Shown: positions 1 through 64,000 of the stretch, one piece after another
How the letters are laid out: each line of letters starts with the position of its first letter
Position numbering within the stretch: position 1 is the stretch's first letter
Source: Escherichia coli
GTDB taxonomy: Bacteria; Pseudomonadota; Gammaproteobacteria; Enterobacterales; Enterobacteriaceae
Assembly: GCF_024700885.2 (NCBI RefSeq)
Contig: NZ_CP117016.1
DNA: 64,000 bases
Reading direction: 5' to 3' (one strand)
Made by a program: the position numbers and the translations under genes
The notes under the pieces: generated by a model
The model's input: only the letters and a program-made list of their open reading frames with translations
Told to the model about the DNA's origin: nothing
The model's database searches: none

Positions 1-146
1 TGGTGAAGGGATAAGACAATTTAAAAGTATCGGATGGGGTCTGTGACATGATTGTGCTCCTGTGTAAGTTCAGGGCAGTATGTCGGGAGAAGCGCGTGAC
101 GGATATTAAAGGAGATTAAGAAGAAGGGGCCGGAGCCCCTGTGATG

Positions 147-395
147 TCAGCAAGTGCGAAACCCCTTGCAGTTACGCAGGAAAGCGATGAGAAGCGTCTT
201 TCCCTCAGATTTGCCGGTGCCGGAGAACCAGTGGTCGGGAGGCTCCCATGCTTCAATCAAATCCGCCAGTTTGCGGGCCTTTGAACGTGTGCAGTCAATC
301 GGGTCATTGGTTTTACGGGTATTAAAAAGGGTTTCCACCCCCCGGAATATCAAGGAGGGTAAACCACGTACCATTTGACATGCCCAGTGCCGCAC
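147..395 (-). CDS. hypothetical phage protein in tail region
   Basis: 82-aa ORF downstream of the tail tube gene in late-operon orientation; no recognisable motif. Confidence 0.3.
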   Translation of the reverse strand: MRHWACQMVRGLPSLIFRGVETLFNTRKTNDPIDCTRSKARKLADLIEAWEPPDHWFSGTGKSEGKTLLIAFLRNCKGFRTC

Positions 396-431
396 ATCGT
401 CTTCCTTTATCCGTCAGTTCAACACTCATCG

Positions 432-953
432 TCAGCCCCCGATATTGATACGGTAGTCAGTCAGTTGATCAACACCGCCGACCCGGAAGATGTTGGCCAG
501 ATAGTCCAGTTGCAGCAGCTCTTCACCATCCAGTACCTGTCTGATATACGTGCAGGTGAAGCTACTGGAGAACTCGGCGTTCTCGTGCTGTTTGAACGTC
601 CCCAGAGGGTTCTTCTTGAACATAATCGTCAGGAAGGTGACCAGCGGGATTTCGTCAATCAGCCCCTGCGAGCTGTAGCGCTGGACGCTGGAACGACACT
701 GCAGTGCCAGCGACCTGTACGGGTTAGCGGCAGACAGCATCGCATCGCGGTAAAAGCTGTTCCATTTGATTTCGCCTTCCAGTTTGTCAAAACCAGCCGG
801 GAGTTCCACCTTACCCACCATCCCCAGCGCCTTGTGTTCCTGCATAATCATGGAGACATCGGGGAGTTTAACTTCCTCAGCCCGTCCCAGCAGGTTAGTA
901 CCATCCAGATAGATGTTGGCATTCGTGATGCGGTTTATCTCAATCTTTGACAT
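432..953 (-). CDS. phage tail tube protein (Mu M-like)
   Basis: 173 aa, immediately downstream of the sheath gene with stop/start abutting; size and position typical of contractile-tail tube protein. Confidence 0.65.
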   Translation of the reverse strand: MSKIEINRITNANIYLDGTNLLGRAEEVKLPDVSMIMQEHKALGMVGKVELPAGFDKLEGEIKWNSFYRDAMLSAANPYRSLALQCRSSVQRYSSQGLIDEIPLVTFLTIMFKKNPLGTFKQHENAEFSSSFTCTYIRQVLDGEELLQLDYLANIFRVGGVDQLTDYRINIGG

Positions 954-2380
954 CAGTTGCCCCCTTTCAGGGTTAACAGGTATTCCGAGGTGATCTCAGT
1001 CTCAAACGTCAGTCGCTCCAGCGGCGGTGGTGGCGTATATTTGTAGCTCAGCAACAGGTGCCCGGCGGCCAGCTCCGTCTCCGGATTGCGGGCCGGATCA
1101 AACCAGCAACGGAAGCCCAGTACCGCACCATCACCAGTCATTTTGCGACCGTAGGCGTTGACCGACTCCGTCAGTGCATCAATCAGCGCCTGAGTAATCG
1201 GCATGTCGATGTACTGCTGGCTGAAATAACGAATGGACTCGTTGATCACATCACCGGTGCGGCGAACGTTCTCAAAGTTACGCATATGGGTGACCGTTGG
1301 CCATGCTGCCGTCCGGTTACCCCACAGACGAAGGCCGCTGCCGTAACTGCTGAATACCGTGGTGATCCCCTGTTCGTTAAGCAGGTTTACCTCACTCTGC
1401 GGGTCATCAATCATCGCGGACAGCTGGCGCTCCACGCCGGTGATCCCCAGAATCTCCTGATTGGAGGATGACCACCAGTAGCCCTTGTCCAGATCGACTC
1501 TGGCACGCAGACCTGCTGCACGCTGGCTGAGCGGCTCCAGACGCTCTGTGTTTGTCACCGGGTCATATACCTTCACATGCGGATAGCACAGACGGACGCG
1601 GTCGGAGCTGGTATTGAAGTTGATGGTGCCTTCCGGGCCACGACCTGCCAGAGCCTGTGCAAAGGTGGTACCGACAGGCGCATCAATGTAGGTTACCGCG
1701 CCCAGCTTCTCTGCCATGGCGATAAGCTCAACTGCGACACTCTTCTGGGTGCAGAACACCGGCGCAATCAGAATTTTGGCGAAATAGCCGTACAGGTTGA
1801 AGCTGTCGTTAAGCAGCTTCATGCCGGTTCGGTTTCCGGCGCTGTTCACCCCGCCGATGATGTCCGCCGCAGTCACCTTCGACGGGTCCGCGTACTCATA
1901 GCTCACCTTCACGCTGCCACCGGCCTCAATAGCCTTGCCCAGGTTCGTGAGCACACCCGCCTGCGCATCAACACGGTAGTCCGTGTTCGCCGTGTGGGTG
2001 GTGCTGCCTTCACTGTTTTTCACCACCACATTAGCGACAACCGGATGCGCCAGTCTGGCCTGCCCTGTCGATTTGTCAAAGGTAACCACCTCATCCTCGA
2101 TCGCCGTTTTATGTTTCGCCGGGTCGAGGACGTTAATGACCAGAACGGTGCCTGCACCATGGTCATAAATCGCATCCAGCGCCTGCGGAATGGTAAAGCC
2201 GGTGAACTGGCTGCCAAATGCCGCTGCGTCTTTCTCAGACAGGCACTGTACCAGCGTATTGACATCCCCCATCGGGGCGGTACCAATCAGGCCAATAACG
2301 GCAGATTTCACCGTTTTAACCGGGCGGGCTCCGTTTTCCACCTCAATGGTTTCGGGACCATGCAGATAGTTAGCTGCCAT
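953..2380 (-). CDS. phage tail sheath protein (Mu L-like)
   Basis: 475 aa, sheath-like size and position upstream of tube gene; family resemblance from memory. Confidence 0.75.
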   Translation of the reverse strand: MAANYLHGPETIEVENGARPVKTVKSAVIGLIGTAPMGDVNTLVQCLSEKDAAAFGSQFTGFTIPQALDAIYDHGAGTVLVINVLDPAKHKTAIEDEVVTFDKSTGQARLAHPVVANVVVKNSEGSTTHTANTDYRVDAQAGVLTNLGKAIEAGGSVKVSYEYADPSKVTAADIIGGVNSAGNRTGMKLLNDSFNLYGYFAKILIAPVFCTQKSVAVELIAMAEKLGAVTYIDAPVGTTFAQALAGRGPEGTINFNTSSDRVRLCYPHVKVYDPVTNTERLEPLSQRAAGLRARVDLDKGYWWSSSNQEILGITGVERQLSAMIDDPQSEVNLLNEQGITTVFSSYGSGLRLWGNRTAAWPTVTHMRNFENVRRTGDVINESIRYFSQQYIDMPITQALIDALTESVNAYGRKMTGDGAVLGFRCWFDPARNPETELAAGHLLLSYKYTPPPPLERLTFETEITSEYLLTLKGGN

Positions 2381-2624
2381 GGGCGTCCTCCGTTTTCACT
2401 TCGCTGTCACTGCTGCTTCTGCGCTTTGGTGACTGCACAGCCGGTGTGACGGCGGGTTTAGTATCTTCTGGTACCGGCGTCAGATGCTTCAGCGCCACCA
2501 GTACCTTCACGTAGTCATGCTCCTCCGGCAGGGAAACCGCCTTCCCCGGCCAGAGCAGGATTTCGGTTCCGTCCGACAGCGTGACGCCGCTGGCCGGGCC
2601 GGAATAGCGGTATGCTTTCATCAC
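2370..2624 (-). CDS. hypothetical small phage protein
   Basis: 84-aa ORF overlapping neighbours by a few nt in the late operon. Confidence 0.4.
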   Translation of the reverse strand: MMKAYRYSGPASGVTLSDGTEILLWPGKAVSLPEEHDYVKVLVALKHLTPVPEDTKPAVTPAVQSPKRRSSSDSEVKTEDAHGS

Positions 2625-3085
2625 TCGCTTTCCTCATAGTTCACTTCGGTTAACAGCGGGCCGGACGGTAAATCGCTGTCTTCGATAAAGATGCTTTCAG
2701 TCGCGAAGTCGAGGGCGTATTGCCACAGCCCCCTGACTTCACCGATAAACACCTCGCGGGTCAGCCAGATACGGCGGCGGCAGCCGGGCGGGGTGTGGCC
2801 ACCGAGAATGCGGCGGACAGCATCCAGGACATTAATCGCCCCTTTTTTACCGTTGAGCTGGCGGAAGACCACCGTGACGCAGAGCTGGATAGTCTGAGAC
2901 TGGATCACCGCACCGGTATCATCCGGCCTGTCAAAGCGCGAACCGGCATAGCTCAGCAGCAACGCGCCAACCGGATGGTTCAGGCGATATTCAGCCGGTT
3001 TCTCCGGGAAGTACTCCACCTGCAGTTGCGGCAGCTTCTCGCGTAACCGGGCCAGTACCGCATCAAGGACGGGCAGAACGTTCAT
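2621..3085 (-). CDS. phage virion protein (Mu gp37-like, head-tail joining region)
   Basis: 154 aa, translationally coupled to flanking late genes. Confidence 0.5.
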   Translation of the reverse strand: MNVLPVLDAVLARLREKLPQLQVEYFPEKPAEYRLNHPVGALLLSYAGSRFDRPDDTGAVIQSQTIQLCVTVVFRQLNGKKGAINVLDAVRRILGGHTPPGCRRRIWLTREVFIGEVRGLWQYALDFATESIFIEDSDLPSGPLLTEVNYEESE

Positions 3086-3531
3086 CAGTATTTCTCCAGT
3101 AAACCGTCACGACCGCCGAAAGTGGCCGGGCGACTGCGTACACGAAACTCGCCAGGCTCAGGCACATCTTTCTGAGTGGACGGCAGCCCCAGCGTGAGCC
3201 TGTTATCACGTAACTCCCTGAGTTGCCGCAGCGCTTCTTTGTGGTCATCCTTCACCGTATCCGGGAGGTCACCTTCCGGGCGGCGGGCGTAGAGCCGGTA
3301 ACGGACCAGCGTGATGGCAATGTCCCGCAGAACAGTCGGTATCTCTGCCAGTGGCAGGATATAGCGTCCGCGCAGATGGGCATCAATCAGCTCGTCGGCA
3401 TAGCGGATACAGCTGTCCACCACACGGGTATTCACTGTTGCAGGCGAGTCGAAGTCCATCTCTTCACTGGTGAGCTCGATAAGCGTCCGCTCCGGCACCT
3501 GCGCAAGCAAATCCTCCAGGGTGCAGTACAT
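3085..3531 (-). CDS. phage head-tail connector-like protein (Mu gp36-like); start trimmed to internal ATG at 3531
   Basis: ATG at 3531 sits 1 nt after the upstream gene's TGA; the longer track ORF would overlap the upstream gene. Confidence 0.5.
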   Translation of the reverse strand: MYCTLEDLLAQVPERTLIELTSEEMDFDSPATVNTRVVDSCIRYADELIDAHLRGRYILPLAEIPTVLRDIAITLVRYRLYARRPEGDLPDTVKDDHKEALRQLRELRDNRLTLGLPSTQKDVPEPGEFRVRSRPATFGGRDGLLEKY

Positions 3532-3532
3532 G

Positions 3533-3871
3533 TCACACCCCGCGCAGGATACGAATGACGTCGCCTTCACCCCCGGCTTCATCAAGTGCAATACCACAGG
3601 ATTTACCGTCGCCGGACTGCGGCACGGCTCTGGCCTGAGCATCTGACTGAACAGCCACACCACGGCTGACAGCGGCCCCGGCCTCGACAGCAATAATGCC
3701 CAGAACGCTCACCGGCGTGCTGTCGCCGGTAACAGCATCCACTTCGGCAACCCCGAGCGCTGCGGCACCGGCTTTACAGGGGGTATTATCTGCCCCGACA
3801 AAACGCTGCTGTGCCAGTGCTGCCCCTGCCGTTACGGTTGTGATCAGAATGACCTGCTGAGTGGTTCCCAT
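3533..3871 (-). CDS. Ala/Gly-rich hypothetical head protein
   Basis: 112-aa ORF between major head gene and gp36-like gene, in operon frame. Confidence 0.4.
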   Translation of the reverse strand: MGTTQQVILITTVTAGAALAQQRFVGADNTPCKAGAAALGVAEVDAVTGDSTPVSVLGIIAVEAGAAVSRGVAVQSDAQARAVPQSGDGKSCGIALDEAGGEGDVIRILRGV

Positions 3872-3880
3872 AACGCCTCC

Positions 3881-4834
3881 TTATTTACTGATACCGGTAA
3901 TGAGATACCCGGCATCGCCACCAACCACGGCGACTTTGTAGATATCGGTATAACGGCAGTACTTCACCTTGCCACCGGCTCCGTCGTATTTGTCGGCAAC
4001 AGGCATCCCCTTACGACGCAGGGTGTAGCCGAAGGACGGCTCGTTCTCGTCCGCGCTGTCCGCCCCCGGCTGCGGTTTGCCGACATAGTGCAGCATCAGA
4101 TTGTCTCCCCAGATATCCGCCGGCACGCTGTTCTTATCCATTGCCGCTTTCATGGACGGCAGGGAGACTGGGGCACCGATGACGATCTCTTCGATCTGAA
4201 AGAGGTCCTGCAGGATTTCTGTGGTGATGCGCTTGCGTTCGTTGGCTCCGATGGCGGCCTGAATCGCCGGGTGGAACTTCAGCAGCGCCATCACGCCGGC
4301 CCCCATGGTCATCAGGTTAGGACGCAGCCCCGTGGCCGTACGGACCGCTTCCATACCGGCTTCAATCACCCCGATGGGGTCCCCCTTACCACCGACCCAG
4401 CGATCACTGGCTGTCAGTTTTTTGACGTGCCCGGTACGGTAGACCTTTTCATCCTGAGCCAGACGGGCAGCGATAAGTTCACGGCGCAGGTTCACGCCAT
4501 TCGTGGCGCGACGGATGGCCTTGCTCTCTTCGTTAAACATGGACTCCGCCTGCTCGCGATAGTCCACCGGCGCAGCCAGATCGTGTTCACCCAGCACCAG
4601 GTCCAGCGTGCCTGTTTTTTCACGAACCAGAACATTGCTGTCCGCCCCGACGGCACGCTCGGTGTCATATTCCACAAAGGCGGTTTTCCCGAAGGTCGGT
4701 ACACGCACGCCTTCCTTGTCCGTCAGCACGACGGGGAAAATACGTTCGCCGATGAATGCGGCATTTTTATAGCCACGGGCGATACTGGTCAGTACCGGAT
4801 CAACGACACGTTTACCTTTTAAGTAATCAGACAT
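3881..4834 (-). CDS. phage major head subunit (Mu T-like)
   Basis: 317 aa directly downstream of the protease/scaffold gene; Mu-type order. Confidence 0.7.
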   Translation of the reverse strand: MSDYLKGKRVVDPVLTSIARGYKNAAFIGERIFPVVLTDKEGVRVPTFGKTAFVEYDTERAVGADSNVLVREKTGTLDLVLGEHDLAAPVDYREQAESMFNEESKAIRRATNGVNLRRELIAARLAQDEKVYRTGHVKKLTASDRWVGGKGDPIGVIEAGMEAVRTATGLRPNLMTMGAGVMALLKFHPAIQAAIGANERKRITTEILQDLFQIEEIVIGAPVSLPSMKAAMDKNSVPADIWGDNLMLHYVGKPQPGADSADENEPSFGYTLRRKGMPVADKYDGAGGKVKYCRYTDIYKVAVVGGDAGYLITGISK

Positions 4835-4848
4835 GCTCTCTCCTTAAA

Positions 4849-5964
4849 TTACAGGCAGCGTGCGACAGCAGCCTCATAGCTGATGCCTTCTTTTTTGGAC
4901 AGGGCCACTGCTTTCTGATGCAGGGCCAGACGCTCAGGATCGGCTTCCGCAAACTCTGCCACATCCACCTTCACCGTGTCGCCGACACGCTCTTTTGTGG
5001 CCTGTTCGGCGAAATTCATCACCGGCTCCCCGTCGGAGAGCAATGAACGAAAGGCGGTGGCCAGCGGTGTGCGGCTTTCCCCCTCAGCAAACTCCACCGG
5101 CTTGTCGCCACCGGCGACGGCATCCAGCAGGGCAACCACCACGGAGGAGGCGCGGGGAGCCAGACGGCCCTCTGCGACCAGTTTTTCTGCAAAGGCCACA
5201 TTGTCCTTATGCAGTTGCTCCTGTCTGACCTGTGCATCACGCGCATCGCGATCAGCAGCCTGCTGCTTCAGGCGGCGGTTCTCCTCCTGAAGGGCTTCAA
5301 TCTCTTCTTTTGTCATCGATGATTCCTCGTTACTTGCGGAAGACGGCACCTGGCCTGTCTCACTGAATTGCGCACCTGCTGCATCCTGCGACGGTGTGTC
5401 GCGGTACGCCTCTTCGCGCAGATTGTTGAGCTGCCATTCCGGCAGGACTTTTTCTGCTTCGTCCAGACTGAAGCGGGCGATCAGAAAATCGCGCAGCTTT
5501 CCCCACAGGGAGGCATTCGTGATGGCCTGCCAGTCGGCGAACTCCACCACACCTTCTTCCTGCTCACTGAAGGACACCTGTTTCAGCCCCTTGACGGAAG
5601 GTGGCTGTGCCCCGAGAAAGCCCACATGGCGCAGGTAGAGCACGCCGGGCTTCGGATTGGACGGTGAATCCGGGAGGTAGAAAGAGGCGGACACTTTTTT
5701 GAATCGTCCGTCGGTGACCATCTCAGCAAACTGCGGGTCCAGCTGGGCAGGCTCTGCCATCAGATCGACGCCGCTGAGCGACAGGGCTTTCACCCAGCCC
5801 CACGCCGGGTCTTCCGTTCTGGGATGACCAATCACGAGTGGTGCTTCATGGACGGACGGGTCATAGGCTTTCACGCAGGCGGCAAGATCGTCTGGCGTGA
5901 ACGGCAGTTTTTTGCCGTGCATATCGGTATGAGTACCGGCTTTAAAAATGTGAATGGCTGACAT
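4849..5964 (-). CDS. phage head maturation protease/scaffold (Mu I-like)
   Basis: 371 aa with acidic, Glu/Ala-rich coiled C-terminal half typical of I/Z scaffold; position upstream of major head gene. Confidence 0.7.
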   Translation of the reverse strand: MSAIHIFKAGTHTDMHGKKLPFTPDDLAACVKAYDPSVHEAPLVIGHPRTEDPAWGWVKALSLSGVDLMAEPAQLDPQFAEMVTDGRFKKVSASFYLPDSPSNPKPGVLYLRHVGFLGAQPPSVKGLKQVSFSEQEEGVVEFADWQAITNASLWGKLRDFLIARFSLDEAEKVLPEWQLNNLREEAYRDTPSQDAAGAQFSETGQVPSSASNEESSMTKEEIEALQEENRRLKQQAADRDARDAQVRQEQLHKDNVAFAEKLVAEGRLAPRASSVVVALLDAVAGGDKPVEFAEGESRTPLATAFRSLLSDGEPVMNFAEQATKERVGDTVKVDVAEFAEADPERLALHQKAVALSKKEGISYEAAVARCL

Positions 5965-6178
5965 TTTGCTGTCCCGCGTTATGTTGTCGGAGACAGTTTG
6001 TGAGAAATGCAGGCCCGGCGATTTTAATCTGCTTTAGAAAACATCAGGGGAGAAGGACAGGGAAAGCAATACGGTGAACCGGAGGCGGTTATAAAACAGA
6101 GGCTGTAAAGCCTTTATAAAGGTAATACAGCCCCTCATTCGCTGGCAATGATAAATCACCCGCCTGAAGAGAGAAAAC

Positions 6179-6637
6179 TCAGCGACGGGCCGCTGATTCA
6201 AGATGGCGGACAATGGTATCGAGGATGGGGATTACCACTTCAGGCTGTAGTTCTCCATCCCCCGTCACCGGCAGGAACGGGCGGGCCGGAAGTTCAACAG
6301 ACTCATTACGCCCCGTTTTACCCCCGAACTGGTGAATGGCACCGTAAACAACGTTGGTCCCCACAACAGCCTGCCGGTCGTCATGGTCGGTTGATACTGA
6401 CCCCATCAGACGCCCGGTATCCTGCAGTGTCTGCCCGTCACGCTCTTCCGCTGCCAGCGAGGGCATCCACCCCGGACGCCCCTCATCAAGAAAGTTAAAC
6501 TGTGTTTCCGCCAGCAGGGTTCCGGCAATTTTGCGCATCGCGGGCTCCAGGTCTGTGGCAGCAAGATCCAGCGCACGGAGGCTCCGGCGCAGGGATTTAT
6601 CGTTAATGGTGATACTGACCAGGTTATCGGAAGCCAT
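6179..6637 (-). CDS. phage virion morphogenesis protein (Mu G-like)
   Basis: 152 aa immediately downstream of the F-like gene. Confidence 0.6.
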   Translation of the reverse strand: MASDNLVSITINDKSLRRSLRALDLAATDLEPAMRKIAGTLLAETQFNFLDEGRPGWMPSLAAEERDGQTLQDTGRLMGSVSTDHDDRQAVVGTNVVYGAIHQFGGKTGRNESVELPARPFLPVTGDGELQPEVVIPILDTIVRHLESAARR

Positions 6638-6639
6638 TG

Positions 6640-7461
6640 TTATCCTCTCAGTTCCTGTTGTGCCAGTGGCTGAAGCGTACCCTGATAGCGGGCCAGGTCG
6701 GGACGGTATGCTGCCCCCGGTGCATAAGACCAGCCGACGTCGGTGATCACCTTCGTGGTGCCGGTATTAAAGGTGGCCACGTTCCGCATTTCGCCGGTTT
6801 TCTCTGAGACCAGTTTCAGTTCCTGGCCCATGGCAGAGCCGGAGCTGATAACCTTCAGGCCACGGGCACGTACATCCGCCGCACTCAGGGCAATCACACT
6901 ACAGCGGCAGCGCCAGCCGTTCGGCGGGTAAAATGCCTGCCAGAACGGGTCATCCCAGCGCAGCACCAGACCATGCAGCGCCAGATGGCTCCTGCGGGTA
7001 TGGCTGTCGTTGATGCCGGTATACATCCAGTACGGCCTGTCGTCGACGTTTTCCATCTGTTCCGCCCAACGACCGGCGCTGTAGAGTACGGACATATTGG
7101 TGCGAAAGATGGTATCGAGCCGCCACGGACTGCCCTGCTGAATGGTGACTGGCTCACCCGTTACCGGGTCAGTCGTGTCACGTGGTCCCCACCATCCCTT
7201 ACGCTTCAGCACCGGCTCCAGCTCCTGCCGGAACCAGCGATCGGTTTTTCCTTCATCGACAGCCTGCTGCAGTGCCCCGCGAATATCTTCCAGGATATCC
7301 AGGCGGGTCACTTTAGCAACGGTAAAGGCGCGGGCATGGGCCTCCTGCCACATTTCTTCCCAGTCCCAGGTAATCTGATACCCTTTGGACTTCAGGTAGT
7401 TGATTGCCCGCTTCGGGGGAAGCGTCATGCAGTACGCCAGTTCAGCCGTTGTCACGCTCAT
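6640..7461 (-). CDS. phage head morphogenesis protein (Mu F-like minor head protein)
   Basis: 273 aa; contains NGWRCRC-type motif typical of Mu F / SPP1 gp7 family; follows portal gene. Confidence 0.7.
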   Translation of the reverse strand: MSVTTAELAYCMTLPPKRAINYLKSKGYQITWDWEEMWQEAHARAFTVAKVTRLDILEDIRGALQQAVDEGKTDRWFRQELEPVLKRKGWWGPRDTTDPVTGEPVTIQQGSPWRLDTIFRTNMSVLYSAGRWAEQMENVDDRPYWMYTGINDSHTRRSHLALHGLVLRWDDPFWQAFYPPNGWRCRCSVIALSAADVRARGLKVISSGSAMGQELKLVSEKTGEMRNVATFNTGTTKVITDVGWSYAPGAAYRPDLARYQGTLQPLAQQELRG

Positions 7462-8938
7462 GCAGACGCCCCCGGATATTTGTCACAAAGAGAATGCGGG
7501 CCAGCCGCTCCTGCAGATCGTCCGTGTTCATCTGAGGGTAGAGCTCCGCCAGTTCGCCCAGCAGCTCAGACGGGTTAACCCCATTTTCGACCCGCCTGAA
7601 CAGAGGTGCCAGGACGGGTTCCAGCGTGCCATTTAACGCGCCTCCGTTCATCAGAATGTCCAGCGCGTCGTCAAGCTGCTGCTGAGCCTGAATATCAGCA
7701 TCAATCGCCTCGGCAAATGACAGCGGCAGCATGTTATTCTGTCGTTCCGACGGTGGTGTCTCGTCAATATCGCCGTCCTGCAGTTGGTACTCACGCTTGA
7801 AGTACTGCGGGGTCAGACGCAGACCCGCCCGGGTGAGTTTTTCGTCGCGGGTGGCACGGGTGTCATCAATGGCCTCCTGTTCCCACATGGCCCAGACCGG
7901 ACACGGCACATCGCCGAAGTTCAGGGTGACCACCGTTCTGATGACCTGATTCACTGCCGCCTGAATGATGTCCGCATCCGCATCGCGGATATCAGCCGTT
8001 ACCTCCAGCCCGGCCTGTGCAGAGGCCTTGTTACTGTTCGCTTCCGTGGTCTGATTCTGACCGAGTAATGCAATGGAGATCTCACTGCGTGACAGTGTGA
8101 TCAGCTCGCGGAATACCTCGCTGCTGTCCGCCTTACCATCCGCGGCTTTGAGTTCGATGCTGCTGTCATCGGGGATGGCGGCCACCGCGTCCTCCACCAT
8201 CTGCTCCATGGAGTCCAGCAGTTTTTCAATCTCTGCATCATTTGCACCCCTCGGGTGCTTACCGATCACCCACGGGGAGCCAAACTTTTCGGCAAAGCGG
8301 AGCCAGAATTTCATCCCGCCTTTCTTGAAGGCGACCGGCCAGAAGCACATGGACAGGTCCGGGAAACCGTAAGGATTGTCATACGAGGCATCCTGTGCCG
8401 GCACCACGAATTTTGACGGTGACAGCAGCTCACCCTCCACACCCGCATCACGCGCCCGGAAGCGCAGGCAGTTGTCCGTATCAAACTGAAACCACTCAGG
8501 CGGTTTGCCGACAATATCCGTCACCGCCCACGACCTGACCGAACGGCCCCACATGATTTCACAGGGCTGATACCCGTAGAGCACGGCATCGCTCATTTCA
8601 CCGATGATGCGGGACAGATCCAGATCGTCGAGCATGTCGCGGATGAAACGGAAGACCCGGGCAGAGGCGTGACCACGCTCCAGTCCACGCTCCAGCGATT
8701 TAAGCGCTGCTTTACGTCTGCGGATACAGCCCCCGACCAGCGGGTCGGTGCGCAGTTCGCGGTAGATACGGATATCCCGTCCCTGAGCCTTGAGAATGGG
8801 ATCAGGATTGGGCAGATACATGCCCAGTCCGTAAAAGTCGATCGCGCGGCTGCGGGAGGCAATCTGCGCGGTCAGTGATTTCTGAGGCTCAGAAAAAGCA
8901 ACAAATTCATCGGGTGAAACCCAGATACCCCTCGCCAT
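7442..8938 (-). CDS. phage portal protein (Mu gp29-like)
   Basis: 498 aa between terminase large subunit and F-like gene. Confidence 0.75.
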   Translation of the reverse strand: MARGIWVSPDEFVAFSEPQKSLTAQIASRSRAIDFYGLGMYLPNPDPILKAQGRDIRIYRELRTDPLVGGCIRRRKAALKSLERGLERGHASARVFRFIRDMLDDLDLSRIIGEMSDAVLYGYQPCEIMWGRSVRSWAVTDIVGKPPEWFQFDTDNCLRFRARDAGVEGELLSPSKFVVPAQDASYDNPYGFPDLSMCFWPVAFKKGGMKFWLRFAEKFGSPWVIGKHPRGANDAEIEKLLDSMEQMVEDAVAAIPDDSSIELKAADGKADSSEVFRELITLSRSEISIALLGQNQTTEANSNKASAQAGLEVTADIRDADADIIQAAVNQVIRTVVTLNFGDVPCPVWAMWEQEAIDDTRATRDEKLTRAGLRLTPQYFKREYQLQDGDIDETPPSERQNNMLPLSFAEAIDADIQAQQQLDDALDILMNGGALNGTLEPVLAPLFRRVENGVNPSELLGELAELYPQMNTDDLQERLARILFVTNIRGRLHERDNG

Positions 8939-10533
8939 CAGAATCCCTCCAGCATACGGGCCGCCTGACGACGACGGCGTGAGCTTGCCTTCACCGGCCC
9001 TTTGTTAATTTCACGGCTGGCGAAATACGCCAGCGCCAGTGCGATGGCTGAATCCCCGTGGCGTTTACCACCGTCAGCCTTTGCTTTTGAGCGTTGCTCC
9101 GGTACGCGGGGGACACCGTTCACCACCTGAACGGCCCGCAGGTCATCCAGTGTGTCTTCATCCTTTGGTAAGTCCACCAGGTTGCCGTCTTCCAGTGCAG
9201 CTTTGACCGGAGGCATATGCTCCCGGTACCAGCCTTCGGTTGGCATCACCTGCTGAACCCGGCCGGAGCCGTAGCGCTGCATGGCGTATTCAGCCAGATA
9301 GGCACCATTACCACGGGCATCAAACGCTGCACCCAGCAGACCGGGCAGGCCATCCATCAGATACCAGGTGATTTGCTCCTGCTGTCTGAACGGCACGTTA
9401 CGCAGCTCCAGTACGAATGGCACGCGTCGTACCAGGTTCTTCTCCTGCAGCAGGGGATAGTCCACCGACAAATCACCGCTACGGCCAAAGTCGCGCCCCA
9501 GGAAAGAGCGGGCATCAGTGGGGAGTGCCTCCAGCAATGGTTTCAGATACTCATCAAGCCAGTCCTGCGTCTCGCGGAAGCGAACCTCATCAGACAGCAG
9601 TTCATAACCTTCCTTGCAGGTCAGACGCAATACCGGCGTATCAGCGGACATGCGGGACTCTATCAGGGCACGGGACAGCCAGGCACCGCCACCGTTGGCC
9701 GGAATACAGTCAAGCTCTTCGGATGCGCCGGCACCGTAGAATTTGTACACCGATGCCATCCAGGCCTGCTCGGATGCCTCCGACCATTCCTTCCCGGTGC
9801 GCAGACAGACGCGCCGGAACAGCCCCTCAGATACGGCTTCCCGGAAAGTGATGCGATGTATGCTGCCTCCCTGACGTCCGGCACGGATATCCCCGATAAG
9901 CGTATTGAACGGATTGTCGTCACCGTCATGGGTGGAGATAACGCGTACCTTTCCCCCCCAGATAAGCATCGCCAGCGCCGCTTTCAGCAGTTCGTCCAGT
10001 TGCTCATGGAACGCCGCTTCGTCGATAACAATAATACCCTGACGGCCACGCAGGTTAGACGGGCGGCTGGAGAGCGCAACAATACGAAAGCCGGAGTCAG
10101 GAAATTTGATGGTGTAAGTCCTGATGTGTTTGTCGTCGTCGTCCTCTTCCCAGAATCCTTCTTCAATTTCACTGGCCGCATAGTTGAATGCCCGTGCCCA
10201 CATCGCACACGCCTGAATGTATTCGACGGTCATGTCCTGGTTATAAGCGATGTAATACACATTCATCCCGCCTGCTGGCGCAGAAGAGGCGGCGGTCAGT
10301 ACGTTATCGGATGCCTCAGCCCATGTAATACCGGTACGACGGCTCTTTTCTATCACCTTAAGCGGAGAGGTGTCTGCCACCCAGCGCTGCTGGTAAGGCA
10401 ACAGAACGGGAGGGGCATCCAGCGCCGAGGTATCAGGCAAAACGGGAGCAAGGTTATTCCTCCCGTCCATGGGACTCATCCCTTCGGGGCCGCCGCCAGC
10501 GGCGTTTAAAATCACTCCGGATGATTTTGTCAT
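8938..10533 (-). CDS. phage terminase large subunit (Mu gp28-like)
   Basis: 531 aa, position and size; N-terminal ATPase-like region. Confidence 0.75.
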   Translation of the reverse strand: MTKSSGVILNAAGGGPEGMSPMDGRNNLAPVLPDTSALDAPPVLLPYQQRWVADTSPLKVIEKSRRTGITWAEASDNVLTAASSAPAGGMNVYYIAYNQDMTVEYIQACAMWARAFNYAASEIEEGFWEEDDDDKHIRTYTIKFPDSGFRIVALSSRPSNLRGRQGIIVIDEAAFHEQLDELLKAALAMLIWGGKVRVISTHDGDDNPFNTLIGDIRAGRQGGSIHRITFREAVSEGLFRRVCLRTGKEWSEASEQAWMASVYKFYGAGASEELDCIPANGGGAWLSRALIESRMSADTPVLRLTCKEGYELLSDEVRFRETQDWLDEYLKPLLEALPTDARSFLGRDFGRSGDLSVDYPLLQEKNLVRRVPFVLELRNVPFRQQEQITWYLMDGLPGLLGAAFDARGNGAYLAEYAMQRYGSGRVQQVMPTEGWYREHMPPVKAALEDGNLVDLPKDEDTLDDLRAVQVVNGVPRVPEQRSKAKADGGKRHGDSAIALALAYFASREINKGPVKASSRRRRQAARMLEGF

Positions 10534-11075
10534 GTGGCAATCCCCAGAATCTCGCGACGAAGCGCCTGTACTGCGTCGCTTGACAGTCCCCCCTTACGGG
10601 CAATTTTCTCGGCGTTGCTGGCTGCCTGCTGCGCTCTGGCCCGTACTTCAGACTGGAACTTTTTGAGGTTGACGGACGCGCGGGACAGCGTAGCCACATT
10701 CTTCGCCACCTTCGACAGCAGGGCCACGCGTTCTTTAGGATCGACTTCGCCTTCTTCCGCCTCCTGCAACTGGACAATACTCTCGAACAGCTCGGTCTGA
10801 ATAAGGGCTATCACAGCCTCCGAACGCGCATCCTGATCGTCTGCTGCGCCTTCGGTCAGCATGCGGGCCGCTTCTGTTGCCGCACGGATAGCACCATAGC
10901 GGCGCTCAATCTTCTGTCCATAGCGATGGATAGCGGATTTGCTGATGACGTACCCCCGCTCACGCAACAGTGACTCCAGCTCGTTATACCCGCTGAAGCC
11001 GGATTCAGTCAGCGCCCGTTCAAGCCAGCGGCGCACGTCTTCCGGCAGCTTTTCTATTGTGCTGCGTCTGGCCAT
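10530..11075 (-). CDS. terminase small-subunit-like protein (Mu gp27-like)
   Basis: 181 aa directly upstream of and overlapping terminase large subunit start. Confidence 0.55.
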   Translation of the reverse strand: MARRSTIEKLPEDVRRWLERALTESGFSGYNELESLLRERGYVISKSAIHRYGQKIERRYGAIRAATEAARMLTEGAADDQDARSEAVIALIQTELFESIVQLQEAEEGEVDPKERVALLSKVAKNVATLSRASVNLKKFQSEVRARAQQAASNAEKIARKGGLSSDAVQALRREILGIAT

Positions 11076-11386
11076 TATTCACTCCAGTACTTTTCCGGGC
11101 GGGCAATACCCGGACCACATTCCACGGTGTATTCCACCAGGTCTACGCCGAGGCGGGTCAGGTCAGCAAACCAGTCGCCAGAAGGTTTTTTCTCCAGCTC
11201 AACCATTTTACGGTCAGCCAGATAATCCAGTTCGCGGCGCAGTTCCAGCGGTGTGGTGTCCGGGTAGATGGCACGGGACACATCCAGCAGCAGCGTCTCG
11301 CTGGCGGTGTAAGGGCGGGTCTTGTTCAGGGCAACCAGCAGACTCCAGCGCAGGGATTCGCGGCGTACCCGGGTAATATCGACCAT
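11075..11386 (-). CDS. hypothetical phage protein (Mu gp26 position)
   Basis: 103-aa ORF with stop/start coupling. Confidence 0.45.
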   Translation of the reverse strand: MVDITRVRRESLRWSLLVALNKTRPYTASETLLLDVSRAIYPDTTPLELRRELDYLADRKMVELEKKPSGDWFADLTRLGVDLVEYTVECGPGIARPEKYWSE

Positions 11387-11712
11387 TATTGACCTCCGGT
11401 ATTGCGGTACTGCTGTACCACTTCCAGTTTGTTATAAAGCGCGTCCAGTTTGGCCTCAATGACTGTCTGGCCACGGATATAATCCTCTCGACGGACATAA
11501 TTCAGCGGTAAATCCGCTTTAAATCGCATAAATTCTTTTTCCAGCTCGCCCCAGTTGGAGGCGGATTGTTGCAGGGCCTGTTCAAGGGAGGCGAATCGTG
11601 CCGCCTGGCGTTCTTCTGTTTTACTGAACAACCATTTGGCGAGCCCTCCCACAAACCCCATGAAGGTGAGCAGAAAACTCACCACCGTCCAGAATTCAAC
11701 CTGCAGTGTCAT
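11386..11712 (-). CDS. hypothetical membrane protein (one N-terminal TM)
   Basis: 108 aa, hydrophobic N-terminus FWTVVSFLLTFMGFVGGLA. Confidence 0.45.
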   Translation of the reverse strand: MTLQVEFWTVVSFLLTFMGFVGGLAKWLFSKTEERQAARFASLEQALQQSASNWGELEKEFMRFKADLPLNYVRREDYIRGQTVIEAKLDALYNKLEVVQQYRNTGGQ

Positions 11713-12359
11713 TTCTGTAATCCTTCCCGTTCATCCAGCAGCGCGTTTATCTGGTTCCGCCAGCGACGACATTGCCATGCGTTGTCGATGATGTTGGCGA
11801 GAACGTCACGCTGGGAGACACCCGAATCGCGTAACCGGGTGTCAGTGGTTTCAGGTTGCCCGGTCGCTGTGCCAGAGCGGGTGCCAGTGGCGGCAACTGA
11901 GTCTGAATGACCGGTGTCGACGGATGCGTTGTCATATCCGAGTGCGGCGTTGTACTGGCGCACGAAACCGCGAGTAAACACGCACTCAATGGGATGACTC
12001 TTACCTTTTTCATCAATCCAGCGCTGTGTGACATCGTTAATTTGCCCCTGTAGTTGTTTGTTCCGGCTCTCCAGTTGAGCAATCTGCTCAAGATAACCGG
12101 CTTCAGCCCGCTGCCCGGCGGCCACCTGCTCCTGATACCGTCTGGCCCAGGCCCGCAGCGCAGCATTCTCAAGCGTTGCCTGCTCCGTTTTGTACGCGTC
12201 AAATGCTGACTGCAACTGACTTAGCGCGGTATCACCGTCACGCTTTGCAGAGTCATGACCACTTCTGTATCCCATGGCATACAGGCCGACCAGAAAGGCA
12301 TTGATAAGAATGGCCAGCAGAATGCCGCGCCACGGCAGCTTTTTAACCAGATGCCACAC
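11709..12359 (-). CDS. i-spanin (Rz-like); GTG start at 12359 preferred, alternative ATG at 12461
   Basis: N-terminal TM (GILLAILINAFLVGLYAMGY) followed by coiled-coil region; directly after endolysin; contains an out-of-frame embedded lipoprotein ORF. Confidence 0.55.
   Translation of the reverse strand: MWHLVKKLPWRGILLAILINAFLVGLYAMGYRSGHDSAKRDGDTALSQLQSAFDAYKTEQATLENAALRAWARRYQEQVAAGQRAEAGYLEQIAQLESRNKQLQGQINDVTQRWIDEKGKSHPIECVFTRGFVRQYNAALGYDNASVDTGHSDSVAATGTRSGTATGQPETTDTRLRDSGVSQRDVLANIIDNAWQCRRWRNQINALLDEREGLQK
11747..12013 (-). CDS. o-spanin (Rz1-like outer-membrane lipoprotein), embedded in the i-spanin gene
   Basis: Alternate frame inside the i-spanin gene: MKKVRVIPLSACLLAVSC with lipobox AVSC, Pro-rich mature part. 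Confidence 0.6.
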   Translation of the reverse strand: MKKVRVIPLSACLLAVSCASTTPHSDMTTHPSTPVIQTQLPPLAPALAQRPGNLKPLTPGYAIRVSPSVTFSPTSSTTHGNVVAGGTR

Positions 12360-13083
12360 AACTGCTGCCTCCCCATGTGAGATATCGCGGTGCCAGTTCG
12401 CGCAGGATGCGCTGCGGATAATGGCGGTTCTCCCGCCAGCTGGCCGCATTGCGTCCGGCATTCACCGTGGCGACATGTCCGAACCAGCGGGTGCTGTCCA
12501 GACCTTTCTGTGATGCAAGCCGCCTGTCCCGTTGTACCCAGCCCAGACCACCGTTATAGCCCGACAGTGTCATGGCCATACGCTCGCAGTCACTGGCGGC
12601 GCTGACACGCTGCCACAGCCAGCGGTCATAGCTGACCAGCGCCCGGATAGCCCATGCCGGATTAAACGGCTCACGACTGCTCAGCATCGGTATCAACTGG
12701 CTTATCCAGTCGGCAGTGGCAGGCATGAACTGCGCCAGTCCCTGAGCGCCAGCCGGCGAGATCGCATCAGGTCGCCAGCCGCTTTCCTGATGCAGTTGCG
12801 CGGCGAAATCGGCCACCGGCGCAGACAGTCCCCATTCAAGCCGGGCATTACGGATCACATCATCGCGATACTGCAGCGCAGCCTGCGGAGGTTGTGCTGC
12901 GCATGCCTGGCTGAAAAAGCCGCCACACCAGAGCAACATTGCGACAAAGAATACCCATGCCATATGAACCAGAAAGGTCCCGGCGCGGACTGACAGGCGT
13001 TCGGTTCTGATGAAGACCCGAAAGGCTTCGAAAGCCAGTTTCAGGGACATGCATACAATCCAGGTGATCTGCGGCCAGTTCAT
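12343..13083 (-). CDS. endolysin, lytic transglycosylase (SLT domain) with N-terminal signal-anchor
   Basis: GLAQFMPATA motif and ES/GW transglycosylase signature; hydrophobic N-terminus; follows holin-like gene. Confidence 0.7.
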   Translation of the reverse strand: MNWPQITWIVCMSLKLAFEAFRVFIRTERLSVRAGTFLVHMAWVFFVAMLLWCGGFFSQACAAQPPQAALQYRDDVIRNARLEWGLSAPVADFAAQLHQESGWRPDAISPAGAQGLAQFMPATADWISQLIPMLSSREPFNPAWAIRALVSYDRWLWQRVSAASDCERMAMTLSGYNGGLGWVQRDRRLASQKGLDSTRWFGHVATVNAGRNAASWRENRHYPQRILRELAPRYLTWGGSSCVASG

Positions 13084-13085
13084 GA

Positions 13086-13436
13086 TTAAAGCCCCATCGC
13101 AACAGCCAGGCAGACCGCTGCAACAATCAGTGCACGGCGGATTAACGCAGCAGAAAACACCAGGTGAAGGCCGGTCTGTACCGGGAAACGCCCTTCAGCC
13201 ATCAGCCTGTCGTCATGTTTCAGGTACTGACCGGGACGGGCTTTGGGGAAGAGCGAACGGTCAAGCCAGTAACCCAGCACTGCTGCCAGCGTGATGAGTG
13301 CCAGCTTGTAGATCACAACAGGCAGCTGCTGTGGTGAGACCAGAGCGATGGTGCCCAGCAACAGCACTGAGGTCAGCAGCCAGCCGCTGAGGCGAGGTTT
13401 TTTAACAAGGGGAATGAATTTTTTCAGTTTTTTCAT
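13086..13436 (-). CDS. holin-like membrane protein (3 predicted TM); start set at ATG 13436
   Basis: AAGGAGA 5 nt upstream of ATG 13436; three hydrophobic segments; first gene of the lysis cassette. Confidence 0.5.
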   Translation of the reverse strand: MKKLKKFIPLVKKPRLSGWLLTSVLLLGTIALVSPQQLPVVIYKLALITLAAVLGYWLDRSLFPKARPGQYLKHDDRLMAEGRFPVQTGLHLVFSAALIRRALIVAAVCLAVAMGL

Positions 13437-13566
13437 GTGTGTCTCCTTATCTGGTGGAGACAGCATCACAAATACAGGGCGCGAAGGATTTTAAAGCGCG
13501 TTAAGAGAGCCGGGGATACGGGATGTGCAGGATAAACGATGAATTATTCACAGAGGAGAATACGAT
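13437..13566. promoter_or_regulatory. divergent intergenic region: putative late (lysis) promoter and promoter of the kinase-like gene
   Basis: 130-bp non-coding gap between divergently oriented genes that both have strong RBS. Confidence 0.4.
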
Positions 13567-14295
13567 ATGACGCAGACACTGAATCCGGTCATCACTGTCA
13601 CCGTGTCCGGTCCTGTGGGCAGCGGTAAAAGTTACGTACTGGCGCGAATAGAGGAAGTGGTGAAACAGGAATTCGGAAACAGCGTCATTGTCGACGCCGC
13701 AGACGTGGACGGTGAGCGCCGTATGAGTGGGGATGATCTGAGCACATGGCAGAAACCACGGGCTGGCACAGTGATCAGGCTGGAGGAATACACGGGACAG
13801 GGCCTGTTGTCATACGGCGAGGAGCGTATCTGTCGGACGAATGAGCTGCTGGATGTTATATGCCCCACGGGCCGGCAACCCTGGATACTGCCCGATGCAC
13901 TGCATGCCACCATTGCGGCACTGATGACAGTTTACGATCAGGAGCTGCTCATGAAGGAGTTACGTAAACTCACTGGTCAGTCAACAGAATGTTGTTCGTC
14001 CCCGAAGTACGGCAAACAGGAACACATCCCGATTAACCAGCCTCCCCGGTTCTTCGACGAATACCTTCTGACACCGGAAAATAAAGCTGAGCATGAAGAG
14101 ATCAAAGCGGCGTTGTTCCGGGAAATCAGGAAGATTGCTGAAATGCAACTGGAGGGCGGGCTGGACAGAGTGATGGCGAGAGGAGAATGGGCATCGCTGT
14201 TTGAAAGAGTTTCCCCGGAATTACTTCCCCTCGCACTGGCTATCGGGATTATGCAGACAGCGGATAAACCTCACTTACGTTCATTAAACACGTAA
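13567..14295 (+). CDS. P-loop kinase-like protein (Walker A GPVGSGKS followed by hhhDAAD, as in small-molecule/nucleotide kinases)
   Basis: GAGGAGA RBS 7 nt upstream; motif VTVSGPVGSGKSYV ... SVIVDAADVD; 242 aa. Confidence 0.6.
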   Translation: MTQTLNPVITVTVSGPVGSGKSYVLARIEEVVKQEFGNSVIVDAADVDGERRMSGDDLSTWQKPRAGTVIRLEEYTGQGLLSYGEERICRTNELLDVICPTGRQPWILPDALHATIAALMTVYDQELLMKELRKLTGQSTECCSSPKYGKQEHIPINQPPRFFDEYLLTPENKAEHEEIKAALFREIRKIAEMQLEGGLDRVMARGEWASLFERVSPELLPLALAIGIMQTADKPHLRSLNT

Positions 14296-14675
14296 CGCAT
14301 AATCCGGGATACGCATTCAGCGATGACTGCATTTTCACCGGTTTTTACTGCATCCAGAAGTGACTCTTTAAATGGTACGGGCCGGGGCTGCAGAAAGGTC
14401 GGCATGGCATTGAGCAGACAGAGCGTTTTTTCCGTGAGGACGACATCAGCCGCTCCCACAGCCAGCAACTGAGAGTAACGAATATAGCTGTTATCCCGAA
14501 GCCATATCAGCGTATCAATAAAACACCGGCACTTTTTCTGGTCGTGATCAACCTGGTCCGGGATATCGAAAAAACCAGAATAAATCAAAACCTGAGGTGC
14601 CGGATGCGTGTTCAGTAATCGGCAGAATATTTTGCCGGTGAGTACATAAAAATCATCATTTAAGGAGTGCATCAT
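14271..14675 (-). CDS. hypothetical 134-aa protein, convergent with and overlapping the 3' end of the kinase-like gene by 25 bp
   Basis: Only long ORF covering 14296-14673; E. coli-like codon usage by eye; no recognisable motif. Confidence 0.45.
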   Translation of the reverse strand: MMHSLNDDFYVLTGKIFCRLLNTHPAPQVLIYSGFFDIPDQVDHDQKKCRCFIDTLIWLRDNSYIRYSQLLAVGAADVVLTEKTLCLLNAMPTFLQPRPVPFKESLLDAVKTGENAVIAECVSRIMRYVFNERK

Positions 14676-14889
14676 GAATCCCCGATTAACGTTAACAGAA
14701 CATCAGCGCCGTGCTGAAGCAGTGAACAATGTTCTGGAAGATATTATCCGGTTATACCGCGGAGAACTGAGTGTCTGTCGTGCCGCTTTTCATTTTCAGG
14801 GAATACAAAAGCAGTTTGATACTTCTGTTTTTGCAGAAGGTATTACTTATGCCCTGGACCGGATAAGGTCAGAAAATCGCCCCGGATAA
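14674..14889 (+). CDS. hypothetical 71-aa protein
   Basis: AAGGAG 6 nt upstream of ATG; start codon overlaps the start codon of the 134-aa ORF on the opposite strand. Confidence 0.5.
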   Translation: MNPRLTLTEHQRRAEAVNNVLEDIIRLYRGELSVCRAAFHFQGIQKQFDTSVFAEGITYALDRIRSENRPG

Positions 14890-15079
14890 TCCCTAAACCA
14901 CATTAACAGAAATCCCGCCATCCCTGCCGCATCATGAAAGAACGACCAGCCCGGCACCCGAAAGCCGGGCTGGTCATCGCCCCACAGGAATGCGCTGTGA
15001 GCCGACCAAGGTTCAGTCAGTCTCGCGAGACCTGACCAGACTGCCATATTTTTTAATAATTGTAAAAGGCTTGCAGATT

Positions 15080-15844
15080 ATGAAAATGCAGACATTACCC
15101 ATCGTGCCGTGGATTGGTGGCAAACGCCGCCTTGCAAAACACATTCTGCCGCTGTTTCCGGCGCATGAATGTTATGTGGAGCCGTTTTGTGGGGCAGCAG
15201 CGCTCTATTTTCTTAAGACACCCGGCAAGATCGAAGTCATCAATGATATCAACGGTGAACTGGTGAATCTGTACCGGGTGGTAAAGCATCACCTGGAAGA
15301 ATTTGTCCGCCAGTTCAAATGGGCGCTGGTCAGCCGTCAGATCTACAAATGGCTGCAGATCACCCCGGAAGAAACACTGACGGATATCCAGCGTGCGGCA
15401 CGGTTCTACTACCTTCAGAAGCAGGCGTTTGGCGGCAAGGTGGCAGAGCACAGCTTCGGTACCTCCACCACATCCCCGCCACGCTTCAACCTGCTACGTA
15501 TTGAAGAAGAACTGTCAGCGGCACACCTGCGGCTTTCCAGAACAGTCATAGAACACATGGACTGGCAACAGTGCATTGAGCGTTATGATCGTCCGCACAC
15601 GCTGTTCTACTGCGACCCACCGTACCTGGGTACGGAAGGCTATGGTGTGGATTTTCCTGAAGGGAACTACTCGCGGCTGGCAGAGCTGGCCCGGTGCATC
15701 AGAGGAAAAATGATAATTTCGGTGAACGACATCCCGCAGATGCGCGAGGTGTTCACTGGACTGAACATACAGACAGTGAATATCAACTACAGTCTGGCGG
15801 GTAAACCCACGCCGCGCCGTGAACTGCTAATCTGCAACTTCTGA
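15080..15844 (+). CDS. DNA N6-adenine methyltransferase, Dam family (orphan)
   Basis: DPPY catalytic motif (FYCDPPYLG) and N-terminal PWIGGKRRL motif typical of Dam-family enzymes; no adjacent restriction endonuclease. Confidence 0.8.
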   Translation: MKMQTLPIVPWIGGKRRLAKHILPLFPAHECYVEPFCGAAALYFLKTPGKIEVINDINGELVNLYRVVKHHLEEFVRQFKWALVSRQIYKWLQITPEETLTDIQRAARFYYLQKQAFGGKVAEHSFGTSTTSPPRFNLLRIEEELSAAHLRLSRTVIEHMDWQQCIERYDRPHTLFYCDPPYLGTEGYGVDFPEGNYSRLAELARCIRGKMIISVNDIPQMREVFTGLNIQTVNINYSLAGKPTPRRELLICNF

Positions 15845-15874
15845 AACAAAACCGGAAAGCACAATGCTTTCCGG
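15844..15874 (-). terminator. putative rho-independent terminator downstream of the repressor gene
   Basis: 9-bp perfect stem CCGGAAAGC/GCTTTCCGG, followed on the minus strand by a T-rich tract. Confidence 0.4.
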
Positions 15875-15960
15875 TAAACCAAACAACTTCCACTATGTCA
15901 CTGGCGATGTTTTCTGAAAGCATCCAGATCAACCACCTGTCCTTTGTGTCCGGGTCAGTA

Positions 15961-16317
15961 TCAGCCTGCGATTTTTCCTGGTTTTGGCTGAGTATAGAAT
16001 CGCCCAATCTCAAGAAATGAGCGTTGTTGGTCTGGTGTCATGTCGTCAAAAGTATCTATTAGTTTTTGTTTTTCTGGGGAAATTTGATTCTGGTTTCTAG
16101 TCATACCATCTGTGCTCATTCCAGTGAGCAACCAATTTACATCAACATTAAACTCTTGATGCATCTTTAACAGAAACTCCCCTCCAGGCATCGCCTTTCC
16201 ATTTTCAATCTGACTGATACCACCATTAGAAATACCTAAACGAGCTGCAAATTCTCTCTGGTTCAACCCTGCTTTCTTCCTCACAGAAATAACGCGCTCT
16301 CCTATATCTTTGCTCAT
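15961..16317 (-). CDS. phage repressor, XRE-family HTH (Mu c analogue)
   Basis: HTH LNQREFAARLGISNGGISQIENGK; divergent from ner-like gene. Confidence 0.7.
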   Translation of the reverse strand: MSKDIGERVISVRKKAGLNQREFAARLGISNGGISQIENGKAMPGGEFLLKMHQEFNVDVNWLLTGMSTDGMTRNQNQISPEKQKLIDTFDDMTPDQQRSFLEIGRFYTQPKPGKIAG

Positions 16318-16340
16318 AAAAGTGAATCTCTATCTTGATA

Positions 16341-16358
16341 TGCTCATAATTATGAGCA
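16341..16358. promoter_or_regulatory. 18-bp perfect palindrome TGCTCATAATTATGAGCA in c/ner intergenic region (candidate operator)
   Basis: Seen directly; lies between divergent repressor and ner-like genes. Confidence 0.5.
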
Positions 16359-16410
16359 ATAATCTAACACATATAAGGCAAACATCATTGCATCAACAAA
16401 GGAGACAACG

Positions 16411-16599
16411 ATGACTGCAGAACAAGTCAAAGCTCTCTTCCGCCAGCGCGGGATCACTTTCACCCGCTGGGCAGAAGAAAACGGCTACAACCGCAATGAG
16501 GTATACCGCGTTCTCAACGGGCAGACCAAAGCCCGTTACGGTAAATCCCATGAAATCGCCGTGAAGTTGGGACTGAAATCAACAGCTCAGGCGGCCTAA
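16411..16599 (+). CDS. ner: Ner-like DNA-binding protein
   Basis: 62 aa, Ner/Nlp-like sequence; AAAGGAGA RBS; first gene of early operon. Confidence 0.7.
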   Translation: MTAEQVKALFRQRGITFTRWAEENGYNRNEVYRVLNGQTKARYGKSHEIAVKLGLKSTAQAA

Positions 16600-16645
16600 A
16601 TATTTTGAGTCTTTGTAAAAGGTTATCACATATCGCAAAAGAGGT

Positions 16646-16960
16646 ATGCAGATGAGTAAGACGAATGTTTCAAGCTCCGGCAGTCGCATCCTCCGGGTAC
16701 TCAAAGCGCTGCGCGGTCATGCCCTGAACGGTATTTCTAACGGTGAACTGGCGACAGCACTGCACGAGTCACCGGCAAACATCAACCGGGCACTCAACAC
16801 CCTCATTGAAGAAGGGCTGGCTCTGAAACTGGAGAACGGACGTTTTGCACCGGGCATCCAGTTACTGCAGATCGCCATGGCCCACAGTAACGAGATGGCA
16901 CGTGCACAGGATCGTATTAACGAAATTAACCAACGTGTCATTTCAGGTAGTCGTTTGTAA
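16646..16960 (+). CDS. winged-helix DNA-binding protein (hypothetical regulator)
   Basis: 104 aa; HTH-like segment ISNGELATALHESPANINRALNTLIEEGLA. Confidence 0.5.
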   Translation: MQMSKTNVSSSGSRILRVLKALRGHALNGISNGELATALHESPANINRALNTLIEEGLALKLENGRFAPGIQLLQIAMAHSNEMARAQDRINEINQRVISGSRL

Positions 16961-16970
16961 GGAGTAATCA

Positions 16971-17891
16971 ATGGGACGTACCAAATCACCGATTAACACT
17001 GAACTGAACGCCGATGTACCGCTGTCGGATGATCTCAACGTCAGCCTGAATGCCATGACACAGCATCGCATGGAGATCATGCAGCAGTTTGGTGATGGAC
17101 TGCCTTATGAACGTGAACGCATCGTTCACGAAGCACGTTTTTATATGGCGCAGAGTGCTGAATCTATGTTGGAAGCGGGTAAGCGGCTGATCATCTTAAA
17201 AGAAAATGAACCGCATGGTGATTTCACAAATATTCTGGAAAACGACCTCGGATTAGCACCACAGGTAGCTCGTCGCATGATGCAGGCCAGCGTGAAATTT
17301 CTCGGCAATGGAGATGAACAGCCAAAACGCTCAGCGCTGAGCGTTTTGGGAAAAACCAAGTTATATGAACTGATGGTTCTGGATGACGAAGAACTCGACG
17401 CATTAGCTGATGGTGGAACCGTCGCCGGTGCAACGCTTGATGATATTGATCGCATGACCAGCCGCGAACTGAAGGCCGCCCTGCGTGAAGCGCGCGAAAC
17501 CAACGCAGCTCAGCAACAGGTGCTTGCCGGAAAGGACGAAAAAATCAACGAACTGGCCACAAAACTGGAGAAGAAATCGCGCCTGCAACCTCCGCCGCCA
17601 GACGAAGAACTGAAAAAATTGCGGGCGGAAGTGACGGCATTAGCGGTTGAGGCCGAATCGGCTATCGCCGTCCGGCTGTCCAGTGTTTTTGAGACCCTGT
17701 GTGAATACTGCACCAAAAACATGATCGATACCCCCAGAGATTTCATGGCCGGTCTGGTCTGCCAGATTGAACGCAGTGTTCATGCATTACGTGAGACGTT
17801 TGACCTTGAGGCCGCTCCATCGGGTAACGATGCCCCCGCCTGGCTGACCGAACCGGAACCTGAAATCAACCGACCGGAGGATATGCAGTAA
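16971..17891 (+). CDS. hypothetical early protein, acidic with coiled-coil region
   Basis: 306-aa ORF, RBS-coupled in early operon. Confidence 0.5.
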   Translation: MGRTKSPINTELNADVPLSDDLNVSLNAMTQHRMEIMQQFGDGLPYERERIVHEARFYMAQSAESMLEAGKRLIILKENEPHGDFTNILENDLGLAPQVARRMMQASVKFLGNGDEQPKRSALSVLGKTKLYELMVLDDEELDALADGGTVAGATLDDIDRMTSRELKAALREARETNAAQQQVLAGKDEKINELATKLEKKSRLQPPPPDEELKKLRAEVTALAVEAESAIAVRLSSVFETLCEYCTKNMIDTPRDFMAGLVCQIERSVHALRETFDLEAAPSGNDAPAWLTEPEPEINRPEDMQ

Positions 17892-18208
17892 TGAATACGA
17901 ATAACACACAAAATACCCTGATGGACAGCCCGGAGGCACTGGGGCACGCACTGTGTAATCTGCTGCCGGAGATGGTGCAGGGTTTCCGCGTGGTGACCCC
18001 TTCCGGTGAAATCTGCGTACCCGCACAGGAGACGCACCCGTTTGTACTGACGATGGAGGTGATGCTGATGCAGCAGATAAGACGTCTGCAGAATCAGTCA
18101 GCATTACGCCCGGTAGTTGCACCGCAACCGGTAAATACCGTGGTGAAAACCTGCGATGGCGAAACACTGTGCGACCTCGCCAGAAAAATTGCCGCCAGAA
18201 TCGGATAA
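17891..18208 (+). CDS. hypothetical early protein
   Basis: 105 aa, ATGA stop/start overlap with upstream gene. Confidence 0.45.
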   Translation: MNTNNTQNTLMDSPEALGHALCNLLPEMVQGFRVVTPSGEICVPAQETHPFVLTMEVMLMQQIRRLQNQSALRPVVAPQPVNTVVKTCDGETLCDLARKIAARIG

Positions 18209-18223
18209 CAGGGAAGACAAGCT

Positions 18224-19993
18224 ATGACCCCGGCACTGACTGAAAAACTGGTTGAAACAGCCCGCGCGGCACGTGACGCGGGGCATGGTAAACGCGGTGC
18301 AATATACGACGCTGCCTGTGCTGAACTTGGCATGTCCCGCGCCACTCTGCTGCGCAGGCTGAAGGAGGTATCTGTGACTGATAAACGCAAAAAACGCGCC
18401 GATGCCGGGCGCAGCGCCCTGACCCGCGACGAAGCCGCGCTGATATCTGCCACACTGCGTGAGGCCACCCGCAAGAACGGTAAGCGTCTCTATTCCATCG
18501 CAGATGCAGTGGAAACCCTGCGGGCTAACGGCTTTATCACCGCAGGCAGAACAGATGAAACCACCAGTGAGTTTTTCCCGTTGTCTGAAGATGCCATCAG
18601 CCGTGCTCTGCGTAACTATGGCCTGCACCCGGAACAACTGGATGCCCCTGCACCACATACCGAAGTGGCCAGTCTGCATCCCAATCATGTCTGGCAGATT
18701 GACGCCTCACTCTGCACGCTTTACTACCTGAGCAATGGACATAAAGGGCTGCAGGTGATGGACAGCGCGAAGTTCTACAAGAACAAGCCCGCTAACCTTG
18801 CCCGTATCGCCAGTGACCGCGTGTGGAGTTACGAGATTACCGACCATGCCAGCGGCTGGATTTACGTTGAGTATGTGACGGGCGCGGAATCAGGTGAGAA
18901 CCTGTGTTCTGTGCTTATCAACGCCATGCAGGAGCGTGGCGGCGCAGACGTGCTGCACGGCGTGCCGAAAATACTCTATCTCGACCCCGGCTCGGCAAAC
19001 ACCGCGGGTATGACGAAAAACATGTGCCGCTCACTGGGCATCGACCTGATAGCGCACAAGCCGCATAACGCCCGCGCCACCGGACAGGTGGAAAAGGCGC
19101 GTGACATTATCGAACGCAAGCTGGAGCCGGGTCTGAAGTTCCGGCCGGTTCACAGTCTGGAAGAACTCAACGCGCTGGCCGCGAAATGGCGCAGCCACTT
19201 TAACGCCACGGCTGTTCACAGCCGCCACGGTAAAACCCGCACGGATATCTGGCTGAAGATTACTGCTGAGCAGCTGAAAAAAGCGCCTTCCGTTGAGGTA
19301 TGTCGTGAACTGGCTGTGGCGGCACCAGAACTCCGCAAAGTCACGCCAAAACTTCGTGTCTCGTTCCGGGGCACTGAATTTGACGTATCAACGGTACCGG
19401 GCGTACTGGTTGGTGAAAAACTGATGATTACCCGTAACCCATGGCGCAGCGATGTGGCACAGGTGGTTCTGACCGGTGAGGACGGCCACGAGACGTTCTT
19501 CCTGGTCGAAGAGGTCAGAAAGAACGAGTTTGGCTTTGCTGAAGGCGCGGCGGTATTTGGCGAAAGTTACAAAGCCCTGCCGGAAACCCCGGCACAGATG
19601 GCGGCAAAAGAAACCGAAGCGCTGGTTACCGGTACAGACAACGCCGCAGATGCAGCCGCCGCACGCAAGGCGAAGGCGCTGCCGTTCGGCGGGCGGCTTG
19701 ACCCGTATAAACATATCGACGACACCACACTTCCGGCCTATATGCCGAAGCGTGGTCAGGCCTCTGACGTACGCGGGCCGCGCACTGAACAACGTCCCAT
19801 GACTCATGTGGAGGCCGCGAAAGCCCTGCGCGATAAGTTCAGCGCCGACGGCCTTACCTGGACGCCGGAACATTACCGCCAGTTAACGGCACAGTACCCG
19901 GACGGCGTACCGGAAGCCGCACTGGATGAAGTCATGGCCACGCTGACCACACCGGCCCGCAGCAGTGTTATCAGCATTGTTAACGGCAACTGA
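18224..19993 (+). CDS. DDE transposase (Mu A analogue, integrase-core type)
   Basis: 589 aa; N-terminal HTH, WQIDAS and LYLDPGSANT DDE-type motifs; followed by ATPase partner. Confidence 0.8.
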   Translation: MTPALTEKLVETARAARDAGHGKRGAIYDAACAELGMSRATLLRRLKEVSVTDKRKKRADAGRSALTRDEAALISATLREATRKNGKRLYSIADAVETLRANGFITAGRTDETTSEFFPLSEDAISRALRNYGLHPEQLDAPAPHTEVASLHPNHVWQIDASLCTLYYLSNGHKGLQVMDSAKFYKNKPANLARIASDRVWSYEITDHASGWIYVEYVTGAESGENLCSVLINAMQERGGADVLHGVPKILYLDPGSANTAGMTKNMCRSLGIDLIAHKPHNARATGQVEKARDIIERKLEPGLKFRPVHSLEELNALAAKWRSHFNATAVHSRHGKTRTDIWLKITAEQLKKAPSVEVCRELAVAAPELRKVTPKLRVSFRGTEFDVSTVPGVLVGEKLMITRNPWRSDVAQVVLTGEDGHETFFLVEEVRKNEFGFAEGAAVFGESYKALPETPAQMAAKETEALVTGTDNAADAAAARKAKALPFGGRLDPYKHIDDTTLPAYMPKRGQASDVRGPRTEQRPMTHVEAAKALRDKFSADGLTWTPEHYRQLTAQYPDGVPEAALDEVMATLTTPARSSVISIVNGN

Positions 19994-20003
19994 GGAGGGA
20001 AAC

Positions 20004-21170
20004 ATGCTGGTACTGAAGCAGCAACTGAAAGAGGCCCGTATTCCACAGGCGGTGGTGGCGAGAGCTGTCGATGTTTCTGAGGCCACGCTGGCCCAGATTG
20101 TGAATCATAACGCGTGGCCCCGCACCAGCCCCGGAGAAGTGCGCCGGCGTCTTGCGTCCTGGCTGGAAAGTCAGGGGATTGATACAACGAAGAGTTTTGA
20201 TGCTGTACAGGGCGCGGCCACGCCCCGTACAGCGGGTACCACAGATAAAACGAGCCTCAGTGAGGAAGAGAATATGTTACTCAAAAAACAGGTGTTATTT
20301 CCAGCAACCAAAAAAGCGTTTGGTCTTTTCCGTGACCCGTTCGCCGACGAAGCCATGCAGGGTTCTGATGATGTGTTCACCACCCCGGATATTCGCTACG
20401 TGCGTGAGGCGTTGTACCAGACAGCCCGTCATGGTGGGTTTATGGCCGTCATCGGTGAGTCCGGTGCGGGTAAATCCACGCTGCGCCGCGACCTGACTGA
20501 ACGTATCAACCGCGAGAATGCGCCGGTAATTGTTATCGAGCCATACATCATCGCTATGGAAGACAACGATGTGAAAGGGAAAACCCTGAAGGCAGCAGCG
20601 ATTGCCGAAGCCATTATCAGTACCATCGCACCACTGGAAAGCATCAGACGCAGTCAGGACGCCCGCTTTCGCCAGTTGCATCGCGTCCTGAAAGACAGCA
20701 GCCAGGCGGGGTTCAGCCACGTTCTGGTGATTGAGGAGGCCCACAGTCTGCCCATTCCGACACTGAAACACCTCAAACGCTTTTTTGAGCTGGAGTCCGG
20801 TTTCAAAAAACTGCTGTCCATCGTGCTGATTGGCCAGCCGGAACTGGCGACAAAACTGTCTGAACGCAATATGGAAGTCCGTGAAGTCGTTCAGCGCTGT
20901 GAGGTGGTCGAACTTCTGCCTCTGGACAATAACCTTGAAGAGTTTCTGACGTTCAAACTGCAACGGGCCGGTAAACAACTGACGGACATTATGGACGCCA
21001 GCGCAGTGGATGCCATACGTGCCCGCCTGAGCAATCCGGGAAGTCATCGTAAAAATATGGTCAGCCTGCTGTATCCGCTGGCCGTCAGTAACCTGGTAAT
21101 AGCCGCCATGAATCTGGCCGCTGAAATCGGGGTTCCACAGGTCAACGCTGACGTTGTCAAAGGGGTTTAA
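20004..21170 (+). CDS. transposition ATPase (MuB-like, Walker A GESGAGKST); start set at ATG 20004
   Basis: GAGGAGG RBS before ATG 20004; N-terminal HTH-like segment plus P-loop. Confidence 0.7.
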   Translation: MLVLKQQLKEARIPQAVVARAVDVSEATLAQIVNHNAWPRTSPGEVRRRLASWLESQGIDTTKSFDAVQGAATPRTAGTTDKTSLSEEENMLLKKQVLFPATKKAFGLFRDPFADEAMQGSDDVFTTPDIRYVREALYQTARHGGFMAVIGESGAGKSTLRRDLTERINRENAPVIVIEPYIIAMEDNDVKGKTLKAAAIAEAIISTIAPLESIRRSQDARFRQLHRVLKDSSQAGFSHVLVIEEAHSLPIPTLKHLKRFFELESGFKKLLSIVLIGQPELATKLSERNMEVREVVQRCEVVELLPLDNNLEEFLTFKLQRAGKQLTDIMDASAVDAIRARLSNPGSHRKNMVSLLYPLAVSNLVIAAMNLAAEIGVPQVNADVVKGV

Positions 21171-21172
21171 TA

Positions 21173-21442
21173 ATGAAATCCACCACAGGTATCAACCAGC
21201 AAATCAGCAAAGTGCAGTCAGCCATTATGGCGCTTAAGGCGACGAACACGGATGTACAAAGCATCACCATCAGGGGTAACAAACCTGTCATCCGCGTTTC
21301 CCGGAGTGCGCATTGCATGCGCATGCTTGAGCAGGGAAAGGCCTGTTATCTGTATACCGGTCATGACCACAGGGGACATTTCCGTCAGGGCGTTTTCGAA
21401 CTGCACGGCTGTCGCGTCGTGTGGCCGGAATCTTTGTGGTAA
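21173..21442 (+). CDS. hypothetical small early protein (kil position)
   Basis: 89 aa immediately after the ATPase gene. Confidence 0.4.
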   Translation: MKSTTGINQQISKVQSAIMALKATNTDVQSITIRGNKPVIRVSRSAHCMRMLEQGKACYLYTGHDHRGHFRQGVFELHGCRVVWPESLW

Positions 21443-21469
21443 TCAGCACAACAGGAGGAGTCATAAAAT

Positions 21470-22000
21470 ATGGCAAAAAGTACAAAAGGGGCAAAACGTA
21501 TCAAAGCCGCAGCAGCACTCTGGGTGCCGGGGACACGCGAAGAGGTCATTGAGGGAATCAGACTGCTTGGTGACGCGCAACGTGAACTGGTCAGGGCTGA
21601 AACAGAAATGAATGACACCATTGGCGACATCACTGCACGTTATGCCCCGCTCACCGAGAGCCTGAAAAAACGCATGGCCGAACTGCAGTCCGGTATCCAG
21701 ACATGGTGTGAGGCGCACCGTGATGAACTGACCGGCAACGGGAAGGTGAAGTTCGCTAACCTCACCACCGGCGAGGTGCAGTGGCGAAACCGTCCGCCGT
21801 CAGTCAGCATTCGCGGGGCGGATAATGTCATTGAACTGCTGAGACGTCTGGGGCTTGAGCGCTTTATTCGTGTAAAAGAGGAAATAAATAAAGACGCTAT
21901 CCTGAATGAAAAAGAGGCCGTGAAAAATATTCCCGGTATTTCCATTAAAAGCGACATTGAGGATTTTTCAATAATTCCTTTTGAGCAGGATGTGCAGTAA
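21470..22000 (+). CDS. gam: Gam-like host-nuclease inhibitor (DNA-end binding)
   Basis: 176 aa; sequence strongly reminiscent of Mu Gam family. Confidence 0.75.
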   Translation: MAKSTKGAKRIKAAAALWVPGTREEVIEGIRLLGDAQRELVRAETEMNDTIGDITARYAPLTESLKKRMAELQSGIQTWCEAHRDELTGNGKVKFANLTTGEVQWRNRPPSVSIRGADNVIELLRRLGLERFIRVKEEINKDAILNEKEAVKNIPGISIKSDIEDFSIIPFEQDVQ

Positions 22001-22097
22001 ACACACCACGTTAATTATTTAATAAAAACATTTTCTTTTTTATTCCGACGTCAGCGCCGCGGGCTTCTGCACGCCGGAAACAGAGGAGAATTAAATC

Positions 22098-22292
22098 ATG
22101 ATATTTAAATGTATTCAGTGCGAGAGGGATATAACAGCCCTGCGTTTTCACAGCGCCATCGCCGTGATGTCCGGTAAATACCACATCCCTGCGGTACGCG
22201 TCACCCTGGTCTGCCCGTACTGCAGCCAGCATTTTTCGGCAGACGTGCCCGTCATGGAATTCTCCCGCCCTGACAGGGAGGACTCGCAATGA
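22098..22292 (+). CDS. small zinc-ribbon protein
   Basis: 64 aa with CIQC ... CPYC. Confidence 0.45.
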   Translation: MIFKCIQCERDITALRFHSAIAVMSGKYHIPAVRVTLVCPYCSQHFSADVPVMEFSRPDREDSQ

Positions 22293-22561
22293 TTACCCCA
22301 CAGGAAGCACGACAGCGCACCCGAACCCTTGTTGAACACTATGTCAACGAGTGTGAATGCCGCGACCTCACCGATGTGAAGCACGTCCTGACGGCGCTAA
22401 TCAGCATGACCGCTCAAGCCATTGTGGCGACCAACGGAAAGGCGGCTGCCCTGCAGGTACTGGTGAACACACTAACCCACACGGCAGCGCATGAGGTGCC
22501 GTACCGGATGGAAACCACTGCAGAAGGCGGCCTGCACATCACCGTCAGCCGGAAGCACTGA
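22289..22561 (+). CDS. hypothetical protein
   Basis: 90 aa, start overlaps upstream stop. Confidence 0.4.
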   Translation: MITPQEARQRTRTLVEHYVNECECRDLTDVKHVLTALISMTAQAIVATNGKAAALQVLVNTLTHTAAHEVPYRMETTAEGGLHITVSRKH

Positions 22562-22570
22562 GGGCGCGGC

Positions 22571-22867
22571 ATGACACGGAACACCATACTCACCCGCACC
22601 GCCCTCTACCGTCTGGCCCTGCAGCGTTTCGGGCCGGACGCACAGGCCCTGAAACTGACAGAAGAGGCCGCTGAACTGGCGGCCAGTGCTGCCCGCAATC
22701 TGAACGGACAGGGCAGCGAAAGCGACCTCGCGGCAGAGCTGGCAGACGTGGAAATCATGACAGAGCAATTGCGCCTTCAGGGGATGGACCGGCTGATTGA
22801 CTTCCACAAACAGAAAAAACTGGAACGTCTGGCTGCACGACTGGGCGTGATTTACACGAACGAGTAA
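22571..22867 (+). CDS. MazG-like nucleotide pyrophosphohydrolase domain protein
   Basis: 98 aa; EEAAEL ... AAELADVEIM matches the EExxE...ExxD all-alpha NTP-PPase pattern. Confidence 0.5.
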   Translation: MTRNTILTRTALYRLALQRFGPDAQALKLTEEAAELAASAARNLNGQGSESDLAAELADVEIMTEQLRLQGMDRLIDFHKQKKLERLAARLGVIYTNE

Positions 22868-22881
22868 CCGGGAGGCATTCA

Positions 22882-23097
22882 ATGGCTGACATACTCAGGG
22901 AAATCACCGCATGGATACTGATTCTTACTGGCCTGGCGACATGCCTCAGTGCGGGGGCAGCCCTGGCTGCCCTGCTGATGCACATAACAACACAGTGGTT
23001 ATGGGAAAAGCTTAAAGCAGCATACAGCCTGAAAGAGCTGTCCGACGCTGTCCGGGCATGGAAACGGCAGAAAAATACCGGAGATACAGAACAATGA
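22882..23097 (+). CDS. small membrane protein
   Basis: 71 aa, one hydrophobic segment. Confidence 0.4.
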   Translation: MADILREITAWILILTGLATCLSAGAALAALLMHITTQWLWEKLKAAYSLKELSDAVRAWKRQKNTGDTEQ

Positions 23098-23777
23098 CAG
23101 ACCAGAATAAACACATTGAGAAACTGAAAAAGTTGCTGGCGCTGGCCGCATCCGGCAACCCGCACGAGGCCGCTCTGGCACTGTGCCGAGCCCGTAAACT
23201 GATGGATGTTCACGGCATCACACATTCCGACATTGCTATGAGTGATATTGATGAAACCATCAGTCACTACTGGCCGACAGGCAGTCTCCGTCCACCGCGC
23301 TACATGCTGGGCCTGATGAACATCATCCGCGAGGTATTTGGTGTTAACTCCATCATTCACCCCGGCACGCATCCGTCTGTGGGGTTCTACGGCAACCGGG
23401 AACGTGCGGCACTGGCTGCATACACCTGGGAAGTGCTGGCCCGTCAGCTGAAAAAGGCGCGTCAGCAGTATATCAGTGCACAGAACAAAAGAATAAAAAC
23501 CGCCACCCGCACCAGCCGTGGAGACCAGTTTGCCGAAGGCTGGGTGCTGGCCGTTATCAGTGAAATACAGTCCTTTGCCCTGACCGATGATGAGCGTGAA
23601 CTGATGCAGCAGTGGCTGGAACATAAATACCCGCAGACGCAAACCACCAGGGCGCGTAAACCGGGAAGAAGCCGCAATGGCGACGCCTCGCGCTATGCGG
23701 GGTTTCGTGAAGGGCAGAACGTCAGACTGCACCGCCCGGTCAGTGGGCAGGAACAACAGAAACTGGAGGCCAGATGA
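23094..23777 (+). CDS. DUF2786-like phage protein; start set at ATG 23094
   Basis: N-terminal IEKLKKLLALAASGNPHEAALA motif. Confidence 0.5.
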   Translation: MTDQNKHIEKLKKLLALAASGNPHEAALALCRARKLMDVHGITHSDIAMSDIDETISHYWPTGSLRPPRYMLGLMNIIREVFGVNSIIHPGTHPSVGFYGNRERAALAAYTWEVLARQLKKARQQYISAQNKRIKTATRTSRGDQFAEGWVLAVISEIQSFALTDDERELMQQWLEHKYPQTQTTRARKPGRSRNGDASRYAGFREGQNVRLHRPVSGQEQQKLEAR

Positions 23778-24004
23778 TTACGCTATCAGGTAAAAGCCGG
23801 AAATTAAAAGCCTGCCGAATATCTGCCAGATACCTTTTTGCCCGCGCCTTTTTTAAGAACGTCAGGCCGGGGATCACAATTGGTGTTATTGCCGGACGCG
23901 AACAGGTTGAAAAATACATGTCAGGTGCATGGTGGAATAACGACCCTGTCATTGCTGCCCGTAATATTCATATCGAATGGGGAGGTATTCAGAATGACTA
24001 CTGA
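23774..24004 (+). CDS. hypothetical small protein
   Basis: 76 aa, overlapping start with upstream stop. Confidence 0.35.
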   Translation: MITLSGKSRKLKACRISARYLFARAFFKNVRPGITIGVIAGREQVEKYMSGAWWNNDPVIAARNIHIEWGGIQNDY

Positions 24005-24200
24005 AACCATTGTCTGTTTTCTTTTCTGGTATATGTACGCAGGATCATGCAGCGCAAGACTTCATCGTTCCCTGGGCTATGGCAGGCACTACGACACCGC
24101 GCATTACATCCTGTACATGACCGCCGTCATGTTGTTCTGGCCAGTCACCCTGCCAGCTGCAACCGACATTGTTGCCGACAGACTGAAAAAAAGGAGATGA
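23994..24200 (+). CDS. small membrane protein (2 TM)
   Basis: GGAGG RBS 8 nt upstream of ATG 23994; hydrophobic segments. Confidence 0.4.
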   Translation: MTTETIVCFLFWYMYAGSCSARLHRSLGYGRHYDTAHYILYMTAVMLFWPVTLPAATDIVADRLKKRR

Positions 24201-24201
24201 T

Positions 24202-24651
24202 ATGCAGAAAAAACGCCTGATACAGCTTATCCATATTGCCCGTAATGAACTGGGTATGGATGAAGACACCTACCGCCAGATGTTACAGGGGCTGACCGGT
24301 AAAGCCTCAACCAAAGGAATGGATACCACACAACTAAACTGCGTGCTGGAATCCATGAAAAAGAAAGGCTTTCGCGTTAAACCAGCCAGAAAAGCCAGCT
24401 CCGGTTTACCGCTGGATAACCATCCGCAGTCCAGGAAAATTCGTGCGCTATGGCTTGAAATGGCTGCTGCCGGCATTGTTCGTGACCGTTCAGAAAATGC
24501 ATTAGCGAGGTGGATCAAGCGGGAAACGGGCATCAGCGCCCTGCGCTGGCTCAGTACTGAACAGGCAAGCAGTGTTATTGAGAAACTGAAGAAGTGGCAG
24601 CGCAGAGCTGCGGGAGTCAAACATGAGCGACCTGAATCAGTTTCGAAGTAA
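24202..24651 (+). CDS. GemA-like (Mu gp16-like) regulatory protein
   Basis: 149 aa immediately upstream of mor, as in Mu. Confidence 0.5.
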   Translation: MQKKRLIQLIHIARNELGMDEDTYRQMLQGLTGKASTKGMDTTQLNCVLESMKKKGFRVKPARKASSGLPLDNHPQSRKIRALWLEMAAAGIVRDRSENALARWIKRETGISALRWLSTEQASSVIEKLKKWQRRAAGVKHERPESVSK

Positions 24652-25012
24652 GGGGCCGGAACTCCTGGTGGAACTGGCACAGCATACCTCTGAGACCGTT
24701 CGCGAGATTATTGATATTGAGCCCGAAGTTGCCGACCAGATTGGTCAGGCCGTCGCGAACCGAATGATGCAGGTCTGGGGCGGGCAAAACGTTTATTTCC
24801 CGATGGGCATGGTATGGAAGGTCAGTCAGCGCGACCGGGAAATCTTCAGGGAGTTTAACGGACGCAACCACCACGAACTGGCCCGCAAATTTGGTGTTTC
24901 GCTTCAGTGGGTCTACAGCGTGGTTAAGCGGGTAAGAAAAGAAGAACTGGATCGGATGCAGGGCAAGCTATTTGCTGATGAACCCGATGCAGATACGGAG
25001 AAAAAAGAGTAA
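24623..25012 (+). CDS. mor: Mor/C-family transcriptional activator
   Basis: 129 aa with C-terminal HTH HHELARKFGVSLQWVYSVVKRV. Confidence 0.7.
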   Translation: MSDLNQFRSKGPELLVELAQHTSETVREIIDIEPEVADQIGQAVANRMMQVWGGQNVYFPMGMVWKVSQRDREIFREFNGRNHHELARKFGVSLQWVYSVVKRVRKEELDRMQGKLFADEPDADTEKKE

Positions 25013-25041
25013 TATCTGCAATCAGGCTGGCGCGAGTTCTG

Positions 25042-25098
<57 letters not shown>

Positions 25099-25099
25099 A

Positions 25100-25174
<75 letters not shown>

Positions 25175-25363
25175 GTGAACTTTCTCGTGGAAAAATACGC
25201 GCTGGTGCGTACCGACCAGCCGGGATTCAGCGCCTGTACCCGCTCTCAGTTAATAAACAGCATCGATATCCTCCGGGCTCGCAGGGCGACCGGCCTGATG
25301 ACCCGCGACAATTACAGAACGGTAAATAACATTACCCTGGGTAAGTATCCGGAGGCGAAATGA
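25175..25363 (+). pseudogene. cbtA: 3' fragment of cbtA/ykfI/ypjF-family toxin gene (truncated by prophage insertion)
   Basis: Translation NFLVEKYALVRTDQPGFSA...ILRARRATGLMTRDNYRTVNNITLGK matches my recollection of the CbtA C-terminal half; GTG start with no RBS and in-frame stop 2 codons upstream. Confidence 0.5.
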
Positions 25364-25554
25364 TGACACTGGAAGCCGACAGCGTTAACGTACAGGCGCT
25401 GGATATGGGGCACATTGTCGTTGACATTGATGGTGTTAATATCACTGAACTGATTAATAAGGCCGCTGAAAACGGTTATTCACTCCGCGTGGTGGATGAC
25501 CGTGACTCTACCGAAACACCGGCAACTTATGCCAGCCCTCACCAGTTGCTGTAA
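25360..25554 (+). CDS. yeeW: YeeW-like small protein (CP4-44-type island)
   Basis: 64 aa, GGAGG RBS, ATGA-coupled to cbtA remnant as in CP4-44-type islands. Confidence 0.5.
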   Translation: MMTLEADSVNVQALDMGHIVVDIDGVNITELINKAAENGYSLRVVDDRDSTETPATYASPHQLL

Positions 25555-25838
25555 GACAATGCAGTGATACAGGGTATAGTGCCATTAACCACAGAAACAG
25601 CACTGTTGTCCTGTATTAAGCAGGCAAGAGAAGATGTCCTTACCCTGCGCCATCTGCAGCTTCTGAACCAGAACCGGTGAATCTCACTCAACAGGCTTCA
25701 TTTCTCCTGACGCCAGCCTGAATACAGCTGGCGTTTTCATTTATAAACAGAAAGGAAAACCGATAATAATGGAATGGACGCCCCGACCATGAAGCAACGG
25801 TAGGATATTACTGATAAACCTTCCAGTGGAGGTGCGTT

Positions 25839-25919
25839 ATGGCCGTTTTAACGATTAGCATTGACCTGACAAAAAATGAATTCCAAATCCACGGTCTGGG
25901 TAGGAACAGAAAAATCTAA
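25839..25919 (+). pseudogene. 26-codon stub with strong RBS, possible transposase 5' fragment (yoeD-like)
   Basis: GGAGG 6 nt upstream of ATG; MAVLTISIDLTKNEFQIHG then stop. Confidence 0.25.
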
Positions 25920-25994
25920 GCTCAGAAAACGGATTAAAGTAAGCGTCAACGGAGCACCGTATTGACGCTTATTTATTGGTGAGAACTACGTTCC

Positions 25995-26351
25995 ATGGCA
26001 GGAGTTCGTCAACACGGTTGGAGGGCCATTCCGGCAGTATGCTCAGAATATGGCGCAGATACGCTTCCGGATCGATACCGTTCAGACGGCAGGTGCCTGC
26101 TTTTCTGGCAACAAGCAGGAATCTCAGCGCTGAAGCAGGAATTAGAGGTAAAAACGCCCTACCGGGCCATGAATCACCCGGTCATTGGAGTAGTAACCAA
26201 AGCAGATTTAGCCAGCATGGAACAAATATCTTTGGTGAAAAGTTGGTTACGGGAAGCTGGAGCGCACAACGTGTTAGTAACCAGTGCAGTTAATAACAAT
26301 GGAGTTACAGAACTTTTTGCCTTGCTGCATACAGAAGAAGGTTGTTGTTAA
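25995..26351 (+). pseudogene. yoeF: EutP/PduV-family GTPase fragment (yoeF-like)
   Basis: C-terminal half carries the VVTKADL G4-like motif; N-terminal P-loop absent. Confidence 0.45.
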
Positions 26352-26410
26352 TTTCGATTGGTTCTCGGATGAGAATGATGACGGTGATACACAGATAAGA
26401 ATCAATGAGC

Positions 26411-26437
26411 AATGAGGGTTGCCGGGCAACCCTCATT
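26411..26437 (-). terminator. hairpin downstream of yeeX (putative terminator)
   Basis: Long inverted repeat AATGAGGGTTG..CAACCCTCATT just past the yeeX stop. Confidence 0.35.
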
Positions 26438-26451
26438 GAATAAAACGGGAA

Positions 26452-26781
26452 TTACTTCGCTTCGCCGTTTTTCATTTCGCCCATAGCTTTCAGCTTTTTG
26501 GAGATATCGCGGCGTTCTTTGGAGAGCTCGGCATTTTTGATGATGTAATCGTCAACGCGATCTTCATAGTCACCTTTCATGCTGGCGATGATGCCCTGGA
26601 TTGCTTCAACGCTCATCCCCGGCTTGATGTAATCGCTCAGGTTGTCCAGCAGCAGGACGCGCTTCTGGTTGTCACGGATCTTTTTCTCAACGTCCTGAAT
26701 TTCACGTTGCAGTTTGTTCTTACGACGGAACAGACGAACAAATTCCAGTACGTCCTGGAATGAAGGCTTGGTAGTTTCCAT
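26452..26781 (-). CDS. yeeX: DUF496 protein YeeX
   Basis: [29 protein letters not shown]..., recognised E. coli protein; start trimmed to ATG 26781. Confidence 0.85.
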
Positions 26782-26952
26782 TTTTATACCCCTGATAATG
26801 TGAGAGTCGGATTCGTTTAAGCAACCGCTATTCGTTAGGGCCAACATTACTCATAGCTGCCGCAGATGACAATGCTTTTATCCCTTTTCACTATCATACC
26901 CTTTATCCTTGCTGAATCGAAGCAGCAGCAAGATGATTCTGAAGTTCAGGAA

Positions 26953-28011
26953 TTATTTGCGCAAGGCCCGGCAAATCAGATTCGATAGCAACTCAAGCTG
27001 ATGCGCCGTTTCCATGTTCAGCCACACATAACCATAGATTGGTGTTTCCACAACCTTCAGGTCATGGTGGTTATTGAGCAACTGACGCAGCTCTTCCACA
27101 GCATCGTTCAATTTTTCCGTATTGGCAAAAACCGGCTGCGGATTACCTTCGTACAGCGCATGAACAAGGCTCAGCAGTATTTGCTGCATCATGTGCTGGG
27201 TATCACGAAGTTTTTGCGCGTTCAATAACACGAAATGGCTGGGGCGCGTGGCCCAGTATGCATTGATTTGCAACTCCAGCATACAAACCAGATTGCGGTT
27301 AATGGTCTGGATACCTTCATATATCGATTTTGGAATACGGGTTTCTTTGCTGGCGGGCGCAATCAGTCCACGCATTTTCACGGCATCGGTCAGGAGTTTT
27401 TGTAGATGGCTTTCCAGACGTGGGCGTTCGAGTAAGTTCGGTGAGAATGCAGATTGATAGACCCGATTATACTCGGTCAGACTTTTCGCCAGTTGAATGC
27501 GCCAGTGGATGAACGCCCGTTGTGGCCAGATACCGGTAAACAACATTGCCAGTAAAGAGCCGAGGATCACATCGCCGCTTCGCCATAACGCCGTATCAAT
27601 TTCACCTGTCGGGGAACCCACAACAATTGCCAGCGTCACCCCAATCAATAAACCTTGATACGGTTTCTTGCCCAGCGCCAGCCAACCGCAAAGGAACATG
27701 GCCGCCGCGCACCAGACTAACATCAGCGGTAACGAGATTAACTCCAGTTGCAGAGCGATAAGACCTAAAATCGAACCCAACACCGTACCGCCAATACGCT
27801 CAAAGGCGCGAGGGACAACGTTACCCCAGAACGAGATTGGCCCCATAATCACCACCATGGTGACCAGCGGCCAGGTGCTTTCCGGGATAGTAAACAGGCG
27901 GATAATGAGAAAAGTGAGCAGGAATGCCAGCGCGACCCGAGTACCATGCACAATGCGGTAATGGCGGTATACCCGGATTTCAAACGGGCTTAATGACTTA
28001 TCGGCACGCAC
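26953..28011 (-). CDS. yeeA: inner membrane protein YeeA
   Basis: 352 aa, multi-TM N-terminal half, recognised E. coli order next to sbmC. Confidence 0.8.
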   Translation of the reverse strand: MRADKSLSPFEIRVYRHYRIVHGTRVALAFLLTFLIIRLFTIPESTWPLVTMVVIMGPISFWGNVVPRAFERIGGTVLGSILGLIALQLELISLPLMLVWCAAAMFLCGWLALGKKPYQGLLIGVTLAIVVGSPTGEIDTALWRSGDVILGSLLAMLFTGIWPQRAFIHWRIQLAKSLTEYNRVYQSAFSPNLLERPRLESHLQKLLTDAVKMRGLIAPASKETRIPKSIYEGIQTINRNLVCMLELQINAYWATRPSHFVLLNAQKLRDTQHMMQQILLSLVHALYEGNPQPVFANTEKLNDAVEELRQLLNNHHDLKVVETPIYGYVWLNMETAHQLELLSNLICRALRK

Positions 28012-28208
28012 GCAGAAACTCCGTAATGAGATTAAAAGCGCTCATAACTCATCTGTCGGCCAGAAGGCGCGCCTCTGAATTATCCGACGGACAAACCGGG
28101 AACAGTGTAATTTCCCGGCAGGAGCGAAAAAATTGAAAGGCGCATCTTACTCTTTTCGCTTTCAAAAAAAAGAGTGGTCATCGCGTTAACACACCGCCCT
28201 GAGATGAA

Positions 28209-28682
28209 TTAGTGATGTTTTGGCTGCACCGCAACATACATTTCGATATCCCAGTACCCATCTTCCGCGCCATTGTTCAAATAAACCTCGAAGCAGGGCT
28301 TTGGTAACATTTCATAAGCACTGTCCTGCAAGAGACTATTAAAGAACTGATACCAGGGTTTAGCAAAATCATCACCGACTACACGAGCTACCGCCACCGC
28401 ATACTGACCACCTGTAATTTCTGTCAGAATGACGCCCTCACTGTTTTCGGGAAGCGTAAAGTAACCCGGCACCGTCACGACGGTGTCGCAGCGTAATTTT
28501 TCGGCGGGTGTTTCATCTGGATTGTCGTAATAGACAGCAACCCACTCCTTCGGCACAATATTTTTGCTATCTACCCACATCATCAACTGCTCAAAGCCTT
28601 TCTTTACCGTCTGTTCCCACGGGCCAACGAGATGGAAACCTGCAACGGTACGTTTCTCTTCCTGCTTAATCTCGTAGTTCAT
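28209..28682 (-). CDS. sbmC: DNA gyrase inhibitor SbmC (GyrI)
   Basis: 157 aa, recognised sequence [24 protein letters not shown]. Confidence 0.85.
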
Positions 28683-28800
28683 GACGCCTCCATTGATACT
28701 GTTTTTATATACAGTATAGTTGCAAAATTAAAACCACAAGGAATGAGTGTTGATTATGCGAGCAGACTCGCACTCCTGCCAGTCTGCTGCAAAAGAAAGG

Positions 28801-29973
28801 TCAGGCCTTATGGTGGAAATAATCACTCAGGCGAGAAAACATGCTGCCTTCCCCGACAGATTCCAGGGTAACCAGCGGCCAGTGCGCCACCTGTTTATCA
28901 CGGTCGTAAAGTTCAATTTCCCCTACCCGCTGATGGGCGCTAATTGGCGCGGTGAGTTCTTTACCATCAAGGGTATATTTGGCTTTGATATGTGGAATTT
29001 CGGCTTTCGGTAGCACCATCCAGAACTCTTGTTCCGTTCCCAGGTCGATATTTTCTTTATCGCCATACCAGATGCGTTCCGTTCCGACCTTTTTCCCACG
29101 GTGCAAAATTTGCACCGTAGTAAAGTTTTGTTGCCCCCAACGCAGTAATTTTCTTGCCTCTTCCTCACGACCTTTTGCACTGTCAGCCCCCATTACCACT
29201 GCAATGAGACGACGCTGCCCATCTACAGCCGAAGCAATGAGATTAAACCCGGCACCAGAAGTATGACCCGTTTTCAGGCCGTCAACATTCATGGTTTTAT
29301 CCCACAACAACCCGTTACGGTTTTGCTGGGTGATACCGTTCCAGGTGAGACTTTTCTCACTGTACATATGATAAAACTCGGGCTCGCCGTGGATGATAGC
29401 ACGAGAAAGCACAACTAAATCATAAGCCGAGCTATGCTGGCCAGGTGCATCCAGACCATGCACTGTTTCAAAATGCGTATCCTTGAGATGCAGCTTCTCG
29501 GCATAGTTGTTCATCATTTCAACAAACTGCCGTTGCCCACCGGCAATATAGTCAGCCAGAGCAACACAAGCGTCATTTCCGGAATCCACAATTAAACCAC
29601 GGCTTAAATCACGTACCGATACGCGATCGCCCTCTTTCAAAAACATCAGTGAAGAACCGACAAACACCGGATTATCTTTCGCCCACGCATCGCGCCCCAC
29701 GGTGACAATATCGTCTGGCGTAATGCGATGACTATCGATAGCGCGATCCACGACATAACCCGTCATCAGCTTTGTCAGGCTGGCGGGATTGCGCTGTTGA
29801 TGCTCATTACCCGCGGTGAGGATCTGACCGGTGGTGTAATCCATCAATACCCAGGACCCGGCATGAATCTCTGGAGGCTGAGGTGAAAAAGGAATGTTTT
29901 CCGCCGCAAAACCAGACGATAAGTTAAAAACGAACAAAGAAGCAGCAATAATAAGACGGCGTTTCAACAGCAA
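28801..29973 (-). CDS. dacD: D-alanyl-D-alanine carboxypeptidase DacD (PBP6b)
   Basis: Signal peptide, SxxK motif (ASLTKLM), 390 aa. Confidence 0.85.
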   Translation of the reverse strand: MLLKRRLIIAASLFVFNLSSGFAAENIPFSPQPPEIHAGSWVLMDYTTGQILTAGNEHQQRNPASLTKLMTGYVVDRAIDSHRITPDDIVTVGRDAWAKDNPVFVGSSLMFLKEGDRVSVRDLSRGLIVDSGNDACVALADYIAGGQRQFVEMMNNYAEKLHLKDTHFETVHGLDAPGQHSSAYDLVVLSRAIIHGEPEFYHMYSEKSLTWNGITQQNRNGLLWDKTMNVDGLKTGHTSGAGFNLIASAVDGQRRLIAVVMGADSAKGREEEARKLLRWGQQNFTTVQILHRGKKVGTERIWYGDKENIDLGTEQEFWMVLPKAEIPHIKAKYTLDGKELTAPISAHQRVGEIELYDRDKQVAHWPLVTLESVGEGSMFSRLSDYFHHKA

Positions 29974-30175
29974 ACCCTCAGGAGTTTCAAATAGCTGTTC
30001 TTTTTACGGAAATACTTATGAACTGGCTGGAATAAAGTGCAAGAAAATGTGACTACCCTCTCATTTTTATCTGACATGATCTGTTGCCACTCGCTGCCAA
30101 ATTGTGGCGCTAAAGCTGATTAGCACGGTGATATTTGATACTCTGGCAGACAGCAGAAATAACGGATTTAACCTA

Positions 30176-31603
30176 ATGATGAATGACGGTAAGCAACAAT
30201 CTACCTTTTTGTTTCACGATTACGAAACCTTTGGCACGCACCCCGCGTTAGATCGCCCTGCACAGTTCGCAGCCATTCGCACCGATAGCGAATTCAATGT
30301 CATCGGCGAACCCGAAGTCTTTTACTGCAAGCCCGCTGATGACTATTTACCCCAGCCTGGAGCAGTATTAATTACCGGTATTACCCCGCAGGAAGCACGG
30401 TCGAAAGGAGAAAACGAAGCCGCGTTTGCCGCCCGTATTCACTCGCTTTTTACCGTACCGAAGACCTGTATTCTGGGCTACAACAATGTGCGTTTCGACG
30501 ACGAAGTCACACGCAACGTTTTTTATCGTAATTTCTACGATCCTTACGCCTGGAGCTGGCAGCATGATAACTCGCGCTGGGATTTACTGGATGTTATGCG
30601 TGCCTGTTATGCCCTGCGCCCGGAAGGAATAAACTGGCCTGAAAATGATGACGGTCTACCGAGCTTTCGCCTTGAGCATTTAACCAAAGCGAATGGTATT
30701 GAACATAGCAACGCCCACGATGCGATGGCTGATGTGTACGCCACTATTGCGATGGCAAAGCTGGTAAAAACGCGTCAGCCACGCCTGTTTGATTATCTCT
30801 TTACCCATCGTAATAAACACAAACTGATGGCGTTGATTGATGTTCCGCAGATGAAACCCCTGGTGCACGTTTCCGGAATGTTTGGGGCATGGCGCGGCAA
30901 CACCAGCTGGGTGGCACCGCTGGCGTGGCATCCTGAAAATCGCAATGCCGTAATTATGGTGGATTTGGCAGGAGACATTTCGCCATTACTGGAACTGGAT
31001 AGCGACACATTGCGCGAGCGTTTATATACCGCAAAAACCGATCTTGGCGATAACGCCGCCGTTCCGGTTAAGCTGGTGCACATCAATAAATGTCCGGTGC
31101 TGGCCCAGGCGAATACGCTACGCCCGGAAGATGCCGACCGACTGGGAATTAATCGTCAGCATTGCCTCGATAACCTGAAAATTCTGCGTGAAAATCCGCA
31201 AGTGCGCGAAAAAGTGGTGGCGATATTCGCGGAAGCCGAACCGTTTACGCCTTCAGATAACGTGGATGCACAGCTTTATAACGGCTTTTTCAGTGACGCC
31301 GATCGTGCAGCAATGAAAATTGTGCTGGAAACCGAGCCGCGTAATTTACCGGCACTGGATATCACTTTTGTCGATAAACGGATTGAAAAGCTGTTGTTCA
31401 ATTATCGGGCGCGCAACTTCCCGGGGACGCTGGATTATGCCGAGCAGCAACGCTGGCTGGAGCACCGCCGCCAGGTATTCACACCCGAGTTTTTACAAGG
31501 CTATGCAGAAGAGATTCAGATGCTGGCGCAGCAGTATGCCGACGATAAAGAAAAAGTGGCGCTGTTAAAAGCGCTTTGGCAGTACGCGGAAGAGATTGTC
31601 TAG
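30176..31603 (+). CDS. sbcB: exodeoxyribonuclease I
   Basis: MMNDGKQQSTFLFHDYETFG N-terminus recognised; start trimmed from the track ORF. Confidence 0.9.
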   Translation: MMNDGKQQSTFLFHDYETFGTHPALDRPAQFAAIRTDSEFNVIGEPEVFYCKPADDYLPQPGAVLITGITPQEARSKGENEAAFAARIHSLFTVPKTCILGYNNVRFDDEVTRNVFYRNFYDPYAWSWQHDNSRWDLLDVMRACYALRPEGINWPENDDGLPSFRLEHLTKANGIEHSNAHDAMADVYATIAMAKLVKTRQPRLFDYLFTHRNKHKLMALIDVPQMKPLVHVSGMFGAWRGNTSWVAPLAWHPENRNAVIMVDLAGDISPLLELDSDTLRERLYTAKTDLGDNAAVPVKLVHINKCPVLAQANTLRPEDADRLGINRQHCLDNLKILRENPQVREKVVAIFAEAEPFTPSDNVDAQLYNGFFSDADRAAMKIVLETEPRNLPALDITFVDKRIEKLLFNYRARNFPGTLDYAEQQRWLEHRRQVFTPEFLQGYAEEIQMLAQQYADDKEKVALLKALWQYAEEIV

Positions 31604-31610
31604 TTTGAAG

Positions 31611-31634
31611 CCTCCGCCGCTGATACGGCGGAGG
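31611..31634. terminator. hairpin between convergent sbcB and yeeD
   Basis: 9-bp stem CCTCCGCCG/CGGCGGAGG. Confidence 0.35.
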
Positions 31635-31645
31635 ACAATGTTGGG

Positions 31646-31873
31646 TCAGGCTTTTTGAACGGTGATGCTCCACGCAGCATCGCCAATCTGCTGATAATCG
31701 GTGATGGCATGTCCTTCTTCTGCCGCCCATTGTGGGATTGCTTCTGTTGCCTGGGTGCAATCAAACTCAATTACCAACTCATCGCCGCTGGTCATTTCTG
31801 CCAGTGCTGCTTTTGCTTCTATGAGTGGAAACGGACAGACCTGCGTCACCACATCCAGCTTTTTAATCGCCAT
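31646..31873 (-). CDS. yeeD: TusA-like sulfur carrier protein YeeD
   Basis: 75 aa with CPFP motif. Confidence 0.85.
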   Translation of the reverse strand: MAIKKLDVVTQVCPFPLIEAKAALAEMTSGDELVIEFDCTQATEAIPQWAAEEGHAITDYQQIGDAAWSITVQKA

Positions 31874-31886
31874 CTTTACACCTTAC

Positions 31887-32945
31887 TTAATTTGCCGCAG
31901 CAGTCGCCAGTCGCGCCTTACGCTGCGGTCGAACATACACAAGCCAGGACGCAGTCCAGACACCGAGAATCATAAATACAAGGCCAACCCAGCCCTGCCA
32001 GGTCATCATTGCAGTCATAACCAGTCCATTACCGATAGAGCAACCACCTGCAATACTGGCACCGAAGCCCATCAGTACACCACCTAACCCGCTACGTAAT
32101 GTTGTTTGTGCATCAGCTGCGCGAACGCGGAACTCACGGCTCCCTTTGGCTGCAATAAATGACCCCACGAAGATCCCTAACACCAGGAAAACGCCCCAGT
32201 TAATGTATTTCACGTCACCCGCGACCAGAAATTGCAGAATATTGGCCGTTGGGGAAGTGATTCCTAACCCAAACATGCGTCCGGTTGCTTCACTCAGGGG
32301 CCAGGCTAAAAGCGCAATCAAACCGATGAGTACAGCAGTGACAAAGGGATGCCAGCGTTTTTCAAACAGAATATGAGCGATCCCGGTTCGGCGCGGCGGT
32401 AAGGTCGCGACTTTGAGTTTTGGCTTCTTCAACTCTTTCATCACCACCCAGAGCGTTATCACCAGCAAAACGGTAACCAACGGCCACACAGACAAATTAA
32501 AAGTCTCAGCAATAGAGTTATGTTCAGTACTGTAGTGCTGCAAGGTTTGATTTAAACCACTGGCATGTGGAGAACGCATCACCGCACTCATCACCATATA
32601 AGTGAAAAGCGCGATCCAACTGCCGATCAATCCCTCCCCCGCGCGATACCAGGTCCCGGTGGCACATCCACCCGCCAGAACAATTCCCAGCCCGAAGATA
32701 TACCCACCTATAACAGTACCAAGCCACGGGAACGCCCCGGCTTCGTAAGTCAGTAGGCCCGCCTGAATTAACGCAAAAACACCCACGCTTTGTACCGAAA
32801 TTGCAATCAGCAGGGCATAAAACATGCGATTATTTTTCGCGATATACATATCGCGAAAACCACCAGTCAGGCAAAAACGCCCACGCTGCATGACAAATCC
32901 CAGCAGAGCACCACAAATTAGCCCGCTTAATATCATTGAAAACAT
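31887..32945 (-). CDS. yeeE: YeeE/YedE-family membrane transporter (thiosulfate uptake)
   Basis: 352 aa polytopic membrane protein next to yeeD. Confidence 0.85.
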   Translation of the reverse strand: MFSMILSGLICGALLGFVMQRGRFCLTGGFRDMYIAKNNRMFYALLIAISVQSVGVFALIQAGLLTYEAGAFPWLGTVIGGYIFGLGIVLAGGCATGTWYRAGEGLIGSWIALFTYMVMSAVMRSPHASGLNQTLQHYSTEHNSIAETFNLSVWPLVTVLLVITLWVVMKELKKPKLKVATLPPRRTGIAHILFEKRWHPFVTAVLIGLIALLAWPLSEATGRMFGLGITSPTANILQFLVAGDVKYINWGVFLVLGIFVGSFIAAKGSREFRVRAADAQTTLRSGLGGVLMGFGASIAGGCSIGNGLVMTAMMTWQGWVGLVFMILGVWTASWLVYVRPQRKARLATAAAN

Positions 32946-33123
32946 AAATTAATTAACCAGATGAATGTTAATAGGGAAATTATTCATGACTGGTGGAATG
33001 CAGACCAATAACCAAATTCTCTAAATTAGAACAAATGGTTATTAATGAGGATGTCGATAAAAAAGAATAAAAAAACCGGAGCCCAATATTCATTCGACTC
33101 CGGTTTATTATTACAAAAGATGA

Positions 33124-34488
33124 TTACGCTACGTCTTCGTACTGCGGAACCGGATTACGGAAACTCTTGGTGACGCAAGCCAGGTAAATCAGACCGATAG
33201 CCGCCCAGATCAGACCCAGAACCATTGAGCTTTCTTCCAGGTTAACCCACAGCGCACCAACGGTCAGCGCACCACACATCGGCAGGAACAGATACTGGAA
33301 GTGATCTTTCAGCGTCTTGTTACGCTTCTCACGGATCCAGAACTGCGAGATGACCGACAGGTTAACGAAGGTGAACGCCACCAACGCACCAAAGTTGATC
33401 AGCGCTGTAGCCATTACCAGGTCGAAGTTGATTGCCAGCAAGGCAATCGCGCCAACCAGGATGATGTTCATCGCCGGAGTACGCCATTTCGGGTGTACAT
33501 AACCGAAGAAGCTTTTCGGGAATACGCCGTCACGCCCCATTACGTACATCAGACGCGCAACGCCTGCATGCGCCGCCATACCGGACGCCAGTACGGTAAT
33601 GGTGGAGAAGATCAGCGCACCAACCTGGAATGCTTTACCTGCAACATACAGCATGATTTCAGGCTGTGACGCATCCGGATCTTTAAAGCGAGAGATATCC
33701 GGGAAGTACAGCTGCAGGAAGTAAGTTGCAAAGATGAAGATCATGCCGCCAATCAGCGCGGTCAGGAAAATCGCACGCGGGATCACGCGCTCTGCATCTT
33801 TGGTTTCTTCCGACAGGTTGCTGATGCCGTCAAAGCCGGTAAAGGAGAAGCACAGGATTGTCGCCCCGGTAATCATCGGGATAACATGCGCATCGCCAGA
33901 CCAGAATGGACGAGTGCTCGCCAGCGTACCAGCGCCTTCACCTTCAAATACGCCATAAACAACCATGCCCAGAATCACCGCGATCAGCACTACCTGCAAC
34001 ACGACGATTACAGTGTTGAAGTTCGCTACGGATTTCAGACTACGCAGGTTAAAGGCGGTCATAAAGGCCACCAGCGCCACCACAAACATCCACGATGGGA
34101 TGGAAGGCACCAGAGCTTCAAAATAAATTTTCGCCAGCAGAATGTTGATCATCGGCGCGAACAGATAGTCGAGCAGAGAAGACCAACCCACCATAAAGCC
34201 GACAGTCGGGCTAATGGATTTCTGGGCGTAAGTGTATGCAGAGCCAGCAGAAGGATAGCGGCGAACCAGCTTCCCGTAGCTCAGAGCCGTAAACAGGATC
34301 GCAATCAATGCGAACGCATAGGCTGTCGGCACATGACCATCCGTGAGGCCTGAAACGATACCAAAAGTATCAAACAGCGTCATCGGCTGCATATAGGCAA
34401 GACCCATCATTACAACCGGAACTAACGTAAGCGTTTTACGCAATTCCACGCGAGAGGTGTTTGGAGTAACGTTATGCGACATGGTCAT
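33124..34488 (-). CDS. plaP: putrescine importer PlaP (YeeF), APC family
   Basis: 454 aa, 12-TM amino acid/polyamine permease. Confidence 0.85.
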
Positions 34489-34748
34489 TCTCCTTTACGG
34501 TGATAACCGTCGCGTAAGCAAAAAATTGCCCCATTTTTTTGGATTCCTCAGCGACAACAACTGTCGATTTTTAGTAAATATCTATCCGGTACGAAGCCCG
34601 GCCTCTTGGTATGAATGATTGGTTTGAAGCAAAAAATAACCGACGCTGATGAAACGTCGGTTTTTAGTCATTTTTTGACAGCGGCGCATTGTGCCTAAAT
34701 GGGGGGGAAATGACAAGAGAATGAGAGGCTTGTCATAATAATTTTTCT

Positions 34749-35678
34749 TTAAATGGCTGATTTTCCGTCATCAGATTTTGCATAAACACCGGCGATCGCA
34801 CTATTTGCTAAAATTTCATCCCGCCACCAGCCGCTGGCAAGCCCTGCGGTCTGTTCATTCCAGCCAATCCAGACGGGTTCAAAGAGAGTTTGGGCGACCA
34901 CTTTCTTCTCGATTAACGCGCCACTATCGAGAAACCGTTGCGCCAGATAACGGGGTAAATAGCCGCAGCCGAGGCCGCTAATTTGCAGCTCCAGCTTGGT
35001 TTTAAAATCGAAAACGGTAATGGCTTCTTGTTCGTCGAGAAGTTGTGAGGCCGTAGAAGCGCCTGCCTGCGCAGTATCCCCCACCACAATCGCCCGATAT
35101 CGCTTAATAATACGACGGTTTAACGGCTCTTCTTCCAGAGCTAACGGATGATGAGGCGCGACCGCAAAGACTTGTTCCAGATCGCCCAACCGTGAAAAAC
35201 CAAACTCACTGGAAGATGGTGGCTCATGCATCGCGCCAACAATAATATCCGCTCGCCCCTGAGTCAGGGCATCCCAGGAACCACCGAGTACGCCATTGAT
35301 AAACTTCAGGCGCGTCACGCTATGATGTTGATAAAAAGCTTCAATCAGTGGCGCAAGCAGAGAAAAAGGAAACGTGTCGTCCACGCCAATCACCAGCTCG
35401 TTTTCCCAGCCTTCATGCAGTTTGATCGCCTGCTTTTCCAGTTCTCGCACGGTATGCAGAACTTCCCGCCCTTTCTCTAATAACATTTTTCCGGTACGGG
35501 TGAATTTAGCGCGGTGACCGCTACGATCAAGCAATTGAATATTAAGGTCGCTTTCCAGCTTGTGAACGGTGTAACTCAGAGCGGACGGCGTCTTATAGAG
35601 TTTGGCCGACGCCGCCGCAAAACTGCCTTCTTTTTCTAAGGCATCGAGGATCATCAACACATCCAGCAGTGGTTTCAT
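34749..35678 (-). CDS. yeeY: LysR-family transcriptional regulator YeeY
   Basis: N-terminal HTH, LysR substrate domain; start trimmed to MKPLLDVL. Confidence 0.8.
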   Translation of the reverse strand: MKPLLDVLMILDALEKEGSFAAASAKLYKTPSALSYTVHKLESDLNIQLLDRSGHRAKFTRTGKMLLEKGREVLHTVRELEKQAIKLHEGWENELVIGVDDTFPFSLLAPLIEAFYQHHSVTRLKFINGVLGGSWDALTQGRADIIVGAMHEPPSSSEFGFSRLGDLEQVFAVAPHHPLALEEEPLNRRIIKRYRAIVVGDTAQAGASTASQLLDEQEAITVFDFKTKLELQISGLGCGYLPRYLAQRFLDSGALIEKKVVAQTLFEPVWIGWNEQTAGLASGWWRDEILANSAIAGVYAKSDDGKSAI

Positions 35679-35723
35679 ACACGCCCCCTTGCAGTGCATG
35701 CGGCGTCCTGCTGGCGTGATCGT

Positions 35724-36548
35724 TTACTCCAGCGGCATTACCAGCGGATCGGGATACTGGTATTCAAATCCCAGTTCATTACAAATCCGACTGCCATCAA
35801 TAATCTTACCTTTGCCGCTGTCCAGACTATTTCTGAACTGCGGAGGCTCCAGCCCCAGTAAACGGGCCATCTGCGGATAGAAAACATTACGCGCAGGGTG
35901 AGCTGGCGCGCATATATTATAGATGTGTCCGCCTTTAGGTGCCTGTAACAACAGAGTGATAGCGCCAATAACATCTTCTAAATGGACTAAATTAACACCA
36001 TGTTCACCATCAGGCGCGGTTTTTCCGGCAAAGAAGCGTCCGGGATGACGTCCCGGTCCGACCAGCCCCGCAAGACGCAGAATATCGACCGAAGTACCGG
36101 GTAAATTGTGCAGCCAGTCTTCGAGTTCTTCTAATACTCGTCCACTGTTGGTTACCGGATTACGCGGGGTAGTTTCTTTCACCGTGCCTTGCGCGTCGCC
36201 ATAGACAGATGTTGAGCTGGTAAAAATAATGCGGGGAATACGATGGGCCAGCGCGCTATCCACTAACTCTTGTACCGCTTGTAAATAGAACTCATCGCCG
36301 GGGCCGCTACGACGTGCCGGAAGCGTAATGACCAGCGCATCGACATCCATCAGGGCATCCAGATCGTCAGAATCGCAAACTAACTCAGGCTCCATGCGAA
36401 GCAGATAGCTATCAATGCCACTCATTCGGGCCGCTTCGACACCATCTTGTGTGGTTTTACTCCCGGTGACTTGCCAGCCTCGCGCTGAAAGTGACATCGC
36501 CAGCGGCATGCCTAACCACCCTAACCCGACAATTGCGACCTTTTTCAT
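35724..36548 (-). CDS. yeeZ: NAD-dependent epimerase/dehydratase-family protein YeeZ
   Basis: MKKVAIVGLGWLGMPLA Rossmann N-terminus, 274 aa. Confidence 0.8.
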   Translation of the reverse strand: MKKVAIVGLGWLGMPLAMSLSARGWQVTGSKTTQDGVEAARMSGIDSYLLRMEPELVCDSDDLDALMDVDALVITLPARRSGPGDEFYLQAVQELVDSALAHRIPRIIFTSSTSVYGDAQGTVKETTPRNPVTNSGRVLEELEDWLHNLPGTSVDILRLAGLVGPGRHPGRFFAGKTAPDGEHGVNLVHLEDVIGAITLLLQAPKGGHIYNICAPAHPARNVFYPQMARLLGLEPPQFRNSLDSGKGKIIDGSRICNELGFEYQYPDPLVMPLE

Positions 36549-36630
36549 CCGTTATCTCCTGATACACCTTAGATCTATAAGGCTACGCTAGCGTATCAAA
36601 ACTGACAATTCATTCTATGAATGAATCTGT

Positions 36631-36885
36631 TCAATAATGATAACGACATGCTGCAATGAGCAGTGAATCGTCGGTAACCGCGTATACCAGACGGTGCTCC
36701 TCTGTAATGCGTCGGGACCAGAAACCTGACAAATTATGTTTCAGGGGTTCTGGCTTCCCCTTACCTTCAAATGGCGTTCTGCGGGTATCTTTGATAAGTT
36801 CATTGATCTTTTTAACAATTCGCTTATCTGTTTCCTGCCAGTACAGATAATCGTCCCATGATTCCTCAGACCAGATTAGTTTCAC
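36631..36885 (-). CDS. yoeB: toxin YoeB (ribosome-dependent mRNA interferase)
   Basis: 84 aa, recognised sequence; overlaps yefM stop. Confidence 0.85.
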
Positions 36886-37133
36886 TCAATGATGTCCTTT
36901 TCCGTTCCTTTGCCTGATTTCAGGCTATCGATTGAGTCCATCAATCTCCGGGCGTTAGCGGGGGAGCGCAGTAGATAAGCCGTCTCTTCCAGCGAGTTGT
37001 ATTCTTCGAGTGACATCAGAACACAAGCCTCTCCATTCTGACGAGTAATAAGGATCGGGGCATGATCTTCAACGGCTTTCATCATTGTTGCCGACAAATT
37101 CTGACGCGCTTCGCTGTAGCTAATTGTACGCAT
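36882..37133 (-). CDS. yefM: antitoxin YefM
   Basis: [36 protein letters not shown] recognised; start trimmed. Confidence 0.85.
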
Positions 37134-37146
37134 GTCAATCTCCTCT

Positions 37147-37164
37147 TTTGTACAGTTCATTGTA
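37147..37164. promoter_or_regulatory. yefM-yoeB operator (TGTACA repeats)
   Basis: TGTACAgttcatTGTACA immediately upstream of yefM. Confidence 0.6.
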
Positions 37165-37415
37165 CAATGATGAGCGTTAATTAACTATTTATTAATTAGT
37201 TTGTAGATCAAGGTATTGTCAGTGAGACGAAAATCCAGGCTTCGCTATTTTTGGTGCCATCAGCTTAGAGGACAGTCCTCTTAGCCCCCTCCTTTCCCCG
37301 CTCATTCATTAAACAAATCCATTGCCATAAAATATATAAAAAAGCCCTTGCTTTCTAACGTGAAAGTGGTTTAGGTTAAAAGACATCAGTTGAATAAACA
37401 TTCACAGAGACTTTT

Positions 37416-37466
37416 ATGACACGCGTTCAATTTAAACACCACCATCATCACCATCATCCTGACTAG
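37416..37466 (+). CDS. hisL: his operon leader peptide
   Basis: MTRVQFKHHHHHHHPD with seven consecutive His codons. Confidence 0.85.
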   Translation: MTRVQFKHHHHHHHPD

Positions 37467-37528
37467 TCTTTCAGGCGATGTGTGCTGGAAGACATTCAGA
37501 TCTTCCAGTGGTGCATGAACGCATGAGA

Positions 37529-37565
37529 AAGCCCCCGGAAGATCACCTTCCGGGGGCTTTTTTAT
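37529..37565 (+). terminator. his attenuator terminator
   Basis: GCCCCCGGAAG..CTTCCGGGGGC stem followed by TTTTTTT. Confidence 0.8.
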
Positions 37566-37611
37566 TGCGCGGTTGATAACGGTTCAGACAGGTTTAAAGA
37601 GGAATAAGAAA

Positions 37612-38511
37612 ATGACAGACAACACTCGTTTACGCATAGCTATGCAGAAATCCGGCCGTTTAAGTGATGACTCACGCGAATTGCTGGCGCGCTGTGGCAT
37701 TAAAATCAATCTTCACACCCAGCGCCTGATCGCGATGGCAGAAAACATGCCGATTGATATTCTGCGCGTGCGTGACGACGACATTCCCGGTCTGGTAATG
37801 GATGGCGTGGTAGACCTTGGGATTATCGGCGAAAACGTGCTGGAAGAAGAGCTGCTTAACCGCCGCGCCCAGGGTGAAGATCCACGCTACTTTACCCTGC
37901 GTCGTCTGGATTTCGGCGGCTGCCGTCTTTCGCTGGCAACGCCAGTTGATGAAGCCTGGGACGGCCCGCTCTCCTTAAACGGTAAACGTATCGCCACCTC
38001 TTATCCTCACCTGCTCAAGCGTTATCTCGACCAGAAAGGCATCTCTTTTAAATCCTGCTTACTGAACGGTTCTGTTGAAGTCGCCCCGCGTGCCGGACTG
38101 GCGGATGCGATTTGCGATCTGGTTTCCACCGGTGCCACGCTGGAAGCTAACGGCCTGCGCGAAGTCGAAGTTATCTACCGCTCGAAAGCCTGCCTGATCC
38201 AGCGCGATGGCGAAATGGAAGAATCCAAACAGCAACTGATCGACAAACTGCTGACCCGTATTCAGGGTGTGATCCAGGCGCGCGAATCAAAATACATCAT
38301 GATGCACGCACCGACCGAACGTCTGGATGAAGTCATCGCCCTGCTGCCAGGTGCCGAACGCCCAACTATTCTACCGCTGGCGGGTGATCAACAGCGCGTA
38401 GCGATGCACATGGTCAGTAGCGAAACCCTGTTCTGGGAAACCATGGAAAAACTGAAAGCGCTGGGTGCCAGTTCAATCCTGGTCCTGCCGATTGAGAAGA
38501 TGATGGAGTGA
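37612..38511 (+). CDS. hisG: ATP phosphoribosyltransferase
   Basis: [17 protein letters not shown] recognised; start trimmed. Confidence 0.9.
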
Positions 38512-38516
38512 TCGCC

Positions 38517-40887
<2,371 letters not shown>

Positions 40888-40888
<1 letters not shown>

Positions 40889-41954
40889 TGAGTCAGAAGT
40901 ATCTTTTTATCGATCGCGATGGAACCCTGATTAGCGAACCGCCGAGTGATTTTCAGGTGGACCGTTTTGACAAACTCGCCTTTGAACCGGGCGTGATCCC
41001 GGAGCTACTGAAGCTGCAAAAAGCGGGCTACAAGCTGGTGATGATCACTAATCAGGATGGTCTGGGAACACAAAGTTTCCCGCAGGCGGATTTTGATGGC
41101 CCGCACAACCTGATGATGCAGATCTTCACCTCGCAAGGCGTGCAGTTTGATGAAGTGCTGATTTGTCCGCACCTGCCCGCCGATGAGTGCGACTGCCGTA
41201 AGCCGAAAGTAAAACTGGTAGAGCGTTATCTGGCTGAGCAAGCGATGGACCGTGCCAACAGTTATGTGATTGGCGATCGCGCGACCGACATTCAACTGGC
41301 GGAAAACATGGGCATTAATGGTTTACGCTATGACCGCGAAACCCTGAACTGGCCAATGATTGGCGAGCAGCTCACTAAACGAGACCGTTACGCCCATGTG
41401 GTGCGCAACACCAAAGAGACGCAAATTGACGTCCAGGTGTGGCTGGATCGCGAAGGTGGCAGCAAGATTAACACCGGCGTTGGCTTCTTTGATCACATGC
41501 TGGATCAGATCGCCACCCACGGCGGTTTCCGGATGGAAATCAACGTCAAAGGCGACCTCTATATCGACGATCACCACACCGTCGAAGATACCGGCCTGGC
41601 GCTGGGCGAAGCGTTAAAAATTGCTCTTGGCGACAAACGCGGTATTTGCCGCTTTGGTTTTGTGCTGCCGATGGACGAATGCCTTGCCCGCTGCGCACTG
41701 GATATCTCTGGTCGCCCGCACCTGGAATATAAAGCTGAATTTACCTACCAGCGCGTGGGCGATCTCAGCACTGAAATGATCGAGCACTTCTTCCGTTCGC
41801 TCTCTTACACCATGGGCGTGACGTTGCACCTGAAAACCAAAGGTAAAAACGATCATCACCGTGTAGAGAGCCTGTTCAAAGCTTTTGGTCGCACCCTGCG
41901 CCAGGCCATCCGCGTGGAAGGCGATACCCTGCCCTCGTCGAAAGGAGTGCTGTA

Positions 41955-41955
<1 letters not shown>
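40888..41955 (+). CDS. hisB: bifunctional imidazoleglycerol-phosphate dehydratase / histidinol-phosphatase
   Basis: [18 protein letters not shown]-type N-terminus. Confidence 0.9.
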
Positions 41956-44033
<2,078 letters not shown>

Positions 44034-44040
<7 letters not shown>

Positions 44041-44645
44041 CAGAACAACTACGTCGCGAACTGGACTGGGAAAAAACCGACGGACTTATGCCGGTGATTG
44101 TGCAACACGCGGTATCTGGCGAAGTGTTAATGCTGGGCTATATGAACCCGGAAGCTCTGGACAAAACCATCGAAAGCGGCAAAGTCACCTTCTTCTCGCG
44201 CACTAAACAGCGACTGTGGACCAAAGGCGAAACGTCGGGCAATTTCCTCAACGTAGTAAATATTGCGCCGGACTGCGACAACGACACGTTACTGGTGCTG
44301 GCGAATCCCATCGGCCCGACCTGCCACAAAGGCACCAGCAGTTGCTTCGGCGACACCGCTCACCAGTGGCTGTTCCTGTATCAACTGGAACAACTGCTCG
44401 CCGAGCGCAAATCTGCCGATCCGGAAACCTCCTACACCGCCAAACTGTATGCCAGCGGCACCAAACGCATTGCGCAGAAAGTGGGTGAAGAAGGCGTGGA
44501 AACCGCGCTGGCCGCGACGGTCAATGACCGCTTCGAATTAACCAACGAAGCCTCTGATTTGATGTATCACCTGCTGGTGCTGTTACAGGATCAGGATCTG
44601 GATTTAACGACGGTAATTGAGAACCTGCGTAAACGACATCAGTGA
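44034..44645 (+). CDS. hisI: bifunctional phosphoribosyl-AMP cyclohydrolase / phosphoribosyl-ATP pyrophosphatase
   Basis: 203 aa, last gene of his operon. Confidence 0.9.
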
Positions 44646-44686
44646 GTTGCGGGGTAAGCGGATGCGATATTGTTGTCGCATCCGGC

Positions 44687-44729
44687 AAAAAAAACGGGCA
44701 AGGTGTCACCACCCTGCCCTTTTTCTTTA
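44687..44729. terminator. bidirectional terminator between hisI and wzzB
   Basis: GC-rich hairpin flanked by an A-run on the left and a T-run on the right. Confidence 0.55.
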
Positions 44730-44741
44730 AAACTGCAAAGA

Positions 44742-45722
44742 TTACTTCGCGTTGTAATTACGCAGAGCGTTACGCCCCAACACAATCCCCGCGCCAACCA
44801 TGCCGCCCAGCAGCACTGCCAGAATCAAGGTAATTGCCTTTTTCGGACTATCGCGACGAATAGGTAACGTCGGTTTCATCACATAACGGTAAGCATGAAT
44901 ATCAAGATCATCAACCTTTAAGCTTTCGATATCCAGCAGGTTTTGACGAGTCTGATAGTAGTTTGGCGAGAACACCAACGGACGGGTCGCCTCGTGCTTA
45001 ATCATCGACTCCAGCGCTTCGCTCCCCAAAAGGAACAACGTATCTTGTGTGATATCTTCGCCAGTCTGTTGAATCTGCGGTTTTGTCACCTGCGCCTGAT
45101 TCGCATACTGCAACGCTTCCTGAATCTGACGGATACGCAGATCTTTCTGCTCCTGCGCGACTACTTCCTGCGTTCTTAAAGAGTCCTGCAAGTTTTTCCG
45201 TCCCAGAGCAATGTTGTCTTTGAGATCCTTTTCTAGCTCTTGATTCACTTTATCGTCAACTTGCTGAATGTATTGGGCCAACTTCATTTGTGCGCCCTCT
45301 GCAGTTTGCCCAACATAAGAAACAGTCAATGGTAATTGCTGGTTCTTAACAGAAGGTTCGATGGTAAGTTTTTCTCGTTCTTCCTGATTATCCAGCGTTT
45401 CTGCTAATGCAGAGAAGGCAGAACTGAAGCGACCAATTAACGTCTCCTGCAAATCCGATACTTTCGGTGCAGCCTGACCATAGATAACATTCATGGCATT
45501 GTTATAGCCAGCAATTTGCCCCACGTCGGGCTGAGTGATAATTGCTGTTGACGTCCATTTCTCCTTCGCTACTGCCAAATATCCAATAGCCAGGGCAATA
45601 GCCACAATGACGGAAATGATGATTGTCATCTTGCCACGCCACAACTGCACTAGTAAATCAATCAAATCAATCTGTTCCGGGTCATGGTTTTGCCCAGAAA
45701 CATTATTATTTTCTACTCTCAT
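44742..45722 (-). CDS. wzzB: O-antigen chain length determinant (Wzz/Cld)
   Basis: MRVENNNVSGQNHDPEQIDLIDLL recognised; TM helices at both ends. Confidence 0.85.
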   Translation of the reverse strand: MRVENNNVSGQNHDPEQIDLIDLLVQLWRGKMTIIISVIVAIALAIGYLAVAKEKWTSTAIITQPDVGQIAGYNNAMNVIYGQAAPKVSDLQETLIGRFSSAFSALAETLDNQEEREKLTIEPSVKNQQLPLTVSYVGQTAEGAQMKLAQYIQQVDDKVNQELEKDLKDNIALGRKNLQDSLRTQEVVAQEQKDLRIRQIQEALQYANQAQVTKPQIQQTGEDITQDTLFLLGSEALESMIKHEATRPLVFSPNYYQTRQNLLDIESLKVDDLDIHAYRYVMKPTLPIRRDSPKKAITLILAVLLGGMVGAGIVLGRNALRNYNAK

Positions 45723-45867
45723 CATTACCCTAACTGACGGAAATTTCCAAGTCCGCATAGTTTAGCGATAATCCTCGTGAATGCTATAGGATAAGTGATA
45801 AAAATAATGAATTGTTGTGTAAGTAACAAAAGACAATCAGGGCGTAAATAGCCCTGATAACAAGATG

Positions 45868-47043
<1,176 letters not shown>

Positions 47044-47282
47044 TCAGAATTAACTTAACTGTGAATCATGATGTTTTTAGCATCCTGATAAGAGCTAAAA
47101 GTTTTAACGCTACGTTGTTCGATGGTCAACGCAACGAAAAACAATTCAGATTTTCTTTATAAGAATAGCTGATATTTATTAAGTTAATATTAAGCAGTGA
47201 AATTTAGTCTATAAGATATTTGGCAAAAAAAAGCCCGGTGCAATATACGCCGGGCCTCAATTTTATTGTTGGTTAAATCAGA

Positions 47283-48689
47283 TTAATCCAGCCATTCGGT
47301 ATGGAACACACCTTCTTTATCAATACGCTTATAAGTATGCGCACCAAAATAGTCACGCTGTGCCTGGATCAGGTTCGCAGGCAGAACAGCAGCACGGTAG
47401 CTGTCGTAATAGGCAACCGCTGCGGAGAAGGTCGGAACCGGAATACCGTTCTGTACTGCATAAGCAACGACATCACGCAGCGCCTGCTGGTAGTCATCGG
47501 CAATTTGCTTGAAGTACGGAGCCAGCAGCAGGTTAGCGATCTGCGGATTTTCGGCATAAGCATCGGTGATTTTCTGCAGGAACTGCGCACGGATGATGCA
47601 GCCAGCACGGAAAATCTTCGCGATTTCGCCGTAGTTCAGATCCCAGTTGTACTCTTCAGACGCAGCACGCAGCTGAGAGAAGCCCTGGGCGTAAGAAACG
47701 ATTTTGCCCAGATACAGCGCACGACGAACTTTTTCGATGAACTCAGCCTTGTCGCCTGCTGGCTGTGCTTGCGGACCAGAGAGAACTTTAGATGCGGCAA
47801 CACGCTGATCTTTCAGAGAAGAGATATAACGTGCAAACACAGACTCGGTAATCAGCGACAGCGGTTCGCCGAGATCCAGCGCGCTCTGGCTGGTCCATTT
47901 ACCGGTACCTTTGTTAGCCGCTTCATCCAGGATCACATCAACCAGGTAGTTACCGTCTTCATCTTTTTTGGTGAAGATATCTTTGGTGATGTCGATCAGG
48001 TAACTGCTCAGTTCACCGTTATTCCACTCGGTAAAGGTCTGCGCCAGTTCTTCGTTGGTGAGGTTCAGGCCACCTTTAAGCAGAGAATAGGCTTCAGCAA
48101 TCAGTTGCATATCACCGTATTCGATACCGTTGTGAACCATCTTCACATAATGGCCTGCGCCATCGGCACCAATATAGGTAACGCATGGCTCCCCGTCTTC
48201 AGCTACTGCGGCGATTTTGGTCAGGATTGGTGCAACCAGTTCATAGGCTTCTTTCTGCCCACCAGGCATAATAGAAGGACCTTTCAGCGCGCCTTCTTCA
48301 CCACCGGAGACACCGGTACCAATGAAGTTAAAGCCTTCGGCAGAAAGTTCACGGTTACGACGAATGGTGTCCTGGAAGAAGGTATTGCCACCATCAATGA
48401 TGATGTCACCTTTATCGAGATATGGTTTGAGGGAATCAATAGCAGCATCCGTGCCTGCACCTGCTTTCACCATTAACAGGATGCGACGAGGCGTTTCCAG
48501 AGATTCAACAAACTCTTTCACCGTATAGTAAGGAACCAGTTTCTTGCCTGGATTTTCGGCAATCACTTCTTCCGTCTTTTCACGGGAACGGTTGAAAATA
48601 GAGACGGTATAACCACGGCTTTCGATGTTGAGCGCAAGGTTGCGCCCCATCACTGCCATACCGACTACGCCGATCTGTTGCTTTGACAT
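47283..48689 (-). CDS. gnd: 6-phosphogluconate dehydrogenase (decarboxylating)
   Basis: [21 protein letters not shown], 468 aa. Confidence 0.9.
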
Positions 48690-48806
48690 TGTTTACTCCT
48701 GTCAGGGGGTGGTCACCGCGCAAGATATGCGCAGCTTGAAATATGGTATGGATGTTAACTCAGGTTTAGCTTGGGTAGATAGCAGAAGATGTACTTTAGA
48801 CAAGCA

Positions 48807-49205
48807 TCACACGAACGATTTTGCAAAAGAAGGGTCAAATGGCCCCTCCTTAACTTCCACCATAAGAGCACGCGGAGATAGGCATTCGACACTGTGTATA
48901 TCGCCCGGAGAAAACTCCACAATGCTCATTCCAGTATTATCTCCTGCTATAAATTGCTTTATAACCTCACCATTTCTACCATACAAACAAACCTGAAGTT
49001 GCCCCTCCATAACAATGAACATTTCCCACTGATGAGGAAGTTCGTGATAATGCGGTTCAACATAGCTGCCCTTTACTAATGCAATAAGTAAACGCTGTAC
49101 CTTTTCTTGATGCGAGCCGTGCATCATAAGGTGGGAACGTAAACGTTCCGATTGCCCGGCTTGATCATATAATTCGTCGAGTTGGTCATTATCAATTAAT
49201 CGCAT
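48807..49205 (-). CDS. wbuC: WbuC-like cupin protein of L-FucNAc O-antigen clusters
   Basis: 132 aa, last gene before gnd, overlapping the upstream GT stop. Confidence 0.5.
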   Translation of the reverse strand: MRLIDNDQLDELYDQAGQSERLRSHLMMHGSHQEKVQRLLIALVKGSYVEPHYHELPHQWEMFIVMEGQLQVCLYGRNGEVIKQFIAGDNTGMSIVEFSPGDIHSVECLSPRALMVEVKEGPFDPSFAKSFV

Positions 49206-50406
49206 TGCATGCCTCCAACCTCATTTCTATCGTCTGTGCCGCAGACTCAACGGAGAATTGTTCTTTCAACAATATATTCGCCCCCGAACCAAGTTGCCGG
49301 CGCACATCAATATCATGCAACATTAATAGCGCAGATTGACATAATTTATCGTCCTCACCATTGACATGGATTAATCCCGCATTATTTTGATTGACAATGT
49401 CGAGCAAATCATTTCCGGCATTTACGCTACCTAAAATAGGTAGCGACTGAACCATATAGCCTAATAACTTACCAGGAAAATTATGGGAAGAGTGTCTAGC
49501 GGAAAGAGAAAACAAGCCGATATCCATTTCCGACAAAATGAACTTAAATTCATCTTGGTTAACCGAGGGCAAATAGGTGAAATTCGTCAATGCCCACTCA
49601 GATGCTAATGAATTAATTAATTCAACTTCATCCCCCTGGCCAATAAATAGGAAATGAGCTTGAGGATATGCTGCCATGTTTCTCACAAGTCGCATCAAGT
49701 TTGTCATGTCCTGTGCATGACCTATGTTTCCACCATAGAAGAAAATGGTTTTATCCTCTAGGCCAAGTCGCTTACGTAGTGGTATATAATCCTTGGGTAT
49801 GATCGTTGGTGTTAGGGATGCCCAATTACGCAAAACTTCGCACGGATAGCCTTTATTATCTTTCCGAAAAACATCAAGATTCTTATCAGACATAAGTCCA
49901 ATACGATTTGCCTGACGATAAGATATTTTTTCAAAAAGACGAAAGTAGCGTTCTATTGGGGAACCAGCATTAAGCATTCCTGCATCAATTACCCATTGTG
50001 GAAACATATCTCTTAAAATAAGATAAGCAGGACATTGGCAACGAGCTTTAATTTTTTTAACTAAAGGCCCCCAGAATATGGAAGGTGAATAATAAATCAC
50101 CCCCTCAAAGGTCTCTTTTTTTACCCATTTTTTGATGGCTTTCCACGCCCGATAGGACAAAAGCGTTTCATTGACCGCTCGCTGAATTTTACTTACATCC
50201 TTGAGCGGCCCGCTTTTAAAACGCCATGTTTTTACCCCCTGAAAGGTATCAAAAGAAATCTCTTCTTGCATGCCCGTACCAGGAGTAATTACCGTAACAT
50301 CGTGCCCACGCTGGATAAATTCTTGAGCAAGTTCATGAAACATTTTTGCACCAACACGAGTACTGTTGGGCAGGTAATCATCTATGATTAAAGCAAGTTT
50401 CATCAA
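49192..50406 (-). CDS. wbuB: glycosyltransferase family 4 (putative L-FucNAc transferase WbuB-like)
   Basis: 404 aa directly after fnlC. Confidence 0.65.
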   Translation of the reverse strand: MMKLALIIDDYLPNSTRVGAKMFHELAQEFIQRGHDVTVITPGTGMQEEISFDTFQGVKTWRFKSGPLKDVSKIQRAVNETLLSYRAWKAIKKWVKKETFEGVIYYSPSIFWGPLVKKIKARCQCPAYLILRDMFPQWVIDAGMLNAGSPIERYFRLFEKISYRQANRIGLMSDKNLDVFRKDNKGYPCEVLRNWASLTPTIIPKDYIPLRKRLGLEDKTIFFYGGNIGHAQDMTNLMRLVRNMAAYPQAHFLFIGQGDEVELINSLASEWALTNFTYLPSVNQDEFKFILSEMDIGLFSLSARHSSHNFPGKLLGYMVQSLPILGSVNAGNDLLDIVNQNNAGLIHVNGEDDKLCQSALLMLHDIDVRRQLGSGANILLKEQFSVESAAQTIEMRLEACNAIN

Positions 50407-51533
50407 TATTCTTTCCAGACGACTCTCTTAACATAATCTGTGTAAGAGTGAACAATTCTGACAACTTTATCCGACACATTTGGCATGCTGTAATCACTAA
50501 CCTGACGTAAAAGACGGACTTCACCTCGCGGTTGTGTTGCCAGAATATCCAGCGCTTGTAATACGCGTTCACACTCTAACCCCACCATCATGACGGATGC
50601 TTCCTCAAAGCCTTCCGGACGCTCATGCGCTTCCCGGATGTTTACCGCTGGGAAATTCATGATGGATGACTCTTCAGTGATAGTACCGCTATCTGAAAGC
50701 ACAGCTCGTGAGTTCTTCTGCAAGTGGTTATAATCATGGAAACCCAATGGTTTCAGTAGATTTATATTTGAATGAAATTCAATTCCTTGCTCACGGATTC
50801 GGTTACGTGTCCTTGGGTGTGTGGAGACAATAACTGGAAGATTATATTTTTCAGCAACAGTATTTAGAATGTTCGCAAGCTTTACGAGCTGTTTTGGAGA
50901 ATCAACATTCTCTTCACGATGCGCACTTACTACAAAAAACTCACCAGACTGTAGATTCAAACGCGATAGCACATCTGAACCATCAATTTGGGGCATATAA
51001 TATGAAAGAACCTCAAACATAGGGCTACCAGTTTTTATGATCCGATCAGCTGGGATACCTTCAGCCAAGAGATATTCACGAGCAATATCACTGTAGGTCA
51101 TATTGATATCAGCCGTATGGTCAACAATACGTCTGTTGGTTTCTTCAGGCACGCGTTGATCGAAACAACGGTTACCTGCTTCCATATGAAATATAGGCAC
51201 TTTACGGCGTTTGGCCGGAATGGCAGAAATACATGAATTCGTATCGCCCAATACCAGTATTGCTTCAGGTTTTTCGATTTCTAATACTTCATCTACCTTA
51301 ATAATAACCTGACCAATGGTTTCCGCCGCATTTTTACCCGCTGCATTTAAAAAATAATCAGGTTTTCGAACACCCAAGTCATTGAAGAACACTTCATTTA
51401 ATTCGTAATCATAATTTTGACCAGTATGGACAATAATATGCTCGCAGTATTCATCAAACTTAGCAAGAACCCTCGACAAACGGATAATCTCAGGACGGGT
51501 TCCAACAACAGACATAACTTTTAATTTTTTCAT
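50403..51533 (-). CDS. fnlC: UDP-N-acetylglucosamine 2-epimerase (FnlC)
   Basis: 376 aa non-hydrolysing 2-epimerase signature. Confidence 0.8.
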   Translation of the reverse strand: MKKLKVMSVVGTRPEIIRLSRVLAKFDEYCEHIIVHTGQNYDYELNEVFFNDLGVRKPDYFLNAAGKNAAETIGQVIIKVDEVLEIEKPEAILVLGDTNSCISAIPAKRRKVPIFHMEAGNRCFDQRVPEETNRRIVDHTADINMTYSDIAREYLLAEGIPADRIIKTGSPMFEVLSYYMPQIDGSDVLSRLNLQSGEFFVVSAHREENVDSPKQLVKLANILNTVAEKYNLPVIVSTHPRTRNRIREQGIEFHSNINLLKPLGFHDYNHLQKNSRAVLSDSGTITEESSIMNFPAVNIREAHERPEGFEEASVMMVGLECERVLQALDILATQPRGEVRLLRQVSDYSMPNVSDKVVRIVHSYTDYVKRVVWKEY

Positions 51534-52636
51534 TATAGAGGTCTCGCAATAGTATCGGGCTCATCACGGTTGAAAATTTCATTTGCCCAGAGCATGACTA
51601 TTAATTCATCAGTTCCAATATTTGTAATGTCATGTGTCCAACCAGGAACTGTTTCAACAATCTTAAACTCACCCGATGAAACTTTCAGTTCATATCGCTC
51701 ACCGGTAATCACATGTTCAAATTTAAAGCATGCCTGACCTCGAATGACCAAAAACTTCTCATTTTTACTGTGATGGTAATGTCCGCCACGCGTAATACCA
51801 GGGTGAGCAGTAAAAAATGAAAACTGCCCCGCTGAAGGCGTTTTCAACATCTCACAAAAGACTCCGCGGGCATCCCCATAAAAAGGTACCTTGTACGCAA
51901 ACTTCTCTGCTGGTAAATAACTCAGCCATGTAGAATACAATGCACGGGTAAATCCCGCCCCGACAGCCTCTGTGATCAGGGTGGAACGGCTATTTTTGAA
52001 GCTATAAATTAATTCTGCAACTTCACCAACTGTTGTTGAATAAATTGGTGCAACAACTTTATATCCACTTTCAACCGTCCCAGAGAGAAGAGCTATAGCA
52101 TCAGTACAAACATCATCAATATAGACCAGATTGACTGGCGCTGCTGCATCATTGATAGTAATCTCAATATCATTGGAAATATTGTAGCAAAAAGTTGCTA
52201 TAAAAGAATTATAGTTTGGCTTACACCATTTACCAAAAACGTTTGGATATCTGAAAATATAATACGAAGAACCACTAGCAGCAGCATATTTTTCGACATA
52301 GCTTTCAGCTACAGCTTTGCTAACCCCATAAGCATTATTAAGTTCAGCTTGTATCGAAGAACTTAGCATAATTGGTGTATTCTTACCAATAGAAAGGAGA
52401 TACTCAACTATATGCTTTGTTAAATCACTGTTTCCAGAAATAAACTCATCATCAGTCTTAGGTCTATTGATACCAGCTAAGTGATAAATAAAATCGGCAT
52501 CCTGTAAGCCTTGTTCAAGATCTTGCTTCGTTGATTCTCGATCAATTCTAATAAGATCTTTATAACCAAGTTCCTCAAGCCTCAAACATAAATTACGACC
52601 AATAAAACCATTTGCACCAGTAACTAATATTTTCAT
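51533..52636 (-). CDS. fnlB: FnlB-like reductase/epimerase (Cap5F-like)
   Basis: MKILVTGANGFIG Rossmann start; track ORF trimmed. Confidence 0.75.
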   Translation of the reverse strand: MKILVTGANGFIGRNLCLRLEELGYKDLIRIDRESTKQDLEQGLQDADFIYHLAGINRPKTDDEFISGNSDLTKHIVEYLLSIGKNTPIMLSSSIQAELNNAYGVSKAVAESYVEKYAAASGSSYYIFRYPNVFGKWCKPNYNSFIATFCYNISNDIEITINDAAAPVNLVYIDDVCTDAIALLSGTVESGYKVVAPIYSTTVGEVAELIYSFKNSRSTLITEAVGAGFTRALYSTWLSYLPAEKFAYKVPFYGDARGVFCEMLKTPSAGQFSFFTAHPGITRGGHYHHSKNEKFLVIRGQACFKFEHVITGERYELKVSSGEFKIVETVPGWTHDITNIGTDELIVMLWANEIFNRDEPDTIARPL

Positions 52637-52637
52637 A

Positions 52638-53672
52638 TCATGAATCCAGATTATATTTTTCACCAGCACGAATTGCTCGAATAAAGGCTAATTTTAGCAA
52701 GAGCTCTTTCATGCCTTCAACATCTAACCGTTGAGTATTATGAGAGTTATAATCTTCTATTTCAGATATTCGGCTATCACCTTGCTCAACATATTTGCCA
52801 TAATTAAGGTCACGAAGATCTGGCGGGACACGGTAATAATCGCCCATATCTATAGCAGCGATCATTTCCTCACGACTAAGTAGAGCTTCATATAATTTCT
52901 CGCCATGACGCGTTCCAATGACATTTACCGGATGGTCAGGAACATTTAGTAATTCCTTTAAAGCAATAGCTAATGTGTCAATAGTTGCTGCAGGTGCTTT
53001 TTGCACAAAGATATCACCATTATTACCATGTTCAAACGCATAAAGAACTAAATCTACCGCATCCTCAAGAGTCATCATAAAGCGGGTCATATTAGGATCA
53101 GTTATTGTGAGTGGCTTGCCCGCTCTAATAAGATCAACAAATAATGGAATAACTGAACCGCGAGATGCCATAACATTCCCATAACGGGTACCACATATTA
53201 CTGTTTTATTGCGATCAACATTACGGGATTTCGCGACCATGACCTTTTCCATCATAGCTTTTGAAATACCCATTGCGTTAATCGGGTATACAGCTTTATC
53301 AGTACTTAGGCATACAACCCTCTTCACTTCATTCGCTATAGCTGCTTCAAGAACATTTTCCGTACCAAGGATATTAGTTTTAACGGCTTCCATAGGATGA
53401 AATTCACATGATGGAACTTGCTTAAGTGCCGCTGCATGATATATAAAATCAACACCGCGAGTCGCATTCAAAATACTACGGTAATCTCTGACATCACCAA
53501 TATAGAACTTTAATTTTTGATTATTGTATTTTTTCCGCATATCATCTTGTTTTTTTTCATCACGACTAAATATACGGATTTCTGCAATATCTGTATCAAG
53601 AAATCTATTTAATACAGCATTCCCGAAAGAGCCAGTACCACCAGTAATTAACAGTGTTTTAGATGAAAACAT
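52638..53672 (-). CDS. fnlA: UDP-GlcNAc 4,6-dehydratase/5-epimerase (FnlA/CapE-like)
   Basis: TGGTGSFG motif, 344 aa. Confidence 0.85.
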   Translation of the reverse strand: MFSSKTLLITGGTGSFGNAVLNRFLDTDIAEIRIFSRDEKKQDDMRKKYNNQKLKFYIGDVRDYRSILNATRGVDFIYHAAALKQVPSCEFHPMEAVKTNILGTENVLEAAIANEVKRVVCLSTDKAVYPINAMGISKAMMEKVMVAKSRNVDRNKTVICGTRYGNVMASRGSVIPLFVDLIRAGKPLTITDPNMTRFMMTLEDAVDLVLYAFEHGNNGDIFVQKAPAATIDTLAIALKELLNVPDHPVNVIGTRHGEKLYEALLSREEMIAAIDMGDYYRVPPDLRDLNYGKYVEQGDSRISEIEDYNSHNTQRLDVEGMKELLLKLAFIRAIRAGEKYNLDS

Positions 53673-53713
53673 AATAACCGAACCTCAAATCATTGACAAA
53701 TATACTCTGGAAG

Positions 53714-54892
53714 CTATTTACTTACTTGACCTAACTTATTAGTAATTGAACTCTGTCCACTAAGTGTTACTCTATTCAAAAACATATATATAAAAGATAG
53801 AAAGAAATAGCCGTTAGATCCTAAAACTAAACCTTTGGTATTGAAAATTATCCCAATTAACATCCATATAATTGCTTGATATGTCATTCCAAATGTCGCA
53901 ATAGAAATAGTAAAGATTAAAAATAAAAAGAGTGTAATAAATGTTAACCCACCGTAATTAAACAGTATAACCCAGCCCATATCCGAACTTTGTTTAATAT
54001 CGGGGATTGATGAAGATATGTTTTGCTGTAATCCAAATATAATATTAAAAAAATCTAAATTACCTACAACAAACACATGTTGCTGTAATAAGATATCCAG
54101 AGTTCTTGTGCCATCTCCAGAAACGAACTCATCATAAAATCGAGGAAAGAACACTGCTCCTAAGCTATAAACTAAAACTCCCAAAATCAATACTGTTGCA
54201 ATTTTTATATTAATATTAAGTCTAGAGCAACCGATACCAATAATGGCTGCAATCACAGCCATGTTAGAATTTACGATTTGAGTCAGACAAATTAAAGTAA
54301 TTAAAGCATAACGCCTTTTCATCATAAAAAATGACATATAGATCATCAAAAATGGTGTCATGAAATTTATTTCACCCGACAACCCAAATCCTCTTACTTT
54401 AGCATTTTGTTCCCAAAGATTAACAGAGTCAGACATACCAAAGAAAGTATATAACAATCTTTTTAACTCTGGACTTATATACATACCAAAAAAAATAACT
54501 ATTTGAACCCAGAGAGAATACACTAATATTCGCTCCATTAATTTCAAGTCACCCTTTATGAATCTATTTACTAAATAATACGCAGGAACAAATGAAAATA
54601 AAAACAACATAAATAATCTAACGGTAAAATAACTTTGAAAAGAATGGCTTTTTTGAAACAAATCGAAAACCAAACAAAATAAAAAAATAATTATGAATAT
54701 AGATAACAGCAACAAATTTTTACGATCTATAGATACCAATCCATTGCCCATAGTAATCATAAAATTACGCACTAAATACATAATACCAAAAAATGCAGGA
54801 ATAAATGCCAAATATAAGAAAGGTATTATCAGCGACAATCTAAAAAAAACAACAAAAAATAATAAAAAAGCCATCAATGCATTATACTTCAT
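53714..54892 (-). CDS. wzy: O-antigen polymerase (Wzy-like)
   Basis: 392 aa polytopic membrane protein, very AT-rich gene. Confidence 0.55.
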   Translation of the reverse strand: MKYNALMAFLLFFVVFFRLSLIIPFLYLAFIPAFFGIMYLVRNFMITMGNGLVSIDRKNLLLLSIFIIIFLFCLVFDLFQKSHSFQSYFTVRLFMLFLFSFVPAYYLVNRFIKGDLKLMERILVYSLWVQIVIFFGMYISPELKRLLYTFFGMSDSVNLWEQNAKVRGFGLSGEINFMTPFLMIYMSFFMMKRRYALITLICLTQIVNSNMAVIAAIIGIGCSRLNINIKIATVLILGVLVYSLGAVFFPRFYDEFVSGDGTRTLDILLQQHVFVVGNLDFFNIIFGLQQNISSSIPDIKQSSDMGWVILFNYGGLTFITLFLFLIFTISIATFGMTYQAIIWMLIGIIFNTKGLVLGSNGYFFLSFIYMFLNRVTLSGQSSITNKLGQVSK

Positions 54893-54941
54893 TGTTTTTT
54901 ACCTTCCATACAAATGTCTTAATAAATGAAGATAGCATCAT

Positions 54942-55928
54942 CTATATATACCAGTTCTTAAGCAAATCATCTGTTTTTGAGGTGCCACGCTCTCCAATAC
55001 CATGTATATATGCCGAAATCAACACATATCTGTAAAGAATTGGGAAATAGAGTTTTTTATTTGCATCTGTTTTTTTTAAAAATTGTATTATTTTTTTAAA
55101 AATAAATTTATTGAAAAATATTGATTGGCATATTTTACTAAACGTTTTGTGTTTACTAAATATTTTCTCAACTAGGAATAATTTTTTATTAGTAGAAAAC
55201 ATTTCAGGCCTTACTTTGCTTAATACATTCATACCATCACGTGCTGTAGCACGAATTTTTTTTGTATATCCTTCTATATCGCCACTGTATTCGTGATGTA
55301 ATATTTTAAAATCAGCAAAAATAATTTTGAAGTCATTTTTTTCAAGTTGCCACCCAAACTCATGATCTTCACAACCATAACCAATAAAATTTTCATTATA
55401 TGAAACTATACCTGATGAAAATGCCTTTCTATCAAGAACACAATTCATTGCGACAAAAGTCCAGGCATTCATAGAGATATCAGGACTATCACTAAACTTA
55501 GGGTGTAAAGAGTTCCTGTAGCGATAGTAATTGCTGGTCTCAATGAGTTCATTTTCGAATCTAACTTCCCCACATAAAACGCTTTTACTATTCATTTTTT
55601 TTAAATAGTTCAGCAACGATGATATATATCCACTTGCGGGTATACAATCATCATCAAGAAATATTAAATAATCCCCATGGGCTAGGGATGCTCCGAAATT
55701 GCGCTTAGCGGAGAGTATATTTTTAGTATGTTGATGGATAATATTAATATTTTTCTTTTTATGAATATTATCAGCAACTACATCATCAATTTCTTTACCA
55801 CTATGACTATCGGAAACAATTACTTCTAGGTGTAGACTATTGTCTTTAGCCTGAGAATCGAGCTCAGAGAGAATCAATTCTAATTGAACTGGGCGTTTCC
55901 AAACAGATATTATTACCGAGATATTCAT
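54942..55928 (-). CDS. glycosyltransferase family 2
   Basis: 328 aa, LIFLDDDCIP DxD region. Confidence 0.7.
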   Translation of the reverse strand: MNISVIISVWKRPVQLELILSELDSQAKDNSLHLEVIVSDSHSGKEIDDVVADNIHKKKNINIIHQHTKNILSAKRNFGASLAHGDYLIFLDDDCIPASGYISSLLNYLKKMNSKSVLCGEVRFENELIETSNYYRYRNSLHPKFSDSPDISMNAWTFVAMNCVLDRKAFSSGIVSYNENFIGYGCEDHEFGWQLEKNDFKIIFADFKILHHEYSGDIEGYTKKIRATARDGMNVLSKVRPEMFSTNKKLFLVEKIFSKHKTFSKICQSIFFNKFIFKKIIQFLKKTDANKKLYFPILYRYVLISAYIHGIGERGTSKTDDLLKNWYI

Positions 55929-57169
55929 AATTTATGAGGCCTACATACGGTTTTATTTACTTTAATGAATTGTTTAAGCATTCCCATGCCAACGAAAATT
56001 TCAGCTACAATAAGACTCACAATCGCACCCGTTGCTCCATAATATTTACATGCTGGATAAACTATGCTTAAACAAGTAATAGTTCCTAGGAAAATAGATT
56101 TGAAATACTGTTTTTGCATCCCATTAGGTACTAATACAAGTAACCCGACAACTGTATTAAAACCTATGAATATAGGAAGCAATGTCATTAATTGCATTGC
56201 ACCTGCAATTACTTCACCTTTCATGCCGAATATTAATAATGATAATTGGTTGGCAAAAAGTAAAAATGGTATTGCTAAAGCCATGTAAAAAACAAGCAAG
56301 TATTTAAGAATCATTCTAGATTTTAAGTTTGCAATATATGGATTCTCTCTTTGCAAAATGTTAATTCTTGGATAAAAAGCTTGGACTAATGGTGATGCAA
56401 GTCCAGCCAAACCTTGTTTGATCATGTTAGCTGAGTTAAAGATGCCTACATCAAACTTTCCAGATACGCCACCCAATACAAGAGGGGTCAACATTGTGTA
56501 TGCACTAGTCGCAAGTGTTGAACAAAAAAAATGAAATCCATTTTTTAAAATTACTTGAATTTTCTTTATCGGTGGCCTACATAAAAAAATCTCCTTGATA
56601 ATAAGTAAGTAGGCAACGCCACAGAATGAATACAAAATATATGGCATGCTCAATAATAAGGCACTGATGTACATCGGCGTTGCGGGTTTTATAATTAGAT
56701 AAACTGCAACGACTGCTATGCCTCGTGAAAATAGTGACAGCACAGCCATCACACTCATCATTTCCTTACCTTGCAAAAACCAATTTGGATTGAAAACACC
56801 TGCAATTACGGACAGAAAACCAACACATAACAAAGACTTAACGTCGTTAAAAACATAAAAAAAACAGAGTATTATGAGTATTATAGCTGCAATTAGCATT
56901 AATATAAAACGAGCAAGCACCACACCGCAAAAAAATTCAGAATGGTATTTTTTATCGTTATTTAGTGCTATTTCTCTTGTCCCACTATATCCAAAACCAT
57001 ATTCAACAACCATTAACAACACTTGTATAGTTATCAATGAAAAACTCAGATCACCAAAATTCGATACACCAATGACTCTAACAAGATAAGGAAAAATTAA
57101 TAATGGCAGTAGGTAATTGGCACCCTGACTTATTGCAAGGTAAAGAACATTTAGTTTAGTTTTGCTCAA
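55925..57169 (-). CDS. wzx: O-antigen flippase (Wzx)
   Basis: 414 aa, 12-TM polysaccharide exporter; first gene of the cluster. Confidence 0.75.
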   Translation of the reverse strand: MSKTKLNVLYLAISQGANYLLPLLIFPYLVRVIGVSNFGDLSFSLITIQVLLMVVEYGFGYSGTREIALNNDKKYHSEFFCGVVLARFILMLIAAIILIILCFFYVFNDVKSLLCVGFLSVIAGVFNPNWFLQGKEMMSVMAVLSLFSRGIAVVAVYLIIKPATPMYISALLLSMPYILYSFCGVAYLLIIKEIFLCRPPIKKIQVILKNGFHFFCSTLATSAYTMLTPLVLGGVSGKFDVGIFNSANMIKQGLAGLASPLVQAFYPRINILQRENPYIANLKSRMILKYLLVFYMALAIPFLLFANQLSLLIFGMKGEVIAGAMQLMTLLPIFIGFNTVVGLLVLVPNGMQKQYFKSIFLGTITCLSIVYPACKYYGATGAIVSLIVAEIFVGMGMLKQFIKVNKTVCRPHKL

Positions 57170-57237
57170 TGAAGTGCCCCATATACAACAGATATCATTC
57201 GAGTAACTTATTCACATGAATCAATAAGTTGTTTATT

Positions 57238-58335
57238 CAGGGCAAGATTACGAAAGCCCGCTCCCCGCAAGAACTGACGCCAGATAGTTTCTGTCCATGG
57301 CTGCTTTTCGCATCTTACGTCTTAACCCTGCCTTGAATACCTTATCATTCGTCAAAATATTAATAGCAATGTGCCGTATCCCTGAAAATAAATCTGCTGC
57401 ATTTCCTCTTCTTATTTTGCAGTCGTCTTCATTCATTACCACGTCCAGACGCCAGTGCAGCTTATTCTCCACGTGCCAGTGGTTTCGGATTGCTGTGGCG
57501 AACTTCTCTGCGGTTAAATCAGCAGAACTGATATAATATCTGACCGTCATTTCTGGCTCTTTCTTTTGTTCTGCTATTATTGACCGAAAGGAGACTGCCA
57601 CGCATAATTTCTTCAGACCTTTCCATTCAAACGTGAAATCAAAAAGTTCATCAGGGACATCGCAAACAATATGAAGACGGATTTCGTCTCTGCCGTGACT
57701 CTTTTCACTCATTGCGTAACTGTCATGCTCTGGATTATTTAATTCTTTCAGTGGAAATTTTTCCTCAAAGGCTTTATTAAGCCGCCCCTGATTTCCTTTT
57801 ACAGCGAATAAATAATCACCGCCCTGTTTTTGTATCTTCTCTGCAATATCTTTCTGGCAACCCATCGCATCAGTTGTGATGATTTTTCCTTTAATATCCA
57901 GCATGTTAAGAAGTTCAGGGATAGCTGTAATTTCATTGGATTTCTCATCCGTCCTGATCTGTCCGATGACCAGACTGTGCATTGTTGAGAACGCACTAAT
58001 GACATGAATCGCTCCCTTGCGGCGACTCTTGTCATAAGAATGCCGGAGTGTTTTTCCATCAATTGCGATGAAGTCTTTATCATCTGAAGAATGGCAGTCA
58101 CGCATCCAGTTAATAAAGCACTCGTGAAATTTTGCAGGACTGATACAGGATACAACTCTGGCAATGGTATCGTGAACAGGAATACCATTTTCAAAATCAC
58201 CATATTGCTTCAAAAAATCGAGATGTGTTTCCCCAAAATCCTCTATATCTTCCCAGCCTTCTGCACCCGAAATAACGGCACAAATAGTCAACAGTAGAAT
58301 ATCCGACAATTTATGTTCCACTTTCCAGGCTTGTC
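57238..58335 (-). mobile_element. ISAs1-family (H-repeat-like) element, outer copy body, interrupted at 58335 by a nested copy
   Basis: Begins with CAGGGCAAGATTACG terminus; 1097-bp periodicity with the next copy; the missing 5' part reappears at 59626-59829. Confidence 0.75.
57248..58321 (-). pseudogene. ISAs1-family transposase lacking its first ~20 codons (split by nested IS)
   Basis: About 95% identical by eye to the intact downstream copy; N-terminal codons found at 59626-59685. Confidence 0.7.
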
Positions 58336-59625
58336 AGGGAAAGATTACGAAAGCCCGCACCCCGCAAGGACTGACGCCAGATAGTTTCTGTCCATGGCTG
58401 CTTTTCGCATCTTACGTCTTAACCCTGCCTTGAATACCTTATCATTCGTCAAAATATTAATAGCGATGTGCCGTATCCCTGAAAATAATTCTGCTGCATT
58501 TCCTCTTCTTATTTTGCAGTCGTCTTCATTCATTACCACGTCCAGACGCCAGTGCAGCTTATTCTCCACGTGCCAGTGATTTCGGATCGCTGTGGCGAAC
58601 TTTTCTGCGGTTAAATCAGCAGAACTGATATAATATCTGACCGTCATTTCTAGCTCTTTCTTTTGTTCTGCTATTATGGACCGAAAGGAGACTGCCACGC
58701 ATAATTTCTTCAGTCCTTTCCATTCAAACGTGAAACCAATAAGTTCATCAGGGACATCGCAAACAATATGAAGACGGATTTCTTCTCTGCCGTGATTTTT
58801 TTCACTAATTGCGTAACTGTCATGCTCTGGATTATTTAATTCTTTCAGTGGAAATTTTTCCTCAAAGGCTTTATTAAGCCGCCCCTGATTTCCTTTTACA
58901 GTGAATAAATAATCACCGCCCTGTTTTTGTATCTTCTCTGCAATATCTTTCTGGCAACCCATCGCATCAGTTGTGATGATTTTTCCTTTAATATCCAGCA
59001 TGTTAAGAAGTTCAGGGATAGCTGTAATGTCATTGGATTTCTCATCCGTCCTGATCTGTCCGTTGACCAGACTGTGCATTGTTGAGAACGCACTAATGAC
59101 ATGAATCGCTCCCCTGCGGCGACTCTTGTCATAAGAATGCCGGAGTGTTTTTCCATCAATTGCGATGACGTCTTTATCATCTGAAGTATGGCAATCTCGC
59201 ATCCAGTTAATAAAGCACTCGTGAAATTTTGCAGGACTGATACAGGATACAACTCTGGCGATGGTATCGTGAACAGGAATACCATTTTCAATATCACCGT
59301 ATTGTTTTAAAAAATCGAGATGTGTTTCCCCAAAATCCTCTATATCTTCCCAACCTTCTGCACCAGAAATAACGGCACAAATAGTCAACAGTAGAATATC
59401 CGATAATTTATGTTCCACTTTCCAGGCTTGTCTGTAATCGGGGATAATAGAAATATGTTCCATCAATTTTTTAAGTTCCATTTTGTTCTCCTTAATTATG
59501 TAAGGAGTATTTGATCATGTATAAGCAATAAAAAACAGCTTTATGTAATGAGGAATATCTCAATTTTTAAACATAAAATGCGAATTGTTTAGTACAAAAA
59601 AGCAGCATTACGTGATCTTTCCCTG
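58336..59625 (-). mobile_element. ISAs1-family element, complete nested copy (1290 bp)
   Basis: Terminal inverted repeats CAGGGAAAGA / TCTTTCCCTG; flanked by the direct repeat CCAGGCTTGT. Confidence 0.8.
58345..59481 (-). CDS. ISAs1-family transposase (H-repeat-associated protein), intact
   Basis: 378 aa, [26 protein letters not shown]... Confidence 0.85.
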
Positions 59626-59829
59626 CCAGGCTTGTCTGTAATCGGGAATAACAGAAATATGTTCCATCAATTTTTTAAGTTCCATTTTGTTCTCCTTATT
59701 TAAGCAAGGAGTATTTGATCATATATAAGCTGTGAAAAACAGTTTTAGGTAATGAGGGATATCTCAATTTTTGAACATAAAATGCGAATTATTTAGTACA
59801 AAAAGTGTACTTCTGATAATCTTTCCCTG
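59626..59829 (-). mobile_element. 5' end of the outer ISAs1-family copy (first ~20 codons, leader, terminal IR)
   Basis: Starts with the 10-bp duplication CCAGGCTTGT and ends with IR TCTTTCCCTG at 59820-59829. Confidence 0.75.
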
Positions 59830-59837
59830 CCCCTAGA

Positions 59838-59876
59838 CACGCTACCGCCCCTGGCTTTACAGCTACCAGAGCACTG
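59838..59876 (-). promoter_or_regulatory. JUMPstart element with ops (GGCGGTAGCGTG) for RfaH-dependent antitermination
   Basis: Reverse complement reads CAGTGCTCTGGTAGCTGTAAAGCCAGGGGCGGTAGCGTG. Confidence 0.85.
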
Positions 59877-60134
59877 CATGCATGCCTACGATGTAGCGAG
59901 CGTTACCCACTCGCGCTAAACCCGAAAAATTCAAACGCTAATTGTCTTACCAATCCGCTCTGGAAACAAGGAAAATCCTGGAAAACTTTGACTAAAATCC
60001 TATTGCTAACTCGTTGTTATTCTGATTGTTTATATAAAACAACGGCAGGAAAATTCGCAGCAAATTACTTTCGCCACGAATCTTCACTGCCGTTATAATT
60101 TTCTTATCAACCGTTACATTCGGTCAGATTTTCA

Positions 60135-61028
60135 TTATTCGCTTAACAGCTTCTCAATCCCTTTACGGAACTTCGCCCCTTCTTTCAGGTTGCGTAGTCC
60201 ATACTTCACAAATGCCTGCATATACCCCATTTTTTTACCGCAGTCGTAGCTGTCACCTGTCATCAGCATGGCATCAACGGACTGTTTTTTCGCCAGTTCA
60301 GCGATGGCATCAGTCAGCTGAATACGCCCCCATGCACCAGGCTGAGTGCGTTCAAGTTCCGGCCAAATATCTGCAGAAAGCACATAGCGACCAACGGCCA
60401 TGATGTCTGAGTCCAGCGTCTGCGGCTGATCCGGTTTTTCGATGAATTCAACAATGCGGCTGACTTTACCTTCACGGTCCAGTGGTTCTTTGGTCTGGAT
60501 GACCGAGTATTCAGAGAGGTCACCCGGCATACGTTTTGCCAGCACCTGGCTACGGCCCGTTTCATTGAAACGCGCAATCATGGCAGCAAGGTTGTAGCGC
60601 AGCGGGTCGGCACTGGCGTCGTCGATCACAACGTCCGGCAGTACCACGACAAATGGATTGTCACCAATGGCGGGTCGTGCACACAAAATGGAGTGGCCTA
60701 AACCTAAAGGTTCGCCCTGACGCACGTTCATAATGGTCACGCCCGGCGGACAGATGGACTGCACTTCCGCCAGTAGTTGACGCTTCACGCGCTGTTCAAG
60801 GAGAGATTCTAATTCATAAGAGGTGTCGAAGTGGTTTTCGACCGCGTTCTTGGACGCGTGAGTTACCAGGAGGATTTCTTTGATCCCTGCAGCCACAATC
60901 TCGTCAACGATGTACTGAATCATTGGCTTGTCGACGATCGGTAGCATCTCTTTGGGAATCGCCTTAGTGGCAGGCAACATATGCATCCCAAGACCCGCTA
61001 CAGGAATAACTGCTTTTAAATTCGTCAT
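60135..61028 (-). CDS. galF: UTP-glucose-1-phosphate uridylyltransferase regulatory subunit GalF
   Basis: [32 protein letters not shown]; start trimmed. Confidence 0.85.
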
Positions 61029-61202
61029 TATTTCATCCACCTGTAAAATGGTTGCTGAATTATAGCTTGTTCGATTTTTTTCGCCAGCATCAATTACCCT
61101 GAATTGATTACTGAATTACTTGTGATGTTACGCCGCTTCGTTGTGGATTGCAGTAGCATTGTTCCTAAGTATGGCTCCATTTTTCCAGGAATGGTCGCAA
61201 AT

Positions 61203-62597
61203 CTACTCCCTCCGTTCTGGCAATCTAAAGTTAATCTTCTCCACATTAACAATATGGTGATTAATCCTGTCGATATCGACGGAGATTTGTCCTTTTTCAT
61301 TCACCGCATGAACATTTGCAAGAGACAGCAGTGTTTCTTTTTTCGCCATAAACACGCCGCGAACGTCTTTGCGCATGTCAAAGTTCATGCTCAATGCGGG
61401 TCCAACTGAGGATTCCTGCATCACATTGATATTTCGCATAAAAAGATGTTGCGGTTTGTTGTGTAACTCCAGCGACGCACGCTTCATCTCAATGTTAGTC
61501 AGCGCCACAAAGGAGACAGCATTCCCGGCGGAGATTTGGATGCCGCGCAATTTATAAGCAAGATGAGTATTATCCAGTTGAATATCATTCACTCGGAAAT
61601 TCTGCGGTATCGAGAGATATTTGCCTTTAATTACCCCATAGCCGATTAACATCCCGGCACTATTAATCATTTCAATATTATCAATCACAAAGTTGTCACA
61701 ACCATAAATAGCAACTGTGGCGTTATCAATACCTGCTTTCTTACTGAAATCCGGCGTGATATTACGAGCTTTGATATTACGGATAACAAAATGTTTACCA
61801 TTTTCAACATGGATCAGTTGCCGACAATCTGATCCCGTGATATTCGCAACGACAAAGTTTTTCACTGCCTGGTTTTCCGGATAATTATTATCGTAAGTAC
61901 TTCCTGCCAGTCCTATGCCAATACCCCAGTTGATTTTGCCGTTAGTACAGTTGATGCGCTCGATGACATGGTCGGATATCAAAATGTCGCGATCATTGAT
62001 TGCTACATTCCATTCAATGGCGTCGCCCTGTAAGTCGCTGAACTTACAATTGGTGATGTTGGCACCGATAATCTGGTTATGAAATCCCTGGCGTAAAATG
62101 GCGTAATTAGCGTGGCTGACGGTCAGGTTATCGATGGTCAAGTTGCGCATGACGCGTTTATTTTTGCCGCCGATATAAATCTGCGTTACCGGGCCAAAAC
62201 CGCTCATCGCCAACCCTTTGATGATGCAGTCAGAACCGCGCACATCCAGGGTGATGTTATGCATACGGCCGCCCTTCTCCCCTGTCACCTGGCTGCCGTC
62301 TTGTAAGACAAAACGCCCTCTGCCGTTGCCGCGCAGGCTTCCAAGGATGTGCAACGTTTTGCCAGGAGGAATGAAGATGCCGGTGTTGATATTTTCACAA
62401 ACGAATCCGGCAGGCACGACGACCGTTTGCCCTTCGCTGAAGGCTTGTTTAAATGAGGCGATCCAGTCGTGTGGGTTGTAGTCGTTAATGTTAACGATTT
62501 GTCGGGCGGGAAGTGCACGGGCGAAAGGGGTATGGAGGAAGGCAAGCGCCGAGCTTGCCGTCAGGAAGGTGCGTCGGGAGAGTTTTTTAAATGGCAT
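61203..62597 (-). CDS. wcaM: colanic acid biosynthesis protein WcaM
   Basis: 464 aa, recognised N-terminus [20 protein letters not shown]. Confidence 0.85.
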
Positions 62598-62607
62598 ACG
62601 TTCTCCT

Positions 62608-63828
62608 CTATAAAGCCTGCAGCAAGCTGGCGAGTTCTCGATTGATCACCTGCTGGTTAAAATCGTGTTCGACTTTTTCGCGCGCACGTTTGACAACCGT
62701 AGTAAGTTCGTCGGTGTCCAGTTGGCTAAACGCCGCCAGTCGTTGCGCCAGTGCACAGGCATCGTTCTCAGGCACCAGCCAACCGGATTTATCGGCCTCC
62801 ACCAGTTCCGGTATTCCGCTGTGCAGAGTAGAAACAACCGGAATGCCAACCGCCATCGCTTCCATTAGCGCCACCGGAATACCTTCCATATCGCCATCCG
62901 CACCTGTAACCGATGGCAACAGGAAGACATCCGCGTCATCGAGCATCGCTTTCACTTCATGGCTCGGTTTAAAGCCCGGCATCTCTATCACATCTTCCAG
63001 TTGATATTGTTCGATGAGGGTGCGCAGGCGTCGTTCCCACGGGCCAATGCCGAGGATGCGATAGCGAAATGCCACGCCCTGCTCTTTCAACTGGCGGCAG
63101 GCTTCAATCGCCACATGCAGGCCTTTTTTCTCGGTTAAGCGTGCGACGGAGATGATTTCCAGCGGCGTTGCGGGCGCTTTCACCGGACGCGGGCTAAAAC
63201 GCGTCATGTCCACGCCCATGCGCGATACGGCGATTTTTTCCCTCGGGCAGCCCATTTTTTGCAGCCTTCCGGCCCACAGATTGCTTATTGGTAACATCAG
63301 GTCGCCACGGCGAAACAGTTGTTGATATTCGGGAGTGTAGTGGTTGAGCACTTCCCGACTGGAGATATCAATACCGTGGAAGATAGTGGCAATTTTGCCG
63401 CGAATGACACCCAGTTCGCGTAGTTTTGCCGCGGTTACCCCAGCAGGGCCAAAATGAGCGATAAACACATCGGCATGAAACGGTGTTGCGACCTGGCCGC
63501 AAATGGCAGACAAAATCAGGTTCCGCGACTCAGCACCATAGCGTTTGAGGTTAAGCGCCTGCCAGGTATTTTTACGATGAATACCGCGCAACGTCTGGCT
63601 GGCGCGGTGGCGCAGTTTCGCCACTTTGCCTTGTGGCTCGTCCTGTAACCAGCGGGTTCTGGCGGCAAGGTTATATTTTGTCCATGCCGCGTGGGTGTTT
63701 TGTGTGTCGCCTTTTTGCAGCGCGACAATCTCCACCTCAAAGCCCATATCAATAAACGCGGTAATTTGATTGAGGACGAAGGTTTCCGACGACAGTGGAA
63801 ATTTCAGTAAAAAGAAGCCGACCTTCAT
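62608..63828 (-). CDS. wcaL: colanic acid glycosyltransferase WcaL
   Basis: 406 aa GT4-family, position upstream of wcaM. Confidence 0.85.
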
Positions 63829-64000
63829 TTCGCCTCCCCGATGCGTTCAAGCACAGATTTCACCATCTGCATTCCCGTCTGACGTTCGCGACTGACGGCT
63901 TCGTTAAGTCGCGTGTTCAGTGCCGGAAGCTGGCCTAAGGTATCCGCAACCATCGCTTGCAGGCTGCCGTCTAATAAATGACGGATATCAATTGCCATCT
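63825..64000 (-). CDS. wcaK: colanic acid biosynthesis protein WcaK, 3' end only (truncated by window edge)
   Basis: In-frame C-terminus ...LERIGEAK with TGA overlapping the wcaL ATG. Confidence 0.65.
   Translation of the reverse strand, partial: MAIDIRHLLDGSLQAMVADTLGQLPALNTRLNEAVSRERQTGMQMVKSVLERIGEAK

Follow-up and report, generated by a model that had tools for sequence, protein, structure and literature searches.

Gene organisation and prophage context

The window analysed here, a 64,000-nucleotide stretch of Escherichia coli DNA, contains a divergent gene pair separated by a 93-bp gap (positions 16318–16410), which is bounded by the start codon of a leftward repressor gene (CAT, 16315–16317) and by the start of a rightward gene at 16411. 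The gap is AT-rich (32% G+C) and harbours the sequence TGCTCATAATTATGAGCA, a perfect 18-bp palindrome at positions 16341–16358, denoted O1, in which the arms TGCTCA and TGAGCA flank a 6-bp centre, TAATTA. A first-pass annotation had described a palindrome of this length in this interval, and both its perfect symmetry and the identity of the interval with the divergent intergenic gap were confirmed, the latter from the ORF map. The palindrome had also been described as lying centrally, which is only approximate, since O1 is offset toward the repressor, 23 bp from the repressor ATG and 52 bp from the ATG of the rightward gene. The features of the region are collected in Table 1.

Table 1. Features of the divergent region in window coordinates; promoter elements, operators and terminator are predicted from sequence
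Feature	Positions	Strand	Description
Terminator-like hairpin after the repressor gene	15851–15875	−	11-bp stem, then TTTGTTT; consensus match
Repressor gene, 118 aa	15961–16317	−	HTH domain (residues 5–65), disordered linker, conserved two-helix C-terminal tail
O3, putative intragenic copy, TGCTCA-TTCCAG-TGAGCA	16113–16130	none	repressor codons 63–69; 228 bp from O1
O2, putative weaker operator, TGCTCA-TAAAAG-TGAATC	16311–16328	none	9/12 arm bases; 30 bp left of O1; overlaps repressor start codon
Pe −35 hexamer, TTGATA	16335–16340	+	all nine immunity types scanned have a −35-like hexamer here
O1, proposed primary operator	16341–16358	none	fills the Pe spacer; arms invariant and centre variable in four type-A lineages; different dyad at the same place in heteroimmune relatives
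Pe −10 hexamer, AATAAT	16358–16363	+	17-bp spacer; right-hand boundary of the exchangeable cassette
Conserved −10 and leader, ATAATCTAWCACAYATAA..CAAACATCATTGCATCAA..AGGAG	16359–16410	+	common to all immunity types; RBS AGGAG at 16400–16404
Candidate Pc extended −10, TGTTAGATT	16361–16369	−	overlaps the Pe −10; −35-like ATGATG at 16383–16388, 16-nt spacer
First early gene, 62-aa BcepMu_gp16-family small HTH protein	16411–16599	+	'ner-like' by position

The product of the leftward gene carries an HTH_3/XRE domain (Pfam, 4.6e-15) and matches PHROG families designated 'transcriptional repressor', which bears out the divergent gene pair proposed in the first-pass annotation. Searched against the PDB, its DNA-binding domain retrieved the N-terminal domain of the 434 repressor (E 3e-8) and P22 c2 (E 1e-5), and it shows 38.5% identity with phage 434 cI by tblastn (range for the 434 repressor, 38.5–41%). 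The AlphaFold (AF2) model comprises a five-helix domain spanning residues 5–65 (pLDDT >90), a disordered linker (residues 71–78) and two C-terminal helices. The modelled domain superposes on the P22 c2–operator structure (3jxb, TM 0.91, rmsd 1.2 Å) and on the 434–operator structure (2or1, TM 0.89), with rmsd values ranging from 1.2 to 1.4 Å. A search for a Peptidase_S24 domain gave no match in the 118-aa repressor, and the best whole-length structural match of the model was SinR (1b0n_A).

The rightward 62-aa protein is a full-length member of the TIGR04111 BcepMu_gp16 family (97.4 bits against a cut-off of 34). It scored 17.9 bits (E 0.003) against the Pfam Ner family (PF13693, HTH_35), for which the gathering cut-off is 25; it gave no sequence match in the PDB, and Mu Ner was absent from its top 50 Foldseek matches. 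Thus, the earlier label 'ner-like' suits the size and position of this gene and does not extend to membership of the Ner family. On its 3′ side, the ORF map and domain matches place genes for an IclR-like wHTH protein, a DUF3102 protein, a 105-aa protein, a DDE transposase and a MuB-like ATPase.

Positions 15900–16700 of the window are 100% identical to Escherichia phage PhiKM (PQ738613), a phage classified as a Bcepmuvirus whose source is a uropathogenic E. coli isolate. PhiKM maps onto positions 1–25174 in two pieces that meet at 11077/11078, so the GenBank record is a permuted form of the prophage sequence. This places the palindrome within a BcepMu-like transposable prophage that probably ends on the right near 25174, where phage homology stops; its left end is beyond the start of the window. 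The region is present at 99% identity or more in 389–390 of the 5,426 complete E. coli genomes (approximately 7%), ST131 strains included.

The PhiKM record carries no annotation of the repressor gene, whereas RefSeq E. coli genomes do annotate it. Instead, the record (PQ738613.1, 29435–29857) lists, on the opposite strand, a probably spurious 41-aa ORF (window 15895–16020, + strand) whose sequence overlaps the 3′ end of the repressor gene. Between the convergent Dam methylase and repressor genes lies the hairpin listed in Table 1, with the stem ACCGGAAAGCA..TGCTTTCCGGT, and its sequence makes it a likely terminator of the repressor transcript. Literature searches on PhiKM, the BcepMu operator and repressor, DUF3102 and BcepMu palindromes gave no description of the sites reported here.

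The palindrome within the predicted early promoter

The combination TTGATA-17-AATAAT, on the plus strand, was the sole match to the sigma-70 consensus in positions 15800–16700, with 10 of the 12 consensus bases, and we refer to this predicted early promoter as Pe. O1 occupies its spacer exactly, the last base of the palindrome being the first base of the −10 box, and early transcription is predicted to start near 16369–16371. A separate scan with our own approximate position-weight matrix covered nine immunity types, found among the related prophages described below, and in each the best plus-strand promoter fell at this same position, with scores of 8.7–14.4. The corresponding −35-like hexamers (TTGACA, TTGACT, TTGAAA, TTTACA or TTGCTT) stand amid unrelated surrounding sequence.

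The leader that follows (16359–16410, approximately 52 bp) is kept also in phages that have a first rightward gene without relation to gp16 (L040, L012). As it is maintained across repressor types and across unrelated first genes, its conservation is tied to neither the repressor nor gp16; the leader may contain overlapping core elements of Pe and of a leftward promoter, or it may be a recombination junction. The best-scoring minus-strand site common to all nine types lies in this leader, and we place the candidate leftward promoter Pc there with low-to-moderate confidence. If Pc is correctly located, Pe and Pc would be mutually exclusive and O1 would cover the repressor's own transcription start, then expected at about 16352–16356, so that repressor synthesis would be self-limited; we consider such negative autoregulation possible, at somewhat under even odds.

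Palindromes of this length are not rare in a window of this size. Dinucleotide shuffling of the 64 kb gave an expectation of 0.3 perfect palindromes of at least 18 bp per window, and 26% of the shuffled windows contained one or more. A palindrome of this kind arose within the 93-bp gap in 14 of 20,000 dinucleotide shuffles, the motif TGCTCA-N6-TGAGCA occurs three times against 0.17 expected, and TGCTCATAATTATGAGCA itself occurs once in the 64-kb window even when 3 mismatches are allowed. Chance in AT-rich intergenic DNA is one form of the explanation that we consider least probable of all, and it is excluded by the comparative data given below. Its other form is an RNA or DNA hairpin, acting as a terminator or a processing site. 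O1 can indeed form a stem of 7 bp, with folding energies of −8.9 to −9.2 kcal/mol and z values of −3.6 and −2.3 for the two strands, but neither side has a T-run, Rfam gave no match in 15800–16750, and the predicted early start lies downstream of O1, which would leave O1 out of the early transcript. Moreover, conservation of the arms together with variation of the centre among related lineages is the pattern of a protein-binding site.

A 16-bp perfect palindrome, TGAATTAATTAATTCA, is present outside the prophage at 49609–49624; about one of that length is expected per window by chance. Binding sites of the host factors CRP, LexA and IHF were rejected as an identity for O1: judged by eye, the dyad is unlike their consensus sequences, and a host-factor site should not change with immunity type.

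Immunity types and the exchange of repressor domains with their dyads

Related prophages were gathered from E. coli genomes and IMG/VR using the conserved leader CAAACATCATTGCRTYAAHMAAGGAG as an anchor. The −10 box and the leader (xATAATCTAWCACAYATAA...) are common to all of them, and the gp16-like gene to most. Leftward of the −10 box, however, the relatives fall into approximately ten unrelated types, each with its own 16–20-bp dyad in the Pe spacer (Table 2); the dyads of types B and F are rather imperfect, with 5–6 of 8–9 positions paired.

Table 2. Pe spacers of the immunity types, which contain the dyads, each shown between its −35-like and −10 hexamers
Type	Representative	−35, spacer, −10
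A	window	TTGATA-TGCTCATAATTATGAGC-AATAAT
B	L002	TTGACT-GGTGAGGTAATCTGCAC-CATAAT
B3	L008	TTGAAA-GGTTGAAAATTTTCTAC-CATAAT
C	L004	TTTACA-TATCCCATTTTTGGGAT-AATAAT
D	L006	TTGACA-ATGAGAACAATGGTTCT-CATAAT
E	L010	TTGCTT-TATACACGTTTGTGTAT-ATAATC
F	L012	TTGACT-ATGTGACTTATTGATCA-CATAAT
G	L052	TTGCTC-TGTCTAAATTTTTAGAC-AATAAT

The repressor of every type has its own N-terminal HTH domain, followed by one of two conserved C-terminal tails. The tail found in the window, SPEKQxLMDAFDDMSPEQRRAILEVGKVLTQPKPSKFAG (residues ~80–118; window 15961–16080), is predicted to form two helices and recurs among repressors whose DNA-binding domains are unrelated; the second, different tail is found in types D and F. Judged from these sequences, the repressor gene is subject to modular domain shuffling. 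The limits of the exchange are visible in the comparison of the window with L002 (type B), in which identity is 93–100% to the left of approximately 15940 and to the right of 16358, 60–73% over the repressor C-terminal tail, and at random level (30–56%) over approximately 16089–16358. This profile defines an exchanged cassette in which the −35 box and the dyad accompany the half of the repressor gene that encodes the DNA-binding domain; on the right, the cassette ends with the final base of the palindrome.

The first-pass annotation had proposed the palindrome as an operator for one or both of the flanking regulators. A site read by the gp16-like protein, alone or shared with the repressor in the manner of Cro, would suit a small HTH protein in the Cro/Ner position whose predicted fold weakly resembles those of the 434 repressor and 434 Cro (E 0.28–0.6), and lambdoid Cro and cI read the same operators. 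However, the two components separate in both directions. The gp16-like protein of type B is 100% identical to that of the window, while the repressor DNA-binding domain is 27% identical and the dyad unrelated; conversely, in L040 the first rightward gene product is unrelated (25% identical), whereas the DNA-binding domain is 77% identical and TGCTCA-TTATTG-TGAGCA stands at the same position. In addition, the gp16-like gene lies outside the exchanged cassette, which ends at the −10 box, whereas in lambdoid immunity regions cI, the operators and cro travel together. We therefore regard a role of the gp16-like protein at this site as very improbable, and of the earlier proposal the part concerning the repressor stands, strongly supported by the position in the promoter spacer and by the comparative data.

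The transposase was considered as another reader of the palindrome, which would then serve, instead or in addition, as an internal transpositional enhancer recognised by the transposase N-terminus. The element is a transposable phage with the DDE transposase and the MuB-like ATPase just downstream, and the Mu operators O1 and O2 also serve as the transpositional enhancer to which MuA binds. Nevertheless, types A, B, C and D have unrelated dyads and yet transposases that are 91–95% identical over their first 104 residues, and, unlike Mu c and MuA, the repressor gave no BLASTP alignment with the first 159 residues of the transposase. An enhancer role is thus even less probable than recognition by the gp16-like protein. 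Taken together, the two-way separation seen in type B and L040 and the conserved transposase N-terminus indicate that the dyad follows the repressor, and neither the gp16-like protein nor the transposase.

Within type A, four lineages were compared (the window, L040/L051, L047-49 and L050), whose repressors are 64–67% identical overall and whose recognition helix, ISNGGISQIE, is unchanged. The arms TGCTCA-N6-TGAGCA of O1 are present in all four, around the centres TAATTA, TTATTG, AAATAA and TAATTA. The 434 and P22 repressors contact the outer bases of their operators and leave the central bases uncontacted, and invariant 6-bp arms around a free 6-bp centre correspond exactly to that pattern.

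Two further sites accompany O1. The sequence of O2, TGCTCATWAAAATGAATC, is kept in the four type-A lineages 29–30 bp to the left of O1, amid variable neighbouring bases, and sites of the respective own type are visible 29–31 bp to the left of O1 in types B, B3, E and G. Likewise, all four type-A lineages have O3 within the repressor gene, 227–228 bp from O1, with the centres TTCCAG, TTCCTG, CTCCTG or CTCCAG. Synonymous sites are nearly saturated among these lineages, only 6 of the 44 degenerate codons for invariant amino acids being identical in all four; both six-fold degenerate codons within the O3 arms (Leu64 CTC and Ser68 AGC) are nonetheless invariant, and the substitutions of the O3 region sit just beside the arms, at the first position of codon 63, the third of codon 65 and the first of codon 67 (Met/Val). 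The constancy of the O3 arms despite synonymous saturation points to selection on the DNA rather than on the protein.

A cross-type control extended the observation to other repressors. For types A, A2, B, B3, C, E and D2, the best secondary match to the O1 20-mer lies in the repressor region of its own type, with 14–17 of 20 bases matched against an off-diagonal background of 11–13; types D and F showed no clear intragenic site in this control. Type G is a recombinant that shares the C-terminal half of the window's repressor and has a different DNA-binding domain, and it has lost the right arm of the A-type O3. The distance between O1 and O3, 228 bp, amounts to approximately 21.7 helical turns and is not obviously in phase for looping. 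For O2 and O3 alike, we consider a function as auxiliary operator, in cooperativity, autoregulation or looping, to be somewhat favoured. The exact fit of the dyad in the −35/−10 spacer, the weaker site over the repressor start codon and the third copy inside the repressor gene had all been missed by the first-pass annotation.

In type-D prophages (L006/L007, 1341–1802; WP_001259267/8), the annotated repressor ATG falls inside the Pe −10 box (the CAT of CATAAT). A GTG located 36 nt downstream and preceded by a GAGG RBS is a more plausible start.

A separate palindrome was observed inside the DUF3102 ORF (16971–17891, + strand), where 28 bp at 17322–17349 form a perfect palindrome whose halves are CCAAAACGCTCAGC and GCTGAGCGTTTTGG. 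Of 58 homologues (L002–L114), 49 have a perfect or near-perfect palindrome of 20–32 bp at the equivalent codons; its sequence variants number at least 20, both arms carry compensatory changes, and the encoded peptide changes. Pairing holds in 95.5% of cells across 22 variants, and both sides have changed in 7 of the 14 pairs; covariation is 0.52, compared with 0.18 in shuffles (none of 500 reached the observed value) and at most 0.10 in slid controls. Its innermost pairs covary too, which a hairpin loop cannot explain. Mismatches of the G·U type were weighed as a sign of a hairpin in the sense-strand RNA, but A·C mismatches also occur, and the aligned variants, read by eye, represent few independent events. 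The palindrome has no T-run and no Rfam match (17200–17480), none was found in the literature searches, and it is linked neither to repressor type nor to the IclR-like protein. A relation between the operator arms and its core (GCTCA..TGAGC in both) was rejected, as L040, which has the same type-A arms, carries a palindrome without that core. This palindrome is more unusual than O1.

The proposed switch and its relation to known systems

On the combined evidence, the palindrome has a probability of approximately 0.85 of being the divergent repressor's primary operator, one whose occupancy would block RNA polymerase at the early promoter. In the mechanism we propose from these sequence comparisons, a repressor dimer with a 434/P22-type HTH would read the outer TGCTCA arms and leave the 6-bp AT-rich centre largely uncontacted. 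Repressor bound at O1 would exclude RNA polymerase from Pe, the early operon (the gp16-like, IclR-like, DUF3102, transposase and MuB-like genes) would remain silent, and the transposable prophage would consequently be kept quiescent and the cell immune. O2, at 30 bp, and O3, at 228 bp, would probably add cooperativity, autoregulation or a DNA loop.

In its DNA-binding domain and operator design, the system is of the 434/P22 repressor–operator type, set within what is probably a module of the BcepMu gp17/gp16 type. The five-helix HTH_3 domain is homologous to those of 434 cI and P22 c2, and the predicted operators share with those of 434 (ACAA-N6-TTGT) a dyad whose outer arms are conserved around a variable 6-bp centre, the presence of several related sites and the overlap with a lytic promoter. 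The differences from the lambdoid systems lie elsewhere. In place of the C-terminal S24 peptidase/RecA-cleavage domain of lambdoid repressors there is a short two-helix tail; the small divergent HTH protein, unlike lambdoid Cro, is encoded outside the specificity cassette; the three tandem OR sites are replaced by one strong spacer site, a weak site at the start codon and an intragenic copy; and the host element, unlike 434 and P22, is a transposable phage.

The resemblance to Mu and D108 is limited to gene layout. As in those phages, the repressor gene is divergent from an early operon that begins with a small HTH protein and continues with a transposase and its ATPase partner, the repressor is proposed to silence the early promoter, and heteroimmune relatives differ in this region. 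However, the repressor has an HTH_3 domain rather than the winged helix of Mu c and is unrelated to the transposase N-terminus, the small protein, unlike Mu Ner, misses the Pfam Ner cut-off, and use of the operator as an enhancer is unlikely.

Affinity with the BcepMu gp17/gp16 module is indicated by the classification of PhiKM as a Bcepmuvirus and by the full-length TIGR04111 membership of the rightward gene product. BcepMu gp17 has been listed as a repressor in the description of phage KS10, in which a gene for a gp16-like DNA-binding protein adjoins the repressor gene on the opposite strand (PMC2628397). In the annotation table of that study, the KS10 repressor has an E. coli B171 protein and BcepMu gp17 as its best matches (PMC2628397). 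Among the 40 tblastn matches listed, of the 100 phage records matched by the repressor of the window, BcepMu was absent, and the searchable literature yielded no description of an operator or promoter for the BcepMu gp17/gp16 family.

The intragenic site recalls lac O2 in lacZ and gal OI in galE, in that a full operator copy lies within coding sequence approximately 230 bp from the primary operator and is held against synonymous drift. Unlike in lac and gal, the putative auxiliary site is in the repressor's own gene, and its distance from O1 does not obviously correspond to a whole number of turns of the helix; looping is putative here. SinR consists of an HTH domain and a C-terminal two-helix oligomerisation hook and is antagonised by SinI. 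The repressor described here has the same domain order, an HTH domain followed by a C-terminal two-helix element, but the whole-length superposition is poor (rmsd 9.8 Å) and no SinI-like partner was identified.

In summary, this is an ordinary phage on/off switch with a textbook repressor–operator arrangement, and the gain is one of detail rather than of principle. What is added is a map of the operator, promoter and cassette for a prophage common in clinical E. coli, including the three-site arrangement, and a corrected annotation for PhiKM. Approximately ten natural, apparently orthogonal repressor/operator pairs on a single promoter scaffold could serve as parts. The operator and cassette boundaries also allow heteroimmune prophages to be predicted. 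More tentatively, and at clearly less than even odds, we suggest that the three-site system closes a repression loop, and that specificity evolves by the swapping of a compact cassette, the DNA-binding domain with all its sites, bounded by the −10 box and the SinR-like two-helix tail. If this were so, the shared tail could be the common target of one induction or antirepressor mechanism across heteroimmune phages.

Follow-up and report, generated by a model that had tools for sequence, protein, structure and literature searches.

The gene for a 306-residue protein in the early operon of an Escherichia coli prophage carries, inside its own coding sequence, a perfect 28-bp palindrome that varies between phages in step with the predicted recognition helix of the encoded protein. 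The protein belongs to the DUF3102 family, and we consider it probable (roughly 70%) that it is a sequence-specific helix-turn-helix (HTH) protein that binds, as a dimer, the 24–30-bp palindrome in its own gene, a reading that draws on patterns of covariation among homologous sequences. The occurrence of a palindrome within the DUF3102 gene is a new observation.

The palindrome (CCAAAACGCTCAGC|GCTGAGCGTTTTGG, positions 17322–17349, codons 118–127) consists of two 14-nt arms with no spacer, and is the proposed site for a DUF3102 dimer. It is the only perfect palindrome with arms of at least 10 nt in the window, that is, the whole 64-kb stretch of DNA that was analysed, and it is unique in the 37.1-kb prophage, elsewhere in which no further copies or half-sites were found beyond chance. 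At the same codons, a palindrome with no more than one mismatch is present in 109 of 134 unique homologous genes, including those of the phages B3, BcepMu, and phiE255, and perfect palindromes with arms of at least 12 nt occur in 75 of the 134. Control windows of the same genes (n = 1146) never contained a perfect arm longer than 8 nt. About 70 different palindrome sequences are found among the homologues, and their two arms change in concert: 94.5% of cells are complementary, compared with 69% in shuffles and 35–41% with slid partners, and there are 296 double-change cells, a number attained in none of 500 shuffles. Compensatory double changes occur at 10 of 13 mirrored positions. In one case, Ala→Thr on one arm is mirrored by CTG→TTG, a synonymous substitution, on the other, which we take as a sign of symmetry in the DNA rather than of a hairpin. 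Template switching at quasipalindromes could help to maintain the perfection of the palindrome. Two relatives located directly upstream of tnpA, PM105_13 and KS10 gp15, have no palindrome, so some members of the group can do without the site, and none is found at the equivalent codons of plasmid and phage-plasmid DUF3102 genes. A similar-looking palindrome of 20 bp lies upstream in a Citrobacter plasmid; it resembles a terminator and was not used as evidence.

The recognition helix is encoded about 50 nt upstream of the palindrome, and both are contained in a hypervariable recombination cassette of codons 81–140 (positions 17211–17390, plus strand), where the mean nucleotide distance is 0.38 compared with about 0.2 in the flanks. 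Within 150 nt on either side of the cassette the distance-matrix correlation drops from 0.98 to about 0.1, and in near-identical phages variation is restricted to these same codons. The flanking proteins do not vary with the site, with 89–99% identity in the winged-helix protein encoded upstream and 88–99% in the transposase TnpA. Residue 101 of the DUF3102 protein, at canonical HTH position 16, and base 7 of the half-site have a mutual information of 1.55 bits (z = 41), a covariation that is equally one between residues 101 and 120, because half-site positions 8-7-6 are codon 120. Glutamine at residue 101 predicts C at base 7, arginine predicts G, and alanine, valine, or serine predicts T; in the sequence these appear as GCG, CG followed by G, C, or T, and T, respectively. 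The rule is valid in the BcepMu-type and B3/enteric-type subfamilies and in phiSHP3. Since helix and site share one 180-nt cassette they would be co-inherited as one of many matched alleles, and each allele of the protein would recognize its own site. Prophages that reside in the same genome provided two pairs, both with different alleles, which is too few for inference. A weak rho of 0.3 was seen between the cassette and the Dam methylase region.

The DUF3102 protein (pI 4.74; 16971–17891, plus strand) could not be assigned to a family in an earlier note on this DNA. It does match Pfam DUF3102 (PF11300), with 27.0 bits against a cut-off of 24.4 over residues 65–173, as do 127 of 139 aligned relatives, and it matches PHROG 1748 over its full length (E = 9.6e-144). 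The wider family contains 3352 clusters of relatives at 50% identity. The description of the 306-residue protein as an acidic coiled-coil protein was borne out by the low pI and by long helices in the AF2 model at residues 164–205, 210–249, and 256–276. The model (pLDDT 90) predicts an all-alpha N-terminal domain with an HTH, an antiparallel coiled coil, and an acidic tail, in which P289 and W291 are invariant in an alignment of four phages. The predicted HTH (codons 84–111, positions 17220–17303, plus strand) is indicated by AF2 secondary structure and by a classic HTH sequence pattern, with a first helix at 84–92, a turn LGLA that includes Gly94, and a recognition helix at 97–111; residues 98, 99, 101, and 102 of the latter are allele-specific. 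The protein is acidic throughout, including the HTH region, which counts against DNA binding. No solved structural relative was found. Foldseek comparisons with KorB and Spo0J gave non-significant E values of 7–8 (for the KorB DNA-binding domain, TM 0.47 on target, E = 7.6), and a Pfam search gave no ParBc match at E ≤ 0.1, which does not place the protein in the ParB/KorB group. As functional hints from domain fusions, the N-terminal extensions of relatives with 482 and 532 aa were searched, and no Pfam domain was found in them. DUF3102 domains are also present in non-transposing phage-plasmids and in Lactobacillus plasmids, so the fold is not specific to transposition. The searchable literature yielded no functional study of DUF3102, nor any binding, expression, or transposition data, and it gave no function or site for this gene or for the winged-helix gene that precedes it, although earlier mention of the palindrome in comparative phage work is possible.

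The early operon of a BcepMu/B3-type transposable prophage begins in this region, with the gene order Ner-like, winged helix (wHTH), DUF3102, a variable slot that here holds orf105, tnpA, and tnpB. Three open reading frames on the plus strand, of 104, 306, and 105 aa, lie between the Ner-like gene and the transposase gene, as described in the earlier note, at 16646–16960, 16971–17891, and 17891–18208; the last two overlap in the sequence TAATG. That note overlooked the palindrome within the 306-aa frame, the most informative feature of the region. Shine-Dalgarno sequences, low dN/dS values, and PHROG matches identify all three as real genes rather than chance open reading frames. The dN/dS values are 0.03–0.07 for the wHTH gene, 0.10–0.22 for DUF3102, and 0.30, from 16 substitutions only, for orf105, and the E values of the PHROG matches are 5e-45, about 1e-143, and 1e-73. 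In Mu no genes lie between ner and A, a point on which the earlier note was correct. The possibility that the prophage is a Mu relative with added genes was rejected; it is a BcepMu/B3-type element with a Tn552-related transposase, and is 99.7% identical to Escherichia phage PhiKM (genus Bcepmuvirus). A DDE (rve) TnpA, an AAA+ TnpB, and Mor and GemA genes are all present, and the organization is B3-like, with two arms and regulatory genes between them. This prophage is found in 643 of 5426 complete E. coli genomes (about 12%), and up to three prophages of this type can occur in one genome.

Upstream of the operon, and divergent from it, is the gene for a cI-type HTH_3 repressor of 118 aa (15961–16317, minus strand; Pfam HTH_3 E = 4.6e-15; PHROG 8/4, transcriptional repressor). 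A candidate early promoter, TTGATA-17-AATAAT (16335–16363, plus strand), is the sole sigma-70-like site between 15800 and 18400. It is overlapped by an 18-bp operator-like palindrome, TGCTCATAATTATGAGCA (16341–16358), which is a putative operator, as indicated by the inverted repeats I3/I5 and the direct repeat D2. The next gene (16411–16599, plus strand) encodes a small HTH protein of 62 aa that belongs to the TIGR04111 BcepMu_gp16 family (97.4 bits against a cut-off of 34; PHROG 925, E = 4e-33). Its match to the Mu Ner family in Pfam, HTH_35, reaches 17.9 bits and falls below the cut-off of 25; the earlier name 'ner' therefore stands as a description of position, not as the demonstration of a Ner protein.

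The basic winged-helix protein comes next. An open frame begins at 16646, as the earlier note had it for a protein of 104 aa, but the gene most likely starts at 16652 and encodes 102 aa (16652–16960, plus strand; pI 10.7; PHROG 1368), because this is the RefSeq call, homologue alignments begin there, and GAGG lies 7 nt upstream. Profile scores of 26 bits for HTH_IclR (cut-off 22) and 23.4 for HTH_24 (cut-off 21.9), together with profile matches in the PDB to MarR (E = 3.5e-6) and IclR (E = 7.5e-4), point to a MarR/IclR-type HTH. No match extends beyond residues 14–71, and neither an IclR effector-binding domain nor a full MarR dimerization scaffold was found. By these sequence comparisons the protein is a stand-alone wHTH and not a member of the IclR family.

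Together, the wHTH and DUF3102 genes form a pair that is a core feature of this phage group and its normal arrangement: they correspond to gp12 and gp10 in BcepMu, ORF14 and ORF13 in B3, and gp42 and gp41 in phiE255. In these three phages the orthologous pair has the same order, directly upstream of tnpA-tnpB, with identities of 33–56% for wHTH and 38–56% for DUF3102. More widely, the wHTH gene is directly upstream of the DUF3102 gene in 135 of 135 contexts and tnpA is downstream in 134 of 134. In contrast, orf105 (17891–18208, plus strand; 105 aa; PHROG 5446) is an accessory insertion at the junction of DUF3102 and tnpA. It is present in 11 of 141 contexts, is lacking in sister E. coli prophages and in every other genus, and is represented by only 11 protein clusters, all from E. 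coli or Salmonella, and one phage record. Other lineages hold unrelated open reading frames of 73 or 99 aa in the same slot. No match to orf105 was found in Pfam, NCBIfam, PADLOC, or the PDB, and its AF2 model is poor (pLDDT 57). Compared with BcepMu and B3, the E. coli lineage thus has this extra frame, and it is without the CII-like gene (BcepMu gp13 / B3 ORF15) and gp11. The three genes, which had been treated together, are therefore not one module; the comparison across phages that had been proposed as a check separates a conserved pair from a lineage-specific gene. Searches with PADLOC anti-phage defence profiles gave only marginal matches (E from 2.5e-5 to 6e-3), on HTH and coiled-coil stretches, which do not amount to membership of a defence system.

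Downstream, tnpA (18224–19993, plus strand) encodes a Tn552/B3-type DDE transposase of 589 aa (rve 35.8 bits; PHROG 310), and tnpB (20004–21170, plus strand) an AAA+ ExeA-like transposition ATPase (AAA_22 E = 4e-20; PHROG 296 E = 1.5e-93), named 'ExeA family protein' in RefSeq. An N-terminal enhancer-binding domain like domain I-alpha of MuA was not found on TnpA, for which the PHROG 310 alignment begins at profile position 130 of 696; its rve core begins at residue 152, which leaves N-terminal room for end-binding domains only. The enhancer-binding domain has been described as missing from B3-like TnpA (PMC8705779). The right end of the prophage (25013–25174, plus strand; …CATTTATCTCAAGTCTAATCA), with ATCTCA-type repeats, terminates at 25174, a boundary established by comparing two insertion sites, and the termini read 5'-TGATGCG... 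and ...TCTAATCA-3'. Phages of this type are expected to have TG...CA termini and to duplicate 6 bp of the target. In strain 4/1-1 the prophage copy is flanked by a 6-bp duplication, GAAGAA, and the flanks of the insertion in the window (otsB/araH), CCATTT and GTGAAC, are unmatched. Allele-specific binding of the phage ends by DUF3102 was considered and rejected, as the right end is essentially identical across different HTH and palindrome alleles.

Several explanations can be considered for the palindrome and the genes around it. It might act through its own structure, with no protein that recognizes it allele by allele, either as an RNA hairpin that serves for intragenic attenuation or processing or as a DNA cruciform. 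Any stem sequence that pairs would then do, and the variability of the HTH would be unrelated, or would reflect coevolution inside the protein with residues encoded by the stem. As RNA, the palindrome is predicted to fold into a hairpin (−19 kcal/mol, z = −3.4) with 12 bp in the stem and 4 nt in the loop, flanked by A4 and U4, and conserved A- and T-tracts around a variable GC-rich stem are the format of bidirectional intrinsic terminators. Compensatory changes are also expected of a stem, and base 7, which occupies the middle of codon 120, could covary with residue 101 at the protein level. Against this, the second position from the centre, which would sit in the hairpin loop, is complementary in 94 of 95 distinct sites, mainly as one of three pairs (AT, GC, or TA), and on this basis we infer that the symmetry acts at the level of DNA rather than as a hairpin. 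The outermost C:G pair beyond the T-tract is also conserved, in 79 of 95 sites, and mismatches in the inner stem are non-GT in 24 cases and GT in 9, so wobble is not preferentially tolerated. The U-tract is only 3–4 nt (four T here, three in many alleles), short of the at least 5 T in the 8 nt after a GC-rich hairpin that define an intrinsic terminator, and a terminator scan does not call the palindrome. Furthermore, a terminator at codon 127 would cut short the mRNA of its own conserved gene, and the near-deterministic mapping from residue 101 to a base in two subfamilies would be left without explanation; a purely structural element is therefore improbable. Still less probable, indeed very unlikely, is the reading offered earlier that the three genes are jointly added regulators of the lysis-lysogeny switch. 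In its favour, two of the gene products are predicted to bind DNA and are encoded just downstream of the repressor/Ner-like region, and B3 and BcepMu carry a CII-like activator gene in the same stretch. However, the three genes do not co-occur, the invariant partner of the wHTH/DUF3102 pair is tnpA and not the repressor, and the alleles of DUF3102 are not tied to those of the repressor and Ner, with which they reassort freely. Across the repressor and Ner, rho was about 0 in a Mantel-type scan covering ±5 kb, one repressor type occurs with different DUF3102 alleles, and the idea of an antirepressor co-varying with the immunity region was rejected. The wider suggestion that these genes are regulators or transposition cofactors is compatible with two predicted DNA-binding proteins invariantly linked to a transposase gene.

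If the DUF3102 dimer does bind its palindrome, two purposes for the complex can be compared. It may be an allele-specific cis-acting accessory, or 'enhancer-like', site for assembly of the transpososome or for replication, a tentative proposal to which we give somewhat less than even odds and which draws on analogy and gene position. The palindrome is a single site, invariably 0.55–0.9 kb upstream of tnpA. DUF3102 would make up in trans for the enhancer-binding domain that is present in Mu transposase and absent from this TnpA, and contacts to TnpA, TnpB, or the wHTH protein would be made by its coiled coil and conserved acidic tail. If each allele were specific to its own site, the machinery of one prophage would not replicate related prophages in the same genome, even though their ends are the same, and the allelic diversification would be explained. 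In this respect, DUF3102 and the palindrome may be a self-contained 'enhancer plus enhancer-binding subunit', a kin-discrimination device for B3/BcepMu-type replicative transposition, although this extension is somewhat unlikely. The same pairing of protein and site could serve a different purpose, as a roadblock in which bound DUF3102 blocks elongation by RNA polymerase about 960 nt from the early promoter. Expression of everything farther along the early operon (the 3' part of the DUF3102 gene, tnpA, tnpB, gam, and later genes) would thereby be capped, in a Ner-like negative feedback. One site per genome, within the transcribed early operon and upstream of tnpA, is consistent with such autoregulation, as is the pairing of an HTH protein and a dyad, the classic format of transcription regulators. 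Low expression is the general rule for transposases, and the phage-plasmid DUF3102 gene, which heads an operon preceding a Mor-family activator, suggests that the fold has a regulatory role. Nevertheless, it is hard to see why a roadblock would come in so many deeply diverged pairs of matched alleles; negative autoregulation is a poor fit to them because a repressed prophage does not express DUF3102. Regulator sites are normally at promoters, and the scan of 15800–18400 found nothing promoter-like near the palindrome. Nor does the roadblock account for why tnpA is always linked or why the coiled coil and acidic tail are conserved, and we regard autoregulation as somewhat unlikely.

The proposed accessory site has likenesses in several known systems. 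The Mu transpositional enhancer (the IAS, operators O1–O2) is bound by domain I-alpha of MuA, and the N-terminus of A differs between Mu and D108 in step with its operator/enhancer. By analogy, both cases would involve a transposable phage in which a site acting in cis precedes the transposase gene by a few hundred bp and co-varies with an allele-specific DNA-binding module. In the prophage the module is a separate protein of unrelated fold, and the site, whose role is putative, is one dyad inside an open reading frame, whereas in Mu it is an operator cluster shared with the repressor. ParB/Spo0J-parS and KorB-OB are similar in that a multi-helical HTH protein acts on a palindrome of roughly 13–16 bp or more; one parS of Bacillus subtilis lies inside the spo0J coding sequence, and the ParB systems of plasmids and phages include variants in which protein and site differ in specificity. 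However, DUF3102 has no ParB N-terminal/CTPase domain, a single site, and no ParA partner, and an integrated prophage needs no partition. Phage immunity cassettes also have matched, diverged alleles of recognition helix and dyad that are exchanged as blocks by recombination, with sharp borders. In contrast to these, the DUF3102 cassette is separate from the repressor/Ner-like region and reassorts independently of it, and its site is within the coding sequence of the protein proposed to bind it.

These observations suggest an activity, sequence-specific binding of a DNA dyad, for one phage clade of the large DUF3102 family, with a simple rule from residue to base that can be checked. The recognition helix and its proposed site lie within 180 nt of one open reading frame and evolve as a single exchangeable cassette, and matched orthogonal pairs of protein and site are possible parts for synthetic biology. 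Phages of the B3/BcepMu type are common, with relatives in Salmonella, Klebsiella, Pseudomonas, and Burkholderia, and their transposition has so far been modelled on Mu even though they are without its enhancer-binding domain. The DUF3102 protein and its site, beside tnpA, provide a concrete candidate for the missing control element. If the kin-discrimination reading is true, such a phage would replicate only those genomes that carry its own site, despite the identical ends of its co-resident relatives.

Three co-oriented open reading frames lie between the small helix-turn-helix (HTH) gene known as ner (16411-16599, 62 aa) and the gene for the rve/DDE transposase TnpA (18224-19993, 589 aa), which is followed by that of the AAA+ ATPase TnpB, as assigned with Pfam and PHROG. 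The ORF listing places them at 16646-16960 (104 aa), 16971-17891 (306 aa), and 17891-18208 (105 aa, orf105), in agreement with an earlier note that had described three extra genes here. A Shine-Dalgarno sequence precedes each one, the end of the second and the start of the third share TAATG, and they match PHROG families with E-values of 5e-45, 1e-143, and 1e-73, respectively. Comparison with diverged copies from E. coli gives dN/dS values of 0.03-0.07 for the first and 0.10-0.22 for the second; the value of 0.30 for the third comes from only 16 substitutions. Judged by these signals, all three are genuine genes. The first most likely starts at 16652, giving 102 aa, because this is the RefSeq start, homologue alignments begin there, and it is preceded by GAGG at a distance of 7 nt.

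The arrangement is already known from BcepMu, B3, and their relatives, and the prophage is of a known phage type. Annotated orders in BcepMu, phiE255, and B3 run from a Ner-like gene through (a CII-like gene), a ∼100-aa ‘transcriptional regulator’, (a small gp11), and a ∼305-aa DUF3102 protein to the transposase and TnpB; in KS10, a DUF3102-like gene is followed by the transposase. Among 141 non-redundant contexts from IMG/VR, the gene for the winged-helix protein (wHTH) was upstream of DUF3102 in 135 of 135 (at most 120 nt away in 129), and tnpA was downstream in 134 of 134 (with a gap of at most 150 nt in 108). The three genes do not form one set: wHTH and DUF3102 are constant, while orf105 occurs in only 11 of the 141 contexts. 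In a database of 5.8 billion proteins it forms 11 clusters, all from E. coli or Salmonella, with one phage record; it had no family match in profile searches and its AF2 model was unusable. A sister E. coli prophage lacks it, so that DUF3102 abuts tnpA, and other lineages carry unrelated ORFs of 99 aa (PHROG 6925) and 73 aa at this junction. Its rarity and its replacement by other ORFs indicate that orf105 is accessory and that the slot it fills is variable.

Escherichia phage PhiKM (genus Bcepmuvirus) matches the stretch at 99.7% identity, prophages of many E. coli chromosomes match it at 100%, and 643 of 5426 complete genomes contain a match. By sequence, the prophage is of BcepMu/B3 type. 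The likeness of ner to its Mu namesake holds for position and fails for family: it belongs to the BcepMu_gp16 family (TIGR04111) and scores below threshold for the Pfam family of Mu Ner, so comparison with Mu is only positional. The early operon reads outward, towards Mor and the right end of the prophage, and a cI-like repressor gene lies on the minus strand (15961-16317). Two copies of TGCTCA-N6-TGAGCA, one overlapping a candidate early promoter (16341-16358) and one within the repressor gene (16113-16130), are likely operators of this repressor or of the Ner-like protein. The lysis genes and the repressor are separated by a variable accessory region (13567-15844), in which a DNA adenine methylase gene (15080-15844) lies together with small ORFs and one P-loop-like ORF of 242 aa; the presence and sequence of the region correlate weakly with the DUF3102 allele (rho about 0.3). 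In E. coli Ec-U4 (NZ_CM192147.1), ISEcp1 with blaCTX-M-15 interrupts an otherwise identical early region, giving a match in two pieces over 8.6 kb.

Comparison of two insertion sites placed the right end at 25013-25174 (…TCTAATCA / …CATTTATCTCAAGTCTAATCA-3', terminus 25174). The left end, in comparison sequence L091 (about 930-1010), reads 5'-TGATGCGCCGCGCGATAAATGCAC…GTGCGATAAATGG. GAAGAA is a 6-bp target duplication around the copy in strain 4/1-1. The prophage in the window is inserted between otsB and araH with unlike flanking hexamers (CCATTT / GTGAAC), a mismatch suggesting that sequence at one end was rearranged or deleted. The motif TTTTCACATACTGTAAGGTTATTGCA, at about 25040-25075, just past the Mor terminator and about 100-135 nt inside the right end, is kept in the right ends of L096-L160, even in distant relatives with different surrounding sequence, and a host factor or wHTH might bind it. 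Outside the window, at the left end (L091, 1011-2781), a Gin-like serine recombinase gene adjoins oppositely oriented tail-fibre/assembly genes, suggesting by analogy with Mu an invertible host-range segment. The part of the window at 45000-62000 is probably a horizontally acquired island, with low G + C (minimum 0.29 at 54-55 kb) and a strongly negative GC skew unlike the remaining window.

The 102-aa wHTH protein is basic (pI 10.7), extremely conserved, and a stand-alone winged helix of MarR/IclR type; no target for it was found in this analysis. The 306-aa protein, previously left without a family, is Pfam DUF3102 (27.0 against a cut-off of 24.4 bits), a family of more than 3300 clusters at 50% identity. 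Its description as acidic and coiled-coil was correct (pI 4.74): the AlphaFold model (pLDDT 90) is all-alpha and ends in long antiparallel helices (164-276). Structure comparison found no significantly similar solved structure, and non-significant Foldseek matches to the DNA-binding domains of KorB and Spo0J are a lead only. In the model, residues 84-111 have a classic HTH pattern (helix 84-92, L-G94-L-A turn, helix 97-111). Shorter DUF3102-domain proteins occur outside transposable phages, in IncF phage-plasmids (L088, L090) and a Lactiplantibacillus plasmid (L089); one such gene heads an operon before a Mor-family activator and tail genes, and another adjoins a primase-domain gene.

A repeat scan identified a perfect palindrome with 14-bp arms and no spacer, CCAAAACGCTCAGC followed by GCTGAGCGTTTTGG, at 17322-17349, within codons 118-127 of the DUF3102 gene. 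No other perfect palindrome in the window has arms of at least 10, and neither the window nor the whole 37.1-kb prophage holds a second copy or a half-site above chance. Palindromes occupy the same codons in B3 ORF13 (26 bp), BcepMu gp10 (30 bp), phiE255 gp41 (26 bp), and phiSHP3 (18 bp). Three IMG/VR scans yielded 134 unique DUF3102 genes, of which 109 have arms of at least 10 with at most one mismatch and 75 are perfect with arms of at least 12; about 70 distinct 26-mers are represented. Perfect arms never exceeded 8 in 1146 control windows of the same genes. The consensus is CAAA[A/T]-N5-A[G/A]C, continued across the centre by G[C/T]T-N5-[T/A]TTTG. Over 95 distinct sites, mirrored cells are complementary in 94.5%, compared with 69% in shuffled data and 35-41% after the partner position was slid. 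Both sides change at 10 of 13 mirrored positions, and the double changes, in 296 cells, were reached by none of 500 shuffles.

The palindrome lies within a hypervariable cassette. Enterobacterial phages that share about 89-99% identity in wHTH and TnpA share only 71-84% in DUF3102, where the differences cluster at residues 81-140. For this 180-nt segment the mean DNA distance is 0.38, against about 0.2 for the flanking sequence. Correlation between its distance matrix and those of neighbouring sequence is lost within 150 nt in either direction, and the segment shows none with either the repressor/Ner region or tnpA. BcepMu gp10 and phiE255 gp41 have nearly identical C-terminal halves and very different N-terminal halves (HTH and palindrome), an evident mosaic structure within the gene that speaks for exchange of the cassette. 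Variation in the recognition helix falls on its first and central residues (APQVARR, AYRTSVR, HVRAAQR, SKRTAQV, EPRIAQK, and others). This predicted helix, encoded about 50 nt upstream of the palindrome, is the only variable DNA-binding surface nearby; phages with differing palindrome cores have conserved wHTH, TnpA, TnpB, and ends.

Of all pairings of a helix residue with a half-site base, the one between residue 101 (canonical HTH position 16) and base 7, counted from the centre, stands out sharply with the highest mutual information (1.55 bits, z = 41). The second-ranked pairings also involve residue 101, with bases 8 and 9; those of residue 98 to base 6, residue 102 to base 4, and residue 99 to base 5 follow, all of them usual base-contacting positions. 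Q101 accompanies GCG (30/35), R101 accompanies CG[G/C/T] (23/23), and A, V, or S101 accompanies T at base 7 in all cases. Arginine with G, and alanine or valine with T, are familiar recognition pairs. The BcepMu-type and B3/enteric-type subfamilies, unlike each other at most other residues, each obey the rule when taken alone, as does phiSHP3. Bases 8-7-6 are codon 120, so the statistic is also a covariation between residues 101 and 120, which would not account for the dyad symmetry. We propose from these patterns, with a probability of about 0.7, that DUF3102 binds the palindrome as a dimer. Helix and site would then move together as one exchangeable cassette, which would explain the sharp recombination borders.

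As RNA, the palindrome is predicted to fold at -19 kcal/mol into a hairpin (12-bp stem, 4-nt loop) between A4 and U4 flanks, and so resembles a terminator. That it is a structural element, in RNA or DNA, rather than a protein site is kept as a rival because template-switch correction of quasipalindromes could add symmetry without selection, but several features make this improbable. The second position from the centre, in the would-be loop, is complementary in 94 of 95 sites (A:T 38, G:C 35, T:A 20), and enteric alleles there pair a non-synonymous GCG→ACG with a synonymous CTG→TTG. The C:G pair beyond the T-tract is kept in 79 of 95 sites, non-GT mismatches in the inner stem outnumber GT ones (24 to 9), the T-tract has only 3-4 T, and a terminator scan made no call at the palindrome. 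These patterns favour symmetry acting at the DNA level.

What a DUF3102-palindrome complex might do is more tentative. In Mu and D108, the enhancer-binding domain and its site are allele-specific, and DUF3102 and the palindrome likewise vary as a matched pair. This likeness, the invariant linkage of DUF3102 to tnpA, and the lack of a MuA enhancer-binding domain in this transposase class favour a cis accessory, enhancer-like site in transposition, at somewhat less than even odds. B3-like TnpA has no such MuA-type domain (PMC8705779), as also seen in our profile alignment. The main rival, only slightly less probable, is a transcriptional roadblock that would hold down expression of the distal early genes, that of the transposase among them. 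Any strong claim about the role is tempered by the relatives PM105 and KS10, whose genes PM105_13 (L330, carrying a BcepMu-type N-terminal half) and gp15 (L332) are directly upstream of tnpA yet have no palindrome, and by the presence of the domain in non-transposing plasmids and phage-plasmids whose DUF3102 genes have no in-gene palindrome. Up to three prophages of this type reside in one genome; under the enhancer-like reading, private specificity would stop related co-resident prophages with identical ends from exploiting each other, giving a reason for allele diversification and a further point in favour of this reading. The searchable, incomplete literature yielded no prior report of an in-gene co-varying palindrome or of an activity for this DUF3102 clade. 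Here, the predicted HTH protein and its proposed dyad site form a transposase-linked cassette inside the protein's own ORF.

Follow-up and report, generated by a model that had tools for sequence, protein, structure and literature searches.

The window, a 64,000-nucleotide stretch of Escherichia coli DNA (contig NZ_CP117016.1), carries a BcepMu/Mu-like transposable prophage with 98.4% identity to Escherichia phage PhiKM, which was deposited in GenBank as a phage of uropathogenic E. coli. We found this prophage in 620 of 5426 complete E. coli genomes (~11%), ST131 among them, and the host gene flanking it varies by strain, being cysE in one and aes in another. On the plus strand, the early genes run from an rve transposase (Pfam E=9.8e-9) through an AAA+ B-like protein (AAA_22, 3.6e-20) and the host-nuclease inhibitor gene gam (21470..22000; PF07352, 1.9e-40) to three small genes, followed by GemA (8.3e-41) and Mor (1.3e-43). 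This order agrees with that of phage Mu and puts the three small genes, all on one strand, between transposase/B/Gam and GemA/Mor, in the Mu-like early or 'semi-essential' position. Both the gene order and the Pfam matches to Gam, GemA and Mor thus agree with the sequence-only reading of the locus, which had placed the trio in the early region downstream of gam. In a sister lineage the gam position is taken by a DUF3164 gene, so that gam and DUF3164 alternate. Elsewhere in the same prophage, a D12-class adenine methyltransferase is encoded at 14990-15844.

The three genes, all on the plus strand, encode a 64-aa C4 zinc-ribbon protein (ZnR; 22098..22292), a 90-aa protein (p90; 22289..22561) and a 98-aa protein predicted to be a MazG-like all-alpha NTP pyrophosphohydrolase (22571..22867). 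The trio had been proposed from open reading frames, and its members proved to be real genes at these positions. Each matches a PHROG family over its full length (ZnR, phrog_3401, E=1.6e-40; p90, phrog_3691, annotated function unknown, E=7.4e-55; MazG-like protein, phrog_2245, 'nucleoside triphosphate pyrophosphohydrolase', E=2.8e-34), NCBI PGAP annotates identical CDSs in RefSeq E. coli genomes, the ZnR cysteines are invariant, and pN/pS among prophage variants is 0.12 for ZnR, 0.50 for p90 and 0.18 for the MazG-like gene. A 73-92-aa minus-strand ORF that lies over ZnR and is annotated in the PhiKM GenBank record was rejected (pN/pS 2.25 vs 0.12 for ZnR). The further proposal that the trio is translationally coupled downstream of gam held in part. 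ZnR and p90 share an ATGA overlap; p90 and the MazG-like gene are 9 nt apart, with a GAGGG Shine-Dalgarno sequence; and ZnR is uncoupled from gam, because a 97-nt intergenic region separates them. The close spacing of the three genes is simply that of the entire early operon. Next on the plus strand lie a gene for a 71-aa hydrophobic, probably membrane protein (22882..23097; an ORF matching phrog_3958, annotated function unknown) and a DUF2786/DUF7168 gene (23094..23777; PF23771, 1.2e-25; PF10979, 6.1e-10).

The intergenic region after gam contains a conserved non-coding element on the plus strand (22030..22083), made up of a T-rich tract, a GC-rich hairpin with its stem at about 22043-22079, and the sequence GAAACAG; it ends ~14 nt 5' of the ZnR start codon. 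The element is ~89% identical between lineages, with 56-70% identity for the flanking CDSs, and its exact 27-nt core is present in 51 IMG/VR loci. Klebsiella phage Kp4866-3 also has a homologous element, and so does phage Mu, where it follows gam in the 98-nt gam-gp11 gap and carries no annotation. Pairing in the stem is retained in 88% of cells, against 33-56% in slid controls, and three pairs show compensatory change. The reading of the hairpin as an intrinsic terminator or a sigma-70 promoter was rejected: a scan reported no such site there, and on both strands the stem is followed by A-rich sequence with no T run. Sequestration of the Shine-Dalgarno sequence by the U-tract was likewise rejected, as it folds in the window's lineage (z = -2.4) and is absent from the cross-lineage consensus structure. 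Rfam gave no match for the element, and the papers searched contained nothing pertinent to the part of Mu that follows gam.

The 27-nt hairpin core was used to select a clade of 48 related loci, in which the segment between ZnR and the DUF2786/DUF7168 gene takes at least 14 architectures. ZnR is present in all 48, although the copy in one locus (L057, 28% identical) was missed by BLAST and seen only in the ORF listing, and the DUF2786/DUF7168 gene, the conserved 3' anchor of this variable slot, was detected in 43. Between these borders the content changes freely. The MazG-like gene is missing from seven loci, all of which keep ZnR; p90 is missing from seven MazG-positive loci; some loci have ZnR with neither; and the gene for the 71-aa hydrophobic protein is optional cargo, missing in several architectures. 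A PF04447 dATP/dGTP pyrophosphohydrolase (E=4.7e-44) stands beside the MazG-like gene in two sibling loci (L014 and L026) and in its place in a third (L020), the slot of another (L013) holds a Lar-like restriction-alleviation protein (PF14354, 2.1e-8), and a match to phrog_1518 ('host nuclease inhibitor') lies just outside the slot in L050. In the window's own slot there is no known anti-defence gene, and PADLOC returned no match for any slot protein. The trio had been proposed to act as one anti-defence or host-takeover unit. That they form a unit is not supported by the comparison, in which gain and loss of p90 do not track those of the MazG-like gene and ZnR is found without either. We read them as three accessory genes, each on its own, that open a cargo slot prone to recombination.

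The gene that always comes first in this slot encodes a protein with the zinc-binding pattern C5xxC8...C39xxC42. Its four cysteines are unchanged in seven sequences, down to 25-27% identity, and the preservation of both knuckles bears out the original description of a CxxC...CxxC zinc ribbon. Curated Pfam and NCBIfam families gave only sub-cut-off matches to ZnR, each covering one knuckle, and a search down to E=1 yielded no Com-named family in either collection. ZnR is probably a separately conserved regulator or adaptor that would bind nucleic acid or protein. The second gene, p90, is an optional mosaic insert between ZnR and the MazG-like gene: some variants combine an N-terminal half resembling the Phi06_2974 B type with a C-terminal half that matches the window type. 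Its invariant residues are C22-x-C24 and AxVATNG, and it has no relatives in PDB or Pfam. Profiles of ZnR and p90 reached nothing meaningful in PDB; the Ika and Tako matches that came up are designed repeat proteins, in which no stretch passed.

The 98-aa protein is, on sequence grounds, very probably a small nucleotide-cleaving MazG-like enzyme, as originally suggested. It contains E31-E32-A-A-E35 and, 20 residues further on, E56-L-A-D59, which fits the superfamily pattern EExxE-(12-28)-ExxD. Among 67 diverse homologues, E31 and D59 are invariant, E32, E35 and E56 are at least 90% conserved, and K83 and R86 hardly vary either. Pfam MazG (PF03819) is matched by 16 of these 67 family members (best 2.2e-5), and the 67-sequence family profile reaches MazG-like chains in PDB, aligning the acidic motif with the EExxE/ExxD of Bacillus MazG 5IE9. 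Temperate phages of Clostridium and Cellulophaga have homologues, as do phage contigs from the gut, and RefSeq names some copies of the protein nucleoside triphosphate pyrophosphohydrolase. The enzyme family is one already named in RefSeq and PHROGs, and there is no new kind of system here. Shallower searches were less informative: the single sequence drew only noise from PDB (IWS1, EsrB), a 14-sequence profile reached no MazG chain there, and the protein by itself stayed below Pfam and NCBIfam cut-offs (PRA-PH, PF01503, E=0.047, 14.5 vs 21.3 bits; hisE, 14.3 vs 42.7).

We modelled the protein with AF2 from a deep alignment (pLDDT 95.2); this model replaced an earlier one from a shallow alignment (pLDDT 80.7), whose Foldseek list was non-significant. 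Set against solved superfamily members, the model shows the all-alpha helical-bundle fold, and its nearest structural relatives are NTP pyrophosphohydrolases of the MazG, HisE and iMazG types. Foldseek matches to MazG-type families were non-significant (E at least 0.26, TM 0.37-0.50). As a monomer the model is an extended hairpin of two helices, whereas solved relatives form a compact four-helix bundle, which leaves the oligomeric assembly a putative one.

Together, these results support a reading to which we give a probability of about 70%: three independent accessory genes of a Mu-like early operon sit in a cargo slot, and the 98-aa protein is a minimal MazG-like NTP pyrophosphohydrolase. 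The slot would be bordered at its 5' end by the conserved hairpin and the ZnR gene and at its 3' end by the DUF2786/DUF7168 gene. In the model, two long antiparallel helices of the 98-aa protein carry E31-E32-x-x-E35 and E56-x-x-D59, and two or four chains may assemble into helical bundles, by analogy with solved family members. The acidic residues would then be the binding site for Mg2+ and for the triphosphate of a (d)NTP-like substrate, and cleavage would turn this substrate into a nucleoside monophosphate plus pyrophosphate. Synthesis of the enzyme would fall in the opening minutes of induction, alongside that of the transposase, B and Gam, and its target would be the nucleotide pool of the host. 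There it might trim or sanitise the dNTPs used in replicative transposition, or it might clear away a nucleotide of stress or defence, for instance (p)ppGpp. It is plausible, though only by association with the cargo of sibling phages, that the slot serves host takeover or anti-defence.

What such an enzyme would do for the phage can be read in several ways. A tentative possibility, which we do not hold to be probable, is that it cleans or shapes the pool for phage DNA synthesis, acting on canonical or damaged dNTPs (dUTP, 8-oxo-dGTP, dCTP, dGTP) with no link to defence; replicative transposition would be kept accurate, or the pool skewed to phage needs. Such activities define the superfamily, MazG, HisE and iMazG-type enzymes being the nearest structural relatives, and a cyanophage MazG is active on dGTP and dCTP (PMC6850273). 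The gene also shares its early operon with the transposase, B and Gam, the PF04447 enzyme that takes the MazG position in one sibling slot is itself a dATP/dGTP pyrophosphohydrolase, and homologues belong to temperate and gut phages, some of them bearing the RefSeq name of NTP pyrophosphohydrolase. Against this, the gene is dispensable, as the seven sibling loci that do without it indicate, and the host, E. coli, brings Dut, MutT, MazG and RdgB of its own.

Somewhat unlikely, in our estimate, is an anti-defence role of the Atd1 kind, in which the 98-aa enzyme would hydrolyse (p)ppGpp or some other nucleotide made under stress or by a defence system (such as pppApp, dITP/ITP or dUTP), and so keep alarmones from activating toxins, or abortive infection from running its course, during prophage induction. 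The precedent is Atd1 itself, through (p)ppGpp depletion and rescue of cells from TIR-STING toxicity (bioRxiv 10.1101/2022.06.09.495361), and the Lar-like gene in the equivalent slot of a sibling phage and the adenine methyltransferase in the same prophage point in the same direction, as does the accessory, patchy distribution of the MazG-like gene, which is usual for counter-defence genes. However, the argument draws on neighbour genes in sibling phages only, no PADLOC family was matched, and a tblastn search of 50,697 phage records with the 98-aa protein returned only four close relatives, none of them a Pectobacterium phage.

It is more doubtful still that ZnR and the MazG-like protein form a two-protein module, the zinc ribbon targeting or regulating the enzyme and p90 being a later insertion. 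The two genes are directly coupled through ATGA in KP12-type prophages (seven loci), ZnR lies immediately or nearly so 5' of the MazG-like gene in every MazG-positive locus of the clade, and a CxxC...CxxC element is fused to the N or C terminus of 9 of 55 extended members of the MazG-like subfamily. Yet these fused zinc modules have no detectable homology to ZnR, seven loci have ZnR without the 98-aa protein, and Kp4866-3 has a MazG-like gene without ZnR. An apparent ZnR-MazG fusion, P0036, was discarded as Rosetta-stone evidence; it is probably an indel artefact, because it comes from frameshift-ridden long-read assemblies in which the transposase is broken up and the MazG C-terminus is thrown out of frame at a poly-A run. 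Least credible, and very improbable in our view, is that the hairpin and ZnR form a Com-like post-transcriptional switch of the slot, in which ZnR or another factor would bind the hairpin and set expression of the downstream accessory genes, with the MazG-like cargo as a counter-defence enzyme destroying a defence or stress nucleotide; the functional analogy stems from Mu Com, a zinc-finger protein of ~62 aa that controls translation through binding to an RNA hairpin, and the element occurs without ZnR in both Kp4866-3 and Mu.

Returning to the favoured reading of independent accessory genes that include a minimal MazG-like enzyme, we compared the locus with known systems. Solved single-domain MazG-like proteins (Sulfolobus SSO3215, 1VMG; Vibrio integron iMazG, 2Q5Z/2Q73; Bacillus MazG, 5IE9; B. 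subtilis YpjD, 2GTA) share only ~20-26% identity with the 98-aa protein, which also differs from them in its extended two-helix predicted monomer and in its location, the early operon of a Mu-like phage. The semi-essential region of phage Mu resembles the locus in its operon position, in its neighbours Gam, GemA and Mor and in its homologous hairpin, but its genes gp11-gp15 after gam include no annotated NTP pyrophosphohydrolase. The PF04447 family occupies the same slot in siblings (L014, L020 and L026), and its Pfam name also predicts NTP hydrolysis; it is, however, a different family of 163 aa that is absent from the window. A swap-prone slot that holds this second type of NTP pyrophosphohydrolase and a Lar-like gene offers a concrete list of candidate accessory genes. 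The MazG-like gene is moreover a tractable case, since the prophage is present in ~11% of complete E. coli genomes and its close relative PhiKM has been deposited.

Two phage proteins frame the question at stake, namely whether the substrates of small phage MazG enzymes are dNTPs or else nucleotides of the alarmone and defence kinds, and these published examples disagree. Atd1 of Pectobacterium phage PcCB7V has a MazG-like catalytic domain, depletes (p)ppGpp and rescues cells from TIR-STING toxicity (Ho et al., bioRxiv 10.1101/2022.06.09.495361). What it has in common with the 98-aa protein is a minimal MazG catalytic domain, encoded by a phage in the company of accessory or anti-defence genes; it differs in its measured ppGpp hydrolysis and rescue phenotype and in coming from another type of phage. 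The MazG of cyanophage S-PM2 is likewise a phage MazG-family pyrophosphohydrolase, long presumed to be active on (p)ppGpp, but its source is a lytic cyanomyovirus; it does not hydrolyse (p)ppGpp and prefers dGTP and dCTP (Rihtman et al. 2019, PMC6850273), a result that warns against deducing the substrate from the family name.

The three genes are part of a Mu-like transposable prophage, within its early operon. Escherichia phage PhiKM, a Bcepmuvirus by classification with a uropathogenic E. coli as its source, shares 98.4% identity with window positions 21400-23900. The prophage is very common in E. coli: the 900 bases around the three genes were present in 620 of 5426 complete genomes, in every case on the chromosome, and the host genes flanking the element varied by strain (cysE in one, aes in another), as expected for a transposing phage. 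The operon, on the plus strand, starts with an rve-type transposase (18224-19993), followed by an AAA+ B-like protein, an 89-aa Kil-like protein and Gam (21470-22000; PF07352, 1.9e-40). A 97-nt non-coding gap leads from gam to a 64-aa zinc-ribbon gene (ZnR, 22098-22292), a 90-aa gene (p90, 22289-22561) and a 98-aa MazG-like gene (22571-22867), after which come TM71, encoding a 71-aa hydrophobic protein (22882-23097), a DUF2786/DUF7168 gene (23094-23777), two small ORFs, GemA (8.3e-41) and Mor (1.3e-43). In sister lineages with the same backbone, either gam (window 21470-22000) or an unrelated DUF3164 gene (2823-3434 in locus L008) occupies the same position, both directly 5' of a conserved hairpin. 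The prophage also encodes a D12-class N6-adenine DNA methyltransferase (14990-15844; PF02086, 8.7e-29), for which an anti-restriction function is possible.

The three ORFs picked out by the sequence-only reading were confirmed at the same coordinates, with PGAP calling the same CDSs in RefSeq, and a Shine-Dalgarno sequence precedes each. When coding frames were compared by substitution patterns among prophage variants, the ZnR plus-strand frame had a pN/pS of 0.12, versus 2.25 for the minus-strand frame and 2.2 and 8.6 for the two shifted plus-strand frames. Therefore, the plus-strand ZnR gene is real, and the minus-strand hypothetical CDS placed over it in the PhiKM GenBank record (window 22011-22289; PQ738613.1 23520-23741) is an annotation error. 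The corresponding values were 0.50 for p90 and 0.18 for the MazG-like gene. Translational coupling downstream of gam, as first proposed, held only in part: ZnR and p90 share an ATGA overlap, but 9 nt separate p90 from the MazG-like gene and 97 nt separate gam from ZnR. Tight packing runs on through the operon, as TM71 and the DUF2786 gene have an ATGA overlap too.

Direct searches with the 98-aa protein gave a mixed picture, and its wider family a stronger one. The searches returned a sole Pfam match, PRA-PH, under the cut-off (E=0.047), a sole NCBIfam match, hisE (0.035), and, with the single sequence against the PDB, noise only. The protein does match phrog_2245 ("nucleoside triphosphate pyrophosphohydrolase", E=2.8e-34), and in recent PGAP annotation it carries the name "nucleoside triphosphate pyrophosphohydrolase family protein". 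An exhaustive profile search gathered 10,837 representative homologues, mostly 85-110 aa, with 2143 below 1e-10. The consensus of 67 diverse members reads Y..A...WG...Q.....EE..EL...(about 20)...EEIADVEIM.EQLR...K..KL.RL., with E31 and D59 invariant and E32, E35, E56, K83 and R86 each kept in 90% or more; the pattern is the EExxE-x(12-28)-ExxD signature by which the all-alpha NTP pyrophosphohydrolase superfamily is recognised. Pfam MazG was matched by 16/67 members, and the family profile reached PDB entries 5IE9, 2Q73/2Q5Z, 2GTA and 1VMG, both acidic motifs aligning with those of 5IE9. AF2 with a deep alignment gave a model (mc8e2740fcf88) of pLDDT 95.2, in which two unbroken helices, about 36 and 42 residues long, form an extended hairpin, whereas solved MazG-like proteins have compact four-helix monomers; on this model, the four-helix bundle probably forms between chains. 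Foldseek listed the same families for the model, none significantly. Our conclusion is that the 98-aa protein is a member of the all-alpha NTP pyrophosphohydrolase superfamily and retains the catalytic residues. The phrog_2245, Pfam, profile and model evidence and the conserved motifs thus bear out the MazG-like reading, both fold class and catalytic residues being present. This assignment is already in public annotation, and the protein adds an uncharacterised new member to a known kind.

A 27-nt core of the gam-ZnR gap, unexpectedly well conserved, served to gather related loci and yielded 51 from IMG/VR; with phage and E. coli loci added, 48 had a complete segment, or slot, between ZnR and the DUF2786/DUF7168 gene. 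These 48 slots showed at least 14 architectures. ZnR was followed by p90, MazG and TM71 in 22 loci, by p90 and MazG in 7, by MazG directly in 4, by MazG and a PF04447 protein in 2, by p90, MazG, p127 and TM71 in 2, by p90, MazG and p89 in 3, and by other cargo lacking the 98-aa MazG in 7. KP12-type prophages have ZnR ATGA-coupled straight to MazG, and in Klebsiella phage Kp4866-3, a more distant phage of Mu-like type, a 162-aa MazG-like gene is present and ZnR is absent. With 7 loci lacking the 98-aa MazG and some lacking p90, the suggestion that the trio forms a unit was not borne out; because the architectures vary so, we conclude that ZnR, p90 and MazG are independently assorting cargo, of which ZnR is the constant member.

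A weaker functional link between ZnR and MazG may exist. The two are adjacent, or nearly so, wherever both occur in this clade, and a CxxC...CxxC module is fused at the N- or C-terminus in 9 of 55 longer MazG-like subfamily members (P0105, P0113, P0165, P0179, P0208, P0219, P0224, P0225 and P0234) and in 0 of 85 short ones. The fused sequences hint at a recurring zinc-module/MazG association. The one apparent natural ZnR-MazG fusion ORF (P0036; loci L004-L006, from ENA long-read assemblies) was discounted as probably a homopolymer indel artefact, these assemblies containing many other frameshifts. ZnR itself has four invariant Cys, a 30-residue spacer and strong constraint; it matched no curated family in Pfam or NCBIfam, none there named for Com, and nothing in the PDB. 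p90 was found only in E. coli-type prophages, and Pfam and PDB searches detected no relatives. C22-x-C24 and AxVATNG are invariant in it, and at least 90% of sequences keep H64. It is mosaic: some variants (window 22289-22561; L003 3289-3561) look recombinant, their N-terminal half (~40 residues) resembling the Phi06_2974 B type and their C-terminal half the window type, with the junction close to the invariant AIVATNG.

The acidic motifs, fold class, early-operon position, purifying selection and dispensability of the 98-aa protein are established observations. By extension from the superfamily, its chains would oligomerise into helical bundles, Mg2+ would be coordinated by E31/E32/E35/E56/D59, K83 and R86 would contact phosphates, and a nucleoside triphosphate-like substrate would be cleaved to NMP and PPi. 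A dNTP or house-cleaning role is our tentative reading (rough probability 0.35). Two unrelated NTP-pyrophosphohydrolase families occur in the slot, once as apparent substitutes, an association that points to selection for a nucleotide-pool function at this site: a scan of alternative cargo in sibling loci revealed a 163-aa PF04447 dATP/dGTP pyrophosphohydrolase (E=4.7e-44) adjoining MazG in L014 (1160-1651) and L026 (1706-2197, minus strand) and occurring without the 98-aa MazG in L020 (1940-2431, minus strand). Action on an alarmone or defence nucleotide is a somewhat less likely alternative, the remaining weight going to neither reading, and the phage MazG literature is divided on substrate. 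Atd1, a MazG-like catalytic domain of Pectobacterium phage PcCB7V, hydrolyses ppGpp with a Km of about 50 uM and guards against TIR-STING toxicity (bioRxiv 10.1101/2022.06.09.495361), whereas the MazG of cyanophage S-PM2 shows no binding or hydrolysis of (p)ppGpp and favours dGTP and dCTP (PMC6850273). An anti-defence role is a reasonable but conjectural idea. The slot can carry counter-defence cargo, judging by association with a Lar-like gene: a 220-aa protein of L013 (4405-5067; phrog_599) contains a Lar restriction-alleviation domain (PF14354, 2.1e-8). Just outside the slot, a 161-aa protein of L050 (3673-4158, minus strand) matches phrog_1518 "host nuclease inhibitor". PADLOC models matched none of the window's slot proteins. 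A tblastn of the 98-aa protein against phage records found four, with no close phage relative outside its own clade; a more typical subfamily member as query picked up homologues from human faecal phage contigs and from phages of Clostridium and Cellulophaga.

The least expected observation was a post-gam hairpin common to phage Mu. The 97-nt gam-ZnR gap holds a T-tract, a GC-rich hairpin and a GAAACAG block (window about 22030-22083; L009 3913-3966), of sequence TTTTCTTTTTTATTCCGACGTCAGCGCCGCGGGCTTCTGCACGCCGGAAACAG, with a folded stem of about 15 bp. The block is ~89% identical between two prophage lineages, one of which has DUF3164 instead of gam 5' of it, whereas the flanking genes are just 56-70% identical in DNA. 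Of the cells in an alignment of 7 sequences, 88% pair versus 33-56% in slid controls, with compensatory changes at 3 pairs, which lends modest support, from few sequences, to conserved pairing. The block always ends about 20 nt before the next start codon, whichever gene comes next: usually ZnR, a different 69-aa ORF in two loci (L010 and L055), and in Kp4866-3 the MazG-like gene itself. Since the hairpin is also found where ZnR is absent, the two are unlikely to be strict partners. A promoter and terminator scan reported no terminator or sigma-70 promoter at the hairpin, Rfam gave no match, and the phage Mu record carries no annotation at this position. The element may determine RNA processing or stability, act as a translational operator or serve as a DNA site for protein binding. 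The B-to-mor region of phage Mu has the same layout as the window operon, and its 98-nt gam-gp11 gap contains a recognisably homologous element (L061 2346-2412, which is AF083977 about 6345-6411) with the same flanks (CATTCTTTTAATTA ... GAAACAG), but with a different stem sequence, GGCGCGA/TCGCGCC in Mu.

Follow-up and report, generated by a model that had tools for sequence, protein, structure and literature searches.

The closest described counterpart of this locus is the right end of the cryptic prophage CP4-44 in Escherichia coli K-12, where cbtA (b2005), yeeW (b2006), yoeD (b4642), yoeF (b4538) and tmaR (yeeX, b2007) are annotated with the same features as here and where the curated feature “cryptic prophage CP4-44” ends at position 2078748. 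Related states of the same chromosomal site are found in the strains CX12 and AB56, in an island-free E. coli locus and in pdu-positive E. coli, where tmaR is preceded by a whole pdu operon. In Salmonella LT2, pduV and yeeX are presumably separated by pduW and pduX. Loss of the cob/pdu region from the E. coli lineage was reportedly proposed by Lawrence and Roth (Genetics 1996).

Identity of the locus and comparison with K-12

The window analyzed here is a stretch of 64,000 nucleotides from E. coli strain MLI114, and the features of the part under study are listed in Table 1. Alignment of window positions 25175–26900 with K-12 cbtA-yeeW-yoeD-yoeF-tmaR(yeeX) gave 99.88% identity over 1726 bp with no rearrangement, a similarity far above chance, and the annotated features of MLI114 match those of K-12 one-to-one when the PGAP annotation is set against the curated MG1655 record. 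Identity to K-12 begins with the first base of the 3′ part of cbtA, and the curated end of CP4-44 falls on window position 26168. The initial annotation had described 25360–26351, a span whose ends coincide exactly with the yeeW start and the yoeF stop, as a degraded CP4-44-like island. Its alignment with K-12 yeeW-yoeD-yoeF-yeeX proved collinear and near-identical, and with features, breakpoints and boundary all shared the element is CP4-44 itself. The comparison also brought out pieces that had gone unmentioned, namely an IS66 fragment on the minus strand (25969–26097), a DUF957 remnant and a DUF4942 fragment.

As expected for CP4-44, the island of MLI114 sits in the chromosomal interval between cobU and tmaR(yeeX), and the gene order reads cobT-cobS-cobU ... 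island ... cbeA-cbtA′ / phage / ′cbtA-yeeW ... tmaR. Left of the phage, the island in MLI114 has more genes than that of K-12 (antirestriction, DUF932, DUF905, IrmA, YfjI and others). K-12 lacks the transposable prophage of ~37 kb that interrupts cbtA in the window. The segment is the already known, K-12-annotated right end of CP4-44, and there is nothing new in it. The stretch 25360–26351 appears to have no function as a unit and reads as the traces of genome accidents that followed one another at the cobU-tmaR junction.

Table 1. Features at the right end of CP4-44 in the window, from cbtA to tmaR.
Positions	Strand	Feature	Basis or remark
25175–25363	+	3′ part of cbtA (last 62 codons and stop)	cut at 25174/25175 by prophage right end
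25360–25554	+	yeeW, 64-aa DUF5983-family protein	Pfam DUF5983_N
25577–25680	+	DUF957 gene remnant	aligned with intact 65-aa DUF957 gene of island copy L008
25709–25743	+	terminator-like hairpin, then TTTTCATTT	3′ of DUF957 remnant
25744–25767	+	DUF4942 leader and first two start-codon bases (AT)	IS110-family insertion point
25768–25938	+	left end of extinct IS110-family IS	99.5% to start of L004:6044–7413
25939–26097	-	right end of IS66-family element (K-12 pseudogene yoeD)	Pfam DDE_Tnp_IS66_C
25995–26351	+	118-aa ORF, K-12 yoeF (b4538)	coordinates mapped to K-12
26098–26168	+	DUF4942 fragment (about codons 38–61)	collinear with L004:7526–7596
26169–26351	+	putative relic of chromosomal pduV, last 60 codons and stop	Pfam PduV-EutP
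26410–26438	.	hairpin, 13-bp stem, in 100-bp pduV′-tmaR gap	folding
26452–26781	-	tmaR (yeeX), first intact core gene rightward	PGAP and K-12 annotation

Island genes and the remnants of two insertion sequences

What remains of cbtA at the left edge matches positions 63–112 of the 112-position Pfam CbtA_toxin profile (77 bits), and PGAP names it cbtA with the N-terminus missing. The gene that follows had been called yeeW-like, and its product is indeed identical to K-12 YeeW, shares its PGAP accession (WP_000988600.1) and gives a full match to PF25638, DUF5983_N (profile 1–56 of 56, 101 bits). yeeW is probably intact, because most of the best 120 homologues listed are 64–68 amino acids long. 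Truncation, suspected from the model name DUF5983_N, was rejected since most of the listed homologues of that length have this domain alone. Between 25360 and 26351, yeeW looks like the only complete gene.

The DUF957 remnant differs from the intact gene of another island copy (L008) by an in-frame internal deletion of 93 bp (31 codons), which is flanked by imperfect 8-bp repeats, and by a GTG start where the intact copy has ATG. It falls 31 codons short of the intact protein of ~65 amino acids, a Pfam search of the remnant returned no matches, and PGAP labels the K-12 counterpart “DUF957, partial”. The hairpin 3′ of it folds at −16.1 kcal/mol (z = −4.2, with 0 of 200 shuffles as good), ends in a T-run and is kept in L008. 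A scan for consensus promoters and terminators gave counts not above those of shuffled sequence and listed neither this hairpin nor the one at 26410–26438.

Homology to L008 extends to 25767, which corresponds to L008:3542 at the annotated start of a DUF4942 gene. Beyond it lie a 71 nt leader with a GGAGG ribosome-binding site and ~33 codons of a transposase. The initial annotation had noted a 26-codon ORF here (25839–25919) with a strong ribosome-binding site and an abrupt end, and had judged it probably a transposase stub. This judgment held and can be made more precise. The GGAGG stands six bases 5′ of the ATG, as read from the sequence, and CX12 and AB56 carry at this site a 1370-bp element (L004:6044–7413, in the CX12 locus) with a 1029-bp pseudogene that PGAP assigns to the IS110 family of transposases. 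In both strains the element is flanked by the duplicated AT of the DUF4942 start, and the DUF4942 gene resumes at its ATG after it. The region L004:7144–7596 was also considered as the IS110 right end and rejected, as 7414–7604 is the resumed DUF4942 gene.

The stitched CX12 pseudogene scored 48.8 bits against Transposase_20 (PF02371), above the cut-off, and 25.6 bits against DEDD_Tnp_IS110 (PF01548), just below the cut-off of 29. In tblastn searches, residues 1–173 of the stitched translation align with intact IS110-family transposases (E 6e-53). Transposases of this family on plasmids are 54–58% identical to it, with 57.6% for the best annotated match, and the E. coli record CP061244.1 holds an unannotated match of 94.3% over residues 20–173. 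Leaving CP061244.1 aside, no intact close copy of the element was seen among the inspected matches, and the copies inspected in E. coli genomes are all pseudogenes. Rfam searches aimed at an IS110 bridge RNA or at other small RNAs gave no matches in window positions 24900–27000 and nothing credible in the CX12 locus, where a single chance match to a snoRNA appeared (E = 0.58).

An ORF that arose by chance, or a small gene unrelated to transposases, would fit the lack of any Pfam or NCBIfam match for the 26-aa and 32-aa peptides by themselves, as well as the absence of the ORF from both the PGAP and K-12 annotations. We give that reading next to no credence, however, as the IS110 pseudogene annotated in CX12 and AB56 starts with the ATG of the ORF, in DNA that is 99.5% identical, the stitched translation matches intact IS110-family transposases from residue 1, and the stop codon of the ORF arises from an old frameshift that is already present in the longer CX12 pseudogene. 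The 26-codon ORF instead appears to be N-terminal debris of an IS110-family transposase, a remnant rather than a functional member of the family, and the window keeps this N-terminus within a dead fragment of 171 bp.

Collinearity with CX12 ends at 25938/25939 and resumes at 26098 (L004:7526), so that window positions 25939–26097 stand in place of 1311 bp of the CX12 arrangement (L004:6215–7525). The replacing piece consists of a 30 bp terminal sequence starting with GTAAGCG, which we take to be a typical IS66 terminus, and the last 43 codons of a transposase, with 58.3 bits to DDE_Tnp_IS66_C (PF13817). Complete IS66/ISEc23-like elements have ends that match this piece at 96–99% identity. A complete element has tnpA, tnpB, a full tnpC and both ends; here only the transposase C-terminus and terminal sequence are left in a dead fragment of 159 bp, and the break at 26097/26098 joins tnpC to DUF4942. 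The codon-bearing part is K-12 yoeD, which lies on the minus strand; the order yeeW-yoeD-yoeF-yeeX proposed in the initial annotation would suggest that the 26-codon ORF was yoeD, and this equation is mistaken.

The 71 bp that follow encode LFWQQAGISALKQELEVKTPYRA and continue the DUF4942 N-terminus. Their assignment to DUF4942 is based on ~75% DNA identity together with PGAP naming: the DUF4942 N-terminus of the CX12 locus is 75.5% identical to L008:3541–3740, and a Pfam search of the N-terminal fragment had no matches. This fragment appears to be the last island-derived sequence, in agreement with the curated right boundary of CP4-44 at 26168.

The allele of CX12 and AB56 ends the island in the same way as the window and has in common with it the DUF4942-pduV fusion, the IS110 insertion and its frameshift. 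Unlike the window, it retains the whole 1370-bp IS110 pseudo-element and 61 DUF4942 codons, and has no IS66 scar. This allele seems to represent the stage that preceded the state of K-12 and the window. Among 5,426 complete E. coli genomes, the full IS110 state was found in 633 and the IS110/IS66 junction in about 3,900.

The pduV relic, yoeF and the island boundary

From 26169 to the yoeF stop the sequence belongs to another gene. It matches the Pfam PduV-EutP profile (PF10662) from position 86 or 88 to 142 of 143 with 49–49.5 bits, above the gathering score, and NCBIfam TIGR02528 with 42–43 bits against a full-length cut-off of 138. The initial annotation had read it as the C-terminal half of an EutP/PduV GTPase lacking its P-loop. 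The loss of the P-loop stands, as ~85 N-terminal profile positions are gone, though the TKAD (G4) motif is kept, while “half” overstates what is left, which is about 40% of the protein. The longer pduV of pdu-positive strains (protein P0034) is the only form that shows a P-loop, GPSQCGKT. A protein search with the stub found only E. coli fragments, in addition to two longer alleles (P0034 and P0040).

The origin of the stub can be read from strains that lack the island. Homology to the true pduV and to the island-free and pdu-positive strains begins exactly at 26169. In a pdu-positive E. coli contig (L005), the genes pduGHJKLMNOPQSTUV precede tmaR, from which they are set apart by the 100-bp spacer also present in the window, and identity to window positions 26169–26900 is 97.5%. 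The 3′ end orthologous to the last 60 codons of the stub thus stands at the end of an operon there, after pduT and pduU, whereas in the window the operon is gone. The operon's pduV has the full domain with its P-loop; the stub has lost most of it and seems to be drifting neutrally. The island-free locus (L006) reads cobT-cobS-cobU-(cbiP remnant)-pduV′(91 codons)-tmaR-yeeA-sbmC-dacD-sbcB; its positions 9814–10093 are absent from K-12, and homology returns at K-12 2078749, the equivalent of window position 26169. The same order, with yoeF adjoining cobU, is tabulated for STEC strains (PMC5359238).

It had been proposed that this stub, together with the other fragments, belonged to an older integrative element, and the strongest form of that view would make everything between the prophage and yeeX the debris of one element, CP4-44. 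The fragments do all adjoin one another, the yoeF ORF spans the island boundary, and the y-ome paper places yoeF under “CP4-44 prophage region” (PMC11551758). The distribution of the pieces argues otherwise: 5,409 of 5,426 complete E. coli genomes carry one copy of the 183-bp stub, whereas the island pieces occur in far fewer, and the stub directly adjoins pduU in pdu-positive strains, lies beside cobU in an island-free strain, and begins one base after the curated CP4-44 feature stops. A common origin of all fragments in one element is very unlikely on this evidence, and the claim fails for the stub in particular. Because it follows pduU in L005, lies beside cobU in L006 and is near-universal in the genomes searched, the stub is best read as what the chromosomal pdu operon left behind, now drifting neutrally outside the island.

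This composition also accounts for yoeF. Codons 1–34 run antisense to the IS66 fragment, codons 35–58 come from DUF4942 and codons 59–118 from pduV, which makes yoeF in all appearance a three-part chimera with real ancestry only in its last 60 codons, and that ancestry chromosomal.

It could be asked whether an expressed small protein, either yoeF (118 aa) or its 60-aa PduV tail, has been made near-universal by selection for a new function. The stub is present in >99% of genomes, its last-60-codon frame is open in 6 of 6 loci compared, and it is annotated as a CDS both in K-12 (as YoeF, 118 aa) and by PGAP (as a 60-aa EutP/PduV protein). Against this, the stub differs from the island-free allele by 3 synonymous and 9 non-synonymous changes, a divergence of 6.6% that is ~20 times that of tmaR. 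We regard pduV′ as a pseudogene because these differences are mostly amino-acid-changing, whereas tmaR shows synonymous changes only. The upstream part of the ORF depends on the lineage, being antisense IS66, DUF4942, a cbiP scar or true pduV, and the stub ORF therefore has no common start or N-terminus. In addition, the tail is without the G1–G3 GTPase motifs, and its retention is accounted for by tight linkage to tmaR and by a shared hairpin. We consider a selected small protein highly improbable, and a neutrally drifting relic remains our reading of the stub.

The TmaR protein is identical in 6 of 6 loci compared, and tmaR appears to be under strict constraint. The hairpin in the gap before it is conserved in all loci compared, with a folding energy of −21.8 kcal/mol on one strand (z = −5.1) and −21.0 kcal/mol on the other (z = −4.4), and it may be a terminator shared by the convergent pduV′ and tmaR. 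The 3′ end of pduV has survived at least three upstream truncations or fusions, and one could imagine that it was co-opted as a 3′ element or terminator region of tmaR, or as a small protein, but we think there is very little chance of this.

Order of events and the phage in cbtA

Left of 25175 lies a transposable phage with profile matches to an rve transposase, its AAA partner (AAA_22), GemA and Mor, and over 10 kb its sequence agrees with that of Escherichia phage PhiKM at 99.5% identity. The 5′ half of cbtA is found at NZ_CP117013.1 2069662–2069853, ~37 kb from the 3′ half. GTGAAC is duplicated at both phage junctions, and the element starts with TGAT and ends with ATCA. The DDE transposase, AAA partner, GemA, Mor, short target duplication and TG...CA ends together are those of a Mu-like phage. 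The initial annotation had supposed that such a phage inserted late into the decaying island, and the distribution of the junction agrees. The phage appears to be the most recent layer, because the phage/cbtA junction is found in none of 5,426 complete genomes other than that of the source strain.

The layered decay that had been suspected is borne out by comparing breakpoints across strains, which display a stack of successive events. The breakpoints are shown directly, and their order is inferred from the states of a handful of present-day strains. The ancestral arrangement would have been ...pduT-pduU-pduV convergent with tmaR, as in L005. Loss of the cbi/pdu block would then have left a cbiP fragment beside cobU and a 3′ pduV stub of ~91 codons, as in L006, and a CP4-44-type island would have occupied this scar. 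A deletion over the right edge of the island would have fused DUF4942 codon ~61 to pduV codon ~91, and CX12 shows such a fusion, its DUF4942 N-terminus running in frame into pduV. An IS110-family element would next have entered the DUF4942 start codon, its transposase later gaining frameshifts and stop codons, and an IS66-family element would have entered IS110 codon ~33. An ‘illegitimate’ deletion would have taken most of the IS66 element together with what was left of IS110 (~1.2 kb) and the DUF4942 codons up to ~37, giving the K-12 state with its 26-codon stub, yoeD and chimeric yoeF. A slippage-type deletion of 93 bp would have shortened the DUF957 gene, and finally, in MLI114 only, a PhiKM-like transposable phage of ~37 kb would have entered cbtA, duplicated GTGAAC and inactivated the toxin.

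We hold this scenario of successive accidents at the cobU-tmaR junction, shared with K-12, to be very probable as a whole. Instead of being ancestral, the pdu-positive state could have been regained at this site, and the arrival of the island may have coincided with the deletion instead of preceding it.

The insertion of the phage disables the CbtA toxin while the cbeA antitoxin gene stays intact, and cbtA is otherwise intact in MLI114 apart from being split. The remainder of the finding has little importance beyond annotation hygiene. The composition of yoeF supports the curated boundary of CP4-44 and counts against listing yoeF among prophage genes or uncharacterized proteins. The locus is also a compact example of how the scar of a cbi/pdu deletion would have come to receive an island, two insertion sequences and, in one strain, a transposable phage.

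A Mu-like prophage inserted in cbtA

The transposable prophage of strain MLI114 carries its early genes on the + strand, heading to its right end (adenine methylase, rve transposase, AAA partner, Gam, GemA and Mor), and this early region is 99.5% identical to Escherichia phage PhiKM. Structural genes and P2-like tail genes lie on the − strand. Since the early genes run toward the right end, Mor is the final gene before the phage end. In phage Mu, Mor does not hold this position.

Insertion splits the toxin gene cbtA and leaves the antitoxin gene cbeA intact. The cbtA sequence GTGAAC is present twice after insertion (window 25169-25180; NZ_CP117013.1 ~2069655-2069665), which, if the phage ends are TG...CA, gives a target duplication of 6 bp as opposed to the 5 bp classical for Mu. 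At both prophage ends GATAAATG is found at positions 14-21 counted from the tip, and is possibly a transposase-binding site.

Coordinates of the features
Feature	Position	Corresponding position	Description
Transposable prophage	window 1-25174, plus ~12 kb before window start	NZ_CP117013.1 ~2032545-2069661	~37 kb
MLI114 island left of phage	NZ_CP117013.1 2069942-2094500	L007:12943-37500 (MLI114 region left of phage)	
IS110-family element	L004:6044-7413 (strain CX12)	window site 25766-25769	
Hairpin	window 26410-26438		perfect 13-bp stem, between convergent pduV' and tmaR
yoeJ	K-12 2079427-2079477	window 26847-26900 region	16-codon small protein gene in K-12 annotation, between tmaR and yeeA

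The island and its IS110-family element

On the left side of the phage, the MLI114 island carries far more than CP4-44 of K-12 does, with genes for antirestriction, DUF932, DUF905, IrmA, a YeeP-like GTPase and YfjI, a frameshifted agn43 and, in its cobU-ward part, pseudogenised copies of IS110, ISL3, IS3 and IS4. No integrase gene is annotated.

In CX12, the start codon of the island DUF4942 gene is the exact site of the IS110-family element, which is flanked by the dinucleotide AT on either side. It has just 71 nt upstream and 270 nt downstream of the transposase gene, and therefore any guide ('bridge') RNA would fall within the segment deleted from the window. Rfam gave no match, for a bridge RNA or any other family, in window 24900-27000 and none that was credible in the CX12 locus.

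The pduV-tmaR boundary

The hairpin between pduV' (the last 60 codons of chromosomal pduV) and tmaR is kept in all loci compared and has no clear T-run on either strand; it could be a terminator shared by the two genes, or a REP-like element. Contig L005, from a pdu-positive E. coli, has no pduW or pduX between pduV and tmaR, and its pduV (L005:10001-10330) encodes only 109 aa and has lost an internal stretch that lay between the switch region (…TPG) and FTSSMNRPVIG. Thus pduV may already be defective even in this pdu-positive contig.

Follow-up and report, generated by a model that had tools for sequence, protein, structure and literature searches.

A 64-kb stretch of Escherichia coli DNA (the window) carries, between yeeZ and hisL, a pair of short overlapping genes that raise the question of whether this strain holds a complete copy of the toxin-antitoxin system yefM-yoeB and what such a copy may do there. 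Over 25 kb, the window matches E. coli MLI114 (NZ_CP117013.1), a human stool isolate from Mali, with 100% identity, and the RefSeq annotation of the identical MLI114 sequence names the two genes yoeB and yefM. Judging by its sequence, the module is almost certainly yefM-yoeB, the type II toxin-antitoxin operon of the E. coli chromosome, intact and with the same sequence as the experimentally studied copy of K-12. The coding part consists of the following features:

36882..37133, minus strand: yefM, 83 amino acids, ATG at 37133-37131; antitoxin and autorepressor, with the start as in PMC1802561
36882..36885, minus strand: the yefM-yoeB overlap GTGA, 4 nt, in which the yoeB GTG start lies over the yefM TGA stop
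36631..36885, minus strand: yoeB, an open reading frame (ORF) of 84 amino acids, GTG start and TGA stop (36633-36631); ribosome-dependent mRNA endonuclease toxin

The two genes lie on the same strand in the order antitoxin and then toxin (yefM, 37133-36882; yoeB, 36885-36631). At their junction, the minus strand reads AAAGGACATCATTGAGTGAAACTAATC, with YefM ending in ATT GAG TGA and YoeB beginning with GTG AAA CTA, and this arrangement suggests that translation of yoeB is probably coupled to that of yefM through the GTGA overlap. Two plus-strand ORFs within the module (64 and 41 amino acids) are mechanical, with nothing to support them.

Both proteins are those for which structures are available, and the description of the locus as a known system stands on the structural matches and the family models as well as on the RefSeq labels. 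YefM is 100% identical to residues 4-86 of PDB 2A6Q chain A, retains R10 and R31, and scores well above the cut-offs of PF02604 (PhdYeFM_antitox; 96.8 bits, cut-off 29.8) and of the equivalog model NF008499 (186.6 bits, cut-off 121), with TIGR01552 also matched. YoeB is 100% identical over residues 1-84 to 2A6Q chain E and also to the YoeB of the ribosome complexes 4V8X and 6OTR; it scores 146.3 bits against PF06769 (YoeB_toxin; cut-off 27) and 132.8 bits against the equivalog model TIGR02116 (cut-off 51.8), and it additionally matches ParE_toxin and, weakly and below threshold, the RelE/StbE and YafQ models. All of the mRNA-contacting or catalytic residues of YoeB are kept (E46, R59, E63, R65, H83, and Y84), the roles of Glu46, Arg59, Glu63, Arg65, His83, and Tyr84 having been described in PMC3814384. 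Ribosome-dependent cleavage of mRNA in the A site was shown experimentally for the identical K-12 YoeB (PMC3814384, PMC6821326), and from this identity we infer that the YoeB of this strain would likewise cleave A-site mRNA and be toxic on expression.

To compare the locus with K-12 at the nucleotide level, we took positions 2084000-2092000 of MG1655 and aligned 868 bp (36549-37416 of the window), bounded by the start codons of yeeZ and hisL. The alignment contains no gaps and a single substitution, at 37266 (T here and A in K-12), so that the two sequences are identical over 36549-37265. The substitution lies between yefM and hisL, 113 nt upstream of the yefM transcription start, and touches neither of the two genes, nor the operator, nor the promoter. 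Because there is no gap and the sole substitution is intergenic, the module is intact and equals the K-12 module at the nucleotide level. A frameshift revealed by careful alignment, which the first-pass annotation had named beforehand as refuting its claim of intact overlapping genes, was not found in these 868 bp, and both ORFs occupy the coordinates it gave, with the 4-nt overlap and with proteins identical to those of 2A6Q. The possibility that this is a decayed or inactive copy (a pseudogene, or a module with a broken operator) is exceedingly improbable and is refuted at the sequence level, since neither an indel nor a substitution relative to K-12 falls in the genes, operator, or promoter and the proteins are the same as the crystallized ones. 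Nothing in the sequence speaks against identification as the intact E. coli operon.

The regulatory region permits an equally direct comparison, as each feature mapped on K-12 can be placed on the window:

37187-37182, minus strand: -35 hexamer TAGTTA of the promoter pyy, sequence as in PMC7730913
37181-37165, minus strand: 17-bp spacer, length as in PMC7730913
37157..37170, no strand: L (long) palindrome TCATTGTACAATGA, perfect over 14 bp, the primary YefM site, covering the -10 box; same as the footprinted L repeat of PMC1802561
37164-37159, minus strand: -10 hexamer TACAAT of pyy, sequence as in PMC7730913
37160, minus strand: unused ATG at -7 (PMC1802561)
37149..37154, no strand: S (short) palindrome TGTACA, which holds +1 (footprinting and S-repeat mutagenesis in PMC1802561; PMC7730913)
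37153, minus strand: transcription start, +1 = G (mapping on K-12 in PMC7730913 and PMC1802561)
37140..37146, minus strand: Shine-Dalgarno sequence AGAGGAG of yefM, 6 nt upstream of the ATG
37133, minus strand: yefM start, ATG at +21 (PMC1802561)

In K-12, Kedzierska et al. (PMC1802561) footprinted YefM and the YefM-YoeB complex on the L repeat and on the S repeat with its TGTACA core, 12 bp apart, and PMC7730913 describes the promoter as having a -10 box of TACAAT, a -35 box of TAGTTA, a 17-bp linker, and a G at +1, with L spanning the entire -10 box and S enclosing the start site. The centers of L and S in the window are likewise 12.0 bp apart. Every published regulatory feature is present in this sequence, in register and unchanged, and the operator, predicted to be autoregulatory from its identity with the footprinted K-12 operator, overlaps the promoter. 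The claim of a TGTACA-repeat operator was thus borne out base for base by the experimentally mapped operator (PMC1802561, PMC7730913): TGTACA-N6-TGTACA lies at 37149-37166 and, with one mismatch allowed, occurs only there in the 64-kb window, for which shuffled sequences give an expectation of 0.09; the distal TGTACA forms the center of the L palindrome. The extent assigned to the module in the first-pass annotation runs from 36631, the final base of the yoeB stop codon, to 37170, the outer edge of the long palindrome, and the -35 box (37187-37182) falls 12 to 17 bp beyond that end.

The operator region also settles where yefM begins. The longest mechanical ORF for yefM has 92 amino acids and starts at ATG 37160, which corresponds to the -7 ATG described as unused (PMC1802561); because that codon precedes the mapped transcription start, we rejected the 92-amino-acid form and take ATG 37133, at +21 and with the published ribosome-binding site 6 bp away (PMC1802561), as the true start. 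A generic scan for sigma-70 promoters and terminators over 36400-37500 did not call the real pyy promoter and called no terminator for the module. The promoter escaped the scan because just 3 of the 6 bases of its -35 box agree with the consensus, in keeping with pyy having been described as weak in the literature. The same scan returned one promoter-like and one terminator-like match within yoeB, on the plus strand, neither exceeding the expectation from shuffled sequences, and we attribute both to chance.

Comparison with related systems places the module with its K-12 counterpart. The MG1655 operon (b2017/b4539; PDB 2A6Q, 4V8X, and 6OTR) has the same proteins, genes, overlap, ribosome-binding site, L and S repeats, -10 and -35 boxes, and transcription start, and it occupies the same yeeZ/hisL site, the gene order yeeY-yeeZ-yoeB-yefM-hisL-hisG being common to K-12, the window, and MLI114. 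What differs from K-12 is the substitution at 37266 and the background, which here is that of MLI114, with an O15 antigen cluster and a Mu-like prophage in cbtA. The axe-txe system of the Enterococcus faecium plasmid pRUM belongs to homologous families (Phd/YefM and Txe/YoeB; TIGR02116) and, like the module, carries a pair of TGTACA palindromes spaced by 12 bp, with TACAAT again as the -10 box (PMC7730913). However, its L repeat is located in the promoter spacer and its -35 box is TTGCTT, giving a far stronger and only partly repressed promoter (PMC7730913), whereas in the window L lies over the -10 box and S over the start site, as in K-12 pyy. RelBE, DinJ-YafQ, and HigBA, whose toxins are RelE-superfamily ribosome-dependent mRNases, share the toxin fold and the A-site mRNA cleavage of YoeB but have antitoxins of other families and other operators; unlike them, YoeB works as a dimer and retains both members of the Glu/His acid-base pair (PMC3814384, PMC6821326). 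The antitoxin of phd-doc of phage P1 falls in the same Phd/YefM family (TIGR01552, PF02604), but its toxin, Doc, is an unrelated Fic-fold kinase and not an RNase. The yefM-yoeB module described here is therefore already known, well studied, and wholly ordinary, with nothing unusual in its sequence, and it has little significance past its correct annotation.

Given this identity, we infer the function of the module in this strain wholly from work on the identical K-12 sequence. A single weak sigma-70 promoter (TAGTTA, 17 bp, TACAAT) would give rise to a bicistronic mRNA starting at G 37153, and a YefM dimer would bind one YoeB and thereby neutralize it. YefM would occupy L over the -10 box first and then S over the start site, and the YefM2-YoeB complex, which would be far more avid on L and S, would block RNA polymerase and shut the operon down. 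In K-12, such autorepression was seen in reporter activity, which YefM lowered about 5.5-fold and YefM-YoeB brought down to background (PMC1802561); YefM is the primary repressor and YoeB the corepressor, and as a complex they mask the -10 box together with the start site (PMC1802561, PMC7730913). When YefM is degraded in a Lon-dependent manner, YoeB would be freed as a dimer and enter the ribosomal A site, where it would cleave the mRNA within the A-site codon, past its second nucleotide, Glu46 acting as the general base and His83 as the general acid with help from Arg65 and Tyr84, and translation would stop as a result of the cleavage. The ribosome structures and catalytic mechanism of YoeB are given in PMC3814384 and PMC6821326, and Lon-dependent loss of YefM has been observed when Lon is overproduced and at 42°C (PMC7167474, citing Christensen 2004 and Janssen 2015); the protease Lon is encoded outside the window. 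The K-12 results on YoeB toxicity, YefM repression, and activation by Lon or heat should carry over directly to a strain with this wild-type module. According to the review PMC7167474, YoeB activation and cleavage are induced at 42°C, yet without a measurable effect on growth or fitness; because of this, we use “functional” for the module to mean biochemically competent, not demonstrably useful.

Whether the module is useful to its host can be considered against its distribution in the species, for which we searched the 540-bp module as a query in 5,426 complete E. coli genomes. It was matched in 4,216 of them, always on the chromosome and with 97.6 to 100% identity, and in 4,211 at no less than 80% coverage, so that about 78% of complete genomes have the module and about 22% are without it. 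The flanks of the module were found in essentially all 5,426 genomes. Genomes without the module include O157:H7 strain PV15-279 and the B-strain derivative BAP1, which have 210 bp of unrelated filler at the same site, and alignment to these two genomes delimits the accessory segment:

36626..37277, no strand: whole cassette, 652 bp, between the yeeZ upstream and hisL upstream regions (alignment to O157:H7 PV15-279 and BAP1)

The junctions are sharp, with identity to PV15-279 and BAP1 extending to 36625, five bases beyond the stop codon of yoeB, and returning at about 37278. The filler is present at full length in 1,197 of the 5,426 genomes; cassette and filler together account for 5,408 genomes (4,211 + 1,197), and the site therefore has a two-allele polymorphism. 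By its motif, the filler looks like a pair of inverted REP elements (REP/BIME-like), a label that draws also on partial, roughly 82%-identical second-site matches of the filler in other genomes. A REP-type consensus derived from the filler had no match in the window with up to 3 mismatches. The cassette has a GC content of 44.2%, compared with 49.8% for the window and 52 to 54% for yeeZ and hisG, in line with the usual view that chromosomal toxin-antitoxin loci are small accessory insertions.

Since about one-fifth of complete genomes do without it, the module is dispensable in E. coli, and the polymorphism serves as a reminder of its accessory nature. It is quite possible that the cassette, while intact in sequence, is selfish and neutral, kept by addiction or anti-addiction together with vertical descent and conferring no stress-response benefit on the host. 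The clean alternation of cassette and filler at one site and the GC content below that of the surroundings point in this direction, as does the report of no yefM-yoeB fitness effect at 42°C despite induced cleavage (PMC7167474). Against this, carriers nearly always have the module at full length, with only 5 of the 4,216 matching less than 80% of it, which suggests maintenance, although addiction would give the same pattern. In any case, a selfish or neutral existence concerns the role of the module and not what it is, and it is compatible with our identification of an intact yefM-yoeB operon. In one of the five partial carriers, NZ_LR883000.1, only the yefM part (query positions 224-540) is contiguous and the record has matches in two places, and such partial matches suggest rare disrupted copies in which yoeB has been interrupted.

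Toxin-antitoxin loci are generally known to be unevenly spread among E. coli lineages, and for this reason the cassette/filler polymorphism is probably not new. Should it be undescribed so far, there is a slim chance that the two alleles and their junctions could reveal in what way a minimal toxin-antitoxin cassette entered or left the yeeZ-hisL intergenic region.

The window contains a second toxin gene, cbtA, next to which the first-pass annotation had placed the module:

25172-25363: cbtA fragment, annotated in RefSeq as “missing N-terminus”

The gene is indeed truncated, its remnant translation covering only positions 63-112 of the 112-position CbtA_toxin model, but some 15 annotated genes and about 11.3 kb separate it from yoeB, so that the two loci are not adjacent. 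On its left, cbtA is cut by a Mu-like transposable prophage that extends from before about 7500 to about 25171 and encodes a DDE transposase with an rve core (18224-19993), an ExeA-family protein, Gam, and Mor, while its holin, SLT, and portal genes are on the opposite strand, early and late genes diverging from a central control region. This divergence had raised the suspicion of a rearranged prophage. Some Mu-like phages (BcepMu type) naturally have such a divergent layout of early and late genes, and we set the suspicion aside on that ground. The arrangement over 20000-44999 is common to only 3 of the 5,426 genomes. The intact yefM-yoeB provides a useful internal contrast to the truncated cbtA of the same window.

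Some type II toxin-antitoxin systems defend against phage, and a Mu-like prophage lies 11 kb from the module. On these grounds, one might view yefM-yoeB as mainly an anti-phage (abortive infection) system or a system directed against mobile elements, which we consider very unlikely here: neither YefM nor YoeB matches any of 5,027 PADLOC defense models, the module is neither inside nor beside the prophage, and thousands of genomes have it at the same conserved yeeZ-hisL site whatever their prophage content.

Two hairpins lie at the edges of the cassette. The one at 37263-37285 has an 11-bp stem with arms GCTAAGAGGAC and GTCCTCTTAGC in K-12, and the T at 37266, the only base that differs from K-12, mismatches one pair; on the minus strand, its minimum free energy is -13.4 kcal/mol here versus -17.5 kcal/mol in K-12. 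It straddles the right edge of the cassette, with the left arm in the cassette and the right arm in the conserved flank, and is followed by no T-run. The other, an AT-rich hairpin at 36601-36635 on the minus strand with the core AUUCAUUC-AUA-GAAUGAAU, overlaps the stop codon of yoeB and directly precedes UUUU. An 81-nt stretch that includes it folds better than shuffled sequences (z = -2.9), and its shortage of G-C pairs explains why the terminator scan passed over it; most of the hairpin lies in the flank that cassette-less genomes also keep.

On the other side of the intergenic region is the start of the histidine operon. The leader peptide of hisL, MTRVQFKHHHHHHHPD, and the attenuator of the His leader lie within 37417-37565, divergent from yefM-yoeB as in K-12, and gene order onward from hisL is hisGDCBHAFI, again as in K-12. 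At a permissive threshold over 36000-38000, an Rfam search passed only this leader, and no RNA family was located within the module or antisense to it; all other matches lay on the hairpins of the his attenuator and fell far short of their gathering scores.

37442-37565: His leader, RF00514, 131.6 bits (Rfam)

Downstream of the his operon, at about 44700-57500, the window continues with wzzB, ugd, gnd, and an O-antigen cluster. This cluster is annotated with O15-family wzx and wzy as well as fnlA-wbjC-wecB of the L-FucNAc pathway, and it ends in a truncated ISAs1 transposase.

Follow-up and report, generated by a model that had tools for sequence, protein, structure and literature searches.

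The DNA analysed here, a stretch of 64,000 nucleotides from Escherichia coli (the window), carries at positions 37416-37566 of the plus strand a very short open reading frame with a run of histidine codons, followed by a hairpin that ends in a run of T. The locus raises the question of whether these two parts act together to control entry into the histidine operon, as in ribosome-mediated attenuation, or whether they lie side by side without any functional connection. The his leader ranks among the founding cases of both transcription attenuation and hairpin-dependent polymerase pausing. Our analyses identify the interval as the hisL leader together with its attenuator, through which translating ribosomes control transcription of the E. 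coli histidine operon, a reading that we hold with a probability of about 97%.

The open reading frame at 37416-37466 (+) reads ATG ACA CGC GTT CAA TTT AAA CAC CAC CAT CAT CAC CAT CAT CCT GAC TAG. Its translation is MTRVQFKHHHHHHHPD, 16 codons followed by the stop codon TAG, and the identical sequence is annotated in RefSeq as the hisL leader peptide gene (WP_001364200.1 / b2018). Seven consecutive His codons (CAC CAC CAT CAT CAC CAT CAT) occupy 37437-37457 (+). When both strands of the 64-kb window were searched for at least five CAY codons in a row, this run was the only one found, and by simple arithmetic ((1/32)^7 × 128,000 positions) a seven-codon run would be expected about 4 × 10−6 times by chance. 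A weak Shine-Dalgarno-like sequence, GAGA (37407-37410), can be read 5 nt ahead of the hisL ATG. In the published model, the His codon run is the sensor of the system, at which ribosomes stall if charged tRNA-His is scarce (PMC4046918).

Between hisL and hisG, both folding and the Rfam consensus place an intrinsic terminator, the attenuator proper (E:F), at 37525-37566 (+). The hairpin itself, 37525-37563, consists of GAGAAAGCCCCCGGAAG, the loop AUCAC, and CUUCCGGGGGCUUUUUU, with a stem of 17 pairs and a calculated free energy of −30.8 kcal/mol. A T6 run (37558-37563), followed by ATT, lies at the end of the 3′ arm, and this G+C-rich hairpin with its U run ends 49 nt before the hisG ATG (37612). 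The 151-nt interval as a whole folded with a minimum free energy (MFE) of −68.4 kcal/mol, compared with −35.1 ± 3.9 kcal/mol for 200 dinucleotide shuffles (z = −8.5), none of which folded as well. A simple scan of the window for hairpins with a T tail nevertheless missed the E:F terminator. The likely cause is that the stem is prolonged by A-U and G-U pairs as far as the T run, so that the scan would find no unpaired T tail to recognize. Because the stem extension probably uses up the T run in this way, the silence of the scanner was rejected as evidence of absence, and other negatives of the same scan should be read with the missed his terminator in mind.

The identity of the element was examined by comparison with known sequences. 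The Rfam family His_leader (RF00514) matched 37442-37565 with a score of 131.6 bits, against a gathering score of 49 (E = 1.4 × 10−21), and the match covered model positions 1-126 of 126, so that it was not truncated. Over positions 37188-37640, the window was identical to K-12 MG1655 save for two SNPs, at 37266 and 37608, both of which lie outside the element; from the promoter region through the terminator, identity was 100%. At 37608 the window has G where K-12 has C, in the bases that separate GAGG (37599-37602), the Shine-Dalgarno sequence of hisG, from the ATG at 37612, and the window allele is common to many E. coli genomes. At 37266, 150 bp upstream of the hisL ATG, the window has T where K-12 has A. 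In K-12 this position belongs to a perfect 9-bp inverted repeat, GCTAAGAGG...CCTCTTAGC (window 37262-37284, +), located between the yefM and his promoters, and the T for A substitution breaks one pair of the repeat in the window. The 341 bp around the element were 100% identical to many E. coli chromosomes, in which they are annotated as hisL, 'His leader region' and hisG. Among complete E. coli genomes, the 151-nt element was present in 5423 of 5426, with at least 99% identity in 5085.

The leader is followed on the same strand by an intact operon, hisG-hisD-hisC-hisB-hisH-hisA-hisF-hisIE, spanning 37612-44645. Gene coordinates were obtained from the open reading frames of the window and from the RefSeq annotation of strain MLI114, in which hisL and hisG coincide with those of the window at an offset of +28999; positions 41000-64000 of the window are 100% identical to this strain, and over its whole length the window matches an E. 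coli of serotype O15. All genes lie on the plus strand: hisG (37612-38511), hisD (38517-39821), hisC (39818-40888), hisB (40888-41955), hisH (41955-42545), hisA (42545-43282), hisF (43264-44040) and hisIE (44034-44645). Upstream, the neighbours closest to hisL are yefM-yoeB and yeeZ, which are encoded on the other strand. A preliminary description of the locus, made from its sequence, had reported a 16-codon leader with seven consecutive His codons, a strong GC-rich terminator hairpin with a T-run, and a 'classic attenuation control, intact'. Translation of 37416-37466 bears out the first of these, and the 17-bp stem of −30.8 kcal/mol with its T6 run the second, while identity to the experimentally studied K-12 MG1655 locus and the complete his operon downstream uphold the third. 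The boundaries that it gave, 37416-37566, proved accurate to the base.

These data also bear on the possibility that the His codon run and the hairpin are unrelated, the hairpin either having arisen by chance or serving a neighbouring gene as an ordinary terminator, with no translation of the short reading frame. The weakness of the GAGA Shine-Dalgarno sequence of hisL would fit such a reading, as would the fact that simple promoter and terminator scans were empty at hisL. However, the hairpin cannot serve yefM-yoeB or yeeZ as a terminator, given their orientation, and a seven-His run is hardly to be expected by chance in the window (about 4 × 10−6). In addition, 55 species have kept the open reading frame together with the stems and their overlapping alternative pairings just ahead of hisG, the RF00514 score is far above its threshold, and published genetics show that hisG transcription needs leader translation (PMC4046918). 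Taken together, context, conservation and the Rfam score all but exclude a chance association of the open reading frame with an independent terminator, and we give it next to no credence. The two parts are better regarded as a single attenuator.

An attenuator, as opposed to a terminator behind a short open reading frame, should contain alternative pairings that depend on the position of the ribosome. The check by RNA folding that the preliminary description had proposed was therefore run, and the helices A:B, B:C, C:D, D:E and E:F were all found to exist and to share segments. The A:B hairpin, supported by folding and by the Rfam consensus structure, spans 37449-37484 (+) with −11.8 kcal/mol. 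B:C, the first hairpin of the antiterminator state (37466-37493, +), pairs GUCUUUCAG (37466-37474) with CUGGAAGAC (37485-37493) at −12.1 kcal/mol. C:D (37485-37508, +), found by folding and in Rfam, pairs CUGGAAGA (37485-37492) with UCUUCCAG (37501-37508) at −12.6 kcal/mol. The antiterminator D:E (37499-37544, +) pairs GAUCUUCC (37499-37506) with GGAAGAUC (37537-37544), reaching −16.7 kcal/mol with inner pairs included. Its downstream strand, 37537-37544, occupies the loop-proximal half of the 5′ arm of the terminator together with three of the five loop bases. Neighbouring helices are mutually exclusive because they have a segment in common.

To simulate the response of these helices to translation, the RNA lying 3′ of the ribosome footprint was folded stepwise as the polymerase moved forward, in a simplified thermodynamic model. 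Without a ribosome, A:B and then C:D formed and both persisted, which left E free, and E:F formed. When the A site held His codon 10 or 12, B:C formed at once as C emerged (−12.1 kcal/mol), and for a ribosome on the His codons the combination of B:C and D:E was the MFE structure just before F emerged (−28.8 to −29.0 kcal/mol). With the ribosome at the stop codon, B was covered and C:D formed first (−12.7 kcal/mol); once E was exposed, the MFE drifted to D:E, with −18.4 against about −16 kcal/mol. In every state, equilibrium folding favoured the terminator once at least 8 nt of F were exposed. Folding of the whole transcript to its equilibrium MFE with a masked ribosome was also tried and was set aside as misleading, as it produced implausible long-range pairs behind the ribosome and always favoured E:F.

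Since equilibrium folding alone does not reproduce the switch, the decision of the attenuator must be kinetic. Direct-path refolding barriers were estimated for the transitions from C:D to D:E and from D:E to E:F, and both came to about 15 kcal/mol, a rough value obtained by a heuristic search on simplified structures. At 37 °C, and with any plausible prefactor, barriers of this height correspond to refolding times of minutes or longer. The polymerase crosses the T run in well under one second. Refolding would be slower than transit of the polymerase, so that the helix formed first should decide the outcome. Once D:E has formed, the emerging F strand would be left with no place to nucleate. 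Within the limits of the model, the alternative antiterminator pairings are thus present and respond to the simulated ribosome position, as predicted for an attenuator and beyond what a mere terminator would display.

Initiation and pausing were considered next to the folding. A putative his promoter could be recognized by eye at 37348-37377 (+), with a −35 element TTGCTT (37348-37353), an 18-nt spacer and a −10 element TAGGTT (37372-37377), preceded by an A/T-rich stretch at 37330-37344. We take TTGCTT and TAGGTT to be the hexamers assigned to the his promoter of Salmonella/E. coli, presumably in the work of Riggs 1986 and of Da Costa & Artz 1997; a literature search for TAGGTT as a his promoter element gave no result. 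Each of the two hexamers matches the consensus at 3 of 6 positions. The consensus promoter scan of the window did not find the his promoter, because both hexamers match the consensus poorly; as the his hexamers are known for their weakness, this negative, too, was not read as absence of a promoter. Transcription probably starts at about 37385. This position was chosen as +1 because the numbered features of PMC10989985 then land on the right bases, as checked for boxes at +46-56, +126-134 and +187-195 and for G127/U128/G129. The same numbering gives a 5′ untranslated leader of 37385-37415 (+), and a start 7 nt downstream of TAGGTT is consistent with the placement of the promoter.

The hisL pause has been described as having a hairpin between −30 and −11 and the consensus G-10 Y-1 G+1 (PMC9291695). 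In the window, the his pause hairpin is the apical part of A:B, CCUGA-CUAGUCUU-UCAGG (37458-37475), with an 8-nt loop. A check of the sequence placed the pause site at 37477-37487 (+), with the RNA 3′ end at U37486, G-10 at 37477, Y-1 at 37486 and G+1 at 37487, and with an 11-nt spacer from the end of the hairpin to the site. At the level of sequence, the pause signal of the window is intact and matches that description. The pause falls as synthesis of segment C begins, which is the right place for the ribosome to catch up before the choice between B:C and C:D. Two additions to the preliminary description follow from these observations: the functional unit probably extends upstream of 37416-37566, to a promoter and a start near 37385, and the interval itself also holds the pause signal.

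These elements can be assembled into the following mechanism. Transcription would begin at about 37385, and the polymerase would pause at U37486 behind the A:B pause hairpin, where it would wait for the ribosome on hisL to draw level. A shortage of charged tRNA-His would make this ribosome stall at 37437-37457 and cover segment A, so that B would be free to pair with the emerging C, and D in turn with E. D:E, seated on the nucleation half of the 5′ arm of the terminator, would make E:F come too late, and the polymerase would read through into hisGDCBHAFI. When tRNA-His is plentiful, the ribosome would reach the TAG and cover B, C:D would pair and E would stay free; the E:F hairpin and the U run would then form, and transcription would stop at about 37563-37566. 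With the ribosome at the stop codon, C:D would be held kinetically only. If the leader were untranslated, A:B, C:D and E:F would form, and transcription would terminate as well. The published Salmonella/E. coli model has translation to the stop codon leading to E:F and termination, stalling in the His run leading to B:C and D:E with read-through, and absence of translation leading to A:B, C:D and E:F with termination, and the anatomy of the window matches it point for point (PMC4046918). Stalling, pausing, termination and read-through are themselves known from the literature (e.g. PMC4046918, PMC9291695). With the control region and the operon intact and wild-type, this O15-type E. coli should control its histidine biosynthesis just as K-12 does.

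To view the element across related species, species-representative genomes were searched in one pattern scan for seven His codons followed by Pro-Asp-stop. The scan returned 76 loci, all from Enterobacteriaceae or unclassified MAGs; the pattern restricted retrieval to Enterobacteriaceae, placing the leaders of Yersinia, Vibrio and Pasteurellaceae outside the sample. Alignment was carried out on the 55 distinct, complete leaders among these loci. The His run was kept in 55 of the 55 other leaders, a circular result since the search pattern required the run. In the leader of Trabulsiella odontotermitis TbOT1.10 (L059, 1191-1345), an in-frame 9-nt insertion gives ten His codons (CAC CAC CAT CAT CAC CAT CAT CAC CAT CAT), with the downstream stems unchanged.

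Across the 55 leaders, the paired segments were nearly invariant, and variation was concentrated in the C:D loop, the terminator loop and the D-E spacer; the C:D loop (37493-37500), for example, varies among species, whereas the C:D stem does not. Downstream of the stop codon, columns that pair in one or the other state were invariant in 61 of 83 cases, compared with 4 of 19 for unpaired columns (Fisher p = 3 × 10−5, a value that overstates independence, as the leaders are phylogenetically related). Standard pairs made up 99.5% of the cells in the terminator state and 97.6% in the antiterminator state, and 100% of the cells of A:B and B:C. When partners were slid as a control, 37-55% of cells were paired, in a comparison biased by the fact that one of the aligned sequences had supplied the structure. 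No pair was changed on both sides in the 55 leaders, and covariation was uninformative because the stems are almost invariant. The sole common substitution in segment C, A37489G (16 of 55 leaders), leaves C:D with G-U in place of A-U and B:C with U-G in place of U-A, and is thus legal in both states. Near-invariance of this kind is to be expected where most segments must pair with two partners.

The MFE folds of the untranslated RNA contained one further helix, which stands outside the five-helix model. It is a predicted long-range helix of 7 bp (37423-37522, +) between GCGUUCA (37423-37429) and UGAACGC (37516-37522), joining leader codons 3-5 to the D-E spacer; the His_leader model of Rfam is without it. 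In the 55 leaders, 99.2% of its cells were paired and all changes were compatible with G-U pairing. GCGUUCA was kept while the encoded residues varied, with T/S/K/N/I/V at position 2, R/S at position 3, and shorter MCV/MSV forms. The his leader RNA was reportedly drawn as a tRNA-His-like fold by Ames et al. in 1983, and we take the long-range helix to be, probably, the closing stem of that fold. It might be argued from this that the five-helix model is incomplete, and that a sixth helix, selected at the RNA level, closes the untranslated leader into a tRNA-His-like fold and provides an additional regulatory input. We regard this extension as doubtful. If true, the input could consist, for example, of recognition by a tRNA- or DnaA-type binding protein, or of a 'super-attenuation' of uncoupled transcripts.

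A bolder proposal would let the terminated leader RNA, about 180 nt long and able to take up a tRNA-His-like fold, also work in trans: besides its role in cis, it might serve as a small RNA or draw off tRNA-binding proteins as a decoy. The conserved 7-bp closing helix in 55 leaders, the retention of GCGUUCA despite residue changes, and the resemblance to tRNA-His noted in the literature would all be in keeping with it. Against this, the shallow alignment held no compensatory changes and only single changes compatible with G-U, and the helix may just as well do no more than strengthen termination when the leader is untranslated. A role in trans seems very improbable.

A further layer of control has been suggested for the same RNA. 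In 2023, a 'DnaA-dependent riboswitch' was proposed for E. coli his (PMC10989985), in which DnaA would bind rDnaA boxes in the leader RNA and block both the ribosome and D:E pairing, and so favour termination; this would be added to the classical mechanism. The rDnaA boxes named in that paper, when mapped by their published positions, fall at 37430-37440, 37510-37518 and 37571-37579 (+) of the window. The proposal draws on genetic and RNA-immunoprecipitation data (PMC10989985), four of four named boxes were found at exactly the reported positions, and box 1/2 and box 3 were well conserved in the 55 leaders. Their conservation can be explained otherwise, however, as box 1/2 is coding and box 3 overlaps the 3′ extension of D and the long-range helix. 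Each box has 2 mismatches to a degenerate 9-mer. When sites with at most 2 mismatches were counted on both strands of the 196-nt leader, 7 were found, compared with 3.4 ± 1.9 in shuffled sequences (P ~0.05), and 9% of window tiles of the same size hold at least 7. The excess of DnaA-box-like sites in the leader over chance was thus not significant by shuffles or by window tiles, and three equally good sites were left unnamed by the authors. They report enrichment by RNA immunoprecipitation in vivo but no DnaA binding in vitro, and themselves do not regard direct binding as established (PMC10989985). At the level of sequence, the 'DnaA box' argument for the his leader is barely above chance. 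We consider a DnaA layer unlikely, and read the leader as an attenuator governed by the ribosome.

Several features of the wider window were recorded alongside the his locus. The yefM-yoeB toxin-antitoxin pair (36631-37133, −) lies between yeeZ and hisL, as in K-12. In strain 720632, yefM-yoeB is absent, the gap between yeeZ and hisL is 427 bp, and the his leader is identical; the pair is thus subject to a presence/absence polymorphism adjoining the his promoter. The enterobacterial sRNA STnc240 was matched in Rfam at 34629-34703 (−), just downstream of yeeY, with 68.2 bits against a gathering score of 55. An O-antigen cluster of O15 type occupies 45741-57169 (−) and comprises wzx and wzy of the 'O15 family', fnlA, wbjC, wecB, a GT4 glycosyltransferase and wbuC. 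The genes gnd, ugd and wzzB border the cluster at one end, galF and the colanic-acid genes wcaM and wcaL at the other. A JUMPstart element (59838-59876, −) lies downstream of galF (60135-61028, −). Between JUMPstart and wzx (55925-57169), the first O15 O-antigen gene, are two adjacent transposase genes of the ISAs1 family (57248-59481, −); the annotation of an identical genome marks one of the two as partial. Placed between the O-antigen antitermination signal and the O-antigen genes, the ISAs1 copies could have an effect on O-antigen expression.

The element may finally be set beside the systems that it most resembles. On his genes of Firmicutes/Actinobacteria, T-box riboswitches couple tRNA-His charging to the choice between terminator and antiterminator (PMC9413887). 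Unlike the his leader, they bind uncharged tRNA directly, without a leader peptide or a ribosome, and no T-box family reached its Rfam gathering score in the window. The leaders pheL, leuL, thrL, ilvL and ivbL share with hisL the tandem regulatory codons, a pause and alternative hairpins, but differ in their codons and sequences. The pauses of leuL, pheL and thrL have been compared with that of hisL (PMC9291695).

E. coli trpL shares the principle: like the his leader, it has a leader peptide with cognate codons and mutually exclusive hairpins chosen by the position of the ribosome. Its pause hairpin synchronizes ribosome and polymerase, as does that of his (PMC9291695). The his leader of the window differs from it in having seven His codons, six segments and a chain of five alternative helices. 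trpL contains two Trp codons and four segments (1:2, 2:3, 3:4), and the trp operon also has a repressor; E. coli is not known to have one for his. The closest system is hisL of E. coli K-12 and Salmonella enterica (RF00514, b2018), with the same peptide, segments A-F, pause site and downstream operon. Compared with K-12 MG1655, the window has no difference inside the element, only the two nearby SNPs at 37266 and 37608. The his leader and attenuator of the window is therefore one already known in full, canonical and ordinary.
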